37,478 bases of DNA. Source: Alkaliphilus sp. (GTDB taxonomy: Bacteria > Bacillota > Clostridia > Peptostreptococcales > NVVX01). The position numbers were made by a program, and so were the translations under genes. The notes below the pieces were generated by a model. It did not search any database and had not been told where the DNA came from. It saw nothing but the letters and a program-made list of their open reading frames with translations. The stretch is from assembly GCA_002733545.1 (NCBI GenBank), contig NVVX01000014.1, positions 22,040-59,517 on the forward strand, read 5' to 3'. Shown one piece after another: positions 1-37,478 of this stretch; within the stretch, counting starts at the first letter, position 1; each line of letters opens with the position of its first letter.

Positions 1-655
1 GGTGAAGTTTGTCTTCTAAGGCCAAAGTTAAGAATTGCTGCTTGCCTAACATAAGAGAAGCAATTAACATACTTGCTCTAGAAACATTAAACACTGCATC
101 TTTCAATGATACCGTCTCTGGCAGTATTCGTCTTGCTTCTATAGTTGATATGTTGAATTTTGGAATGAATGTATAAAAAACGTATTGATCGACAATATTT
201 AGTTTCATATACTCAATTTCTTTTTCAACGCATATCGCTATTGTCATTCCACCTATTAAGGCAGGAGTTACATTATCAGGATGCCCTTCGATTGACATTG
301 CAATTTTCAATATTTCTTCATTACTTAATGATTTGTCTGCCATACCCACAGCACCTAATATCCCACCTATTATACAAGCAGCGCTTGATCCTAATCCTTT
401 GGAAATTGGAATTTCACTTTCAACCTCAACCTTAATAGCAATTGATTCAATTTTCAAGTACTTCCACGTAGCTTCGATAGCCTGATAAATCAAATTATCC
501 TTGTTGTTGTATTTTTGTTCAATTCCAACAAAATTCACTCCATCAGGTGCTTTATTAAAAATATACATATTATAGATATTCAAAGCCATTCCAAGAGTAT
601 CAAAACCAGGACCAATATTTGCACTTGTGGCTGGCACTCTTACTTTAATCATCAT
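1..655 (-). CDS. thrB: Homoserine kinase (partial, runs off the left edge)
   Basis: Not in the ORF track; translated by hand from ATG 655/652: MMIKVRVPATSANIGPGFDTLGMAL...IPISKGLGSSAACIIGG...IEGHPDNVTPALIGG...EDKLH. Contains the GHMP kinase PxxxGLGSSAA motif and the ThrB EGHPDN motif; overlaps the thrC stop. Confidence 0.95.
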   Translation of the reverse strand, partial: MMIKVRVPATSANIGPGFDTLGMALNIYNMYIFNKAPDGVNFVGIEQKYNNKDNLIYQAIEATWKYLKIESIAIKVEVESEIPISKGLGSSAACIIGGILGAVGMADKSLSNEEILKIAMSIEGHPDNVTPALIGGMTIAICVEKEIEYMKLNIVDQYVFYTFIPKFNISTIEARRILPETVSLKDAVFNVSRASMLIASLMLGKQQFLTLALEDKLH

Positions 656-2120
656 TTGCACCTACCTTTAAAATCTCTTTTATCGTTCTTTCAATTCCTT
701 CTATTTCACATCTTGTTTTATGAAAAATTTCTTTTTTTTCAATTTGTTCTAGCGATTTCGGAACTTTTCTTCTTGAAATCTTCTGAATTTTATCATTAAT
801 CTCATCTAATGACATGACCTTAACATTTTCTCCAAACGATTCAAGGATAGAATCTCCAAACTTGTATGGACTTGCTGTTGAAACGATAAGTGTATTTTTA
901 GTATATTTTTCCGCTACCTTATATGCCACAGCGGTATGTGGATCTAATAAATAATTATGTTCTGTATAGCAATTTTTAATAACGAGTTTTGTTTCCCTTT
1001 CAGATGCAAAATCACCTTCCATAATTGTCTGTATTTGATTTAGGTACTTTTTATCCAAAATAAATTTTCCAGTTTCGTATAATTCGCTCATCAATTTATT
1101 CATCATATCTTCATCTCTATCTATTATTTCAAAAATAAACCGTTCAAGGTTAGAAGAAATAAGAATATCCATCGATGGGGATATCGTCTTAACAAACGCA
1201 CGATTAGTATCATATATGCCTGTATTTATAAAATCGGTTAGTATATTATTCTCATTTGATGCGCAAATAAGTTTATTAACTGGTAAACCCATTTTTTTTG
1301 CATAATAAGCTGCAAGAATATTCCCAAAGTTGCCTGTCGGAACAACAATATTTATTTCATCTCCTAATGCAATCCGAGTATTTCTTACCATTTCCATATA
1401 GCCAAAGAAAAAATAAACAATTTGAGGAATCAATCGACCAATATTTATAGAATTTGCTGAAGACAGAGATAATTTATTTGATTTCAGCAATTGTTTTAGT
1501 TTTTTATTGGTAAATGCCTCTTTAACAGCGCGTTGTGCATCATCAAAATTACCTTTAATAGCCACAACATGAGTGTTATCTCCTGTTTGAGTTATCATTT
1601 GTAATCTTTGAATTTCACTAACACTATGTTCTGGATAAAATACAATAATAATAATATCCTTTACATTGGCGAAACCCTCAAGTGCTGCTTTACCAGTATC
1701 ACCTGAAGTTGCTACTAGTATAACTGTTTCTTCATCAATACCTTGAATTCTTTTCGCCTCAAGCACAAAGTAAGGCAAAACTGATAAGGCTATATCTTTA
1801 AAAGCAAGAGTAGCTCCATGAAAAAGTTCGAGAATAAATTTGTCATTAACTTCAATTACACAAACTTTATTATCTACAGTAAATTTATTACCATAAGCTT
1901 GCTCAATAATCTGTTTCAACTTTACTTGATTAAAATCAGCCAAGTATAGTTTAAATATCTCATATGCCATTTTATTATAAGAATACTCCATAAGTGGTTC
2001 GATGTCAATAACAGGAAATTTTTCAGGTACAAATAAACCACCATCATCAGATAGTCCTTTTAAAATTGCTTCAGACGCATCAATTTTCTGCAATTTTGAT
2101 CGTGAGCTAAAATATTTCAC
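645..2120 (-). CDS. thrC: Threonine synthase
   Basis: GLSDDGGLFVP, LELFHGATLAFKD (PLP lysine), VATSGDTGKAA, NSINIGRL, VPTGNFGN, SPSMDILISSNLER, DPHTAVA motifs. Confidence 0.97.
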   Translation of the reverse strand: MKYFSSRSKLQKIDASEAILKGLSDDGGLFVPEKFPVIDIEPLMEYSYNKMAYEIFKLYLADFNQVKLKQIIEQAYGNKFTVDNKVCVIEVNDKFILELFHGATLAFKDIALSVLPYFVLEAKRIQGIDEETVILVATSGDTGKAALEGFANVKDIIIIVFYPEHSVSEIQRLQMITQTGDNTHVVAIKGNFDDAQRAVKEAFTNKKLKQLLKSNKLSLSSANSINIGRLIPQIVYFFFGYMEMVRNTRIALGDEINIVVPTGNFGNILAAYYAKKMGLPVNKLICASNENNILTDFINTGIYDTNRAFVKTISPSMDILISSNLERFIFEIIDRDEDMMNKLMSELYETGKFILDKKYLNQIQTIMEGDFASERETKLVIKNCYTEHNYLLDPHTAVAYKVAEKYTKNTLIVSTASPYKFGDSILESFGENVKVMSLDEINDKIQKISRRKVPKSLEQIEKKEIFHKTRCEIEGIERTIKEILKVGANDD

Positions 2121-2135
2121 TTCATTTCCTCCTAA

Positions 2136-3398
2136 TTAATTCACTACCCTAATTATTGACATGACTTCAAGAACATAATTATTTTTTTGTATAGATTCAA
2201 GCACAGCATTTAAAGTAGCACGATCAATTTCATGAGTAATAAATACAAGTGGAGCATGTTTGCCTCCTCTTGCACGTTGCACCACAGAGTCTAAGCTGAC
2301 GCCCTGTTCTCCAAAAGAAACAGCAATCTTTCCTAACACACCAGGTAAATCTACTACTTCCATTCTAACGTAATATGCACTTCTACCGATATTATTCACA
2401 ACAATATCTTTTGCACTACAAGTGCCGATATAATCATTCTTTTTTCTTGTTATATCAATTACATCAGTTAGCACTGCGCTTCCAGTAGGCATTGAACCAG
2501 CTCCCTTACCGTACAGCATAATTTCACCAACAACATTTCCCTCTATAAACAATGCATTAAACTCATAATTAACTGAAGCAATTGGATGCTCAACTGGAAT
2601 AAGCGCTGGCTGAACACTTAACTCAACATGCTCATTACTTTTTTCACCCAAAGCCAGTAGTTTTATCTTGTACCCTAATTCTTGTCCATATTCTATATCT
2701 TCTAATGAAATGTTTCTAATCCCTTCTCTTGAAATGTCTTCTGGATTAACAATAATCCCAAACGCATCTTTTGAAAGAATTGCAAGTTTGTATGCTGCAT
2801 CAGAACCATTTACATCAGAGGTTGGATCTGCTTCAGCAAAACCAAGTTCTTGCGCTTCCTTTAACACATCTTTAAAACTCATCTTTTCTTTTGTCATTTT
2901 TGTCAAAATATAATTTGTTGTTCCGTTAAGTATTCCCATTAAACGCTCAATTTTATTCGAACTCAACGAATCGTTCAGTGTGCTGATAATAGGTATTCCC
3001 CCGCCCACACTCGCTTCGTACCTGATTAAAACTTCATTCTCACGAGCCGTTTTAATCAATTCAATTCCTTTTTTAGCCATCAATTCCTTATTTGCAGTTA
3101 CAACATGACATCCATTTTCAAGTGCTTTTTTAATATATTCAAAAGCTGATGAAACACCACCTATCAATTCAACCACCACATCTAATTCTTTTAGATTGAT
3201 ATTGTCAAATTGATTAGTATAAACCTTTTTGTCAAGATTAACATCTCTTTTCTTTACAGTATTTCTTACCAAAACGTTAACGAAGTCTAATTCACCACCT
3301 ATTTTGTAATCAATCTCTTCTTTGTTTAAGTGGTAATTATTTATAAATCCTTGCCCAACTGTTCCCATTCCGAGTATTCCAATTCTATATTTTCTCAT
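2136..3398 (-). CDS. hom: Homoserine dehydrogenase with C-terminal ACT domain
   Basis: GILGMGTVG Rossmann motif, HVVTANK, YEASVGGGIP, GILNGTTNYIL, GFAEADPTSDV, GAGSMPTGSAV, ACT (DLPGVLGKIA). Start moved to ATG 3398/3401 behind an AGGAG RBS; the ORF track starts at 3446. Confidence 0.96.
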   Translation of the reverse strand: MRKYRIGILGMGTVGQGFINNYHLNKEEIDYKIGGELDFVNVLVRNTVKKRDVNLDKKVYTNQFDNINLKELDVVVELIGGVSSAFEYIKKALENGCHVVTANKELMAKKGIELIKTARENEVLIRYEASVGGGIPIISTLNDSLSSNKIERLMGILNGTTNYILTKMTKEKMSFKDVLKEAQELGFAEADPTSDVNGSDAAYKLAILSKDAFGIIVNPEDISREGIRNISLEDIEYGQELGYKIKLLALGEKSNEHVELSVQPALIPVEHPIASVNYEFNALFIEGNVVGEIMLYGKGAGSMPTGSAVLTDVIDITRKKNDYIGTCSAKDIVVNNIGRSAYYVRMEVVDLPGVLGKIAVSFGEQGVSLDSVVQRARGGKHAPLVFITHEIDRATLNAVLESIQKNNYVLEVMSIIRVVN

Positions 3399-3544
3399 CA
3401 TATCACTCCTAATCTCTCCATTAAGATATTTATTTTTATGTAACATGTTAACACATTGTTCTTAATATTACAATAATTTTTAAATTATTTAACAAATATC
3501 AACATTCTTTTCTCAGGACGTCCACTCTATAACAGCTTAAAAGC

Positions 3545-3567
3545 AAAAACCGAAATCTATGATTTCG
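3545..3567 (-). terminator. Probable intrinsic terminator of the aro operon
   Basis: Minus strand CGAAATC-ATA-GATTTCG stem-loop followed by GTTTTT. Confidence 0.6.
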
Positions 3568-3635
3568 TGTAAATCACTTTGTTATTTCACCTAGACAAAG
3601 CCTAACAAAGTTTCATCAAAATCAATCTTAAAACT

Positions 3636-3686
3636 TTAACTTTTATGATCGATTTGGTCAATTTTTTCCCGCAGCGTTTTAATCAT
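3636..3686 (-). pseudogene. Truncated chorismate mutase (PheA/AroQ-class) N-terminal stub
   Basis: ATG overlaps the aroC stop, behind an AAGGTGG RBS. Translates MIKTLREKIDQIDHKS*, matching the LRxxIDxID signature that opens AroQ-class chorismate mutases. Confidence 0.7.
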
Positions 3687-4782
3687 TATCACACCACCTT
3701 TTGCTCCATTCGTAATCCATATACATATCTAGTAACCCAATAGCCATCATTGCTTCAGCTACAGGTAATGCTCTTGGTACAATACAAGGATCATGTCTTC
3801 CTTTAGTTACATCTACAATGTTTTTATTCTCTTTAATATCAATCGTGCGTTGGGATTTCATAATTGAAGGTGTTGGTTTAAAATAAAGCTGACAAGTAAT
3901 GGGCATACCATTGCTAATACCTCCTGTAATCCCTCCATTATTATTGCTTAATGTAATTACTTTATCATTAATGAATTGTAATTCATCATTAACCTTTGAT
4001 CCCCTCTTGTTCGCAAACTCGATTCCTAAACCGAAACTGACTGCTTTCACTCCAGGAATTGAATAAAATAGATGCGCAATTGTACTTTCAATTGAATTAA
4101 AAAACGGCTCGCCAATACCTGCAGGAATATTATTTGAAATCACTTCTATTGCACCGCCAATCGAATCGTGATCTTGTTTTGCCATTTCTATTTCATGTTG
4201 CATTTGCTTTTTAATCTGTGAATCAGCAACTGGGAATGTCTGTCCAGTAAAATTTAAAATTACTTTGTTGTTAAGTTCATGAACTCTTTTACTTTTGATT
4301 TTACCTATTTGAATAATGTGAGCATTTATTTCAATATTTTTCTTTTTAAGTAGCTGTTTTGCTATCGCACCTGCAAATACAATTGGCGCTGTTAACCTCC
4401 CCGAGAAATGTCCCCCTCCTCTGTAGTCATTATTCCCACGGTACTTCACATATGCTGCATAATCAGCATGCGATGGACGCATATGCGCCTTCGCCTTATC
4501 ATAGTCGCTTGAGCGATGAGATGTATTTTGAATAATCGCCGTCAAGGGTGCCCCTGTCGTCTTTTTGTCAAAGTAGCCACTAACAATTTCAAATTGATCT
4601 AACTCATTACGTAGAGATGCAAATGCATCCTTTCCAGGTCGCCTTCTATCAAGTTCTAATTGAATAGCCTCAAAATTTAATTGAATACCAGCTGGTAGAT
4701 GATGTATCGTTATCCCAATAAGTTTTCCATGTGATTCACCAAATAATGAATAGATTATATTTTTACCCCATGTGCTATTCAC
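3679..4782 (-). CDS. aroC: Chorismate synthase
   Basis: FGESHG, RPSHADY, DYRGGGHFSGRLTA, SNNNGGITGGISNG, FKPTPSI, GRHDPCIVPRA. Confidence 0.97.
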   Translation of the reverse strand: MNSTWGKNIIYSLFGESHGKLIGITIHHLPAGIQLNFEAIQLELDRRRPGKDAFASLRNELDQFEIVSGYFDKKTTGAPLTAIIQNTSHRSSDYDKAKAHMRPSHADYAAYVKYRGNNDYRGGGHFSGRLTAPIVFAGAIAKQLLKKKNIEINAHIIQIGKIKSKRVHELNNKVILNFTGQTFPVADSQIKKQMQHEIEMAKQDHDSIGGAIEVISNNIPAGIGEPFFNSIESTIAHLFYSIPGVKAVSFGLGIEFANKRGSKVNDELQFINDKVITLSNNNGGITGGISNGMPITCQLYFKPTPSIMKSQRTIDIKENKNIVDVTKGRHDPCIVPRALPVAEAMMAIGLLDMYMDYEWSKRWCDND

Positions 4783-6034
4783 AAATTTTCCCTCCTAAAT
4801 CTCTGAAATGTTCAAAAAAATGTGGATATGATTTATCAATTGCTTGACTATTTGTAATCTTCACTTCATCTTTACAACGAATAGATGCAATTGCCAAGCT
4901 CATAGCAATACGATGGTCATTCCAACTATCAACAACACCTCCAGTTAAGCGTTTTCGTCCATAAATTACCAATCCCTCTGGCTGTTCTATTATTTGAGCT
5001 CCTAATTTATTAAGTTCTGTCGTAATTGCTTTTAATCTATCAGATTCTTTAATCCTTAACCGCGAAGCATTTACTATTTCAGTTTTACCATTACTAAGTG
5101 CTGCTAGTACAGTTAAAATAGGAATTATATCAGGACATTGCGATGCATCGATTGTTGTTCCGATAGTCTTAGATTGCGATACGAAAATACTATCATCCTT
5201 AATCTCAATCTTACCATTCATTCTTTTAACAATGTCAACAATCTCACTATCGCCTTGTATTGAATTGATATTAAGCCCATTAATTTCAATATCGCCCCCA
5301 ATTAAACCAGCTACTATCCAAAATGCAGCTTGTGAATAATCACCTTCAATTTGAAGTTCTCTAGATAAAAACTTTTGATTCCCCTTAATTAAATAACGCT
5401 GATGTTCATCATTCTCAATCTTTATGTTAAATTTATTTAGAACATCTATCGTAAGATTGATATATCCTTTCGATTCAAGTGGCGTAGTCAAGACAATCTC
5501 TGAATCGTCATTCAATAATGGTAAAACAAACATTAAGCCTGTGATAAATTGCGAACTTATATCTCCTCTAATTTCATACTTTCCTGGTTTTAATTTTCCT
5601 TCAACAACCAAAGGTAATCCATCATTATAAGCATAATAAATGTTCTGTTCTTTAAAAATTTTAAAATATGGGTCTAGTGGTCGTGTCTTAAGCTTTCCTT
5701 TGCCATTAAACACAAACGGTTCATCGACTAAAGTACAAAATGGTACTAAAAACCTCAGAGTCGATCCTGATTCATGACAGTCTATAGAATGCATAGGTGT
5801 GTTCAACTTGCCTTGAGAAAAAATGTCTGCACTAGAAGAAGATTTGTCGATAGTAATTCCAAATGCATTCATTGCATTACAAGTTGCTTTTATATCTTCT
5901 GAGAAAATGAGATTGCTAATTTTAGATTTGCCCTTTGCAAGTGAGGCCGCAATAATCGCACGATGCGAAATGCTTTTTGATGGCGGAACAGATACCGTTC
6001 CTTTTAACACTTTTGGTATTATCTTTACATGCAT
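4775..6034 (-). CDS. aroA: 3-phosphoshikimate 1-carboxyvinyltransferase (EPSP synthase)
   Basis: PPSKSISHRA, ESGSTLRF, SSQFITGL, EGDYSQA, LRIKESDRL, DHRIAMS, KSYPHFF. Confidence 0.97.
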   Translation of the reverse strand: MHVKIIPKVLKGTVSVPPSKSISHRAIIAASLAKGKSKISNLIFSEDIKATCNAMNAFGITIDKSSSSADIFSQGKLNTPMHSIDCHESGSTLRFLVPFCTLVDEPFVFNGKGKLKTRPLDPYFKIFKEQNIYYAYNDGLPLVVEGKLKPGKYEIRGDISSQFITGLMFVLPLLNDDSEIVLTTPLESKGYINLTIDVLNKFNIKIENDEHQRYLIKGNQKFLSRELQIEGDYSQAAFWIVAGLIGGDIEINGLNINSIQGDSEIVDIVKRMNGKIEIKDDSIFVSQSKTIGTTIDASQCPDIIPILTVLAALSNGKTEIVNASRLRIKESDRLKAITTELNKLGAQIIEQPEGLVIYGRKRLTGGVVDSWNDHRIAMSLAIASIRCKDEVKITNSQAIDKSYPHFFEHFRDLGGKICE

Positions 6035-6045
6035 TTTATCTCCTC

Positions 6046-7110
6046 CTAAATAGAATAATTACCTAGTTCACTAATTTTCACAGATCTAATTACTGTTTGT
6101 CCAATACATCTTAAGAATATAAAGTTGATGGAATCTCCAAATCTTTTCTTATCATTCTTCATAATTTCTTTTAAACTACCATTTACTCCAACATCAGTCT
6201 GGGTAGGCAAATTGAATTTTATTAATATTTCTTTAATTTTCTCAGATGTTCCCTGTTTAGTAATTCCTTTATTTTCAGATATTTTTGTAATTTGATACAT
6301 CCCTATAGCAATTGCTTCCCCATGGGTAAATCCTTCATAATTAAAAGCTTTCTCTAAGGCATGCCCTATGGTATGCCCAAAATTTAATACCATTCTTTGC
6401 CCGTAGTCACGCTCATCTTTAGCAACTACTTCACTCTTTATTTGGCAGCATCGAAAAATAATAGATTCAATTGCATTGAAAACACCATCATGAGATTGTA
6501 ATTTTAAAATTTCGTTAAATAAATTCTCATCATAAATACACCCATATTTTATAACCTCAGCCATTCCGCTAATAAATTCTTTTTGTGGCAATGTTCGTAA
6601 GAGTTGTGGATCAATAAGTACAATTTCAGGATGGTGAAAAATTCCTACTAGATTCTTTCCCTCATCTATATTAACAGCAACCTTTCCTCCGATGCTACTG
6701 TCTACCATAGATAATAGACTTGTCGGTATATGTATTAGTTTAATTCCACGAAGATAGGTTGCTGCTAAAAAACCCGCAAAATCCCCGACAACTCCACCAC
6801 CGAACGCAATAATCAAGTCAAAGCGCGTAATTTCTAAAGTTAAAAGTGATTTATATAGAACTTCCAGATTTGAAAAATGCTTACTTTTTTCTCCGGGTTC
6901 AATAACTATTTGAACAACAAAACAACTCATTTTTTCTAATGTTTTTTGTAATGCTTTACCATATAGTCTATATAAATTTTTATCAGTTATTACCACAATC
7001 CTTTTCATTTGAGAAGTTGTTTGAATGTGATGATTAATTTCACTAAACAACCCATTTTTAATACAAATTTTGTACTGCTTATGTTCTAAGTTTAGTTGTA
7101 TTGTTTTCAT
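6046..7110 (-). CDS. aroB: 3-dehydroquinate synthase
   Basis: GEKSK, GGGVVGDFAGF, PTSLLSMVDSSIGGK, KNLVG, LNFGHTIGHA, HGEAIAIGM, DKK. Confidence 0.97.
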   Translation of the reverse strand: MKTIQLNLEHKQYKICIKNGLFSEINHHIQTTSQMKRIVVITDKNLYRLYGKALQKTLEKMSCFVVQIVIEPGEKSKHFSNLEVLYKSLLTLEITRFDLIIAFGGGVVGDFAGFLAATYLRGIKLIHIPTSLLSMVDSSIGGKVAVNIDEGKNLVGIFHHPEIVLIDPQLLRTLPQKEFISGMAEVIKYGCIYDENLFNEILKLQSHDGVFNAIESIIFRCCQIKSEVVAKDERDYGQRMVLNFGHTIGHALEKAFNYEGFTHGEAIAIGMYQITKISENKGITKQGTSEKIKEILIKFNLPTQTDVGVNGSLKEIMKNDKKRFGDSINFIFLRCIGQTVIRSVKISELGNYSI

Positions 7111-7112
7111 AA

Positions 7113-8204
7113 CTAACCTCCAATATGAACAGGATTATTTTTGCCAAAGTCAGAAGATTCGATTAATTGTTTCGCCATCAATTTATCTTCTTGTGAATAA
7201 AACCCTATTTTTAATACCCCTGGTATATTTTCTCTTGAATGAACAATTTCAATGTCTTTAATGTTGATTTGCTGCTTAGCTAAAATCCCTGTCGTCTCAG
7301 CAACCATACCAGGTTGATTTTTCACATCGATAAAGAGCGTGCAATCCTGTTCAATCCAATCACTAAAATGCTTAGGAATTCGTTCGCGATATTCCTTTGC
7401 TTTAGTCAGTTGAGAATGTATCCACTGCAATTTCTTTTCTTTCAAAGCATTTCTGAATTCGTTTAAATTATGTGTAAATTCATCTATAGTCTCAATAATT
7501 TCTTGATAATTATTTGTAAGAATATCAGTCCATAGATTTGGATTGCCAGAAGCAATTCTTGTAATATCTCTAAAACCTCCGCCAACATAATCAATTAGTG
7601 ATTCTTCTTTGTCTTGAAGTAAATTAACCATTATTGCTGCGTTAATATGTGGCAAATGACTCGTTCTAGCAACAATTAGGTCATGTAGCTCAGGACTAAT
7701 TATTACACTCTTTGCACCAAGAAAATTGATTAAACATTCAACTTTTTTGAGTACTTCTTGATTATTATTCTGATCAGTTAAAAAATAATATGCATTTTCA
7801 AATAAATGTGCTTTAGCTGCTTCAAATCCTGATTGCTCTGAGCCAACCATCGGATGACCCCCAATAAATGTTTGAGTAGACAAAATATTTTTTTCAATAA
7901 TTTTATGCGCTTTTACCTTTACACTACCCACATCTATAATTATACAATCATCCGTTAAATACTTAGCAATTTTTTTAAAAGCACTCTCGTATTTCCCGAC
8001 AGGAATGGCGAGAATTAGCAAATCTGTTTGGTCAAATCCTTCTTGAACAATTATATTTTCTATAAACGCTTTATCAAGGTTTTTACTATTTGTATCTAGC
8101 CCACAAATTCTACCTTTAAACCCGTTCTCTTTTAGAGCTTTAGCAATTGAACCTCCAATTAATCCAAGCCCAATAATAGTAATGTTTTTAAAGTCAATTT
8201 CCAT
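7113..8204 (-). CDS. tyrA: Prephenate dehydrogenase with C-terminal ACT domain
   Basis: IGLGLIGGS, DVGSVK, GGHPMVGSE, HD...SHLPH, GGGFRDITRIA, ACT (NQPGMVA). Confidence 0.95.
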   Translation of the reverse strand: MEIDFKNITIIGLGLIGGSIAKALKENGFKGRICGLDTNSKNLDKAFIENIIVQEGFDQTDLLILAIPVGKYESAFKKIAKYLTDDCIIIDVGSVKVKAHKIIEKNILSTQTFIGGHPMVGSEQSGFEAAKAHLFENAYYFLTDQNNNQEVLKKVECLINFLGAKSVIISPELHDLIVARTSHLPHINAAIMVNLLQDKEESLIDYVGGGFRDITRIASGNPNLWTDILTNNYQEIIETIDEFTHNLNEFRNALKEKKLQWIHSQLTKAKEYRERIPKHFSDWIEQDCTLFIDVKNQPGMVAETTGILAKQQINIKDIEIVHSRENIPGVLKIGFYSQEDKLMAKQLIESSDFGKNNPVHIGG

Positions 8205-9222
8205 TGTAATTCACCATGTCTTTTATCGCATCACTCACTTTTCCAACAGAAACAACAAGTTTTTCAAATCGTTCGGGTTTTAATGATTGTTGTCCATCCG
8301 ATAAAGCTTTCTCAGGATTATTGTGTACTTCTACCATAATTCCATCTGCTCCTACTGCGACAGCTGCCCGTGACATTGGCTCAACCATGTGCCACTTCCC
8401 AGTAGCATGACTCGGATCTATTATAATTGGTAAGTGACTAAGCTCTTTAACCGCTATTACAGTAGCTAAATCTAGCGTATTACGTGTATAGTTCTCAAAA
8501 GTTCTAATCCCACGCTCACACAATACAATTTGAGAATTACCTGATGCCATAATATATTCTGCAGACATTAAAAATTCTTCAATAGTTGCAGACATTCCTC
8601 GTTTTAGCATAATAGGTTTTTTCGCTTTGCCAGCTTTTTTTAGTAACGAAAAGTTTTGCATATTTCTCGCACCTATTTGAATTATATCTGTATACGATTC
8701 AACTAAATCAAAGTCCTCTGTGGACATAGCTTCTGTAATAATTGGTAGTCCAGTTAATTCTTTTGCTTCTTTTAATAACTTCAATCCTTTTTCACCTAAC
8801 CCTTGAAAACTATACGGTGATGTACGTGGCTTAAAAGCACCCCCTCTTAAAATATGCGCTCCCGCTGCTTTAACTGATTGTGCTATAGTTAAGATTTGCT
8901 CTCTACTTTCAACTGAGCATGGACCTGCAATAATTGTTAAATTGCCTCCGCCAATTTCATGCCCTTCTATCTTTAAAATAGAATTTTTGGGATGAAAAGC
9001 CCTGCTTGCCAATTTAAATGGCTCTTGCACTTTCATTACTTTTTCAACATTATGGTGTGCTTGCATATGTGTGATATCAATTTTTGCTGTGTCTCCAATT
9101 AAACCTAAAACCATACGTTCCTCGCTTCCTGCATCTTTTACTGTTAAGCCCATTGTTTTGATATTCTCAATCAGTTGATTTTTCTCTTCCTGTGTTGTTG
9201 TTCTTTTCAATATAATAATCAT
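8194..9222 (-). CDS. aroF: DAHP synthase (class I-beta with N-terminal regulatory domain)
   Basis: IAGPCSVES, RGGAFKPRTSPYSFQG, QIGARNMQNF, LKRG, CERGIR, DPSH, EVH, SDG; GGAGG RBS. Confidence 0.96.
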   Translation of the reverse strand: MIIILKRTTTQEEKNQLIENIKTMGLTVKDAGSEERMVLGLIGDTAKIDITHMQAHHNVEKVMKVQEPFKLASRAFHPKNSILKIEGHEIGGGNLTIIAGPCSVESREQILTIAQSVKAAGAHILRGGAFKPRTSPYSFQGLGEKGLKLLKEAKELTGLPIITEAMSTEDFDLVESYTDIIQIGARNMQNFSLLKKAGKAKKPIMLKRGMSATIEEFLMSAEYIMASGNSQIVLCERGIRTFENYTRNTLDLATVIAVKELSHLPIIIDPSHATGKWHMVEPMSRAAVAVGADGIMVEVHNNPEKALSDGQQSLKPERFEKLVVSVGKVSDAIKDMVNYNGN

Positions 9223-9321
9223 AAATTTCTCCTCCTGGTTTTTATTCCATTTTTTTAAAATTTATATAATTATTCTTAAAATAGTCAATCATATATCAAT
9301 CACCTCTTTTTTTTGTAAATT

Positions 9322-9350
9322 AAAAAGGAGTTTCTCGAAGAAACTCCTTT
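9322..9350 (-). terminator. Intrinsic terminator or attenuator hairpin in the aro leader
   Basis: Perfect 12-bp stem AAAGGAGTTTCT-TCG-AGAAACTCCTTT running into a T tract on the minus strand, between the promoter and aroF. Confidence 0.8.
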
Positions 9351-9378
9351 GATTAATTATTTTTATTAATCAATTATT

Positions 9379-9552
9379 TTATCTTATCACAATTTGTTTG
9401 TGATACAGACTGTCTCCAAGTTTGCCAAACCATTTTCGTATGAATTTGTTGAACGCATAATAACTTGCGCTATAAAAAAAGCCCAAGTAATAAAAATAAT
9501 AAAAGCTAACTGTAGTTTTAGTTAAACGTTTTAATAAATTTGTGTCCAACAT
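9379..9552 (-). CDS. Putative aromatic amino-acid-rich leader peptide (57 aa)
   Basis: AAAGGTGAG RBS before ATG 9552; contains FYYFYYLGFFYSASYYAF (12 of 18 residues Phe/Tyr); lies between a consensus promoter and a terminator upstream of aroF. Confidence 0.6.
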   Translation of the reverse strand: MLDTNLLKRLTKTTVSFYYFYYLGFFYSASYYAFNKFIRKWFGKLGDSLYHKQIVIR

Positions 9553-9600
9553 TTTTCTCACCTTTGTGACTATTATTTTATTCTTTATATATTATTGAAT

Positions 9601-9629
9601 ATTATAACTCTTCTAAATTCTATTGTCAA
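9601..9629 (-). promoter_or_regulatory. SigmaA promoter of the aro operon
   Basis: Exact TTGACA (9629-9624), 17-nt spacer, TATAAT (9606-9601). Confidence 0.85.
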
Positions 9630-9732
9630 TAAAAACAAACAAAGATTATTTAGCTTTCTTTGGCAAGGTTTTAATTTTTTTTTTTCTTTTCTGTCTTCTT
9701 GTACATTTAGAGGTAATTGAAAATGTACAAGG

Positions 9733-10052
9733 GTCTTTGACACTTGCAGAAAATCTAAAAACGCTACAAGTCAGTTAAATGGCTATTTTTTTTGCCTTTT
9801 TTGTCAATTTTATCGCTCTTTTTATTGCGTACCTTTTCATGCTGTGGTATAACGTAGGTATGGAGGTCGATATTTATGAGGTTAAAGATTTCAAAGTCTA
9901 AAAATGCTTCATCACTTTATGTCATTAAAGATATTAATGTAAAAGGTAAACGTACTACAAAAATTGTTGAAAAACTTGGGACTGTTGATGAGTTAAAGAA
10001 AAAATTAGATTGAGCAGAACTTATTTTCTTGTTATGTCAAGTTTGTCAAAAG
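9733..10052 (+). mobile_element. IS1634-family-like insertion sequence remnant
   Basis: Left end GTCTTTGACACTTG, degenerate complement CAAGTTTGTCAAAAG at 10038-10052; encloses a truncated transposase N-terminus with a GGAGG RBS. Confidence 0.55.
9876..10013 (+). pseudogene. Truncated IS1634-like transposase (45 aa)
   Basis: MRLKISKSKNASSLYVIKDINVKGKRTTKIVEKLGTVDELKKKLD* resembles the N-terminus of Firmicute IS1634 transposases; no DDE domain remains. Confidence 0.7.
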
Positions 10053-11648
10053 TTAATTGAGGATTATGCTGTACATCATCATTAAAAAAATAAATATAAC
10101 TAGCAAAATATTAGCGTTTTGAAACGAAATATCAAACCGTCTAATATTTTTGATGATTTTAGAGTCTTTACTTACAAAAAAGTAATGTATGGCATATGCA
10201 AATATAAAATTTATTGAGAATTTCAAAAGGTTTATTGCAAAGCCTATATTTGAAGTTCTTAAATTTTTCATATCAAGTGAATTAGATTGCCATGAAAAAT
10301 ACACTCCTGTCAAAATTATAACTACAATAACTAATGCCAATGATATGTTTTCTAATAAAAATTTCTTTTTTACACGCTTCCCATATCCAAAGAATATTTT
10401 AGACATTTTAATATATATCACTATAGAACCAATGTTGATAACGTTATGCATTATGACAGCAATATGATTACCTCTAAATCCTCCTTCAATCATGTTTTTA
10501 CTCATTTGTATAGTAGTAAATGGAGAACCTATAATGACTAACATCCCTATAATAAAGAAAAAAGAAGTAACTGGAAGTCTCTTAAACACTCCTCTAATTT
10601 CAGAAATTTTACTACTCTTATATTCTTTGATAACAATTCCTGCTGCCATGAAAAGAGAAAATTTTACCAATGCGTGGTTAAGTATATGTATAATACCACC
10701 ATTATACATCGTTTCTTCAAATCCACTTATTCCTATTAGTATAATTCCTACATGTGTAATAGTTGAAAAACCAAGCATTTGTTTAATATCATTTTGACTA
10801 ATTGCAAAGATTATGCCTAATATAGTGGTAACAAAACCTAAAGTCATAAAAAAAACTGTAAAATCATGCAAATTGAACATTTCGCTCAACCGAATAAAGC
10901 CGTATAATCCTGACTTTACAAGCAAACCTGAAAGCAAAGCCGATATTGAATTTGGAGCCGCACCGTGGGCTCGTGGCAACCAAGTATACACTGGGAAAAA
11001 AGCAGATTTAACGCCCATACTTACCATAAAAAAAATATAAGCTACGACTATAAAACCTTCACCTTTTATTATTTCTAATGCTTCTCTGATTGCAATCATA
11101 TTTAGTGTCCCTGTTGTTTTATATACTATGATAAGTCCTATTAAATATAGCAAAATTCCGACTGAATTGAATAATAAATAGTACAATCCCGCTTTAAGAG
11201 AGAACCCATCTTTTTTAAATATTATTAGTATGGATGATATCACTGTTGCAATTTCAATAAAGACAAAGAAACTAAATATATCGTTAGATTGAATTAATCC
11301 CAAAAATACGCCTTGTAGAAACAAGAGAAAAAATAAAAATACACTATCATTTTTTCTTTGTCTCCAATCATAAATTAAAACTACCCACCACAAAAATATT
11401 GAAAGTGAAACAAATAAAAAAGATAACAAATCATTTCTTAATGCAATACCTATGTTCTGATGCCACCCTCCTATTTGCAAAATATGAACTGATTCTACGG
11501 ATAAAAAACCATAGTAATTAATAACTAAATATGTAAGTGTTGTTTGAGATATAAACACACTATAATTAACTAATTTACTTTTGGAAATATACACAATAAT
11601 TGCAGTTAAGATAGGAATGGCAATTATATATATTGGGATTAGTTCCAT
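10053..11648 (-). CDS. mnhD: Mrp/Mnh antiporter subunit D-like (proton-conducting membrane transporter, NuoL/M/N family)
   Basis: Very hydrophobic 531 aa; FVFIE, GVKSAFFPVYTWLPRAHGAAPNSISALLSGLLVK, DIKQMLGFST, NHALVK motifs. Confidence 0.88.
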   Translation of the reverse strand: MELIPIYIIAIPILTAIIVYISKSKLVNYSVFISQTTLTYLVINYYGFLSVESVHILQIGGWHQNIGIALRNDLLSFLFVSLSIFLWWVVLIYDWRQRKNDSVFLFFLLFLQGVFLGLIQSNDIFSFFVFIEIATVISSILIIFKKDGFSLKAGLYYLLFNSVGILLYLIGLIIVYKTTGTLNMIAIREALEIIKGEGFIVVAYIFFMVSMGVKSAFFPVYTWLPRAHGAAPNSISALLSGLLVKSGLYGFIRLSEMFNLHDFTVFFMTLGFVTTILGIIFAISQNDIKQMLGFSTITHVGIILIGISGFEETMYNGGIIHILNHALVKFSLFMAAGIVIKEYKSSKISEIRGVFKRLPVTSFFFIIGMLVIIGSPFTTIQMSKNMIEGGFRGNHIAVIMHNVINIGSIVIYIKMSKIFFGYGKRVKKKFLLENISLALVIVVIILTGVYFSWQSNSLDMKNLRTSNIGFAINLLKFSINFIFAYAIHYFFVSKDSKIIKNIRRFDISFQNANILLVIFIFLMMMYSIILN

Positions 11649-11652
11649 CTCA

Positions 11653-11985
11653 TCACTCCGTTTCCATCAGTTCTTTCCAATTAATTGTTCCGTAATGATG
11701 AAATAATTTTATGCTCATCATCAATAGCAATGATGTAACTGATGCACCTATCACTATAGTTGTAATCATGAGTGCTTGTGGTAGAGGATCAACCATCATA
11801 TTAATTTCACCAGGTAAGATTGGCACTTTTGCATTTTTAAAATTTACTAGGTCTAAAAATAGTAGAATAATCGAGCCTTGAAGTATATTTAGAAATATTA
11901 TTGATTTGATAATGTTTTTACTCACACATAATCCATATATAGACAAAAATATAATGAAAAAGCCTAAAACAATCGTTATTTCCAC
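11653..11985 (-). CDS. mnhC: Mrp/Mnh antiporter subunit C
   Basis: KNIIKSII and DPLPQALMITTIVIG signature. Confidence 0.92.
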   Translation of the reverse strand: MEITIVLGFFIIFLSIYGLCVSKNIIKSIIFLNILQGSIILLFLDLVNFKNAKVPILPGEINMMVDPLPQALMITTIVIGASVTSLLLMMSIKLFHHYGTINWKELMETE

Positions 11986-12390
11986 TTACTTTCCCTCCTC
12001 TACGAACAAACTAAATATTAATGTTAAGCCAGAAGCTACTTTTAAACCTATTAATAGATTAATTGAAACTAAGAAATACCTTCTTATATTTTCATGATAA
12101 TCTAGTGGAAAAAAGTTTGTTAGTATTTGACCTCTTGTAATCAAACTAAGTGAGGATATGATTAGTATTGTGACAAACAGATATTTTTCAAATTTAGTCA
12201 GTATTTTCACGTTAGTTTCATTGTAATGCTTGATGAATAGAGTTGAAAGAAATGCAGTTGCTAAAACTACTCCACCTTGAAATCCTCCTCCTGGACTTCT
12301 GTCACCAAAAATAATTATATAAAAACCAAATAAGAGCATTAATGGATATAATATGCTACAAACAGTTTCAATTATTTCAGAATTTTTCAT
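11986..12390 (-). CDS. mnhB: MnhB-domain subunit
   Basis: YIIIFGDRSPGGGFQGG motif and IGLKV C-terminal helix. Confidence 0.9.
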   Translation of the reverse strand: MKNSEIIETVCSILYPLMLLFGFYIIIFGDRSPGGGFQGGVVLATAFLSTLFIKHYNETNVKILTKFEKYLFVTILIISSLSLITRGQILTNFFPLDYHENIRRYFLVSINLLIGLKVASGLTLIFSLFVEEGK

Positions 12391-12413
12391 GCTATTACCT
12401 CCAAAATCTAATA

Positions 12414-12671
12414 CTAGTCATTTCTTTGTACCATAAACAGAACTCCAGTTGCTGCAATTAATAATAATGCTGCTTCAAATATTGTATCTAGCAGTCTGTA
12501 GTCTAAGTAAACAGCAGCGACTAAATTTTTAGAGCTAGTTTCACTAAATGCATTCTTCAACAAATATTCACGCGTAAACTCATTAGTAAATTTACTAATG
12601 TCGGTTAGTGAAGTAATTGTATATATAAATATAAAAAGCAATAATAAGATAATTATTATCTTTTTACTCAT
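12414..12671 (-). CDS. Small membrane subunit (MbhE-like / MnhB N-terminal part)
   Basis: NLVAAVYLDYRLLDTIFEA matches the NxVxAxxxDxRxxDTxxE motif; start at 12671 or 12680. Confidence 0.85.
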   Translation of the reverse strand: MSKKIIIILLLLFIFIYTITSLTDISKFTNEFTREYLLKNAFSETSSKNLVAAVYLDYRLLDTIFEAALLLIAATGVLFMVQRND

Positions 12672-13218
12672 TACTTTCATCTCCTAGCAATTTTAATAAC
12701 AAAATATTATCATATTCCCGTATCATCGCATCTAGTTTGTTTAGCAGGAGACTACTCCTTCTACCCTTCAAAATATACACGTCGTTTTCTATGTCTTTTT
12801 CAACGATTAAATCTACTGCTGTTTTTTTAAAAATACCAGTTATATTTTGTTCAAATTCAAAGTGGTTGTCAAAAATAATTGTCAAATTCAGCTTATAGCT
12901 CTCTGTGAATTCCTTCAAGATAGCATATCCATACCCACAGAGCTCTCCTTCTTTGGAGTTAATAAAATCGTCATTCACCTTACTAATGACTACATACTCC
13001 TTTTGCTTAGATATTGAAATGATGAATATCAAGGGCAAAATTGCACTCCCAATTGCAATCTCGGCTAAAGCAACGTCAGGTGCGTTGTTATAAAAATATA
13101 AAAAGGCAAGAATCAACGAAAAAACTGAAAAGAAAACAATAGTATTCAATATCTTTTTTTCTTTTATTATAATTATTACAATTACCAATATGGTAATATA
13201 TAATATAATCTCAGACAT
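12664..13218 (-). CDS. DUF4040/MbhD-like membrane subunit with soluble C-terminal extension
   Basis: APDVALAEIAIG motif; start re-called at ATG 13218 behind a GAGGTG RBS. Confidence 0.85.
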   Translation of the reverse strand: MSEIILYITILVIVIIIIKEKKILNTIVFFSVFSLILAFLYFYNNAPDVALAEIAIGSAILPLIFIISISKQKEYVVISKVNDDFINSKEGELCGYGYAILKEFTESYKLNLTIIFDNHFEFEQNITGIFKKTAVDLIVEKDIENDVYILKGRRSSLLLNKLDAMIREYDNILLLKLLGDESNE

Positions 13219-13219
13219 T

Positions 13220-13519
13220 TTAGACACCTCTTTTTTCTGCAGGATAGAGTGGTAGTCCATTATCATAAGCAGATTTTACTATCATATGAGTACTCACAGG
13301 ATTGCTTATCATAAAGAAAAAAAGAACAACAAATAGTTTAAGTGTTATTAGTTCAAATCCTGTTCTAATCATAATTGCAAAAATTATTGTAATAAAAGCT
13401 ACTGTATCAATTTTACTGCTTACCAAAAAACGTGTGTAAATATTATGGAATCTAAACAGTCCTATTATTCCAAAAACAATGTATATCCACGACAAAATTA
13501 AGAGTCCTTTATATATCAC
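13220..13519 (-). CDS. mnhG: Mrp/Mnh antiporter subunit G
   Basis: GLFRFHNIYTRF...KIDT...NPVSTHMI. Confidence 0.88.
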   Translation of the reverse strand: MIYKGLLILSWIYIVFGIIGLFRFHNIYTRFLVSSKIDTVAFITIIFAIMIRTGFELITLKLFVVLFFFMISNPVSTHMIVKSAYDNGLPLYPAEKRGV

Positions 13520-13776
13520 TTATGTCTCCCCCCAGTACGAACAAATTTTGATAACAAGGCAATGCAAAGAAAGCCGATTAAAGCAAAAGTTATAGCAATA
13601 TCAATGTAGAACATGTTATCTGTTTTAACGCCGTATATAATAATAACCAACACAATTTTTGCATTAATTAAGTTTAACGAAAGCAGACGATCCCATATAG
13701 TTGGACCAAGAATAAGTCTTACCATAGTTATAATTATTGCAGCTATAAGAACCCAATACGTTATGTTAATGAACAT
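13516..13776 (-). CDS. mnhF: Mrp/Mnh antiporter subunit F
   Basis: RLILGPTIWDRLL and YIDIAITFALIGF. Confidence 0.9.
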   Translation of the reverse strand: MFINITYWVLIAAIIITMVRLILGPTIWDRLLSLNLINAKIVLVIIIYGVKTDNMFYIDIAITFALIGFLCIALLSKFVRTGGRHK

Positions 13777-13830
13777 GTAATCATTCCCAATCTAGAGAAA
13801 TTTTATTTGTTTTATTGTTTTAGACTTCAG

Positions 13831-14304
13831 TTAAAAAAAGAATCTTTGAAATGTCTTCTTTATATCTTCTGCAATCAGTTTGCCATTTTGTTTGTCGTCT
13901 TTTATTGAAAGAACTGTCAACAGGCTACTTTCTTTGTTTATTGTAATGGTTCCAGGAGTTAACGTAATAGAATTTGCAATTAATGTTACAATGTATGGAT
14001 CTTTGATATCTAATTTCAAATTAAATATTATAGGCTCCTCTTTCTTTTTAATAATCATAGGAATTAGATGAAAAGAAGCTAAATATATTTCATATATTAG
14101 AAACAAAAAATATTTGACCATTTTAAATAATGAAAGATCAAATATTTTTATAGATTCTAAAAAAACATTCTTAGATAGATAGATTACCAAAAAACATATT
14201 AGTAACCCTATTAACGCGTTTTCTATTGAAAAATCCAAGCTAAATAAAAACCAAAAAGTATAAAGAAAAGCTAATAAGTGCAAGTGTCTTATTTGTAGTT
14301 TCAT
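13831..14304 (-). CDS. mnhE: Mrp/Mnh antiporter subunit E
   Basis: LIANSITLTPGTIT signature; start re-called at ATG 14304 behind an AAGGGGTG RBS. Confidence 0.9.
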   Translation of the reverse strand: MKLQIRHLHLLAFLYTFWFLFSLDFSIENALIGLLICFLVIYLSKNVFLESIKIFDLSLFKMVKYFLFLIYEIYLASFHLIPMIIKKKEEPIIFNLKLDIKDPYIVTLIANSITLTPGTITINKESSLLTVLSIKDDKQNGKLIAEDIKKTFQRFFF

Positions 14305-14386
14305 TTTGCAACACCCTTTATGTATGGTATTTTCAAGACAGTCCATTTCTGCAATTAACATTTAAAGTATTTAATTGATACTAAAT

Positions 14387-14415
14387 ATTATATAGCAATG
14401 TATCCCTTTTTACAA
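14387..14415 (-). promoter_or_regulatory. Probable sigmaA promoter of the mnh operon
   Basis: TTGTAA, 17-nt spacer, TATAAT on the minus strand, about 80 bp upstream of mnhE. Confidence 0.6.
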
Positions 14416-14557
14416 TGATAAAACTGTTTGTTAATTCTTTGACTATTCTTTCAATTGCAACCGAAAAGTATTATGATATAAGTATAAGTAATTGTAATAG
14501 TAAATTAATATATTTAATGGTTATTCAAAATAATCTTATTGTAGTCATTAACCACCT

Positions 14558-14767
14558 TTGAAAGGTTTGCCAATGATTACTTCATGTAGTCCTGGATGGA
14601 TAAATTATATTGAGGGTTTTCATCCTGATTTACTCGAACATCTTTCAACCTGTAAGTCGCCCCAACAAATGTTTGGTGCTCTCTCCAAAAACTATCCTAG
14701 TGGATGCATTGGTGGTGGTGGACAACCTATCAGTTCTACTAAAAAAATAGTCACCAAATGTATATAA
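14558..14767 (+). pseudogene. Internally deleted [FeFe]-hydrogenase H-cluster fragment
   Basis: LPMITSCSPGWINYIE...LSTCKSPQQMFGA (L1 motif region) is joined almost directly to PSGCIGGGGQP (L3 motif); L2 and all other domains are missing. Confidence 0.8.
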
Positions 14768-14793
14768 GTTAAAAATTTAACCTGAAACACATC

Positions 14794-14842
14794 TGTAGCT
14801 TCGCAAGCTTTTTTGCAAATTTTCGCAACTTATTCTGCAAAA
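14794..14842 (+). repeat. Predicted prophage terminus with two tandem 22-bp transposase-binding sites
   Basis: TG at 14794-14795, then CTTCGCAAGCTTTTTTGCAAAT (14799-14820) and TTTCGCAACTTATTCTGCAAAA (14821-14842), i.e. positions 6-27 and 28-49 from the end as for Mu R1/R2. Confidence 0.75.
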
Positions 14843-14850
14843 ACACCGCT

Positions 14851-15885
14851 TTATTCAACTTCTTTATTCTCTCTCGTAAGCACCAAATTCTCTAACAGAC
14901 TTTCTTTAAGTTTTTTCGTATCCGCAAAGTCTATATGACCCATATACCCAGCCATAACTCTTTTTACTTCTTCTAATGTCATTTCACCTTTTCTATATTT
15001 CTCGCCTATAATCTTTAAAACCTTCTTTATCCTTCTTTTTGTCTGTGACTTAATAAGAATGTGAGTTGACCACACCCTATATCCTAAAAATGTTACACCT
15101 CTATTAGCTGGGAAAACTTGCGTTTTGCTGTTTGTTTTCAGGTGCAATTCTAAGTCTATATAATCCTCTATACACGCTCTTGTCTGGTGCAATTCTTCTT
15201 TGTTCGAGCCGAGAATAATGAAGTCGTCCATGTATCTTATGTAGTATTTAATTCCTAAGTCTTCTTTCGCAAAATGATCCAACTCGTTCAGGTACGTATT
15301 TGCTAATAATTGTGATGTCAGAGCCCCAATCCCTAGCCCTTTAATCCCTTCGTTGATTTCTATGATCAACTTTAGTAACCACAGCAGGTCAGGATCTTTT
15401 ATTTTCTTCTCGACAATTTGGTATAGAGTTTCTTGAACAATCGAAGGAAAGTATTTTGCAATATCAGCCTTCAAACAATAAACTTTTCCAAACTTTTTTT
15501 CTGCTTCTTTCAGATTATTTTGGAGCTTCGTAACTGCTGCATGTGTCCCTTTGCCTTGTCTACACGCATAATTATCGCTTATAAATGTATCATCGAATAT
15601 AGGCTCTATTATGTTGTTTATAGCGTGATGCAGGACTCTGTCGTAGAAAGCTGGCGCAGAAATCAGTCTTTTCTTTGGAAAATAAGAATAAAAATCTCTA
15701 ATCGGTCGCGGTTTGTATGTTTTCCAAATGAGTTCATTCTGTAAATTTATTAGGCTTTCTTCAAGATTTTCTGTGTATTTTAAAACTTCTCTATCATATC
15801 TTTTGTTTTTTCTGGCCTTTAGGTACGCTAGATGCAAATTTTTAAAATCGTATATTTTTTCATATAGATGACCATGTCTTTTCAA
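14851..15885 (-). CDS. DGR reverse transcriptase
   Basis: KKRLISAPAFYDRVLHHA, YACRQGKGTH, LKADIAKYFPSI, GLGIGALTSQLLANTYL (DGR-type GxxxSQ), YIRYMDDF, FLGY. 344 aa with no maturase or endonuclease domain; TTG start. Confidence 0.96.
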   Translation of the reverse strand: MKRHGHLYEKIYDFKNLHLAYLKARKNKRYDREVLKYTENLEESLINLQNELIWKTYKPRPIRDFYSYFPKKRLISAPAFYDRVLHHAINNIIEPIFDDTFISDNYACRQGKGTHAAVTKLQNNLKEAEKKFGKVYCLKADIAKYFPSIVQETLYQIVEKKIKDPDLLWLLKLIIEINEGIKGLGIGALTSQLLANTYLNELDHFAKEDLGIKYYIRYMDDFIILGSNKEELHQTRACIEDYIDLELHLKTNSKTQVFPANRGVTFLGYRVWSTHILIKSQTKRRIKKVLKIIGEKYRKGEMTLEEVKRVMAGYMGHIDFADTKKLKESLLENLVLTRENKEVE

Positions 15886-16049
15886 TGCCTACCCCCTTTT
15901 TTTTAGAGCGGACGTTCTTCGAGCAAGTGCCTACCAAACGCCCTCTCAGATACTGCATGTATTTACCTCTACAGGAAGGTGATAAACCCCTTTCTCTTCG
16001 TGCACTGGATGCAGACCCATAGGTCTACATCTTCTGGCTTTGAAGACAG
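15886..16049 (-). ncRNA. Structured spacer of the DGR template RNA (between TR and RT)
   Basis: Hairpin GATGTAGACC-TATG-GGTCTGCATC (16031-16008, one G-U pair) and a second stem GGGCGTT...AACGTCC; position equivalent to the BPP-1 spacer. Confidence 0.6.
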
Positions 16050-16157
16050 AGCGGAGCGAAACCCGATGTTCGTGTTCACGTTCGAGCGAACGTTGTTCAA
16101 ATTCAACGCGAAAACTCCAGCACTGGACGAATTGTTCCAATTGCCACCACGTAACGG
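16050..16157 (-). repeat. DGR template repeat (TR) with IMH*
   Basis: Core 16056-16157 aligns without gaps to 16635-16736 with 12 mismatches, all at TR adenines; nine AAY codons in the target frame. Confidence 0.97.
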
Positions 16158-16180
16158 CATATACGGTCTACCACCTGTGC

Positions 16181-16549
16181 TTAATTGCTCTTTTTTATCC
16201 ATCCCCCTAGTATTCTGCCAAGTTCTGCTATTTTCTCAGATATGTTTTTGTACTTGTTGAATGAAAGAAAAGGGCTTCCGTTCGCCTTGCTAGTCAACTC
16301 GCTAGCAAGGCGGAACATTGTTTTTAGATACTGTAATTCAATGTCTATATCTCTTAAAGTTGTCTTTTTGTGATACTTTTTACTAGCCGCAATGAGCATT
16401 TTAAGAATGTTATGCATGCTATTTTTTATATCCGCTGCCATGGTATGCTTTTCGGATTTTGGAAACTCACCTAAGCAAATGTAAACATACCTAATTAAGT
16501 CGTACATCTTTTGTGTTATGATCATTGACTCGTGTTTTTCTTCTGTCAT
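16181..16549 (-). CDS. avd: DGR accessory variability determinant (Avd, four-helix bundle)
   Basis: Basic 122-aa helical protein with FPKSEK and ELGRILGGW motifs, between the target gene and TR. Confidence 0.92.
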   Translation of the reverse strand: MTEEKHESMIITQKMYDLIRYVYICLGEFPKSEKHTMAADIKNSMHNILKMLIAASKKYHKKTTLRDIDIELQYLKTMFRLASELTSKANGSPFLSFNKYKNISEKIAELGRILGGWIKKSN

Positions 16550-16564
16550 TTCTCACCTCGCGCT

Positions 16565-16586
16565 TGTCCTCGCTATCGCTCAGACA
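16565..16586 (-). promoter_or_regulatory. Candidate DGR target-recognition hairpin downstream of VR/IMH
   Basis: Minus strand TGTC-T-GA-GC-GATA-GC-GA-G-GACA, about 28 nt after the target stop codon. Confidence 0.6.
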
Positions 16587-16613
16587 TCAGATTTCATGTT
16601 TTCAGATACCATA

Positions 16614-17681
16614 TTACAGAACAACAAAAGCGGCGCGAAACCCGATGTTCGTGAGCACGTTCGAGCGAACGTAGTACAAAAGCAACGCGAAAACCCCAGC
16701 ACTGGACGAACTGCCCCAACTGCCACCACGCAACGGAAAATACTCCGTATTTGCTACTGTCGCGAACCAGAATCCATCATGTCCGAATTCCGCAACGCCT
16801 GTGACGTCCATGCTCGCTTGTATTCCTTCTTTTGTGATAGCTGCCAGTGTTTTTAATGCCGTTATTTTTTGTCCACTTGTGCCTGAAACGATTACCCCGC
16901 TCGGAACGCCGCCTTTCGTAATTTCACTGTTTCGCAACGTTATTCCCGCTACCCATTCCCAGACATTACCGTTAAGATCGTATACCCCTGTTGTTTTGCC
17001 GTTGTGTGTAGTCAGATTGACTCCAGCGCCCCAGCCTGTTTTTGTTCCTGTGCCAATTAGCGCGCGACCAGCTTGCGTAGGGTCAGCTGTAAACACTACT
17101 GAAGTGTCGTCCACATCTTTTAAGCTGCTGTTATTCCCGTATGGTTGCCAACGATTAGCCCCAAACACAGCAGGACCAATTAGCATGGAATATACCGCAA
17201 GCGATACAGCTTGCTCGTTTGTCATCATTTGTACATTCGAAGCTATGCACGCAGCAACAGAAGCATCCCAATCGACAGAGATCCAAGGTATAACCCCTTG
17301 CCTGCTCGTAGCAAGTGTTCCAACCCCTGCAGCACTGTTACTTGCATCGTTTCTGCTTGCTTGATATTTTCCAGCGTAGAAACCTAAGAACAAGACTTCT
17401 ACATAATCAGCATTTACTATCCCTGTCGCAGGCTCTACACTCACGAAAAAGCCAATTGGTCGACTCGGATGCGAGCACGCAGTCGGATTTATTAGCATAT
17501 ATGCACGAAAACTAGGCTGCCAAACGTAGATACTATTGTCAACTATGAAATCGTGATTCTCGTGTGCGTTTCCAGTGTCTAGCGCGTGCAATTTTTGCGT
17601 TTGAGAGACAAAAACACCGTCACTGTTTTGTGTGAAAGCGCTTGTAGGACTTCCGGCTCCTGTTCTTCTTATCAATATCAC
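16614..17681 (-). CDS. DGR target: Mtd-like / FGE-type C-lectin-fold protein, probable receptor-binding protein
   Basis: GKYQAS, PW, GVYDLNGNVWEW and C-terminal LRGGSW...GVFAL...NIGFRAA; carries the VR; last gene of the tail module. Confidence 0.9.
   Translation of the reverse strand: MILIRRTGAGSPTSAFTQNSDGVFVSQTQKLHALDTGNAHENHDFIVDNSIYVWQPSFRAYMLINPTACSHPSRPIGFFVSVEPATGIVNADYVEVLFLGFYAGKYQASRNDASNSAAGVGTLATSRQGVIPWISVDWDASVAACIASNVQMMTNEQAVSLAVYSMLIGPAVFGANRWQPYGNNSSLKDVDDTSVVFTADPTQAGRALIGTGTKTGWGAGVNLTTHNGKTTGVYDLNGNVWEWVAGITLRNSEITKGGVPSGVIVSGTSGQKITALKTLAAITKEGIQASMDVTGVAEFGHDGFWFATVANTEYFPLRGGSWGSSSSAGVFALLLYYVRSNVLTNIGFRAAFVVL
16629..16736 (-). repeat. DGR variable repeat (VR) with GC-rich/IMH end
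   Basis: Encodes PLRGGSWGSSSSAGVFALLLYYVRSNVLTNIGFR versus TR PLRGGNWNNSSSAGVFALNLNNVRSNVNTNIGFR. Confidence 0.97.
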
Positions 17682-18016
17682 GCCATCACCGCCTTCAGTG
17701 TCGTTATTTCAGTTCCTGTCAAGTCTGTTTCTGTTCCATCCAAAGCAAAACTTAAGCACCAGTAGTTAGTGCTTGTACTTTGAAACACAGTCGCAGACTC
17801 TTCGTCTGACGTCAAGCCTAAAAAATACCCATTCGGCGTAATCATGACCATATAGTCGCCTTCCGATCTAATCGATAAATCAAAAAAAGTTTCTGCCAAA
17901 CTGACCGTTTCTCCATTTATGATTGCGACCCCAGCCGGCATTGTCACATTCATCCCCGCCACAGATGGTGTTATATCATAACTTATATTCTCATATACTC
18001 CTGTGATTGTTTTCAT
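17678..18016 (-). CDS. Hypothetical tail-fibre-region protein
   Basis: 112-aa ORF with GAGG RBS; stop overlaps the start of the DGR target; function inferred from position only. Confidence 0.6.
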   Translation of the reverse strand: MKTITGVYENISYDITPSVAGMNVTMPAGVAIINGETVSLAETFFDLSIRSEGDYMVMITPNGYFLGLTSDEESATVFQSTSTNYWCLSFALDGTETDLTGTEITTLKAVMA

Positions 18017-18031
18017 AATTTCACTTCCTCT

Positions 18032-18586
18032 CTAAAATGTTAAAACAAGCGAGGCAACTTGCAAGTTACCTGTGTGTGTGTCTAGCATGTCATCACCTAT
18101 TCTAGTCAATTTTATGGTAATGGGGTCCCCTGCAATATATGCAGTGTTTGGGATTGTATTCGCAAGTGTCATTATGTGATATCCAGCCCCTACCCCTGGC
18201 GTAACTGTATGTATCGCATCTACGAAAGTTGTACCCTTTATGCTGTATGAAAAATTAATTCTTATGTCACCAGCGTCTGCCTGCCCGACAAAATATCCGA
18301 GATTAATGCTGATATCTCCAGACTCGCCCACAAAACTGCAGATTGCTGTTTGCAAAAAATCTGCTGCAAATTCAATTGTTGGTATTTCTCCAGTTAGTCC
18401 TTGTGTTGGCTCTGCCAGAGGGTCCGCTAACATCACATTAATTTCTACACTTCCAATCGCCTGCGCCGCAACAATACCTTCTTCGATGTTATTCATGATA
18501 GAAGCATTTATGGGCGTTCCGACCTGAATGATGTTTCCTTGTTGATCCTTTATTTGATCGATATGAGTGTTTCTTATATACGCCAC
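18032..18586 (-). CDS. Putative tail fibre/adaptor protein
   Basis: N-terminal GTPINASIMNNIEEGI motif typical of Firmicute phage tail-fibre N-termini; beta-rich remainder. Confidence 0.65.
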   Translation of the reverse strand: MAYIRNTHIDQIKDQQGNIIQVGTPINASIMNNIEEGIVAAQAIGSVEINVMLADPLAEPTQGLTGEIPTIEFAADFLQTAICSFVGESGDISINLGYFVGQADAGDIRINFSYSIKGTTFVDAIHTVTPGVGAGYHIMTLANTIPNTAYIAGDPITIKLTRIGDDMLDTHTGNLQVASLVLTF

Positions 18587-18587
18587 T

Positions 18588-18884
18588 CTACACCACCTCC
18601 TGTATATTTATGTCGAATGCAAACATTATTCCTTGCATGTCTGTCTTTGTAGTTATATCTTGTTTTTCTAAAAAGATTCTCCCCATGTTGTCTAGAAGAA
18701 TGATTTTTGTTATTGTTCCTGTTACTAGATCGTCGAAATAAACAAGTATTCTTATTTTGTTTCCTGTTATTTCAACTTTGTGTATGGCGACCGTCCTAGG
18801 AGCGCCCTCAAATGTCATTTCTGCATGTGTTAAAAAGAGCTCAATACTCTTTGCAATAGCTTCTTTCCCTTGTGTTGTTATCAC
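18588..18884 (-). CDS. Hypothetical baseplate/fibre-attachment protein
   Basis: Probable GTG start 18884 overlapping the upstream TGA, GGAGAGGTG RBS; ITTQGK start resembles fibre-collar N-termini. Confidence 0.55.
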   Translation of the reverse strand: MITTQGKEAIAKSIELFLTHAEMTFEGAPRTVAIHKVEITGNKIRILVYFDDLVTGTITKIILLDNMGRIFLEKQDITTKTDMQGIMFAFDINIQEVV

Positions 18885-19582
18885 AATATCACCTCTCCTA
18901 CCATAAATGTCCCGCATACTCTAAAGTTTTTTGTTGCTATAATGTTAGATGTCTCAAATATGCTTGTGTATGAATGCCCTTTTATTTTATTCATTAACTC
19001 ATTTGATAAGAATGTACCGCATATTGGAAAATTGTATATGCCTGTATTATAAGACGTTTGTAGTCGCAATGTTGAATTGTAAAAATAGCCGTAATTTGGT
19101 AGAGCACTCGCTGGTTTTGTTCTTCTAATTTCTTTCTGCAAAGCCAAAAGGTTGTCTAGTGTGTTTAATTCGCCCTTGTCTACAAATACAATGAACTCCG
19201 CCCATCTCAGCAAATCTGTTTTATAGAGCGATTCAATGTATGCGTTTTCATGCCCTATACCTTTAAGCGCAATTAGCATCCCTTCGCTAGTCCCAGCTTT
19301 TCCTGCAATCACTTTTTTCAGCATAAGTCTATTTCTGAAAAGTTCCTCGCTTTCGTCATGCAGGCGTTGCATGCTTCTGTCTGCGCCATGTTGATTGAGC
19401 ATTTCCATAGAAGCACTCACAGCCATGGATTCTTCCCTAGCTTTGAAAATATCTTCTTTCGTCTTTTCGGCTATCCCCCCGAGAACTCTAAAAAATATTT
19501 GCAATTGATTCTTGTGGTTTACGACCTTTTTTAGTGGATTGTGGAGCAAGTAATACATGTATTCACAAAATTTATCAAACAT
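18881..19582 (-). CDS. Baseplate wedge protein (P2 gpI / Mu gp48-like)
   Basis: Follows baseplate J; LNQHGADR...ESEELFRNRL, KAGT, KPAS motifs. Confidence 0.7.
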   Translation of the reverse strand: MFDKFCEYMYYLLHNPLKKVVNHKNQLQIFFRVLGGIAEKTKEDIFKAREESMAVSASMEMLNQHGADRSMQRLHDESEELFRNRLMLKKVIAGKAGTSEGMLIALKGIGHENAYIESLYKTDLLRWAEFIVFVDKGELNTLDNLLALQKEIRRTKPASALPNYGYFYNSTLRLQTSYNTGIYNFPICGTFLSNELMNKIKGHSYTSIFETSNIIATKNFRVCGTFMVGEVIL

Positions 19583-19584
19583 GC

Positions 19585-20715
19585 CTACACCCTCTCAATA
19601 ATCACAGTTACGCTACCTAGGACAATAACCTTGTCATTTTGCAAAATTACATCGCCCGCAGGAGTTGTTATTTTGACATTTCTTAAAATACTTATCTCTT
19701 TTTTGAGCGCGAATATCAAGTCTGCTATATACAATTCGTTCAACTTTCTCTCTTTGGTCATTTTAAAAGCATCTGCAATTATTGATACCACCTTATTTTC
19801 TATCCCTGTGACATCAGTTAGAATTGGAATATAGATCGATACGCTCACATTCTGCGTTACTGCTTGCGCTGATTTCACGAGCAAGTTGTCGTGTGGCGCT
19901 CTTATTTTTTCAGCTTCCAATTTGACTTCGTCAAGGAGTATCTGTGTAGCTTCTCCAGCTGTGGATGTGATAATTATATCCACTGTTCCCTGCCCGCGTG
20001 GATGCATGTCGTCCACCGTAGCGAACAAAACTCCTGGCACTGCTTCGCATACAGTTCTGTACTTACCACTAATCGGATATGCTGCTAGCTCAGCCCATGA
20101 ATTGAGAATTCTTCCCCTGAACATCTCATCACTCTCAACATCACTTCCTTCTCGTGTAACCCACCCTCCCTCGTTTACAATCTCGTCTATCCCCTCAATG
20201 TAAACTAAAGACTTCTTTATTTGCCCTGATGGTAGATTGTATTTGATTCCTTCTCTTTCTGCTTCTACCAAAACTTCTGTAGATAAAATATTCTTTGCTA
20301 AAAATACGTCTTCCGTAGAAACAAACCTGAACTCTTCTCCATTTATATCCTTTTCTGTCTTAAAAACATTTCCTTTTGCAATTTTCAAGTTTGTGGTCGC
20401 TACAGTTCTTTTTAATGTCAAATTCCCCATAGTTTTTGTAGCTTCTTTCCTTTTCTTTGAATAGTCCGCGCCTTTGAAATCAAGCCAAATCCCATCAGCA
20501 GATGAGACGAACATATTTGATAACACCGTCCTGAGAAGTTTCACAAGTTCGATTCTAATCTGAATGAATATCATGATAATTGTGAAAAAGATTCCACCAC
20601 TATTGAAATTGTTTATGCTGAACCCTTCTGCTTCGAGTTCGCTAATTATCTCATCTTTTAGTCCATCTCGATCTGGTATAGGAATAACTCCATCTAAGAC
20701 TTTCTCACTCATCAT
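19585..20715 (-). CDS. Baseplate J / Mu gp47-family protein
   Basis: ADGIWLD, GIKYNLPSGQI, GSDVESDEMFRGRI, VPGV, PRGQGTVDIII. Confidence 0.92.
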   Translation of the reverse strand: MMSEKVLDGVIPIPDRDGLKDEIISELEAEGFSINNFNSGGIFFTIIMIFIQIRIELVKLLRTVLSNMFVSSADGIWLDFKGADYSKKRKEATKTMGNLTLKRTVATTNLKIAKGNVFKTEKDINGEEFRFVSTEDVFLAKNILSTEVLVEAEREGIKYNLPSGQIKKSLVYIEGIDEIVNEGGWVTREGSDVESDEMFRGRILNSWAELAAYPISGKYRTVCEAVPGVLFATVDDMHPRGQGTVDIIITSTAGEATQILLDEVKLEAEKIRAPHDNLLVKSAQAVTQNVSVSIYIPILTDVTGIENKVVSIIADAFKMTKERKLNELYIADLIFALKKEISILRNVKITTPAGDVILQNDKVIVLGSVTVIIERV

Positions 20716-21125
20716 CTCACGATCACCACCTCTACATTGAGTCTGTCAAGAACTATATTAAGTTCTTGTTCTTTTTCATAGCCATCACATTTGAACTTTA
20801 CTCGTATTAAAAACCTATCTTCCTCATTTGACATAGTAACCTTTATTGATTCCGCATCAACTTCTAGTCGCTTGCCAAGCTTTTCAACTATCCTTTGCTT
20901 CAATTCAATTCTTACTAGATTATCATCTTCAGCCTGAACAAAATCCAAAAGAGACCAGCCATACTCTTCATCATAAAACACTTCTTTTTCTTGTGTCAAA
21001 GCTTCATGCCTAATGTCTTGTTGTAAACACTCAAAACCTGTAACTAAAGCCGCATCGCCGTTAGCCGCTTTAGCAATCTGCATCTCACTATCTATTCTTA
21101 CATCCGTGTTATAAAATCCTACCAT
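20712..21125 (-). CDS. Baseplate wedge/sheath initiator (gp25 / Mu gp46-like)
   Basis: NGDAALVTG...LQQDI...YDEEYGWSL pattern; immediately upstream of J. Confidence 0.7.
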   Translation of the reverse strand: MVGFYNTDVRIDSEMQIAKAANGDAALVTGFECLQQDIRHEALTQEKEVFYDEEYGWSLLDFVQAEDDNLVRIELKQRIVEKLGKRLEVDAESIKVTMSNEEDRFLIRVKFKCDGYEKEQELNIVLDRLNVEVVIVR

Positions 21126-21403
21126 TAGGTCACCTTCTCAATAATATATGCACGGCTGAGCTTCCCATAAAGCAAGCCAATTACAACAATGTCCCCAAGT
21201 GCAAAAATGCTATTGCTTCTCACATTAGAAATCCTTGGAAATCTTACATCAGCCACTTTACTTTCGTCAAGAATTTGCAAATCGTGCTCGTTTCCCGAAA
21301 TCCTCGTTACCCTCGCATAAAGCAAGCTCGGAACTCTTAAGTGCGCATACTCTCTTCCTAGCAAGCTTTTAAATTTAGCGTCTATCATTGTCTCTATCAT
21401 CAC
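21125..21403 (-). CDS. Putative short baseplate spike protein
   Basis: ARVTRI...P.ISNV...GDIVVIGLLYG looks like the spike OB-fold; position between hub and wedge. Confidence 0.55.
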   Translation of the reverse strand: MMIETMIDAKFKSLLGREYAHLRVPSLLYARVTRISGNEHDLQILDESKVADVRFPRISNVRSNSIFALGDIVVIGLLYGKLSRAYIIEKVT

Positions 21404-22173
21404 ACGTCACCCTTGAAATATATTTTACTTCTTGCAAAGCCATTTCCTGTAGTTGAAAATATCACTTTAGTTACTTCAAATTCTCCTGTTGTTTTCGGAT
21501 GCACTACCCTTATTTCTTGAGAGTGCCTTACAAGTGGAGCTGCTACCGTCTGAAGCTCCCAAAGCCCATTTTCAAAGTTTAAGTCTATAATATTAACTGC
21601 ATACTCAAACTCATAATTTGTGCTTTGATTTGGCTTGTCTCCCCAGTAAAAAGTCTTGTCTGCGAAGAAGAAAGCCTCCTGTATCCCCCATAGATTGTGT
21701 ATCTCTTCAATCACATCAATCGCACTCATTCTGAATACAGGAACTACTTTCTTTATCTGATGCGTTTTGTTTGTCAATTTAAAACTCTGAATATCTGCTT
21801 CTCTTAAGACGTGCTCAATCATCTCGCGAGGCGCAACGTCAATGAAGGTGTTTGTGATGATTGTCTTTTCAAGCTTGAGCATGTCGTCTTTTAAAATGAT
21901 TTCGTTCTGTTGAGAACCTCCCAAAGTATTTATAGACTCTTTTGCGTACCCCTTAAAAACATCCTCAAATGCCCCATTGTACCCCAACTTAACAATTGCC
22001 TCGTCTAGCTTATTAATTATGACCTCCTCACCAAGCTGTTCTGTAAAGATTATCTTCGCCCAGTCAAAATACGAAGATGCAGCTGAGTGAACTTCTACTT
22101 CTACTCCTTGTGAAAAAGAGTAAGAACCTATCTCTACTTTTAATTCAGGATAGAAAAAATCATTAGTATTCAC
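21400..22173 (-). CDS. Putative baseplate hub protein (P2 gpD / Mu gp44-like)
   Basis: VKLGYNG...VFKGY...DDMLKL pattern and position after the TMP and tube initiator. Confidence 0.65.
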   Translation of the reverse strand: MNTNDFFYPELKVEIGSYSFSQGVEVEVHSAASSYFDWAKIIFTEQLGEEVIINKLDEAIVKLGYNGAFEDVFKGYAKESINTLGGSQQNEIILKDDMLKLEKTIITNTFIDVAPREMIEHVLREADIQSFKLTNKTHQIKKVVPVFRMSAIDVIEEIHNLWGIQEAFFFADKTFYWGDKPNQSTNYEFEYAVNIIDLNFENGLWELQTVAAPLVRHSQEIRVVHPKTTGEFEVTKVIFSTTGNGFARSKIYFKGDV

Positions 22174-22184
22174 AACTACACCTC

Positions 22185-22775
22185 CTAAAATGGGACTATC
22201 CCTAATCTTGATTTAAAGTCAATTGTGCTTGCAGTGTCAATGGCAGGAGACTTCGCAGTCTTAGATGATCTGCCTTCTAAATACTCTCTAAACTCGTCAC
22301 TTAGAGCAATTTCTGTTTTAGTAATGACTTTCTTAACTTCTTTCTCAACTGGAGCGCTCTTTACTGCTGTTATCTTTATAGGTATGTACTCCCAAAATTC
22401 GAGTGTTGCTGAAATTTCAGACTTTCCACTTTTTTCCTTCGTGTTTAAATCTTTTAATATTACTCTTGTGACTCCCCTTGCGCTTGTATGTTCGTTTATT
22501 ATCTCATGTACAATAGGTTTCTTTTGCCCCGCTTTTTTGAATAGCGCTTGTATTGTCGCAAGCTTCTCTAACGCTGTTTTCCCACTGTCATCCAAGAGCC
22601 TAAGTTCAAGATACATCTTCGCATCACTATACCCTGTTGCTTGCTTTGGCTTTGTTTTCTTGCCTTTTATATCAATTTCTTCTACTCTAGCACTGCCTTT
22701 GATTTCAAAGCTCTTATATATACCAGGAAGGATAACACCTCCTACTTTAACGGTACTCTCATCAATAATTAGCAT
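22185..22775 (-). CDS. Putative tail tube initiator / baseplate protein
   Basis: 196-aa ORF directly after the tape measure; ATLEFWEY motif; assigned by synteny. Confidence 0.55.
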   Translation of the reverse strand: MLIIDESTVKVGGVILPGIYKSFEIKGSARVEEIDIKGKKTKPKQATGYSDAKMYLELRLLDDSGKTALEKLATIQALFKKAGQKKPIVHEIINEHTSARGVTRVILKDLNTKEKSGKSEISATLEFWEYIPIKITAVKSAPVEKEVKKVITKTEIALSDEFREYLEGRSSKTAKSPAIDTASTIDFKSRLGIVPF

Positions 22776-22789
22776 GTTACCCCACCTTT

Positions 22790-25243
22790 TTATATTGGAT
22801 TTGGTTCTGGACTATTTGAGTTGTTATAGTCCTCAATTTCTTTTAGCAGCCTTAAAAGCAATGGAATCTCTTTGATTTTTTCTAGGTCAACATTGATAGT
22901 TATATATTGATTTGCGCCTTCGATTTTTTCCTTGCTCTTTTTTTCTACGTGGAAAGCTTCTTTTTCCTTGGATATTTCTTTTAGCGAAATCTTTTCAATC
23001 TTTCTTTCTTTCATTGAAAAGTCATCATTTTTCAATGTGTCCTTGTAGTTTAATTCCACGCTCTCAAATGCTTCTTTGGTTGTCTGAGCAGGCAAGTGCT
23101 TAGTCTTAATCATTCCTGTATTTATTGTTTCAAATACGCTTGCTCCCGAGAGTGTCAAGGAAGATAACGGACCCTCTTTTGCATCACTAAAAGGTAGTAA
23201 CTTTCTAATTCTTCCTAGCGCGCCTTTAACCATGTCAATTGGCTTGGAGATAGTTTTCTTGATGCCGCTTGCCAAGGTCTCCATTATCTTCTTTCCTGAA
23301 TTCGAAATATCGGGTAAAAAGTTTGTAAAGAAGCTAGTAAACCCTGTCTTTATGCCAGTCCAAATGTCTGTGAAAAAAGCCTTTATCTTGCCCCAGTTCT
23401 TAAATATAAGCATTGGTATTCCGATAAACGGGAATATTGCTGCTATAAGTGCCACAAAACCATTAGGCATAGAGGTGACTTTTTCTTTAATCCAATTAAA
23501 ACCATTAACAGCGCCTTGCACAGCGCCGTTCCATGCGCCACTTAAAAACGATACTACCGAGTCCCAATTTTGCCAAAGCAACACTAATGCTGCAATGAGT
23601 GCAATGATTCCAATTACAACCCATGTGATGGGATTCGCTAAGAGCGCAGCTGTAAACGACCACACCGAAGCGATTAGCCCAGGCATTGCTTTAACTCCTG
23701 TTAAAACCGCCTGCTTCCCCATTCCATACATTCCTATAGTCATTTTTTTAATAGAACTAGCTCCACTGATAACTGCTGTTTTACCCATCTTAACAATAGA
23801 TGATCCCACGTTTTTAATGCCTGTTGCCGCAGAAGATGAATATTTTTTTATGTTTGTGAACCCATTCTTGATTGCATCCCCTGCATACATAGAGCGTATT
23901 CGCATGCTCTCTAAAAGCCCTGGTATCCCTTTTATGGCTCTAGCAAAGCCTTTGAAATTCCCTATAGTTTTTACTGTTATTAGACCAATCCCACCAATTG
24001 CTAGATTTAACCCCCCAAACACTATAAGAGCTAATCCTGTAGCTAGTATTAAGTGCATGAACATCCTAAATAGCGTTTCATTTTCTCCTATCCAGACACT
24101 AAGCCACGCGACAATGTCAAGGCCTTTGTTTACCATGTTCATGAAAGTAGGTAGTAGTTGATTTCCTATCATTTCTTTTAAGTTCTTAATTTGCTGTTTC
24201 AATATTTCATATCTAGCTCCAGGGTCTTTATTCATCGCTACAGCCATATTGGTTGCTAGTTCTGTTCCTTCTCCCATGGAACCATGCATACTCACAATTC
24301 CAGATTGTAGTAAATTGGTTTTGTCACGCAGTGTTTCTATCAACGCAACTGCTTCTTGAGTTCCAAAAGCCTCCTGTAGCTCCATTCTTTCAATTGCATC
24401 AAACGTGTCTCCATATTTGCCTTCTAATTCCCCTAGTATTTCAGGCATAGAACGAATTTGATTGTTCGCATCTAAAAAAGCTAACTCTAGAGCTTCTCCT
24501 GCTTTTCCAGCGCTTCGCAAAAACGCTTTGTACTGCGTTCCCGCTTCGCTGCCTGACATAGTTCCTTGCAATATACCAAGAACACTCAATTGTTCCTCTA
24601 ACGGAATCTGCGCCGAGGTTGCAGCAGCTCCTAAAGTCCTAATCGAGGCAGACATTTCTGCTCCTGTTGTTCTAAACTTCTCAGTAGATTGCGAAATCCC
24701 TGCGGCGAATATCTTCCCAAATTCAATATCAGTCATTTCAGAGTAAAAATTCTTGTGTATCCCATGCCCCATTGCGAACAAAGAGGTCATTTCACCTACT
24801 GTAGATTTGGTGGCTTTCCCAGTTAATGCCGCAAGCCTAGTATACTCCGCCACCGCAGTATCACTAAGACTTGATATCCCTGATTTAATGTCATAAGCTG
24901 CTGTTATGAATTCTGACTTCGTAGTCCCAGCCCACGTATTTGAGAAATCAATTCCTGCTTGCTCAAGTGCTTTTAAATCTTTAATGCCTACAGAACTTAG
25001 CTCGCCTAAAGCCTTTTTAGTTTCGAAGGTAGCTTTGACAGGCGAGAGCGCAACTGTTGCAATTTGACTTCCTACTAATCCCATAGCAAGCCCCGCACTT
25101 GTCATGCCAGAAAAACTCTGTTTTGCCCTTTCGAGTTTGCCTATAGTTTGATCTAGACCTGTATTTATCCTTGCAGTTGGTCCAGAGAGGTTATCAATCA
25201 TACTCACTATTACTGATAATCTAAATATTGACTCCAAACTCAC
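22790..25243 (-). CDS. Tail tape measure protein
   Basis: 817 aa, Ala/Gly-rich helical; GSEAGTQYKAF core, ALLANPITWVVIGIIAL and periodic W/F repeats; ends LPFSDAKEGPLS. Confidence 0.93.
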   Translation of the reverse strand: MSLESIFRLSVIVSMIDNLSGPTARINTGLDQTIGKLERAKQSFSGMTSAGLAMGLVGSQIATVALSPVKATFETKKALGELSSVGIKDLKALEQAGIDFSNTWAGTTKSEFITAAYDIKSGISSLSDTAVAEYTRLAALTGKATKSTVGEMTSLFAMGHGIHKNFYSEMTDIEFGKIFAAGISQSTEKFRTTGAEMSASIRTLGAAATSAQIPLEEQLSVLGILQGTMSGSEAGTQYKAFLRSAGKAGEALELAFLDANNQIRSMPEILGELEGKYGDTFDAIERMELQEAFGTQEAVALIETLRDKTNLLQSGIVSMHGSMGEGTELATNMAVAMNKDPGARYEILKQQIKNLKEMIGNQLLPTFMNMVNKGLDIVAWLSVWIGENETLFRMFMHLILATGLALIVFGGLNLAIGGIGLITVKTIGNFKGFARAIKGIPGLLESMRIRSMYAGDAIKNGFTNIKKYSSSAATGIKNVGSSIVKMGKTAVISGASSIKKMTIGMYGMGKQAVLTGVKAMPGLIASVWSFTAALLANPITWVVIGIIALIAALVLLWQNWDSVVSFLSGAWNGAVQGAVNGFNWIKEKVTSMPNGFVALIAAIFPFIGIPMLIFKNWGKIKAFFTDIWTGIKTGFTSFFTNFLPDISNSGKKIMETLASGIKKTISKPIDMVKGALGRIRKLLPFSDAKEGPLSSLTLSGASVFETINTGMIKTKHLPAQTTKEAFESVELNYKDTLKNDDFSMKERKIEKISLKEISKEKEAFHVEKKSKEKIEGANQYITINVDLEKIKEIPLLLRLLKEIEDYNNSNSPEPNPI

Positions 25244-25245
25244 GT

Positions 25246-25811
25246 CTAGCTCCCCCCTTCAGAAAAGACCTTCGCTATAGCTCTAGCCATTGTGTTTTCT
25301 TCCATTTCTTGAACAATTCTCGCATATGCAAGCGCCCTCATAAATTCTTCAATATCCATCTCTTTTATTTCTTTTTTTAGCAGCTCTAGAGGAACGTATC
25401 TGTATATTTCTATCGTTCCTGATTCTACGAAGTTGCTTTTAACAGCCTCTAGTTGTTCTTCTAAAGCAGCTTGAAATTTGTTGTTTTAGGCAATCCCAAC
25501 ATACTGAGAAGTTTTTCACCTACCCCTAAACCAAGTGCAGGATATTTCTCTAGTTGACTTTCAATTTCTTCAAGTTGTTCTTCTATGATGTTATCTCTTA
25601 CAAAGTTGTTCATAGCTCTTATGCTGTCTTTTGACATGTCTCTTATATACCTATTAAATGACGATGTCTTAGGCTTTTTAAAATAGAACAGCATTGCTAC
25701 AGTTTCATACTCGCCACGTGGCTCAATTTCTGTCTTAATCTCATATAACTTCCCATATTTCTTCTTTAGTTCTTCAACCTTCAAACTTTTTTCTTTGCTT
25801 TTATCTTCCAT
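25246..25811 (-). CDS. Tail assembly chaperone: 116-aa short form (25461-25811) and ~188-aa -1 frameshift form
   Basis: Between tube and TMP; slippery A AAT TTC at 25479-25473; the -1 frame stays open for 75 codons to TAG at 25248-25246. Confidence 0.85.
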
Positions 25812-25858
25812 TTTACTTCCTCCTAAAAATAGTATTTGTCATTTATCTTGCGAATTTT

Positions 25859-26293
25859 CTACATAGGACTTAGTCCATCTCTTTCAATTTCGCCTACGAC
25901 CAAAAGGTCTAGGTCGATCTTTAATGACTTATCACCCTGTGCGTTCTTGTGACTTGTTTTTGTTATTGTGACTAGATTAAGAACGTCAATCTTAGTTCTT
26001 TGATGTGTGCTTGCAAAGCTTACCGTTATTTTAGGTATTACAAGCTTGTATAACGCAACTCCTTGTCGTTTGCAATGCCTAATTAAGTCATCAAAATCAT
26101 CTCTAAGCAAGCTCATCTTTGCAGATGCTTTATAATTCCCTTCGCCATACCCTCTCGCTTTTTGTCCCTTGCCATAAACTGTCTCCTTCTCAAGTTCATC
26201 GTCGTAACTTATCTCTTGAGCTTCAATTTCGAGTCCTGGTATCTTGATTGAGATGTCTCCCCAATCGTATGCTTTCCCATTTATTACAGCCAT
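25859..26293 (-). CDS. Tail tube protein
   Basis: INGKAYDW, ISYDD, YGKG...GYGEGNYKAS; follows the sheath gene. Confidence 0.82.
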   Translation of the reverse strand: MAVINGKAYDWGDISIKIPGLEIEAQEISYDDELEKETVYGKGQKARGYGEGNYKASAKMSLLRDDFDDLIRHCKRQGVALYKLVIPKITVSFASTHQRTKIDVLNLVTITKTSHKNAQGDKSLKIDLDLLVVGEIERDGLSPM

Positions 26294-26304
26294 TTAACTT
26301 CCTC

Positions 26305-27714
26305 CTAACTTAGCAATGGATTTTCCATCGCCATATCGATTTCGATTTCTCTAAGGTGCCCAATTGGTACATACCTAATTTTCAAATTCAACTTTTCAGT
26401 TCCAAGAATATCCTGCCCTTCAGGAACAATAATTCTTGCTGAAGATATTTCTTTGTCTCTTACCATTTTGTCAGCTGGTACTTGAATAAATTTAGCTATT
26501 GCTTCTAGACTTCCTTCTAGATCATCCATATCCACTTGTGTTTGGATTTGCAAAAGAGCTTCCTTTCTTGTTTCTCTTACAAGCTTATTTGCAACCCTCA
26601 CTCGTTCAGCGTATTTGAAATCTGAACCATCTTGCGACATCATTCTAGCGTTTGTTACAAAGAACCCTTCAAGCCCTACATACTCTCTCAAAGTAAGAAA
26701 CTTGGCTTCGTCTAAAGCTCCAATATGCTCTTCGATTCCCGCTGGCAAAAGTTCTAATATCCCTGCTACTGCAAAAACTCGTGTCTCACCGATGGACTGC
26801 TGTACTTTTGCTCTTGAGTATAAGCCACACGCAATAGAAGCGCAATTTACATCGCGTACAGAACCATCCATCTTCGCGTACAACGCCCTAGCTGTAGCTA
26901 CTTGAATGTATCTCGAAACAATGCCCGCTCTTTCAGTTATGAGACTGCTTGTATATTCTCCTGCCGCCTCATTTGTGTTTATGTTCCTAGCCTCAAGCAC
27001 AAAGAAAATAGGCTTGAAGTGCATACTAAAGAAGTTTTCCGCCTCAACTGCCAATGCCGCCCAAAGCGCTTTAGTTGACTCTCCAACAACGTGAATGTAC
27101 TCAAAGCTAAAACTTGAGTTCTTAATTACATTAAGAGCATTTAAAACGTCTTGGTTGGTCATTTGTGGTGCTGTAGTCAAAAAGCTAATTTTATCTCCTG
27201 TGTTGTATGAGTTTGGCACGTCTATGTCTTCTGTGAATGTTAAAGTAAGTCCAGTTTCAGGAAGTACAAAGCTACCTCCTACTGTGAGAGTTGTCTCTTG
27301 CGAGAAGCTATGCCCTCCGTCAATAGAATATTTAAAAGTTGCTACGTTAAATCCGCCACCTTCAATAAATTCTATTTCTACATGGTAGAAATTGTTTGGG
27401 TTTCCTGTAGCAGTACATATCCCTTTTCCTGTTCCCGTTTTTTCAATAGCTTCAATAGTTCCGTCTGTAGAAGCTTGAACAGGCAAGCAATAAATGCCGT
27501 TTGCTCCTGCTGATACACTGTCCATGCATGAGTCTGCAAGAGGGCTGTTGCCTAACTTTTCCTTTATTTTCTCTGCGTTCATGCTACCTGTAATTGAAAT
27601 TAGATTAGCGCTCACTATAGGTGATACACCTATCTTTACATGCACTCCTTCTCCCTTTATACTTGAAGAACCAAGCCCACCATCTGTAATGTTGATTTTT
27701 ACACCCTTAAGCAT
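26305..27714 (-). CDS. Contractile tail sheath protein (DUF2586-like)
   Basis: V.INITDGGLG start, SDFKYAERVRVANK, LKIRYVPIG end; 469 aa upstream of the tube. Confidence 0.85.
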   Translation of the reverse strand: MLKGVKINITDGGLGSSSIKGEGVHVKIGVSPIVSANLISITGSMNAEKIKEKLGNSPLADSCMDSVSAGANGIYCLPVQASTDGTIEAIEKTGTGKGICTATGNPNNFYHVEIEFIEGGGFNVATFKYSIDGGHSFSQETTLTVGGSFVLPETGLTLTFTEDIDVPNSYNTGDKISFLTTAPQMTNQDVLNALNVIKNSSFSFEYIHVVGESTKALWAALAVEAENFFSMHFKPIFFVLEARNINTNEAAGEYTSSLITERAGIVSRYIQVATARALYAKMDGSVRDVNCASIACGLYSRAKVQQSIGETRVFAVAGILELLPAGIEEHIGALDEAKFLTLREYVGLEGFFVTNARMMSQDGSDFKYAERVRVANKLVRETRKEALLQIQTQVDMDDLEGSLEAIAKFIQVPADKMVRDKEISSARIIVPEGQDILGTEKLNLKIRYVPIGHLREIEIDMAMENPLLS

Positions 27715-27911
27715 TATTTTGCCACCTTCCCTCTAAGAGAGGATCCTAGAAAATCCTTAATTGCACTTTCAAATTCTTTCTTTGTTACCATCTTGCCACT
27801 CGACCACCCTTTAAAAGCAGAGGCTCCAACAAAAATAGCTTTGTCAATTTGTTTGTCTTTTGCTAATTTCTCAATACTGATTTGTTCTTCTACTCCTTTT
27901 TTTACTGCCAT
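27714..27911 (-). CDS. Small hypothetical phage protein
   Basis: 65-aa ORF with GAGGAGG-like RBS, coupled to the sheath gene. Confidence 0.65.
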   Translation of the reverse strand: MAVKKGVEEQISIEKLAKDKQIDKAIFVGASAFKGWSSGKMVTKKEFESAIKDFLGSSLRGKVAK

Positions 27912-27913
27912 GC

Positions 27914-28396
27914 TTATTCCTCCTCTACGCTTACGTCTTGTAGTTTTTTATATGTGACGTCTCTATAAATCCCACCACGAAAACTTATTAATATTTGAAC
28001 AGCCATCTTACTCCTAAGTATGCTATCTTTTTCATCAACCCATGCAGCACCCTCTACTTCAATGTATATATAGTTGCCCCTTAGGTCTAATAGCCCTCTG
28101 TCTAGCGACTCCATAAATTTTAGAAATATTTCTTCGCATTTGCTAATAGAGTATTCTCCAATGGTTACTGAATAGTAAGCTTGCCTATCAAATGTTTTGG
28201 TTCTTTTCTTTTTTGCAATGCCTTCGTAGTACACTTTTTTTGAATCAGCTCGTTCGAATTTTTCTTTTTCAAAGAGAACTGCCCCTATATGAGAATCTCT
28301 GCAAAGATTCACTTCTTTTTCTGTTGTGCGTATCATTCCTTTAATTCCTGCTTGTACCAATTTCTCTTTTAAATATTCCATACAAAGCCCAATCAT
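27914..28396 (-). CDS. Putative tail completion/terminator protein
   Basis: 160 aa between the neck genes and the sheath; assigned by synteny. Confidence 0.55.
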   Translation of the reverse strand: MIGLCMEYLKEKLVQAGIKGMIRTTEKEVNLCRDSHIGAVLFEKEKFERADSKKVYYEGIAKKKRTKTFDRQAYYSVTIGEYSISKCEEIFLKFMESLDRGLLDLRGNYIYIEVEGAAWVDEKDSILRSKMAVQILISFRGGIYRDVTYKKLQDVSVEEE

Positions 28397-28887
28397 TCTT
28401 CATCACCTGCCACAAGTTCTTCAAGCGTTCTCTTTATCTCTGTCATATCTTTTTCGCTAATGCCGAGAAAAGGACGAGCTGGAATGTTTACGACAACTTT
28501 CTTTTTAGTGATCCAGCGACTGCCTATTTTAAATCTAAGCCCTTTTGAACTTTTAGCCCTAATAGTTCTGCCTTCATCTCCAAACTGATGAGTGGCTGCG
28601 TAGATTTTGTTCGTCCCTACTGCAAACCCGCTGCCGCTTACACTCGTCTTTATGCTCCTTCTAAGAAGAGCAGTAGAAGTCAATGTTTTGCCATTTTCTT
28701 CTTTCGCCCTTATAGAAGGCTCCCACGCTTTTTCGTCTGGATCTTCTTCGTCCTTGAACCTTTGCACCGTAGAAGTTCTTAGAGTTTCACCTAGAGTTAG
28801 GTTAACTCCACGAAGATCAATATTTTTAAGATTAGCAATTTTTTTCATTAAGCCTCTAACATCACCCTCAAGCCTAATCCCAGCCAT
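28393..28887 (-). CDS. Phage virion morphogenesis protein (Mu gpG family)
   Basis: RF....DPD...W, LT.T..LRRSI, VGTNKIYAATHQFG, IPARPFLGIS; start re-called at ATG 28887. Confidence 0.9.
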   Translation of the reverse strand: MAGIRLEGDVRGLMKKIANLKNIDLRGVNLTLGETLRTSTVQRFKDEEDPDEKAWEPSIRAKEENGKTLTSTALLRRSIKTSVSGSGFAVGTNKIYAATHQFGDEGRTIRAKSSKGLRFKIGSRWITKKKVVVNIPARPFLGISEKDMTEIKRTLEELVAGDEE

Positions 28888-28891
28888 ATTC

Positions 28892-29338
28892 TCACATCCC
28901 TTTAAGAGAATCTCTGCCAAATATCCGTTCGTTTGATTTCATATTGAAGCCTGTATTCGCTCTTTTTTCTACCTTCTTTACTCCTATATCAACAACACCT
29001 TTGGCTATGTTCTCAAGAAATCTAACCGCTGCTTTATACCTTGTAAGATGATTCGACTCTCTTTCTCCTCCTTCCATGCCAGTTCTTGAAAAGAGATTGT
29101 AGAGGGCTATGTCTTTTGAAAACTTATTTATAACTTTCGGGATAGCAGCCAGGGGAGTAGGATACCTTTTTGCCAGGTATCCATCTATTTCTCCATCCGC
29201 ATCCTCAATTGCTGCTTCAACGAGTGGTAGCAATTTTGCCTCTCGTTCGGCTACATTTTCGATAAACACATCGCCAATAATTATATTCATAGCATCGCCC
29301 TTAATCATTTCCATAACTTCTTGAGTTGTGCTATACAT
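28892..29338 (-). CDS. Head-tail connector (Mu gp36 / DUF1320)
   Basis: MYST, AIEDADGEIDGYLAKRYPTPL, DIALYNL, RYKAAVRFLENIAKG. Confidence 0.9.
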   Translation of the reverse strand: MYSTTQEVMEMIKGDAMNIIIGDVFIENVAEREAKLLPLVEAAIEDADGEIDGYLAKRYPTPLAAIPKVINKFSKDIALYNLFSRTGMEGGERESNHLTRYKAAVRFLENIAKGVVDIGVKKVEKRANTGFNMKSNERIFGRDSLKGM

Positions 29339-29347
29339 TCAAATCAC

Positions 29348-30235
29348 CTACACTACTTCGCCAGTAGATCCAAAAGCCATCTGCCAAAATCCATAGCCTG
29401 CGTTGGCTCTTGCATGAACTCCATAAAGAAATTGTTTTCTCATAAACACGTTCTCACTTTGATCACTGATAAGTGCATCAAATTTTGGGGCTTTTCTCTC
29501 TTGAAAAATCAGAGGCTTTAGTGCCTTTGTTGTGCAAAGCAAATACCAAGCATTGTCATTGCCAGCCAGTTCAGGAACGGCTAAGAAGTCAGCTGTGCCT
29601 TTTAAAATATTGCTTGACCCACTTCTCATGTCAGCAAGAAGAATTTCTCTTGCCTTTGATTCATTTGCTGGCGCAACCACCAATAAGTTAGGAACCAAGT
29701 TTAAGCTGTTGCCGCTTGTATCTTTTAGCGTCATTATCGCGCTTCTTGCTGCTTCGTAGCTTTCGTGCGAAAGCTTCTTGTTGCCTAAATTACTAATAGT
29801 TGCTTTGCCAATTTTATGAGCATCTGAAAAGAATGGTTTCCCATCATAGCACTTTAAAATAAATCCTTCTTTTAGCAGCTTGAAGACCAAGGTGTCAGGA
29901 AAGGCTTTCGTGCTTTGAGCAATGTCCTGTATAACAGGATTATAAACCCCTAACTTGTCGTCTTCTATGTCGTTTCTGTCAACCCCAACTGTAAGCTCAA
30001 AATCTTTGTTCTTGATTGTGTAGTCAGATGCAGCTAAGTTTTGTATCTCTCTATCTCCAACCCATTCCCTCATTCTCGGAAGCTTTCCTAGCCACTTATA
30101 GTTTTCCTCACCTGTTTCGCTCGGCACTCTCGTAGCTACTTTGTCCCAAAGAGTTGTTGTTTCTGTAAATACTTTATTGAAAATAGTCTTAAACCCTGTT
30201 GAAATCCCTTGTATTGCTTGCTGATTTACTAACAT
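29348..30235 (-). CDS. Major capsid protein (Mu gpT family)
   Basis: YKWLGKLPRMREWVGDR, NKDFELTVGVDRNDIEDDKLG, CYDGKPFFSDAH, KPLIFQER, GYGFWQMAFGS. Confidence 0.95.
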   Translation of the reverse strand: MLVNQQAIQGISTGFKTIFNKVFTETTTLWDKVATRVPSETGEENYKWLGKLPRMREWVGDREIQNLAASDYTIKNKDFELTVGVDRNDIEDDKLGVYNPVIQDIAQSTKAFPDTLVFKLLKEGFILKCYDGKPFFSDAHKIGKATISNLGNKKLSHESYEAARSAIMTLKDTSGNSLNLVPNLLVVAPANESKAREILLADMRSGSSNILKGTADFLAVPELAGNDNAWYLLCTTKALKPLIFQERKAPKFDALISDQSENVFMRKQFLYGVHARANAGYGFWQMAFGSTGEVV

Positions 30236-30252
30236 ATCTCATTCAACCTCCC

Positions 30253-30651
30253 CTAAATAATTTCGACAATCACTTGACTGTCGTCTATTCTAATTACTTT
30301 ACCTGCCTTTGACGTTCCAGTGGCAAGCATGCACACCGTCTCGTCATCCAAAACAAAGCATTCCTTAAGCAAGTCGCCTCCCGTTACTGGGTTTGTAGTA
30401 TCATTGTTATACTTGAATATCCCACGTCTAACTTTGATGTTCTTCTCTGCATTAACTCCGCCAGTATTGTCGACAAACTCTTCTGCCCTCCCTGCCGAGA
30501 TTAAGTCTAACGCCGTTTTTCCTTGAACAGCAAAGCCAGCTTCAAGCATTACAATTCCACCTTCATAAATTTTTGTATTTGCCTTCACTGGCAAAATTAA
30601 CGTTCTTCCTTCTGCAATTTCAACTGTATTTCTTCCTGTCGTTAATGCCAT
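30253..30651 (-). CDS. Putative capsid decoration/cement protein
   Basis: PVKANTKIYEGGIV, GRAEEFVDNTGG, VRRGIF; between protease and capsid. Confidence 0.7.
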   Translation of the reverse strand: MALTTGRNTVEIAEGRTLILPVKANTKIYEGGIVMLEAGFAVQGKTALDLISAGRAEEFVDNTGGVNAEKNIKVRRGIFKYNNDTTNPVTGGDLLKECFVLDDETVCMLATGTSKAGKVIRIDDSQVIVEII

Positions 30652-31674
30652 CTACTTCACTTCCTTTCCATATTTTTCAATGTCTTCGCTGTTTACTCCT
30701 AGCATCTTGCACACTCTAATTGTTGTTTCATCGTCTTTTTTCTGAGTCGTCTTGCCGCCGAAACTAATTTCACCCATAGGGACAACTTCTGGGGCTTTTT
30801 CAATAAACTTCTCAAATCCTGCAGGGTCTTTTAACGCATACTCTATAGCCCATTCTTTTTGCGTAGCTGTAATTTTTCCAGCCTTCATGGCTCTTGTGAC
30901 TAGCTCTTCTCCGTCCTTTTTGTCTAATCTTTCTTTAAGTTTATCAAACTCACTTGCTGGCACAAACCCAGCGGGGTTTTTTAAAGCCATAATTGACGAT
31001 GTAACATCTTCTGTTTTTGAAGTTTCGTCCAGTCCCAAAAGTCCTAAAACAGTCTTGTTCGCTACAATTTCTTCTCCTGTCCCCTCAGCTTTTTTATTAA
31101 TAATTTCTTTTAATGCTTCTACGATTTGCTCTTCTGTCGCATCTTCTTGCAATCCTAAAAGTGCCGCAATTTTTTTTGAATCCATTTCATTTCCTCCTTC
31201 ATTTTTATATTCTTCAAGGTCTACTTCTTCCGAAATATCCTTATTTATAATTGGATACATGTTGTTTATAGCTGGTGTGTTGGTGAGGGCTACCGAGTGA
31301 AGCACCACAGCCCGCGAATCTGATTTTCTCGTTAGCACAACAGGAGATAGGTATCTATACTCTTTATTTTCGAGGTACTCCTGCGCCTTCTTGGTCCATT
31401 CAACTTTAGCAATAATTGCTCCGTCTTCCATCTTAATATCTTTTATCCACCCCCCAGCAGGAGCTTCAACATTCTCTAGTGTTTGATGCTCATAGTCAAC
31501 TACAACGTCAAGTCCTCTTTTTTCAAAAGTATCCTTCATTTGTTTAAAGCTTTCTGCATCAACTATAAAGTCGCCCTTTAATGATGTTACGTTCCCCACA
31601 GGTAGAATTTTTACTTCCCCTGGTACTCCTTTCACTTCTATAGAATTTGCTATAATTCTGTGCCCGTTTTTCAT
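30652..31674 (-). CDS. Prohead protease I with nested scaffold (Mu gp32/gpZ-like)
   Basis: VDYEHQT, APAGGWI, VEWT..A, EYRYLSPV, SVALTNTPAI; C-terminal LLGL repeats and AMKAGKIT. Confidence 0.93.
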   Translation of the reverse strand: MKNGHRIIANSIEVKGVPGEVKILPVGNVTSLKGDFIVDAESFKQMKDTFEKRGLDVVVDYEHQTLENVEAPAGGWIKDIKMEDGAIIAKVEWTKKAQEYLENKEYRYLSPVVLTRKSDSRAVVLHSVALTNTPAINNMYPIINKDISEEVDLEEYKNEGGNEMDSKKIAALLGLQEDATEEQIVEALKEIINKKAEGTGEEIVANKTVLGLLGLDETSKTEDVTSSIMALKNPAGFVPASEFDKLKERLDKKDGEELVTRAMKAGKITATQKEWAIEYALKDPAGFEKFIEKAPEVVPMGEISFGGKTTQKKDDETTIRVCKMLGVNSEDIEKYGKEVK

Positions 31675-31723
31675 CTGTTTGTTTTTTCACCTCCTGCTGC
31701 CATGTTAGTCTTTTAAAATGACC

Positions 31724-31745
31724 GCGTTATCGCGCGCGATAACGC
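31724..31745. promoter_or_regulatory. Perfect 22-bp palindrome upstream of the protease gene (candidate late-regulator site)
   Basis: GCGTTATCGCG|CGCGATAACGC in the largest intergenic gap of the head module. Confidence 0.55.
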
Positions 31746-31803
31746 ATGTTGTAGCCTTAAATCATGCCTTTTGCTACCTAAACTACTTAGAAACTGTTTA
31801 GGC

Positions 31804-32526
31804 TTATTTAAGCTCCCTCCTTTCAAACGCTTTTTTTAGCGTTTCAGGGTAACCTTTTAAGTCAGGTTTAAAAGAAATCTTAGCGGGGTTCGTTCTGAAA
31901 TTACGATCTGGAAGTATATTCACGAAAGTTCCCTCCACCACACCTGCTCCCGGCATTCCTTCTTCAACTTTTATATTTCGTTGTTTGACTTGTCTTTCTG
32001 ACAGTGTCACAACTCCACATCTACACTTAAAGCCATTTGGTGGATACCACACATCCCAAACAGGATCATCTGCTCTATATACTTTTTGATCCATCGCCCT
32101 ATGTGTAAGTCTCGTTTTTCTGTCATCGACCGCATCGTACATCCAGAAAGGTCTCAGCTTAACAACTGTTGGGTCTGTTATTTGTTTGTAATGCCCTACC
32201 GAATAGGCAGTTTGCGCATTGGTTCTAAAAATGTTATCAGCTTGAAAATTAGTAATTCCAGTATAGCCTTTTTCGTCAAGAAACTTATTCATATCTTTTT
32301 TGAATTGCTCCATAGTCGTTCCCTCTTCAATCGCTGTTAAAAGTGCTCCGTGAAATTTGTTTAGTACTTGTACTTGGCTGTAGCCCGAAACTGTAAATGC
32401 TGATGCTCTATATTTTTCAGCGAGCGAATAAAACTCTTTAGGGCTTACAGGAAGCTTTTCGCCAAAATATTCTATAGCTTCCTCAAATTTTAGCGGGCTT
32501 CTAAGGAGCTTAATCAGATCTTTCAT
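31804..32526 (-). CDS. Head morphogenesis protein (Mu gpF / SPP1 gp7 family)
   Basis: AFTVSG, IFRTNAQTAYSVG, YDAVDDRKTRLTH, YPPNGFKCRCGV. Confidence 0.93.
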   Translation of the reverse strand: MKDLIKLLRSPLKFEEAIEYFGEKLPVSPKEFYSLAEKYRASAFTVSGYSQVQVLNKFHGALLTAIEEGTTMEQFKKDMNKFLDEKGYTGITNFQADNIFRTNAQTAYSVGHYKQITDPTVVKLRPFWMYDAVDDRKTRLTHRAMDQKVYRADDPVWDVWYPPNGFKCRCGVVTLSERQVKQRNIKVEEGMPGAGVVEGTFVNILPDRNFRTNPAKISFKPDLKGYPETLKKAFERRELK

Positions 32527-34075
32527 TTTCCTTCATCCTCCCAAAAATATCCGCATAAAACATTACCTTGTGAAGCAACTCTTCAAGTTTTTCGTTGTCC
32601 ATCTCTTCGTACAACTTCAGCACTGATTCATCTGTCTTAAATACTTCTTTAATTTCTTCTAGCGATTTGGCTGAATTTACAAGCTTTAGTACTGGATCGA
32701 AGCTCTGTCTAAACATCTGTGCACTTTTCTCTATTGAGTGTTCTATTATCTCGCTTACTTTTTCTTGTTGATTATTGTGATTTTCTCCACTTTCTTTGCT
32801 CGCATCGTCTTTTAATACCTTCATGCTTTGTCTATTTCTCTCTCTTTCAGGGGCAACTACTTCCTCATTAGCCTCTGGCTTTGGAACTCCAAACTTTTTG
32901 TATATATGCGAAGATGCTATTCTAAGACCTATCTTATTTACGAGTATGTCATATATCTCTACCGTTTCTTTTAGGTCTCCTGCTTCTTCGCTGTCAAATC
33001 TTAGATACGGTATTCTTTTGTTCTCTCCAAAGTTAAAGAGCACAAGCGGTCTTATAAGATCTCTTCTCACAGTAGCTGCTAACGCTTTGCAGTCTGCCAT
33101 AGTTAAATCATGCCTTACTTCATTGTGCGTTTTACTTTGTGCAAAAGACCCTCCACCGCTGTCTGAAGTCAATGTTTGCCCCAACAGCGCTTTCGACATT
33201 TGTTCGTCGCAGAACCTCGCAAGAGATTCGTATACATTGATTGAAGTTGTTTTAGCACTTTCTTTAAACTCGATTTCTGTGTTGTCAGGTATTATCCCCG
33301 CCGCATCTGTGCCAAGCATTACGAGCGCCTTCATTAGCGCTTCTTTGTCTTCTTCTGATGCGGAAGGATTGTACTTGCCAAGTCTAAGCGGCATTCCAAA
33401 GACTTCACAAAAGGCAACCCAATCCTTGACGTCATAATTTTTGAACAAATACATCCATGCTACTACTCTCAGTGTGCCTGCACGAGAAGGATGCCCTGAG
33501 CGTGCCTTATACCTATGAACAATGAACTTATTCTCTGGAACTATAATTCCATTTGGAAACTCTTCAGTCATTACTTTGAAAATGTCATTTTCGTCCCAAA
33601 AGAACTTTTTCTGATGCCTCCACTTAACGTCCTTAATGGTGTGTTTGTCATTTTCATTTTCCCAAATAATTTCACTTGTAGCTATTCCTTTCCCAACTGC
33701 ATCTAGTAGGTCTAAGAACATGTCCTCCATTGATTCAATGCTTTCAATTTCTTCTTTAACAAATTCAGCAATCTTTTTGTCGTACTCGTCATCTGAAAAA
33801 GGAATAACTTCAAAGTCAAGCCCAGTAACTGCGTTTTTCCGAGTTTGAAGTTGTGAAAAAAGATGCGGATCTTTCTCTTCCATTTCTTCAAAGAGTTCCA
33901 TTTGTCTTAGCACGTCTCCCGAATCAGCTTCTCTAAAAATTTGTGCAAGCCTTGTAGGAGTCAACCCGTTTGATGGATAAGTAGAATATTTATCCTGTAT
34001 TTGTACTGCTGCAATTTCTCCCACAATTGGTTTTTTGAATTTGTTTTGAATATAGCTAAGTGCTCTTTTAATCAA
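32510..34075 (-). CDS. Portal protein (Mu gp29 / DUF935)
   Basis: LFEEMEEKDPHL, FCEVFGMPLRLGKY, MSKALLGQTLTS, HNEVRHD. Confidence 0.94.
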   Translation of the reverse strand: MIKRALSYIQNKFKKPIVGEIAAVQIQDKYSTYPSNGLTPTRLAQIFREADSGDVLRQMELFEEMEEKDPHLFSQLQTRKNAVTGLDFEVIPFSDDEYDKKIAEFVKEEIESIESMEDMFLDLLDAVGKGIATSEIIWENENDKHTIKDVKWRHQKKFFWDENDIFKVMTEEFPNGIIVPENKFIVHRYKARSGHPSRAGTLRVVAWMYLFKNYDVKDWVAFCEVFGMPLRLGKYNPSASEEDKEALMKALVMLGTDAAGIIPDNTEIEFKESAKTTSINVYESLARFCDEQMSKALLGQTLTSDSGGGSFAQSKTHNEVRHDLTMADCKALAATVRRDLIRPLVLFNFGENKRIPYLRFDSEEAGDLKETVEIYDILVNKIGLRIASSHIYKKFGVPKPEANEEVVAPERERNRQSMKVLKDDASKESGENHNNQQEKVSEIIEHSIEKSAQMFRQSFDPVLKLVNSAKSLEEIKEVFKTDESVLKLYEEMDNEKLEELLHKVMFYADIFGRMKENERSD

Positions 34076-34086
34076 ATACTCGCCTC

Positions 34087-35853
34087 CTAGTAAGCTCCTT
34101 TTTTAAACTTCAGCGTTCTTGATATAACTGATTTGTACTCTACTTTTGTGCTACCCTTTATGTCAAGTGCAAGTCTTACAGCCATTTCGAGTCCATCGGG
34201 AGCATCGTCATTTCTTCCCATCGGGTACTCTTTCATTTGCTGGAGAAGTGTTTTATGCTTTTCATTGAACTTGATGTACCCATTTTTTATCATTGGTTGT
34301 AGTGATCTAATTCTTAAGTCTTTGTTTTGTCTGCTTATAATCTCTTCAATGGGCATATATTCTCCAGCTTCAACTGAACGTTTTGCCATAACCTCTTTGA
34401 AAAAATATTGAAACTGTACCGACTCTACTCCGAACCTATGCAAGGGTTTCTTGTATTCTCGCTTTAGCCTTTTTGAGGTTTCAATTGCATCTGTTATGAT
34501 TGCATCCGGTTTTCTTTTCTCCACCGAAGCAACGAGTATATACATGTATCCTGATTTCATGTCTTTTGCAAGCACTATAATAGAAGACATGTCGCTTTTT
34601 TTGTTTTTCCCAAGCGAGGGATCGTTTGCGCCAATGAAGATAAATCTGCTATCTGAAAAATCAATCTCGCCGTCTTGATAAAAGTCAAACCATTCTTCAT
34701 TGAATGTGCATGAGTCTGGGTCGATTGGATCGTTTTGAATCTCACTGTTAAAAGATGACTCTCCTTCTGAAATTTTCATGACCATTAGTCTGTAGTATGA
34801 ATTTTTCTCTTCCCACAAAACCTCCGTACCTCTTGTCATTTCTTCTTCGTTACTTCTAAAAAATTCCAAGGCATCTTCTTTCCTGCTGCCATTCTCTAGA
34901 TTGGTAAATATATCTTCCCACACTTGCCACAAAGCACTTTCTTCAGCAAAGCTGATTACTCCTCTGTATTTTTTACTGTCGTATTCTGGATTAGAAAGAA
35001 CTTTTGATAGAAGACTATCGTAGTGAAGTATTGTCCCTATATATACTATGTCCGTGTAGCCATCGCCCGCTTTTGAAACTGCTTTTTTAAACCAATTATC
35101 AAGTTTTCTTCTTTGCTCTGGCGTGTTCACGTTTTCATCGTTCTCAACGTCATCAAGCACGATTAAATCAGGTCTCCAATTTCTGTGCCTCCTACCCCTT
35201 ATCTTTTTCCCTGACCCAATAGCTTGAATTTTTATATCTGTCGAAGTAAGTATTACGCTGCTTTTCCAAACCTTTTTCCCTTTCAGTATTCCAAAGTCGT
35301 CCTTTATCGCTTCGTTTTCTTCAAGTTCCATTTTTATATCTTCGAGAAACCCCTCTGCTTGATCGGAGCTGTCCGATAGGATAATGGCATAATGCTTGTA
35401 CTCGTACATTATGGCGTGCAATGTGTCTTTGAAGGTAAAGTTTGTTGATTTTGCGTGCCCTCTAGGTGCTGCAACCACTTTTCTACACCCATTGCTACTT
35501 GCGATTTTTTCTTTGTCTCCTAGTGGGTTTAGCCCCTTCATAACACCTTTGCTCCAAATATCATCTAGCTCTGCATGGAAAGCTGGCGATTCTCTTATGA
35601 AGTATTTTGGAAGGTATGCTCTTCCAAAATATGCAAGGTCTATTGCCCCAAGCCTTTTTCTAAGTCCTTTTCTTCCTATAAGAGGAGCTCCTTTTTTGTG
35701 TTCTCTTATTAATTGTTTTCTTATTTTTTTGTGATTTTTGCCTCTGCTCACGTATTGCATGAATAGCTTTTTTTGAAACTCTAAATCTTCTTTTGCTTCG
35801 ATGTCTTCGTCTTCGTTTTTGAGTTTCCCTATGTAGTCGTCTAGTCTATTCAA
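34087..35853 (-). CDS. Terminase large subunit
   Basis: APRGHAKS ATPase motif, RPDLIVLDDVE Walker B, GANDPS and NDDAPDGL nuclease motifs. Confidence 0.94.
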   Translation of the reverse strand: MNRLDDYIGKLKNEDEDIEAKEDLEFQKKLFMQYVSRGKNHKKIRKQLIREHKKGAPLIGRKGLRKRLGAIDLAYFGRAYLPKYFIRESPAFHAELDDIWSKGVMKGLNPLGDKEKIASSNGCRKVVAAPRGHAKSTNFTFKDTLHAIMYEYKHYAIILSDSSDQAEGFLEDIKMELEENEAIKDDFGILKGKKVWKSSVILTSTDIKIQAIGSGKKIRGRRHRNWRPDLIVLDDVENDENVNTPEQRRKLDNWFKKAVSKAGDGYTDIVYIGTILHYDSLLSKVLSNPEYDSKKYRGVISFAEESALWQVWEDIFTNLENGSRKEDALEFFRSNEEEMTRGTEVLWEEKNSYYRLMVMKISEGESSFNSEIQNDPIDPDSCTFNEEWFDFYQDGEIDFSDSRFIFIGANDPSLGKNKKSDMSSIIVLAKDMKSGYMYILVASVEKRKPDAIITDAIETSKRLKREYKKPLHRFGVESVQFQYFFKEVMAKRSVEAGEYMPIEEIISRQNKDLRIRSLQPMIKNGYIKFNEKHKTLLQQMKEYPMGRNDDAPDGLEMAVRLALDIKGSTKVEYKSVISRTLKFKKGAY

Positions 35854-36409
35854 TGCTAATCACCTTTTCTTTTGCTTTTTCAAATACTGCATTGAATTCT
35901 CTTACGAGACTTGCATCTGACTTAATTAATTTCAGCAATTCGTCTTCCATCTCCTCAAACGCAAGCTCAGCTTTCTTTTTCATGTCGTGTTGTATTTTTC
36001 TTTTATATGACTCTGCTCTTGCAACACTTACAACCAGCCGCCCAGCTTTATCTAGTGGCATATCACCAAACTCTTCTTGTGCGTTAGATATTTTTTCTAT
36101 CAACCCACCCATAAGTAAATGTGTCGCTGCGCCAGTGTAATCTTCATTCGGATTTGCTTTTATGGCTTTCACTAGCTGATTTGTTTGTTGTTGGACTTCA
36201 ATTAGCCTCAACGAAGCTTTGTTTGTTCTAATTGCATATCTCCCTACAGAACTCTTGCTAATTTCTTCTCCATATTCTTCAAGTAGCCAGCTTGATATTT
36301 CTTCGTAGGTAATGCTCGTATCAAGAAGCATGTCATCAATTTTAGATCTAGTTTCTTTGTCTAGAGTGCTTATTTTGCTTGCTACTCTTGTTCTGCTGCG
36401 TTTTGTCAT
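35846..36409 (-). CDS. Mu gp27 / DUF3486 family protein (putative terminase small subunit)
   Basis: SKISTL, TYEEISSWL, ISKSSVGRY helix-turn-helix; upstream of the terminase. Confidence 0.88.
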   Translation of the reverse strand: MTKRSRTRVASKISTLDKETRSKIDDMLLDTSITYEEISSWLLEEYGEEISKSSVGRYAIRTNKASLRLIEVQQQTNQLVKAIKANPNEDYTGAATHLLMGGLIEKISNAQEEFGDMPLDKAGRLVVSVARAESYKRKIQHDMKKKAELAFEEMEDELLKLIKSDASLVREFNAVFEKAKEKVISIE

Positions 36410-36705
36410 CAGACATCAACTCCAGCATCTTCCGTTGTTCCTTCTAACAAGTCAATTCCTTTTGCAGTCAGCTCAATTTGTGTATCATCTTCTATCTCCT
36501 TGAGCGCCACATCTCTTATTTTTATATATCCCTTGTCTTCAACGTAATAAATCGCTTTGTTGGTGTTTGCTGTTAATAGAACCCCTCTTGTTACAAGCGC
36601 TGTTTTAATCCCGCTAATGCTCACCGTATCAGGATAAAAGAGTGCTAACGTTCTTAGTACTTGTCCCCTCAACATCTTGTTTTTCATTGCTTGTGCTCTA
36701 TCCAT
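36409..36705 (-). CDS. Mu gp26-like winged-helix protein
   Basis: RGQVLRTL...YVEDKGYI...LTAKGIDLLEG....GV pattern and position. Confidence 0.75.
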   Translation of the reverse strand: MDRAQAMKNKMLRGQVLRTLALFYPDTVSISGIKTALVTRGVLLTANTNKAIYYVEDKGYIKIRDVALKEIEDDTQIELTAKGIDLLEGTTEDAGVDV

Positions 36706-36996
36706 TTATTCACCCCTTTTAATGCTCATTAGCGTTTCTTGAATCTTATCTAATTTGTTATCCACCGAGCTCATCGCTCTTATGAAATCATCTTTATGTA
36801 CATATTCTTTCGCAAGATTTTCTTTATGCATATTAAACTCATTTTTAAACTCCTTCAGCTCTTGCTCTCCATCGTCAATCCTCGCATGTACTCTATTTAA
36901 GTTGTTGTCAATGCTCCTTTTGAAGTCTTTTAGAAAATATGCTATAATCCCTAAGCCAATCATAATTATTGCTTGAAACAACCACTTCGTCTCCAT
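36706..36996 (-). CDS. Small membrane-anchored coiled-coil protein (Mu gp25-like position)
   Basis: N-terminal TM helix, coiled coil, YVHKDDF...KLDKI. Confidence 0.65.
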   Translation of the reverse strand: METKWLFQAIIMIGLGIIAYFLKDFKRSIDNNLNRVHARIDDGEQELKEFKNEFNMHKENLAKEYVHKDDFIRAMSSVDNKLDKIQETLMSIKRGE

Positions 36997-37004
36997 GCTT
37001 CCCC

Positions 37005-37436
37005 CTAGTTTTCAGCCTTGACTTTTTTCAATGCACATTCAATCTCATTTAGTATATAAGTCCTAAAATCACCTATTGATTCTTCTATTACTTCCATATA
37101 ATCCCGTCCAAGAGTCCACATTATCTCGTGATATGCTTCCTCTGCTAAGTCTTCTAATTCTTTTCTATCGACCTCACCGTCTGCAACCGCTTTTCTAATT
37201 TTCTTTGCCGAGGTTTCTTCAATCTTAGTCACCGTCTTTACTGCTACATCTTCAAGCCTCTCTAGTGCTTCCTTCGTTACGCCCCTATGATGTTCGTCTT
37301 CGATTTTAAATGTCTCAGCTTTTAACTTCGTAGAAAGATTTCTCACATGCATCACTGCATATGTCCCTGCCAATGCAACCACAGCTAATATTACGTTTAC
37401 TAGCGCCTCATTTACCACCATCATTATTTGTTCCAT
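37005..37436 (-). CDS. Putative holin (LL-H-like)
   Basis: One N-terminal TM helix and a charged helical C-terminus ending IECALKKVK; lysis-module position; GGAGG RBS. Confidence 0.6.
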   Translation of the reverse strand: MEQIMMVVNEALVNVILAVVALAGTYAVMHVRNLSTKLKAETFKIEDEHHRGVTKEALERLEDVAVKTVTKIEETSAKKIRKAVADGEVDRKELEDLAEEAYHEIMWTLGRDYMEVIEESIGDFRTYILNEIECALKKVKAEN

Positions 37437-37478
37437 TTTTCTCCTCCCCTTTCGGTTTTTTCAAAAAAATAAAGAACC

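Follow-up and report, generated by a model that had tools for sequence, protein, structure and literature searches.

What does a DGR do at the right end of a Mu-like phage, at the map position where Mu carries its invertible G segment, gin and mom, and how did it come to be there? The question arises from the window analysed here, by which we mean the whole stretch of 37,478 nucleotides from Alkaliphilus sp. We consider it quite probable that the window belongs to an intact Mu-type prophage whose terminal DGR module varies host range, and that the block carrying this module is an exchanged cartridge.

The prophage and its termini

Positions 14794-37478 of the window, read on the minus strand, make up the late half of a single intact transposable prophage of the Mu type, a Mu-like myophage of at least 34.0 kb in a low-GC anaerobe. 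The genes at the baseplate end and beyond are as follows.

20712..37436, minus strand: remaining Mu-like late module, from Pfam and PHROG family matches (baseplate, tape measure, tube, sheath (DUF2586), Phage_tail_S, Gp36, gpT capsid, protease I, Mu F, Portal_Mu, large terminase, Gp27-like small terminase and holin)
19585..20715, minus strand: Baseplate J, the Mu gp47 equivalent (PF04865, E 4.7e-29; 73% identical in two relatives)
18881..19582, minus strand: gp48-position tail/baseplate protein, 233 aa (phrog_34969, E 3.3e-57)

The early half is divided between the remainder of the window's contig (C9), which carries Mor, endolysin and GemA, and C65:1-7124, which carries MuB-like, MuA-like and Ner-like genes and a divergent repressor; no overlap between C9 and C65 was found. 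The MuA-like protein (627 aa) has Mu-transpos_C, rve and DDE_2 matches, and the MuB-like protein (314 aa) matches AAA_22 and phrog_296. The former has 82% and 81% identity to the MuA proteins of the two prophages in which Baseplate J matches that of the window at 73% identity, and the MuA and Baseplate J genes share one contig in the genome of Anaerovorax (class Clostridia), which harbours the closest named prophage. Far from lacking a MuA/MuB-like transposase, the rest of the prophage thus has both proteins on C65, and these, with the TG...CA ends and 5-bp duplication described below, bear out the Mu-like transposable phage of the original prediction.

14794..14850, minus strand: phage right end (attR-like), terminating in TG (CA on the phage strand) and holding a tandem pair of 20-nt repeats
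14789..14793: right copy of the target-site duplication ACATC, directly abutting the terminus; the other copy is C65:7125-7129, in direct orientation

On the plus strand the right end reads ACATC followed by TGTAGCTTCG, the phage beginning at 14794, and the other end, on C65, reads GAATCTACA followed by ACATC, with the junction at 7124/7125. The phage ends in 5'-TG...CA-3' between direct 5-bp ACATC copies, and both duplication and termini are perfect. The 20-nt repeats (TTCGCAA-N7-TGCAAA, at 14800-14819 and 14822-14841) are the only two exact matches in the window. Inverted copies are found on C65 at 7099-7118 (one mismatch) and 6982-7001 (exact), and the repeats lie 6 bp from each terminus, inverted relative to each other. 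The tandem repeats are putative transposase-binding sites. Similarity to two related prophages ends exactly at the terminal TG and CA bases, and three related right ends align and then diverge exactly past the CA. The flanks of the Anaerovorax relative fit a 6-bp rather than a 5-bp duplication. The insertion point is 65 bp downstream of recA, and a same-genus genome has an MnhE-like flank and recA on one contig, 10.6 kb apart. DDE transposition would have inserted the phage downstream of recA and produced the 5-bp duplication. The genome end that had been predicted at 14794 is exact, as judged from the termini, the ACATC duplication and the conservation boundary, and because the RT stop codon is 14851-14853, the predicted 57 bp (14794-14850) do separate the two.

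A canonical DGR as the last module

The last module of the prophage is a canonical DGR in the order target-Avd-TR-RT.

16614..17681, minus strand: DGR target, 355 aa, C-type-lectin/FGE fold (phrog_2889, E 1.7e-31; PDB 5vf4, E 3e-8)
16629-16743, minus strand: VR, 115 nt, at the 3' end of the target gene, encoding the last ~40 target residues
16181..16549, minus strand: Avd accessory protein, 122 aa (PF22296 bAvd, E 1.2e-31; phrog_3206, E 1e-32)
16050..16164, minus strand: TR, 115 nt, in the Avd-RT spacer, identified by its repeat match to VR
14851..15885, minus strand: DGR reverse transcriptase (RT), 344 aa (PF00078, E 3.5e-20; phrog_1423, E 5.4e-133)

TR and VR differ by 15 mismatches over 115 nt, 13 of which fall at TR adenines (TR holds 25 A); one of the two others is in a GC-rich 3' stretch (IMH-like). 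This TR has only one VR copy genome-wide. A 77-aa ORF (15969-16202) is a mere translation of TR and matches the same PHROGs as the target C-terminus. The RT has a YMDD box and the IGxxxSQ motif, here IGALTSQ. With target, adenine-biased VR/TR pair, Avd and RT all present, the DGR proposed at this position is real.

A structure model of the target (pLDDT 83.4, pTM 0.88) has TaqVP (E 3.6e-13) and BPP-1 Mtd (Foldseek E 3e-5) as its best fold matches. Mtd is much the weaker of the two, with a TMq of 0.29-0.32 versus 0.52 for TaqVP, which is listed among the fold matches only as a DGR variable protein and which we take to be cellular. The Pfam FGE-sulfatase match of the target scores 17.5 bits, below the curated cut-off of 23.3 bits, and its N-terminal half received no family assignment in the Pfam scan. 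BPP-1 is not known to be a transposable phage, but its DGR (Mtd-Avd-TR-RT) resembles the present one in gene order, in a C-terminal VR within a C-type-lectin fold and in adenine-specific differences. The BPP-1 DGR also has a hairpin element downstream of VR, whereas DNA folding revealed no significant hairpin downstream of VR here (z -0.23).

The absence of a VR-proximal hairpin could point to a prophage, or at least a DGR, that persists as an inactive relic, with TR/VR differences that stem only from old homing. VR shows no differing letters in contigs from four runs, the same insertion junction occurs in a run from another study, and some relatives have degraded DGRs (L086 has an Ig-like protein directly after Avd and no RT match). 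However, assembled contigs drop rare variants, so invariance cannot be read from them. Moreover, all ORFs of the module are open with catalytic motifs intact, the duplication and both termini are perfect, and the 13 adenine substitutions in VR imply at least one past homing event. We therefore regard a relic as rather improbable, and the DGR is presumably active at present. In such an active element, RT and Avd would copy TR RNA with adenine-specific errors, and the mutated cDNA would replace VR, which corresponds to the ligand-binding face of the C-type-lectin protein. Replicative transposition might, as originally suggested, also yield many VR copies that diversify independently.

Position relative to the Mu G segment

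In Mu (NC_000929.1), genes are ordered gp47, gp48, S, U, U', S', gin, com, mom and genome end, and here the order is Baseplate J, gp48-like gene, three small ORFs, target, Avd, TR, RT and genome end. Gene for gene, then, the DGR occupies the slot that had been claimed for it, where Mu has S-U-U'-S'-gin; the mom/com position is empty (57 bp). The original prediction that no long fibre pair, invertase or mom-like gene follows the baseplate also holds, since Pfam and PHROG scans of the 31 minus-strand ORFs of the window found no long fibre, recombinase or Mom there, and tblastn found no match to Mom, S or U of Mu genome-wide. Searching the whole genome with Mu Gin gave two Gin-like matches, both on other contigs (C75 and C43). 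Both systems lie directly past gp47/gp48 and beside the right end, and both presumably vary a receptor-binding part of the tail, but the mechanisms differ: in Mu a serine recombinase switches between two fibre sets by inversion, whereas the phage described here would use RT-driven adenine mutagenesis of one lectin fold. Unlike Mu, it has no Gin, alternative fibre set, com/mom or S or U homologue.

Three short ORFs precede the target, as had been noted.

18588..18917, minus strand: small ORF, 109 aa (phrog_7177, E 2.4e-19)
18032..18586, minus strand: small ORF, 184 aa, with N-terminal similarity to relatives
17678..18016, minus strand: small ORF, 112 aa (ORF call)

The first is conserved in DGR-bearing relatives as the first small ORF past gp48 (32% identical to Mushu and 33% to the Anaerovorax prophage); the interval originally considered ended at 18586 and excludes it. 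The second resembles its counterpart, the second small ORF of relatives, only over the N-terminal ~40-50 residues (33% over 52 aa in Anaerovorax, 54% over 39 aa in a UViG). Its nearest Atlas clusters are viral hypothetical proteins (0.93), with an Mtd_N lead at just 0.77, and it is possibly a fibre or adaptor. The third has no Pfam or PHROG family match and no tblastn match in seven compared phages, and its stop overlaps the target start (17678-17681).

Precedents among Mu-like phages

A DGR as the last module of a Mu-like phage is an arrangement already known. The same layout is found in Mushu, BalMu-1, Pseudomonas phage Bise and Vibrio phage ZX4290, and the title of Toussaint (2013), as cited in PMC5883640, PMC4406082 and PMC8705779, pairs Firmicutes Mu-like prophages with DGRs. 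The pairing that was originally credited to gut transposable phages is thus confirmed, but its precedent is wider and extends to Mu-like phages of Bacillus, Pseudomonas and Vibrio.

Mushuvirus mushu (BK063464.1) is described by Cornuault et al. 2018 (PMC5883640) as a DGR-bearing Mu-like myophage of Faecalibacterium/Oscillospiraceae, with a 5-bp duplication and variable host DNA at virion ends. It shares the tail lineage (sheath 45%, tube 60%, Baseplate J 48% and gp48-like protein 35% identical) and the order of Baseplate J, gp48-like gene, three small ORFs and a DGR last before the right end. However, its DGR is ordered Avd-TR-RT-target, its RT is only 30% identical to that in the window, and its target carries an Ig domain and a Hoc-like annotation, whereas here a C-type-lectin protein lies upstream of Avd. 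Mushu comes from the gut, and the present phage from subsurface or marine samples.

The Mu-like myophages BalMu-1 (NC_030945.1) and Bise (OR683401.1) have the cassette order seen here, namely Baseplate J-type protein, tail protein, three further ORFs, lectin-type target, Avd and RT. BalMu-1 is 45% (RT), 50% (Avd) and 30% (target) identical to the window, but has a PBSX-like tail (Baseplate J 26%) and a holin and endolysin past RT. Bise has a DNA adenine methylase past RT, where the present phage has nothing. The Bacteroides Hankyphage, or 'Ca. Mubacviridae', is described as a phage that pairs a DGR with a Mu-like transposase and 5-bp direct repeats (PMC6199706; bioRxiv 10.64898/2026.05.11.724261); by that description it differs in host phylum and structural module, and its target is assigned to no fold.

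Possible role of the target

The annotation of the target in Mushu-type relatives as a Hoc-like head decoration raises an alternative in which the target is some other diversified adhesin, either a particle- or polymer-binding decoration of the virion or a lysogen protein, instead of a receptor-binding tail tip. The presumed cellular origin of TaqVP and the unassigned N-terminal half are compatible with this idea. Nevertheless, it appears unlikely: the target follows the baseplate genes in one strand run, with its start overlapping the preceding stop, and its fold also resembles that of Mtd, which serves BPP-1 as a tail receptor-binding protein. In addition, relatives without a DGR fill the same position with tail-collar fibres, fibre repeats or beta-helix proteins. 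We therefore favour a target that is probably located on the tail and probably binds a host receptor. We propose that the distal, receptor-binding portion of the baseplate consists of the target, the products of the three small ORFs and the gp48-like protein's C-terminal half, because of which the DGR module would vary host range, the task of the invertible G segment at the same map position in Mu.

Exchange of cassettes at the slot

Among viral contigs with a related Baseplate J (80 contigs, 32 assessable clusters), 15 of the 32 clusters have a DGR in this slot, which speaks against a DGR inserted independently of the phage. Across relatives the slot holds one of two DGR layouts, plain fibres or a tyrosine-recombinase shufflon. 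The last is exemplified by two near-identical Villandry-like contigs that differ by inversion of one slot segment, in which a tyrosine recombinase adjoins oppositely oriented fibre-tip cassettes.

Such inversion systems, and a map position equal to that of Mu S-U-U'-S'-gin, might be explained if a Mu-like ancestor had carried its fibre genes on an invertible segment of the Gin type, later replaced by the DGR. However, the inversion system observed uses a tyrosine and not a serine recombinase, and no Gin-type ancestor is visible because tblastn (E<=1e-5) found no Gin-, Mom-, S- or U-like gene in any of the 80 contigs. DGRs are also present at this position in Mu-like phages as distant as those of Bacillus, Pseudomonas and Vibrio, and horizontal exchange of cassettes makes the ancestral state of the slot unreadable. 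Such a replacement is very unlikely, and given this mosaic slot, in which near-identical phages carry unrelated cassettes, we do not retain the original suggestion that this lineage swapped Gin inversion for a DGR.

Instead, sequence comparisons indicate that the slot is a mosaic hot spot, or cartridge, exchanged among Mu-like phages. Two relatives, L033 and L034, share 93.5% identity across the 11,634 bp that end in mid-gp48. Past this point they are unrelated save for 48 bp that match at the right end. The order is target-Avd-TR-RT in one and Avd-TR-RT-Ig-like target in the other, and the slot is therefore exchangeable. DNA homology of the window to L033 and L034 ends inside the gp48-position gene, at 19177 and 19232 respectively, and the middle of this gene is the left edge of the cassette. 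Everything between mid-gp48 and the right end with its putative transposase-binding sites thus behaves as a cartridge that Mu-like phages exchange by recombination. Relatives share the DGR slot, though the cassette itself is exchanged between phages. The RT in the window is 43% identical to that of the closest structural relative, and 45% identical to the RTs of BalMu-1 and a Vibrio Mu-like siphophage.

A DGR at the right end of a Mu-type late module

Pfam and PHROG scans of 31 ORFs of the window correspond to a Mu-type late module. Every long ORF called, from 14851 to 37436, lies on the minus strand, and GC content is ~0.29 in the host part and 0.36 to 0.45 from 15 kb onward.

Features of the prophage late half in the window
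Late module, minus: holin, Gp27-like small terminase, large terminase (Pfam/PHROG)
Late module, minus: Portal_Mu (E 6.5e-114), Mu F, protease I (E 1.6e-77) (Pfam/PHROG)
Late module, minus: gpT capsid (E 1.3e-99), Gp36, Phage_tail_S (Pfam/PHROG)
Late module, minus: DUF2586 sheath (E 6.9e-93), tube, tape measure, baseplate proteins (Pfam/PHROG)
19585-20715, minus: Baseplate_J (Pfam/PHROG)
18881-19582, minus: 233-aa tail protein at the Mu gp48 position (Pfam/PHROG and position)
18588-18917, minus: small ORF 1, 109 aa
18032-18586, minus: small ORF 2, 184 aa
17678-18016, minus: small ORF 3, 112 aa
16614-17681, minus: DGR target, 355 aa
16181-16549, minus: Avd (PF22296, E 1.2e-31)
16050-16164, minus: TR, non-coding repeat
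14851-15885, minus: DGR RT (PF00078, phrog_1423)

The original prediction placed a DGR after the baseplate genes at the right end of the phage, and this is confirmed to the base: the three short ORFs are present before the target, and the RT stop codon (14851-14853) is 57 bases from the terminus, which falls exactly at 14794. The absence of a long fibre, an invertase and mom from this region was also noted correctly, in that the 31 window ORFs have no Pfam or PHROG match to a recombinase, a long fibre or Mom. PDB sequence searches with the 184-aa and 233-aa proteins gave nothing meaningful. Identification of the former as Mtd_N (0.77) or T4_gp9_10_N (0.79) was rejected, these Atlas leads being below the level for naming.

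Early genes and termini of the prophage

Genes for Mor, GemA, a 528-aa amidase endolysin and a 3D-domain protein occupy the remaining 4.2 kb of the contig that contains the window (C9). A search of the genome for Mu-transpos_C domains detected two genes, on contigs C65 and C40. The C65 gene (2090-3973) encodes a MuA-like protein of 627 aa (PF09299, Mu-transpos_C, E 3.2e-13; rve; DDE_2; phrog_310, E 5e-105) that is 23% identical to Mu A across 87% of its length. It is followed by the gene of a 314-aa MuB-like protein (1098-2042; AAA_22; phrog_296, "DNA transposition protein", E 2.9e-40); genes of a Ner-like HTH protein and of a divergent repressor lie before it, with recA beyond. The C40 gene was discarded as part of the prophage. 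It belongs to a pair (~27100-29200; also locus L009, 7112-9170) consisting of a 420-aa transposase with rve and Mu-transpos_C domains and a 267-aa AAA_22 ATPase, which we assign to a separate small transposon-type element because no phage genes adjoin it.

The end of C9 overlaps no contig, C65 included, and the join between these two therefore rests on the phage ends, the target-site duplication, relatives that carry both MuA and Baseplate J, and synteny. Two elements with a Baseplate J 73% identical to that of the window have MuA proteins that match the C65 MuA at 82% and 81% identity: a prophage of Anaerovorax sp. IOR16, with both genes on one contig, and an IMG/VR contig of 34.4 kb.

On the window plus strand the right terminus consists of ACATC followed directly by TGTAGCTTCG, with the phage starting at 14794. 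The left terminus on C65 reads GAATCTACA followed by ACATC, with the phage stopping at 7124. In three-way alignments, similarity to both relatives ends exactly at the terminal TG and CA bases, and the 5-bp ACATC duplication flanks both ends in direct orientation (end plus duplication at 14789-14795 of the window and 7120-7129 of C65). Another candidate for the left end, at position 6939 of C65 by virtue of a shared ACAGATGT, was rejected: its flank is the reverse complement of ACATC, and alignment of the relatives placed the end at 7124. A 20-nt repeat, TTCGCAA-N7-TGCAAA, forms a tandem pair 6 bp inside the right end (14800-14819 and 14822-14841), these two sites being its only exact matches in the window. 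It recurs inverted at the left end, at C65 7099-7118 (one mismatch, 6 bp inside) and at 6982-7001 (exact, ~120 bp further in). The spacing of these repeats is reminiscent of Mu attR and attL.

The element thus delimited is at least 34.0 kb (22,685 + 4,194 + 7,124 bases), plus the gap between C9 and C65, and is inserted 65 bp past the recA stop codon. Its regulatory and morphogenetic genes of Mu type comprise repressor/Ner, GemA, Mor, Gp27, Portal_Mu, F, I, gpT and Gp36. Judged by its MuA/MuB-type genes, its TG...CA termini with a 5-bp duplication and its Mu-type gene set, the prophage appears to be a Mu-like transposable phage, as the original prediction had proposed. In another genome of the same genus (G002), the MnhE-like flank and recA occur on one contig, 10.6 kb apart. 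We did not accept this as an exact empty site because the DNA between its two flanks is unrelated to the window's genome.

Several minor features were noted around these sequences. The region between MuB and GemA (C65 1-1074 and C9 62674-63711) is at least 2.1 kb and has no homology to its ~1.0-kb counterpart in the Anaerovorax prophage; a 52-aa MazE/AbrB-like ORF lies within this region at the contig edge. The flanks of the Anaerovorax prophage (L039 ~2003-2015 and L033 ~16117-16125) suit a duplication of 6 bp (GATATA) better than one of 5 bp, in an AT repeat that leaves the register ambiguous. The same genome has a second MuA copy, interrupted by TAA stops and 81% identical to the C65 protein (G041, C12:9076-10982), which is a decayed second prophage. 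Finally, a 69-aa plus-strand ORF of the window (14558-14767) matches only profile positions 69-112 of Fe_hyd_lg_C (E 7e-18), being what is left of an [FeFe]-hydrogenase large subunit, and ends 27 bp short of the target-site duplication. On its other side the phage adjoins the recA terminator; it therefore did not disrupt the hydrogenase gene, whose truncation is older.

Components of the DGR

The RT matches PF00078 (E 3.5e-20) and phrog_1423 (E 5.4e-133), and its translation contains YMDD and IGALTSQ, which fit the YxDD box and [I/L]GxxxSQ that we take to be motifs of DGR-type RTs. It is 45% identical to the RTs of the BalMu-1 and Vibrio ZX4290 DGRs. The Avd, encoded between the target and the TR, scores 109.8 against PF22296 (curated cut-off, 40 bits). 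The VR (16629-16743), at the 3' end of the 355-aa gene and stopping 15 nt short of its stop codon, pairs with the TR (16050-16164) over 115 nt. Thirteen of their 15 mismatches are at adenines of the TR, which has 25 A, and one of the two others is a T/G mismatch at position 110 of 115, in a GC-rich 3' stretch, as an IMH/IMH* difference would be. TR codons of the variable residues are mostly Asn. The VR has thus undergone at least one past homing event.

The target sequence matches PDB 5vf4 (E 3e-8); its Pfam FGE match alone is sub-threshold. A structure model built from 30 homologues (pLDDT 83.4, pTM 0.88) has as its best fold matches TaqVP (E 3.6e-13, TMq 0.52) and then BPP-1 Mtd (E 3e-5), both of them DGR variable proteins, ahead of FGE enzymes. 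The target is therefore predicted to adopt a C-type-lectin/FGE fold, with the VR at the 3' end of its gene. The RT motifs, the Avd, the adenine-biased TR/VR differences and this lectin-fold target establish that the element is a canonical target-Avd-TR-RT DGR.

Neither a hairpin downstream of the VR (z -0.23) nor the RNA fold of the TR and spacer (z -1.33) is better than in shuffled sequences, and the genome contains no third copy of the TR. When the cassette was compared with phage records by blastn, the TR region alone matched, in four records. Five further RT-like loci in the genome, on contigs C44, C53, C36, C20 and C56, are 25-31% identical to the DGR RT, and none has a match to the window TR.

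The mechanism of DGRs is established in BPP-1, as outlined in PMC6199706. By extension from BPP-1, the TR and spacer would be transcribed, RT and Avd would produce cDNA with random bases opposite TR adenines, and this cDNA would replace the VR, so that as many as a dozen or so residues on the surface of the lectin fold would be altered.

Comparison with the Mu G segment

In Mu, gp47 (Baseplate J type) and gp48 are followed by S, U, U', S', gin, com, mom and the right end, whereas in the window Baseplate J and the gp48-like gene are followed by three small ORFs, target, Avd, TR, RT and the right end. These gene orders support the proposed reading that the DGR module occupies the S-to-gin position; the com/mom position is empty, in that Mu has com and mom at its right end but the window phage has the 57 bp between RT stop and terminus. 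Unlike Mu, with its opposed fibre sets, the phage has all ORFs of 14851-20715 on one strand, and 14500-18700 contains just three weak inverted repeats (21-27 nt at 74-76%). No phage ORF belongs to a resolvase or invertase family, and no homologue of S, U, Gin or Mom was found in the phage, nor of Mom in the genome. A tblastn search of the whole genome with Gin gave two matches, on C75 and C43, neither of which is a prophage contig.

Contents of the slot in related phages

We used a profile of five Baseplate J proteins to select the best 80 of 114 confirmed IMG/VR loci, which are 40-73% identical to the window protein; one of the 80 is the IMG/VR contig already known. The slot following Baseplate J and the gp48-like gene was typed downstream of Baseplate J by tblastn (E<=1e-5), with RT, Avd, lectin and Ig-like targets, Mu Gin, Mom, S and U, a tyrosine recombinase and Villandry fibre proteins as queries.

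Slot types in the 80 loci (types depend on the query set, and a contig ending before the RT may score as "no DGR")
Avd-RT-Ig-like target: 30/80
Lectin target-Avd-RT: 2/80
Lectin target, cut by contig end: 2/80
No DGR: 20/80
No DGR, tyrosine-recombinase match: 3/80
Too short (<2.6 kb downstream): 23/80

When Baseplate J genes are clustered at 95% nucleotide identity, 15 of the 43 clusters have a DGR, 17 do not and 11 are too short. Three loci (L086, L115 and L073) have Ig-like/Hoc-like proteins in the slot and no detectable RT, the Ig-like protein of L086 lying directly after Avd; these slots are possibly decayed DGRs.

A Pfam scan of 44 ORFs in DGR-negative slots, covering 11 of 12 selected loci (L123 was left out), revealed tail-collar fibres, fibre-repeat proteins, a beta-helix protein and lectin-tipped fibres. 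Together with its position, this content of the slot in DGR-negative relatives suggests that the DGR target binds the receptor as the distal protein of the baseplate, in which case the gp48-like C-domain and the small ORFs could serve as its adaptors. The target may instead be a decoration or another adhesin, and the corresponding protein of Mushuvirus mushu is annotated as a decoration.

In the Villandry-like cluster, the slot contains a short fibre with an H-lectin/Gp53-like tip, an opposed spare tip cassette and a 336-aa tyrosine recombinase. L120 (1900-7402) and L124 (5050-9290), both from this cluster, are contigs with 99.4% identity up to the fibre gene. Past it, the recombinase-bearing segment is inverted and its neighbours are reshuffled, with inverted repeats of 22-55 nt as bounds. 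This region after the gp48-like gene is a shufflon-like invertible tail-fibre region, whose invertase is not Gin-like. Programmed inversion and DGRs are thus real alternatives at the slot within one phage lineage.

DGRs and inversion both occur in relatives, but the invertase is of the tyrosine type, and Gin, Mom, S and U were detected in none of the best 80 of 114 loci at this threshold. With Gin in 0/80 loci, the idea that the lineage gave up Gin inversion finds no support. The "swap" itself stands in another sense, as an exchange of interchangeable cartridges.

Exchange of cassettes

The basis for this is a pair of loci, the Anaerovorax prophage (L033) and the 34.4-kb IMG/VR contig (L034), which are 93.5% identical over 11,634 bp, until ~516 bp into the gp48-like gene. 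Beyond this point they carry unrelated DGR cassettes (L033 11634-16070 versus L034 11634-16756), and the next shared DNA is 48 bp at the right end. One of the pair has lectin target-Avd-TR-RT; in the other, Avd-TR-RT comes first and the VR lies in a Big_9 protein of 629 aa after it. The VR of L034 (15132-15235) is ~200 codons into this protein (14526-16415) with the RT upstream, a Mushu-type layout in which the VR is not C-terminal.

DNA similarity of the window to the two loci (71%) also ends inside the gp48-like gene, at 19177 and 19232. Past these positions, blastn detects nothing except matches to the TR/VR region, in L033 only, and the right-end ~55 bp of the window align with both relatives only in the three-way alignment. 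The window RT is 43% and 38% identical to the RTs of L033 and L034, versus 45% to those of BalMu-1 and the Vibrio phage.

A joint reading, which we offer tentatively and consider rather doubtful, treats everything from mid-gp48 to the right end as one self-contained cartridge for host range, traded among Mu-like phages by homologous recombination, with VR rewriting in each copy, so that one burst would amount to a library of receptor variants. The cartridge would comprise the gp48 C-domain, the three small ORFs, the target and the DGR core, and recombination would be anchored in the conserved gp48 N-domain coding sequence and the conserved transposase-binding right end. Replication of a transposable phage yields many integrated copies, and the VR of each could therefore be rewritten separately.

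Similar arrangements in known phages

The layout is not new, since public phage records share it. The title of a 2013 work by Toussaint pairs Mu-like prophages of Firmicutes with DGRs. In Mushuvirus mushu, whose tail genes are 35-60% identical to those of the window, Baseplate J, a tail protein and three small ORFs precede Avd, RT and a Hoc-like target, after which the phage ends. In Bacillus phage BalMu-1 (RT 45% and Avd 50% identical to those of the window), the order runs from an XkdT-type baseplate protein and a structural protein through three small ORFs and a lectin target to Avd and RT, with holin and endolysin after them. Pseudomonas phage Bise has Baseplate J, a tail protein, three ORFs, a target, a four-helix-bundle protein and RT, followed at the right end by a DNA adenine methylase (OR683401.1, 37001-37825) in Mu's mom position. 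Vibrio phage vB-Vv-ZX4290, a siphophage of Mu-like type, bears target-Avd-RT at the right end.

Cornuault et al. 2018 (PMC5883640) report that Mushu is Mu-like, carries a DGR and 5-bp repeats, and has variable host DNA at its ends. The variability of its VR after supposedly one multiplication cycle is called "remarkable" there, which is the nearest published observation to the idea of many copies. Other sources describe Hankyphage (PMC6199706) and "Ca. Mubacviridae" (2026 preprint, 10.64898/2026.05.11.724261), both of Bacteroidales, as combining MuA/MuB with DGRs. The listings and passages searched contain no explicit statement that a DGR replaces, or stands in for, the G segment.

Although the principle was published before, the present case adds a well-delimited DGR-bearing Mu-like phage, with exact ends, duplication and cassette edges, and a direct comparison in which the post-gp48 slot takes two DGR layouts, plain fibres or a tyrosine-recombinase shufflon. 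Its value is as a clean system in which to ask how much VR diversity arises per transposition-replication burst. The sample origin of its DNA is subsurface and marine, as opposed to gut.

Occurrence in sequencing runs

DNA of the window is found in 11 runs from six studies, with subsurface, seawater and marine metagenome labels; five of the 11 are possibly the source. Runs X1 and X2 may be the source. The nearest named prophage host is Anaerovorax, of the class Clostridia. Four runs compared as assembled Logan contigs have no differing letter, the VR being without cover in X6 and partly covered in X8, so that the comparison speaks neither for nor against VR diversity or other insertion sites. 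In X6, a run of another study, a contig bridges the identical insertion junction.

Follow-up and report, generated by a model that had tools for sequence, protein, structure and literature searches.

The window analysed here, a stretch of 37,478 nucleotides from Alkaliphilus sp., carries a diversity-generating retroelement (DGR) whose parts all lie on the minus strand, in the order target gene with its variable repeat (VR), avd, template repeat (TR), spacer RNA and reverse transcriptase (RT). Every frame is open and co-oriented, and the ORF listing agrees with the earlier note on this DNA, which had read the order target-avd-TR-spacer-RT, with co-oriented open frames, from the sequence. The features of the locus and of its immediate surroundings are the following:

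17678 to 20715, minus strand: tail/baseplate block upstream of the target, with baseplate J at 19585-20715 and a tail protein at 18881-19582.
16614 to 17681, minus strand: gene of the DGR target (variable protein), 355 aa, GTG start, predicted TaqVP-like FGE-type C-type-lectin fold.
16635 to 16736, minus strand: VR core, target codons 316-349 of 355 (extended repeat 16629-16743).
16629 to 16645, minus strand: candidate IMH-type element, an A-free and G+C-rich stretch that closes the VR repeat on its 3' side, assigned by conservation.
16181 to 16549, minus strand: avd (accessory variability determinant), 122 aa, assigned by Pfam, NCBIfam and PHROG.
16056 to 16157, minus strand: TR core, 102 nt with 23 adenines (extended repeat 16050-16164).
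15904 to 16051, minus strand: structured spacer RNA, Rfam RT-14 (RF02921), between TR and RT and abutting the 3' end of TR.
14851 to 15885, minus strand: DGR RT, 344 aa, TTG start, with a GGGGG ribosome-binding site ahead of it.
14794 to 14850, strand not given: right end of the prophage, with a TG...CA-type inverted repeat and tandem transposase-site-like repeats.
14789 to 14793: 5-bp target-site duplication ACATC, repeated at 7125-7129 of contig C65, beside the left end.

Avd scores 109.8 bits against Pfam bAvd (cut-off 40) and 104 bits against NCBIfam DivGenRetAVD (cut-off 80), and it also matches phrog_3206, described as 'Avd protein of DGR'. The RT matches RVT_1 at 73 bits and phrog_1423 at 446 bits; its best PDB match is 8ub7_A (208 bits, E 1.9e-60, residues 2-326), while group II intron RTs reach about 80 bits. 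This PDB entry also contains an Avd chain, and its motif numbering, which matches that in PMC7826257, suggests that it is the BPP-1 RT-Avd complex; a literature search found no paper naming 8UB7. The RT contains IGALTSQ at residues 186-192, YMDD at 218-221 and R73, with the equivalents of bRT R74 and I181 present; [I/V/L]GxxxSQ is given as the signature of DGR RTs (PMC7826257), and QGxxxSP stands in its place in six of the seven further RT regions of this genome. In a quick tree, whose viral RTs were chosen by their similarity to this RT, it clusters with 36 viral DGR RTs (99% SH-aLRT), apart from the other RTs of the genome.

Over the 102-nt cores (offset 579), the alignment of TR and VR is free of gaps and shows 12 differences, all of them at adenines of the TR coding strand (six A>G, four A>T and two A>C), exactly as had been claimed; the nine codon changes listed in the earlier note, the synonymous TTA>TTG and GGA>GGG among them, are likewise confirmed without exception, and counting returns the same 23 adenines and nine AAY codons in the TR core. 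These AAY codons are in frame; they belong to a set of up to 14 codons that can be rewritten, none of which can turn into a stop, and over this set the potential diversity is about 7e13 variants at the DNA level and 5e12 at the protein level. The 115-nt extended repeat adds three further mismatches, bringing those at TR adenines to 13 of 15, and its two non-A changes (G>T at 16158 and T>G at 16055) lie near the two borders. The 12 changed adenines of the core amount to 52% of the 23, equal to the fraction of about 0.5 found across 37 related TR/VR pairs; the misincorporation of bRT-Avd is also reported as 52% (PMC7826257). A repeat search finds a single TR copy and a single VR copy in the genome itself. 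This VR/TR geometry is shared by 43 of 80 related viral loci, in which TR adenines account for 534 of the 550 mismatches; Avd and RT lie downstream in 46 of the 80.

That the repeat pair arose by ordinary duplication and diverged by chance or gene conversion, next to an RT from a group II intron, a retron or a defence system, is extremely improbable. This reading could point to the sub-threshold NCBIfam matches of the RT, which involve retron models, DRT models and a group II RT/maturase (141.5 bits, cut-off 300), and is refuted by several lines of evidence at once: the probability that all 12 mismatches fall on 23 adenines among 102 positions by chance is 1.0e-9 (hypergeometric), the RT scores far better against 8ub7_A than against group II RTs and has IGxxxSQ, not QGxxxSP, the interval between repeats and RT contains avd and an RT-14 spacer, and the quick tree sets this RT apart from the other RTs of the genome.

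At the 3' end of the repeat, the terminal 17 nt or so are conserved in 37 distinct related TR/VR pairs, whose last 10 nt contain just two adenines all told. Within this G+C-rich end VR has one T/G difference from TR, at 16634, and divergence starts directly past the conserved end, which, by analogy with BPP-1, may act as an IMH-type element. Guo and colleagues are said to have described, in 2011, a hairpin or cruciform just downstream of VR in BPP-1, a feature that is reportedly not universal. The hairpin proposed between VR and avd of the present cassette finds no support: when 16545-16640 of the minus strand is folded with DNA parameters, the z-score is -0.83, with 36 of 200 shuffles doing as well, and the only inverted repeats in the gap have arms of 6-9 nt, 63-69 nt apart. 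A hairpin within avd (16281-16314, z = -3.38) was considered as a part of the DGR and left out, because it is not conserved in 43 relatives.

The spacer matches the RT-14 model over its full length, at 66.2 bits for a gathering score of 48.1. The motif begins at the 3' end of TR in 14 of 38 related viral loci, as well as in the unrelated contig L144, and compensatory changes are seen at 25 of the 32 consensus pairs (15 sequences). A DNA search of a phage database returns only four matches, each of them short (3-5% of the query) and confined to the TR and spacer part. Rfam describes RT-14, an orphan motif from a 2017 paper, only as 'near RT genes', and in the full texts that were searched RT-14 turns up in an RNA 3D motif survey, with no link to DGRs. 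The spacer is presumed to be the priming and RNP-forming part of the DGR RNA; in BPP-1, according to PMC5737381, the spacer is the sister motif RT-10, in place of the RT-14 found here.

The target is a full-length homologue of TaqVP, the variable protein of the DGR in a Thermus aquaticus prophage (5VF4). A single-sequence search against 5vf4_A gives only a weak match (36 bits, two short stretches), whereas a profile of 43 homologues matches it over chain residues 6-384 (E 7.3e-80, 272 bits), and it is this profile match that supports a C-type-lectin fold for the target. In TaqVP, the part that aligns with VR is C-terminal (chain residues 344-384); PMC6328139 places the TaqVP VR at residues 341-381. 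The target also matches phrog_2889 (110 bits) and, under the cut-off, FGE-sulfatase. As described in PMC6328139, the Thermus system shares with the present one the order target-avd-TR-RT and a VR at the extreme C-terminus; it differs in the longer inserts that the alignment shows in TaqVP, and in its host, the host here being of low G+C content (about 30%).

Avd scores above the curated cut-offs, an RT of the DGR clade, adenine-only differences between TR and VR and a TaqVP-homologous target bear out the description of a complete, apparently intact DGR of the BPP-1 type; its parts, their family membership, its intactness and its adenine-only footprint are all demonstrated. The likeness to BPP-1 (mtd-avd-TR-brt) extends to gene order, a C-terminal VR in a target of C-type-lectin fold, Avd, TR, a structured spacer RNA, the [I/V/L]GxxxSQ motif of the RT and differences between TR and VR that are confined to adenines. 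The differences, beyond the spacer motif, are that the target here is TaqVP-like and single-domain, whereas Mtd of BPP-1 is trimeric with prism and sandwich domains; that the VR-flanking hairpin was not found here; and that the carrier is a Mu-like myovirus prophage, which BPP-1 is not known to be.

This prophage is at least 34 kb long, and the cassette is its last module, the stop codon of the RT lying 57 nt from the phage end. The two prophage ends sit on two contigs, C9 and C65, and the assignment of the right end draws on several observations: ungapped comparison with the inverted left end gives identities of 11/15 and 19/30, L144 has a nearly identical terminal motif after its RT, and the G+C content shows a step at this point. 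A search of 20 relatives for an empty integration site found none, the sole matches being to a conserved hydrogenase motif. Contig C65 encodes a 631-aa MuA-type transposase (Mu-transpos_C 49.9, rve 35.3 and DDE_2 32.1 bits) and, adjacent to it, a 331-aa MuB-like ATPase (AAA_22 55.1 bits). The gene order is of Mu type: GemA (65.2 bits), Mor (68 bits) and an Amidase_3 endolysin precede the terminase, and the head and tail structural module comes after GemA, Mor and the lysis genes. The region is very probably a canonical DGR that makes up the last module of a Mu-like transposable myovirus prophage, next to its right end.

In phage Mu the right end of the genome, after the tail genes, is the place of a host-range switch, the G segment with Gin, which works by site-specific inversion between two fibre variants. 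The DGR occupies this same position and differs in mechanism, which is retro-mutagenesis with about 1e12 variants. Other temperate phages of the transposable, Mu-like kind that carry a DGR together with Avd have been described from Bacteroides (Hankyphage) and Faecalibacterium (Mushu), where activity of the DGR was shown through VR polymorphism at TR-adenine positions (PMC12135933, PMC5883640). Unlike these phages of gut bacteria, the present DNA occurs in runs labelled marine, seawater and subsurface; the target of Mushu, moreover, is Hoc-like (PMC5883640), whereas the one here is of the FGE/C-type-lectin type.

The target gene is the terminal member of the baseplate and tail gene block, and there is a 4-nt overlap between its start and the stop of the ORF ahead of it. 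The block includes a baseplate J protein (Baseplate_J, 101.9 bits) and also matches phrog_6 and phrog_34969; directly before the target come ORFs of 109, 184 and 112 aa, for which no Pfam match was found at E <=10 except one at chance level, and the 184-aa ORF has no PDB match. Leads to Mtd_N and T4_gp9_10_N for these small ORFs were dropped, their Atlas scores of 0.77-0.79 being under the usable level. The order baseplate J, tail protein, small ORFs and target recurs in L003, L024/L025 and L144. From this gene order, and by analogy, a place on the tail and the binding of a host receptor appear probable for the target, so that its diversification would alter host range.

A real DGR whose target has some other ligand role, such as adhesion of the virion to particles or polymers, or a function on the side of the lysogen, is a less likely reading, though one to be taken seriously. 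It is favored by TaqVP, the nearest solved relative, which PMC6328139 describes as a monomeric, single-domain variable protein of C-type-lectin fold and for which that account gives no known ligand and no demonstrated role in the virion; by the outcome of Pfam, PHROG and TaqVP profile searches, which found no tail-fibre or trimerisation domain in the target; and by those phage DGRs that act on capsid-decoration proteins, for example in Mushu and Brigit (PMC5883640). The position of the gene at the end of the tail block, its overlap with the preceding ORF and the recurrence of the baseplate J-to-target synteny argue against it, as do a weak match of the target to phrog_5302 'tail protein' and the predominance of tail proteins among viral DGR targets, as reported in PMC8144416. 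A tail-borne receptor-binding protein is the reading we prefer.

By homology to BPP-1, from which both the chemistry of priming by RNA and the transfer direction are inferred, the cassette would operate as follows. The RT-Avd complex would bind an RNA running from the avd end through TR and the RT-14 spacer, and the spacer would self-prime cDNA synthesis; the RT would copy TR faithfully save at adenines, where any base could be inserted, and the cDNA would then be substituted for VR, at the target gene's 3' end. Transfer would be one-way, directed by the A-free, G+C-rich repeat end, and would rewrite at most 14 codons, in what is predicted to be the C-terminal ligand-binding surface of the TaqVP-like target.

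As regards current activity, contigs of runs X1 and X2 extend across the locus and show no difference, in a search of public data that covered contigs only; a contig of X7 covers 16458-16702, again with 0 differences to the window, and those of X6 lack 16360-17103 and hence VR. In a protein collection, 10 contigs share an identical target protein, and the sole other member of its 90% protein cluster is identical save for the first letter. Near-identical prophages with other VRs were found neither in viral nor in metagenome or genome collections, where the best identity is 53%. In the 77% relative P0002, 12 of 35 VR residues differ, seven of them, counted by eye, at codons with an adenine in the present TR.

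These identities, together with the one non-A difference in the presumed IMH-type end and the absence of a VR-flanking hairpin, would suit an intact DGR that is now silent or fixed, with a VR left by one past homing event and no diversification in this lysogen population. We regard such silence as possible and rather unlikely: all frames are open, with catalytic and signature motifs intact, the changed share of TR adenines is what a fresh homing product would be expected to show, and two of the changes are synonymous. An identical VR in contigs is no sign of inactivity, because contigs drop rare variants and assembly would hide those in the minority; the identical runs may, moreover, stem from the source sample or from one strain.

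As a DGR the system is a textbook example, real but ordinary, because its kind is already well known; DGRs have been catalogued in their tens of thousands, and one more intact cassette therefore alters little alone. The published examples already include DGRs that act on phage tail proteins, transposable phages among them (PMC5883640, PMC12135933, PMC8144416). What the locus adds is an exactly bounded Mu-like prophage, with its target duplication and with the DGR as its terminal module, from an uncultured bacterium of low G+C content; and a precise place for RT-14, directly 3' of TR, which makes this motif a testable candidate for the spacer RNA of a DGR clade other than that of BPP-1. We favor, with some reserve, a broader proposal in two parts: that a large clade of phage DGRs with TaqVP-like targets uses RT-14 as its spacer RNA, in the part that RT-10 has in BPP-1, and that the DGR is a fixed right-end module in a lineage of Mu-like phages, in place of the Mu-type host-range switch. 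If this is true, each copy made by replicative transposition could be diversified independently, and a single burst would yield a receptor-binding library.

The window contains the parts of a diversity-generating retroelement (DGR) together with its adenine footprint, and these very probably make up a functional-looking element of the type found in Bordetella phage BPP-1. By analogy with work on BPP-1, reverse transcriptase (RT) and Avd would carry out cDNA synthesis primed on the spacer RNA, the cDNA would be mutagenised at adenines of the template repeat (TR), and the product would replace the variable repeat (VR) of the target gene in one direction only. In the defining features whose test gave a clear result, the element matches the DGR of Thermus aquaticus throughout, and that of BPP-1 in all but its hairpin.

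Features of the window and of the prophage that contains the element
1-14361, minus strand: host genes (threonine synthase, homoserine dehydrogenase, aromatic amino-acid genes, then Mrp-type antiporter subunits)
14794, no strand: right end of the prophage, 57 nt beyond the RT stop
14851-15885, minus strand: RT, 344 aa, best PDB match 8ub7_A
16056-16157, minus strand: TR core, 102 nt, aligned to the VR core
16181-16549, minus strand: avd, 122 aa (Pfam bAvd 109.8 bits against a threshold of 40; NCBIfam DivGenRetAVD 104 against 80)
16614-17681, minus strand: target, 355 aa, similar to the T. aquaticus variable protein TaqVP, with the VR at residues 316-349
16635-16736, minus strand: VR core, 102 nt, gapless against the TR
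C65:7124 (a second contig of the same genome), no strand: left end of the prophage, an inverted repeat of the right end

The longest direct repeat of the region measures 115 nt (16050-16164 and 16629-16743, spacing 579). Its two cores align without gaps, as the earlier note had claimed, and differ at 12 positions, each of which is an adenine on the TR coding strand (six to G, four to T, two to C). Given 23 A among 102 positions, this has a probability of 1.0e-9 by chance. The nine codon changes, two of them synonymous, likewise agree with the note, as do the counts of adenines (23) and AAY codons (nine). The changed core adenines (12/23, 52%) equal the 52% misincorporation reported for the RT of BPP-1 (bRT) with Avd (PMC7826257). 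Beyond the core, the repeat has one further mismatch at an A and two at other bases, a G>T at 16158, at its 5' border, and a T>G at 16055, six bases from its 3' end. The latter is a single T/G difference within the A-free terminal block of the repeat. In BPP-1, cDNA synthesis begins at TR 117 (PMC6182149); by analogy, this block would stay uncopied. Over 14 codons, the TR can give rise to 7.0e13 variants at the DNA level and 4.9e12 at the protein level, and stop codons cannot arise; the genome holds a single TR and a single VR. The TR is also part of a 77-aa open frame (15969-16202, minus strand), which shares 22 nt with the end of avd and whose translation mirrors the target's C-terminal peptide; rather than a gene, this is probably just an open frame inherited from VR-like sequence.

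The same pattern recurs in relatives. Among 80 related viral contigs fetched using the target protein, 43 have a VR/TR pair, defined as a 90-140 nt VR at the target end with a copy 523-699 nt downstream and at least 80% of mismatches on adenines of that copy; by these thresholds no pair was found in the other 37, several of which end near the target. Avd and RT follow downstream in the same order in 46/80 (tblastn). Pooled over the 43 loci, 534 of 550 mismatches fall on downstream-copy adenines. In 37 distinct TR/VR pairs, whose pattern the pair of the window fits, about half of the TR adenines are changed at all distances between 10 and 110 nt from the 3' end, and the last ~17 nt of the repeat are A-free, G+C-rich and conserved. 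One viral locus differs in layout: at L072:4690-6010, a VR-like stretch matches four downstream copies with 66-79% identity rather than one TR, and these may form an array of repeat copies.

The 122-aa protein is Avd by two curated thresholds. The RT matches 8ub7_A over residues 2-326 with E 1.9e-60 and 208 bits, against ~80 bits for group II intron RTs, and PDB entry 8ub7 also contains an Avd chain. It carries IGALTSQ at 186-192, YMDD at 218-221 and, where bRT has R74, an arginine as well; the DGR signature is [I/V/L]GxxxSQ, as against QGxxxSP in group II maturases, and R74 and I181 of bRT are named as promoters of adenine mutagenesis (PMC7826257). QGxxxSP occurs in six of the seven other RT regions examined in the same genome, together with YxDD, which is the pattern of group II intron-like RTs. 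The earlier note had asked for a phylogenetic placement; in a quick maximum-likelihood tree, whose viral RTs were chosen by similarity to that of the window, it clusters with 36 viral DGR RTs (99% SH-aLRT), apart from the seven others of the genome. Nine additional RVT_1 matches lie elsewhere in the genome, on contigs C44, C20, C53, C56, C36 and C10; a 352-aa RT on C10, with Abi_2 and AAA_21 genes next to it, resembles a defence RT.

Between TR and RT lies the Rfam motif RT-14 (RF02921, 15904-16051). It reaches the gathering score in 9/20 and 5/18 related viral loci with TR/VR pairs and in a metagenome locus, L144, and its start coincides with the TR 3' end in every one of them; pairing is kept through double changes at 25 of the 32 consensus pairs (15 sequences). 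The sister motif RT-10 is located between TR and RT of BPP-1, and a role of other RT motifs in DGRs is raised in the same source as speculation only (PMC5737381). In a search of the main texts of articles, the one other mention of RT-14 came from a survey of RNA 3D motifs.

The hairpin that the earlier note had placed between VR and avd found no support: z is -0.83, 36 of 200 shuffles fold equally well, and the inverted repeats found there have arms of only 6-9 nt, 63-69 nt apart. A hairpin with an 11-bp perfect stem lies inside avd (16281-16314), ~117 nt upstream of the TR (RNA fold z = -3.38; 2/200 shuffles as good); conservation at the same place was not found among 43 related loci.

The target scores 17.5 bits against Pfam FGE-sulfatase, under the cut-off of 23.3; a profile built from 43 homologues (alignment A1) matches PDB 5vf4_A over chain residues 6-384 with E 7.3e-80. 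This structure is TaqVP, the variable protein of a T. aquaticus prophage DGR, described as a monomer of one domain that has an FGE-type C-type-lectin fold, its VR at residues 341-381 and no known ligand (PMC6328139); residues 313-353 of the target, which contain the VR, align with TaqVP 344-384. From its position and published generalities (PMC8144416), the target seems somewhat likely to be the receptor-binding protein.

Upstream of the target lies a contractile-tail structural module (terminase, portal, protease, major head protein, sheath, tube, tape measure, baseplate wedge, baseplate J and tail protein, with three unassigned small ORFs of 109, 184 and 112 aa). Mor, an Amidase_3 endolysin, a 3D-domain protein and GemA follow past the window edge on the same contig, C9, with Mor, GemA and endolysin ahead of the terminase, and C65 encodes a transposase of the MuA type along with a MuB-like AAA ATPase; the phage is therefore Mu-like and transposable, which accounts for the lack of lysis genes after the tail genes. 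Its ends are inverted repeats (11/15 and 19/30 identical), both flanked by the 5-bp duplication ACATC, and G+C rises at the right end from ~29% (host) to 36-45%. The prophage spans at least 34,003 bp (window 14794-37478, on to the end of C9, and C65:1-7124), the C9-C65 junction being unassembled. The nearest relative, the viral contig L003, has the order baseplate J, tail protein, 184-aa ORF, 112-aa ORF, target, Avd, RT, as in the window, and most of it is common to the viral contigs L024/L025 and to L144. L144, an unrelated metagenome contig whose RT is 48% identical, runs baseplate J, tail protein, target, Avd, RT; its phage part ends ~90 nt after RT (L144:6100-6200), with tandem end repeats finishing in CTACA, nearly as in the window.

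A gene for the large subunit of an Fe-only hydrogenase has left a remnant just outside the prophage end: a 69-aa open frame (14558-14767, plus strand) matches Fe_hyd_lg_C with 65.6 bits, but solely over positions 69-112 of the profile, and full-length paralogues of ~585 aa lie on C43 and C67. The Mrp antiporter genes lie on the same flank, and the aromatic genes there encode chorismate synthase, EPSP synthase, dehydroquinate synthase, prephenate dehydrogenase and DAHP synthase; on the opposite host flank is a gene read by eye as recA.

Eleven public runs contain the stretch or part of it as contigs, and the four compared (X1, X2, X6, X7; four different studies; subsurface, seawater, marine) show zero differences over 14500-18200 where pieces of at least 150 nt cover it. 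X1 and X2, either of which may be the source sample, have one contig each across this interval; the X7 contig is identical over 16458-16702, and the X6 contigs do not cover the VR. The agreement points to a single strain that is widespread or was sampled repeatedly. The 90% protein cluster of the target has just one further member, which differs from it in the first letter alone, and a search by target protein in viral, metagenome and genome collections found no near-identical prophage with a different VR.

The DGR looks intact. DGRs in transposable phages have already been published for hankyphage (PMC12135933) and Mushu (PMC5883640); a terminal DGR in a lineage of Mu-like phages, and the assignment of RT-14 as spacer RNA in this clade of DGRs, are each a small addition to knowledge.
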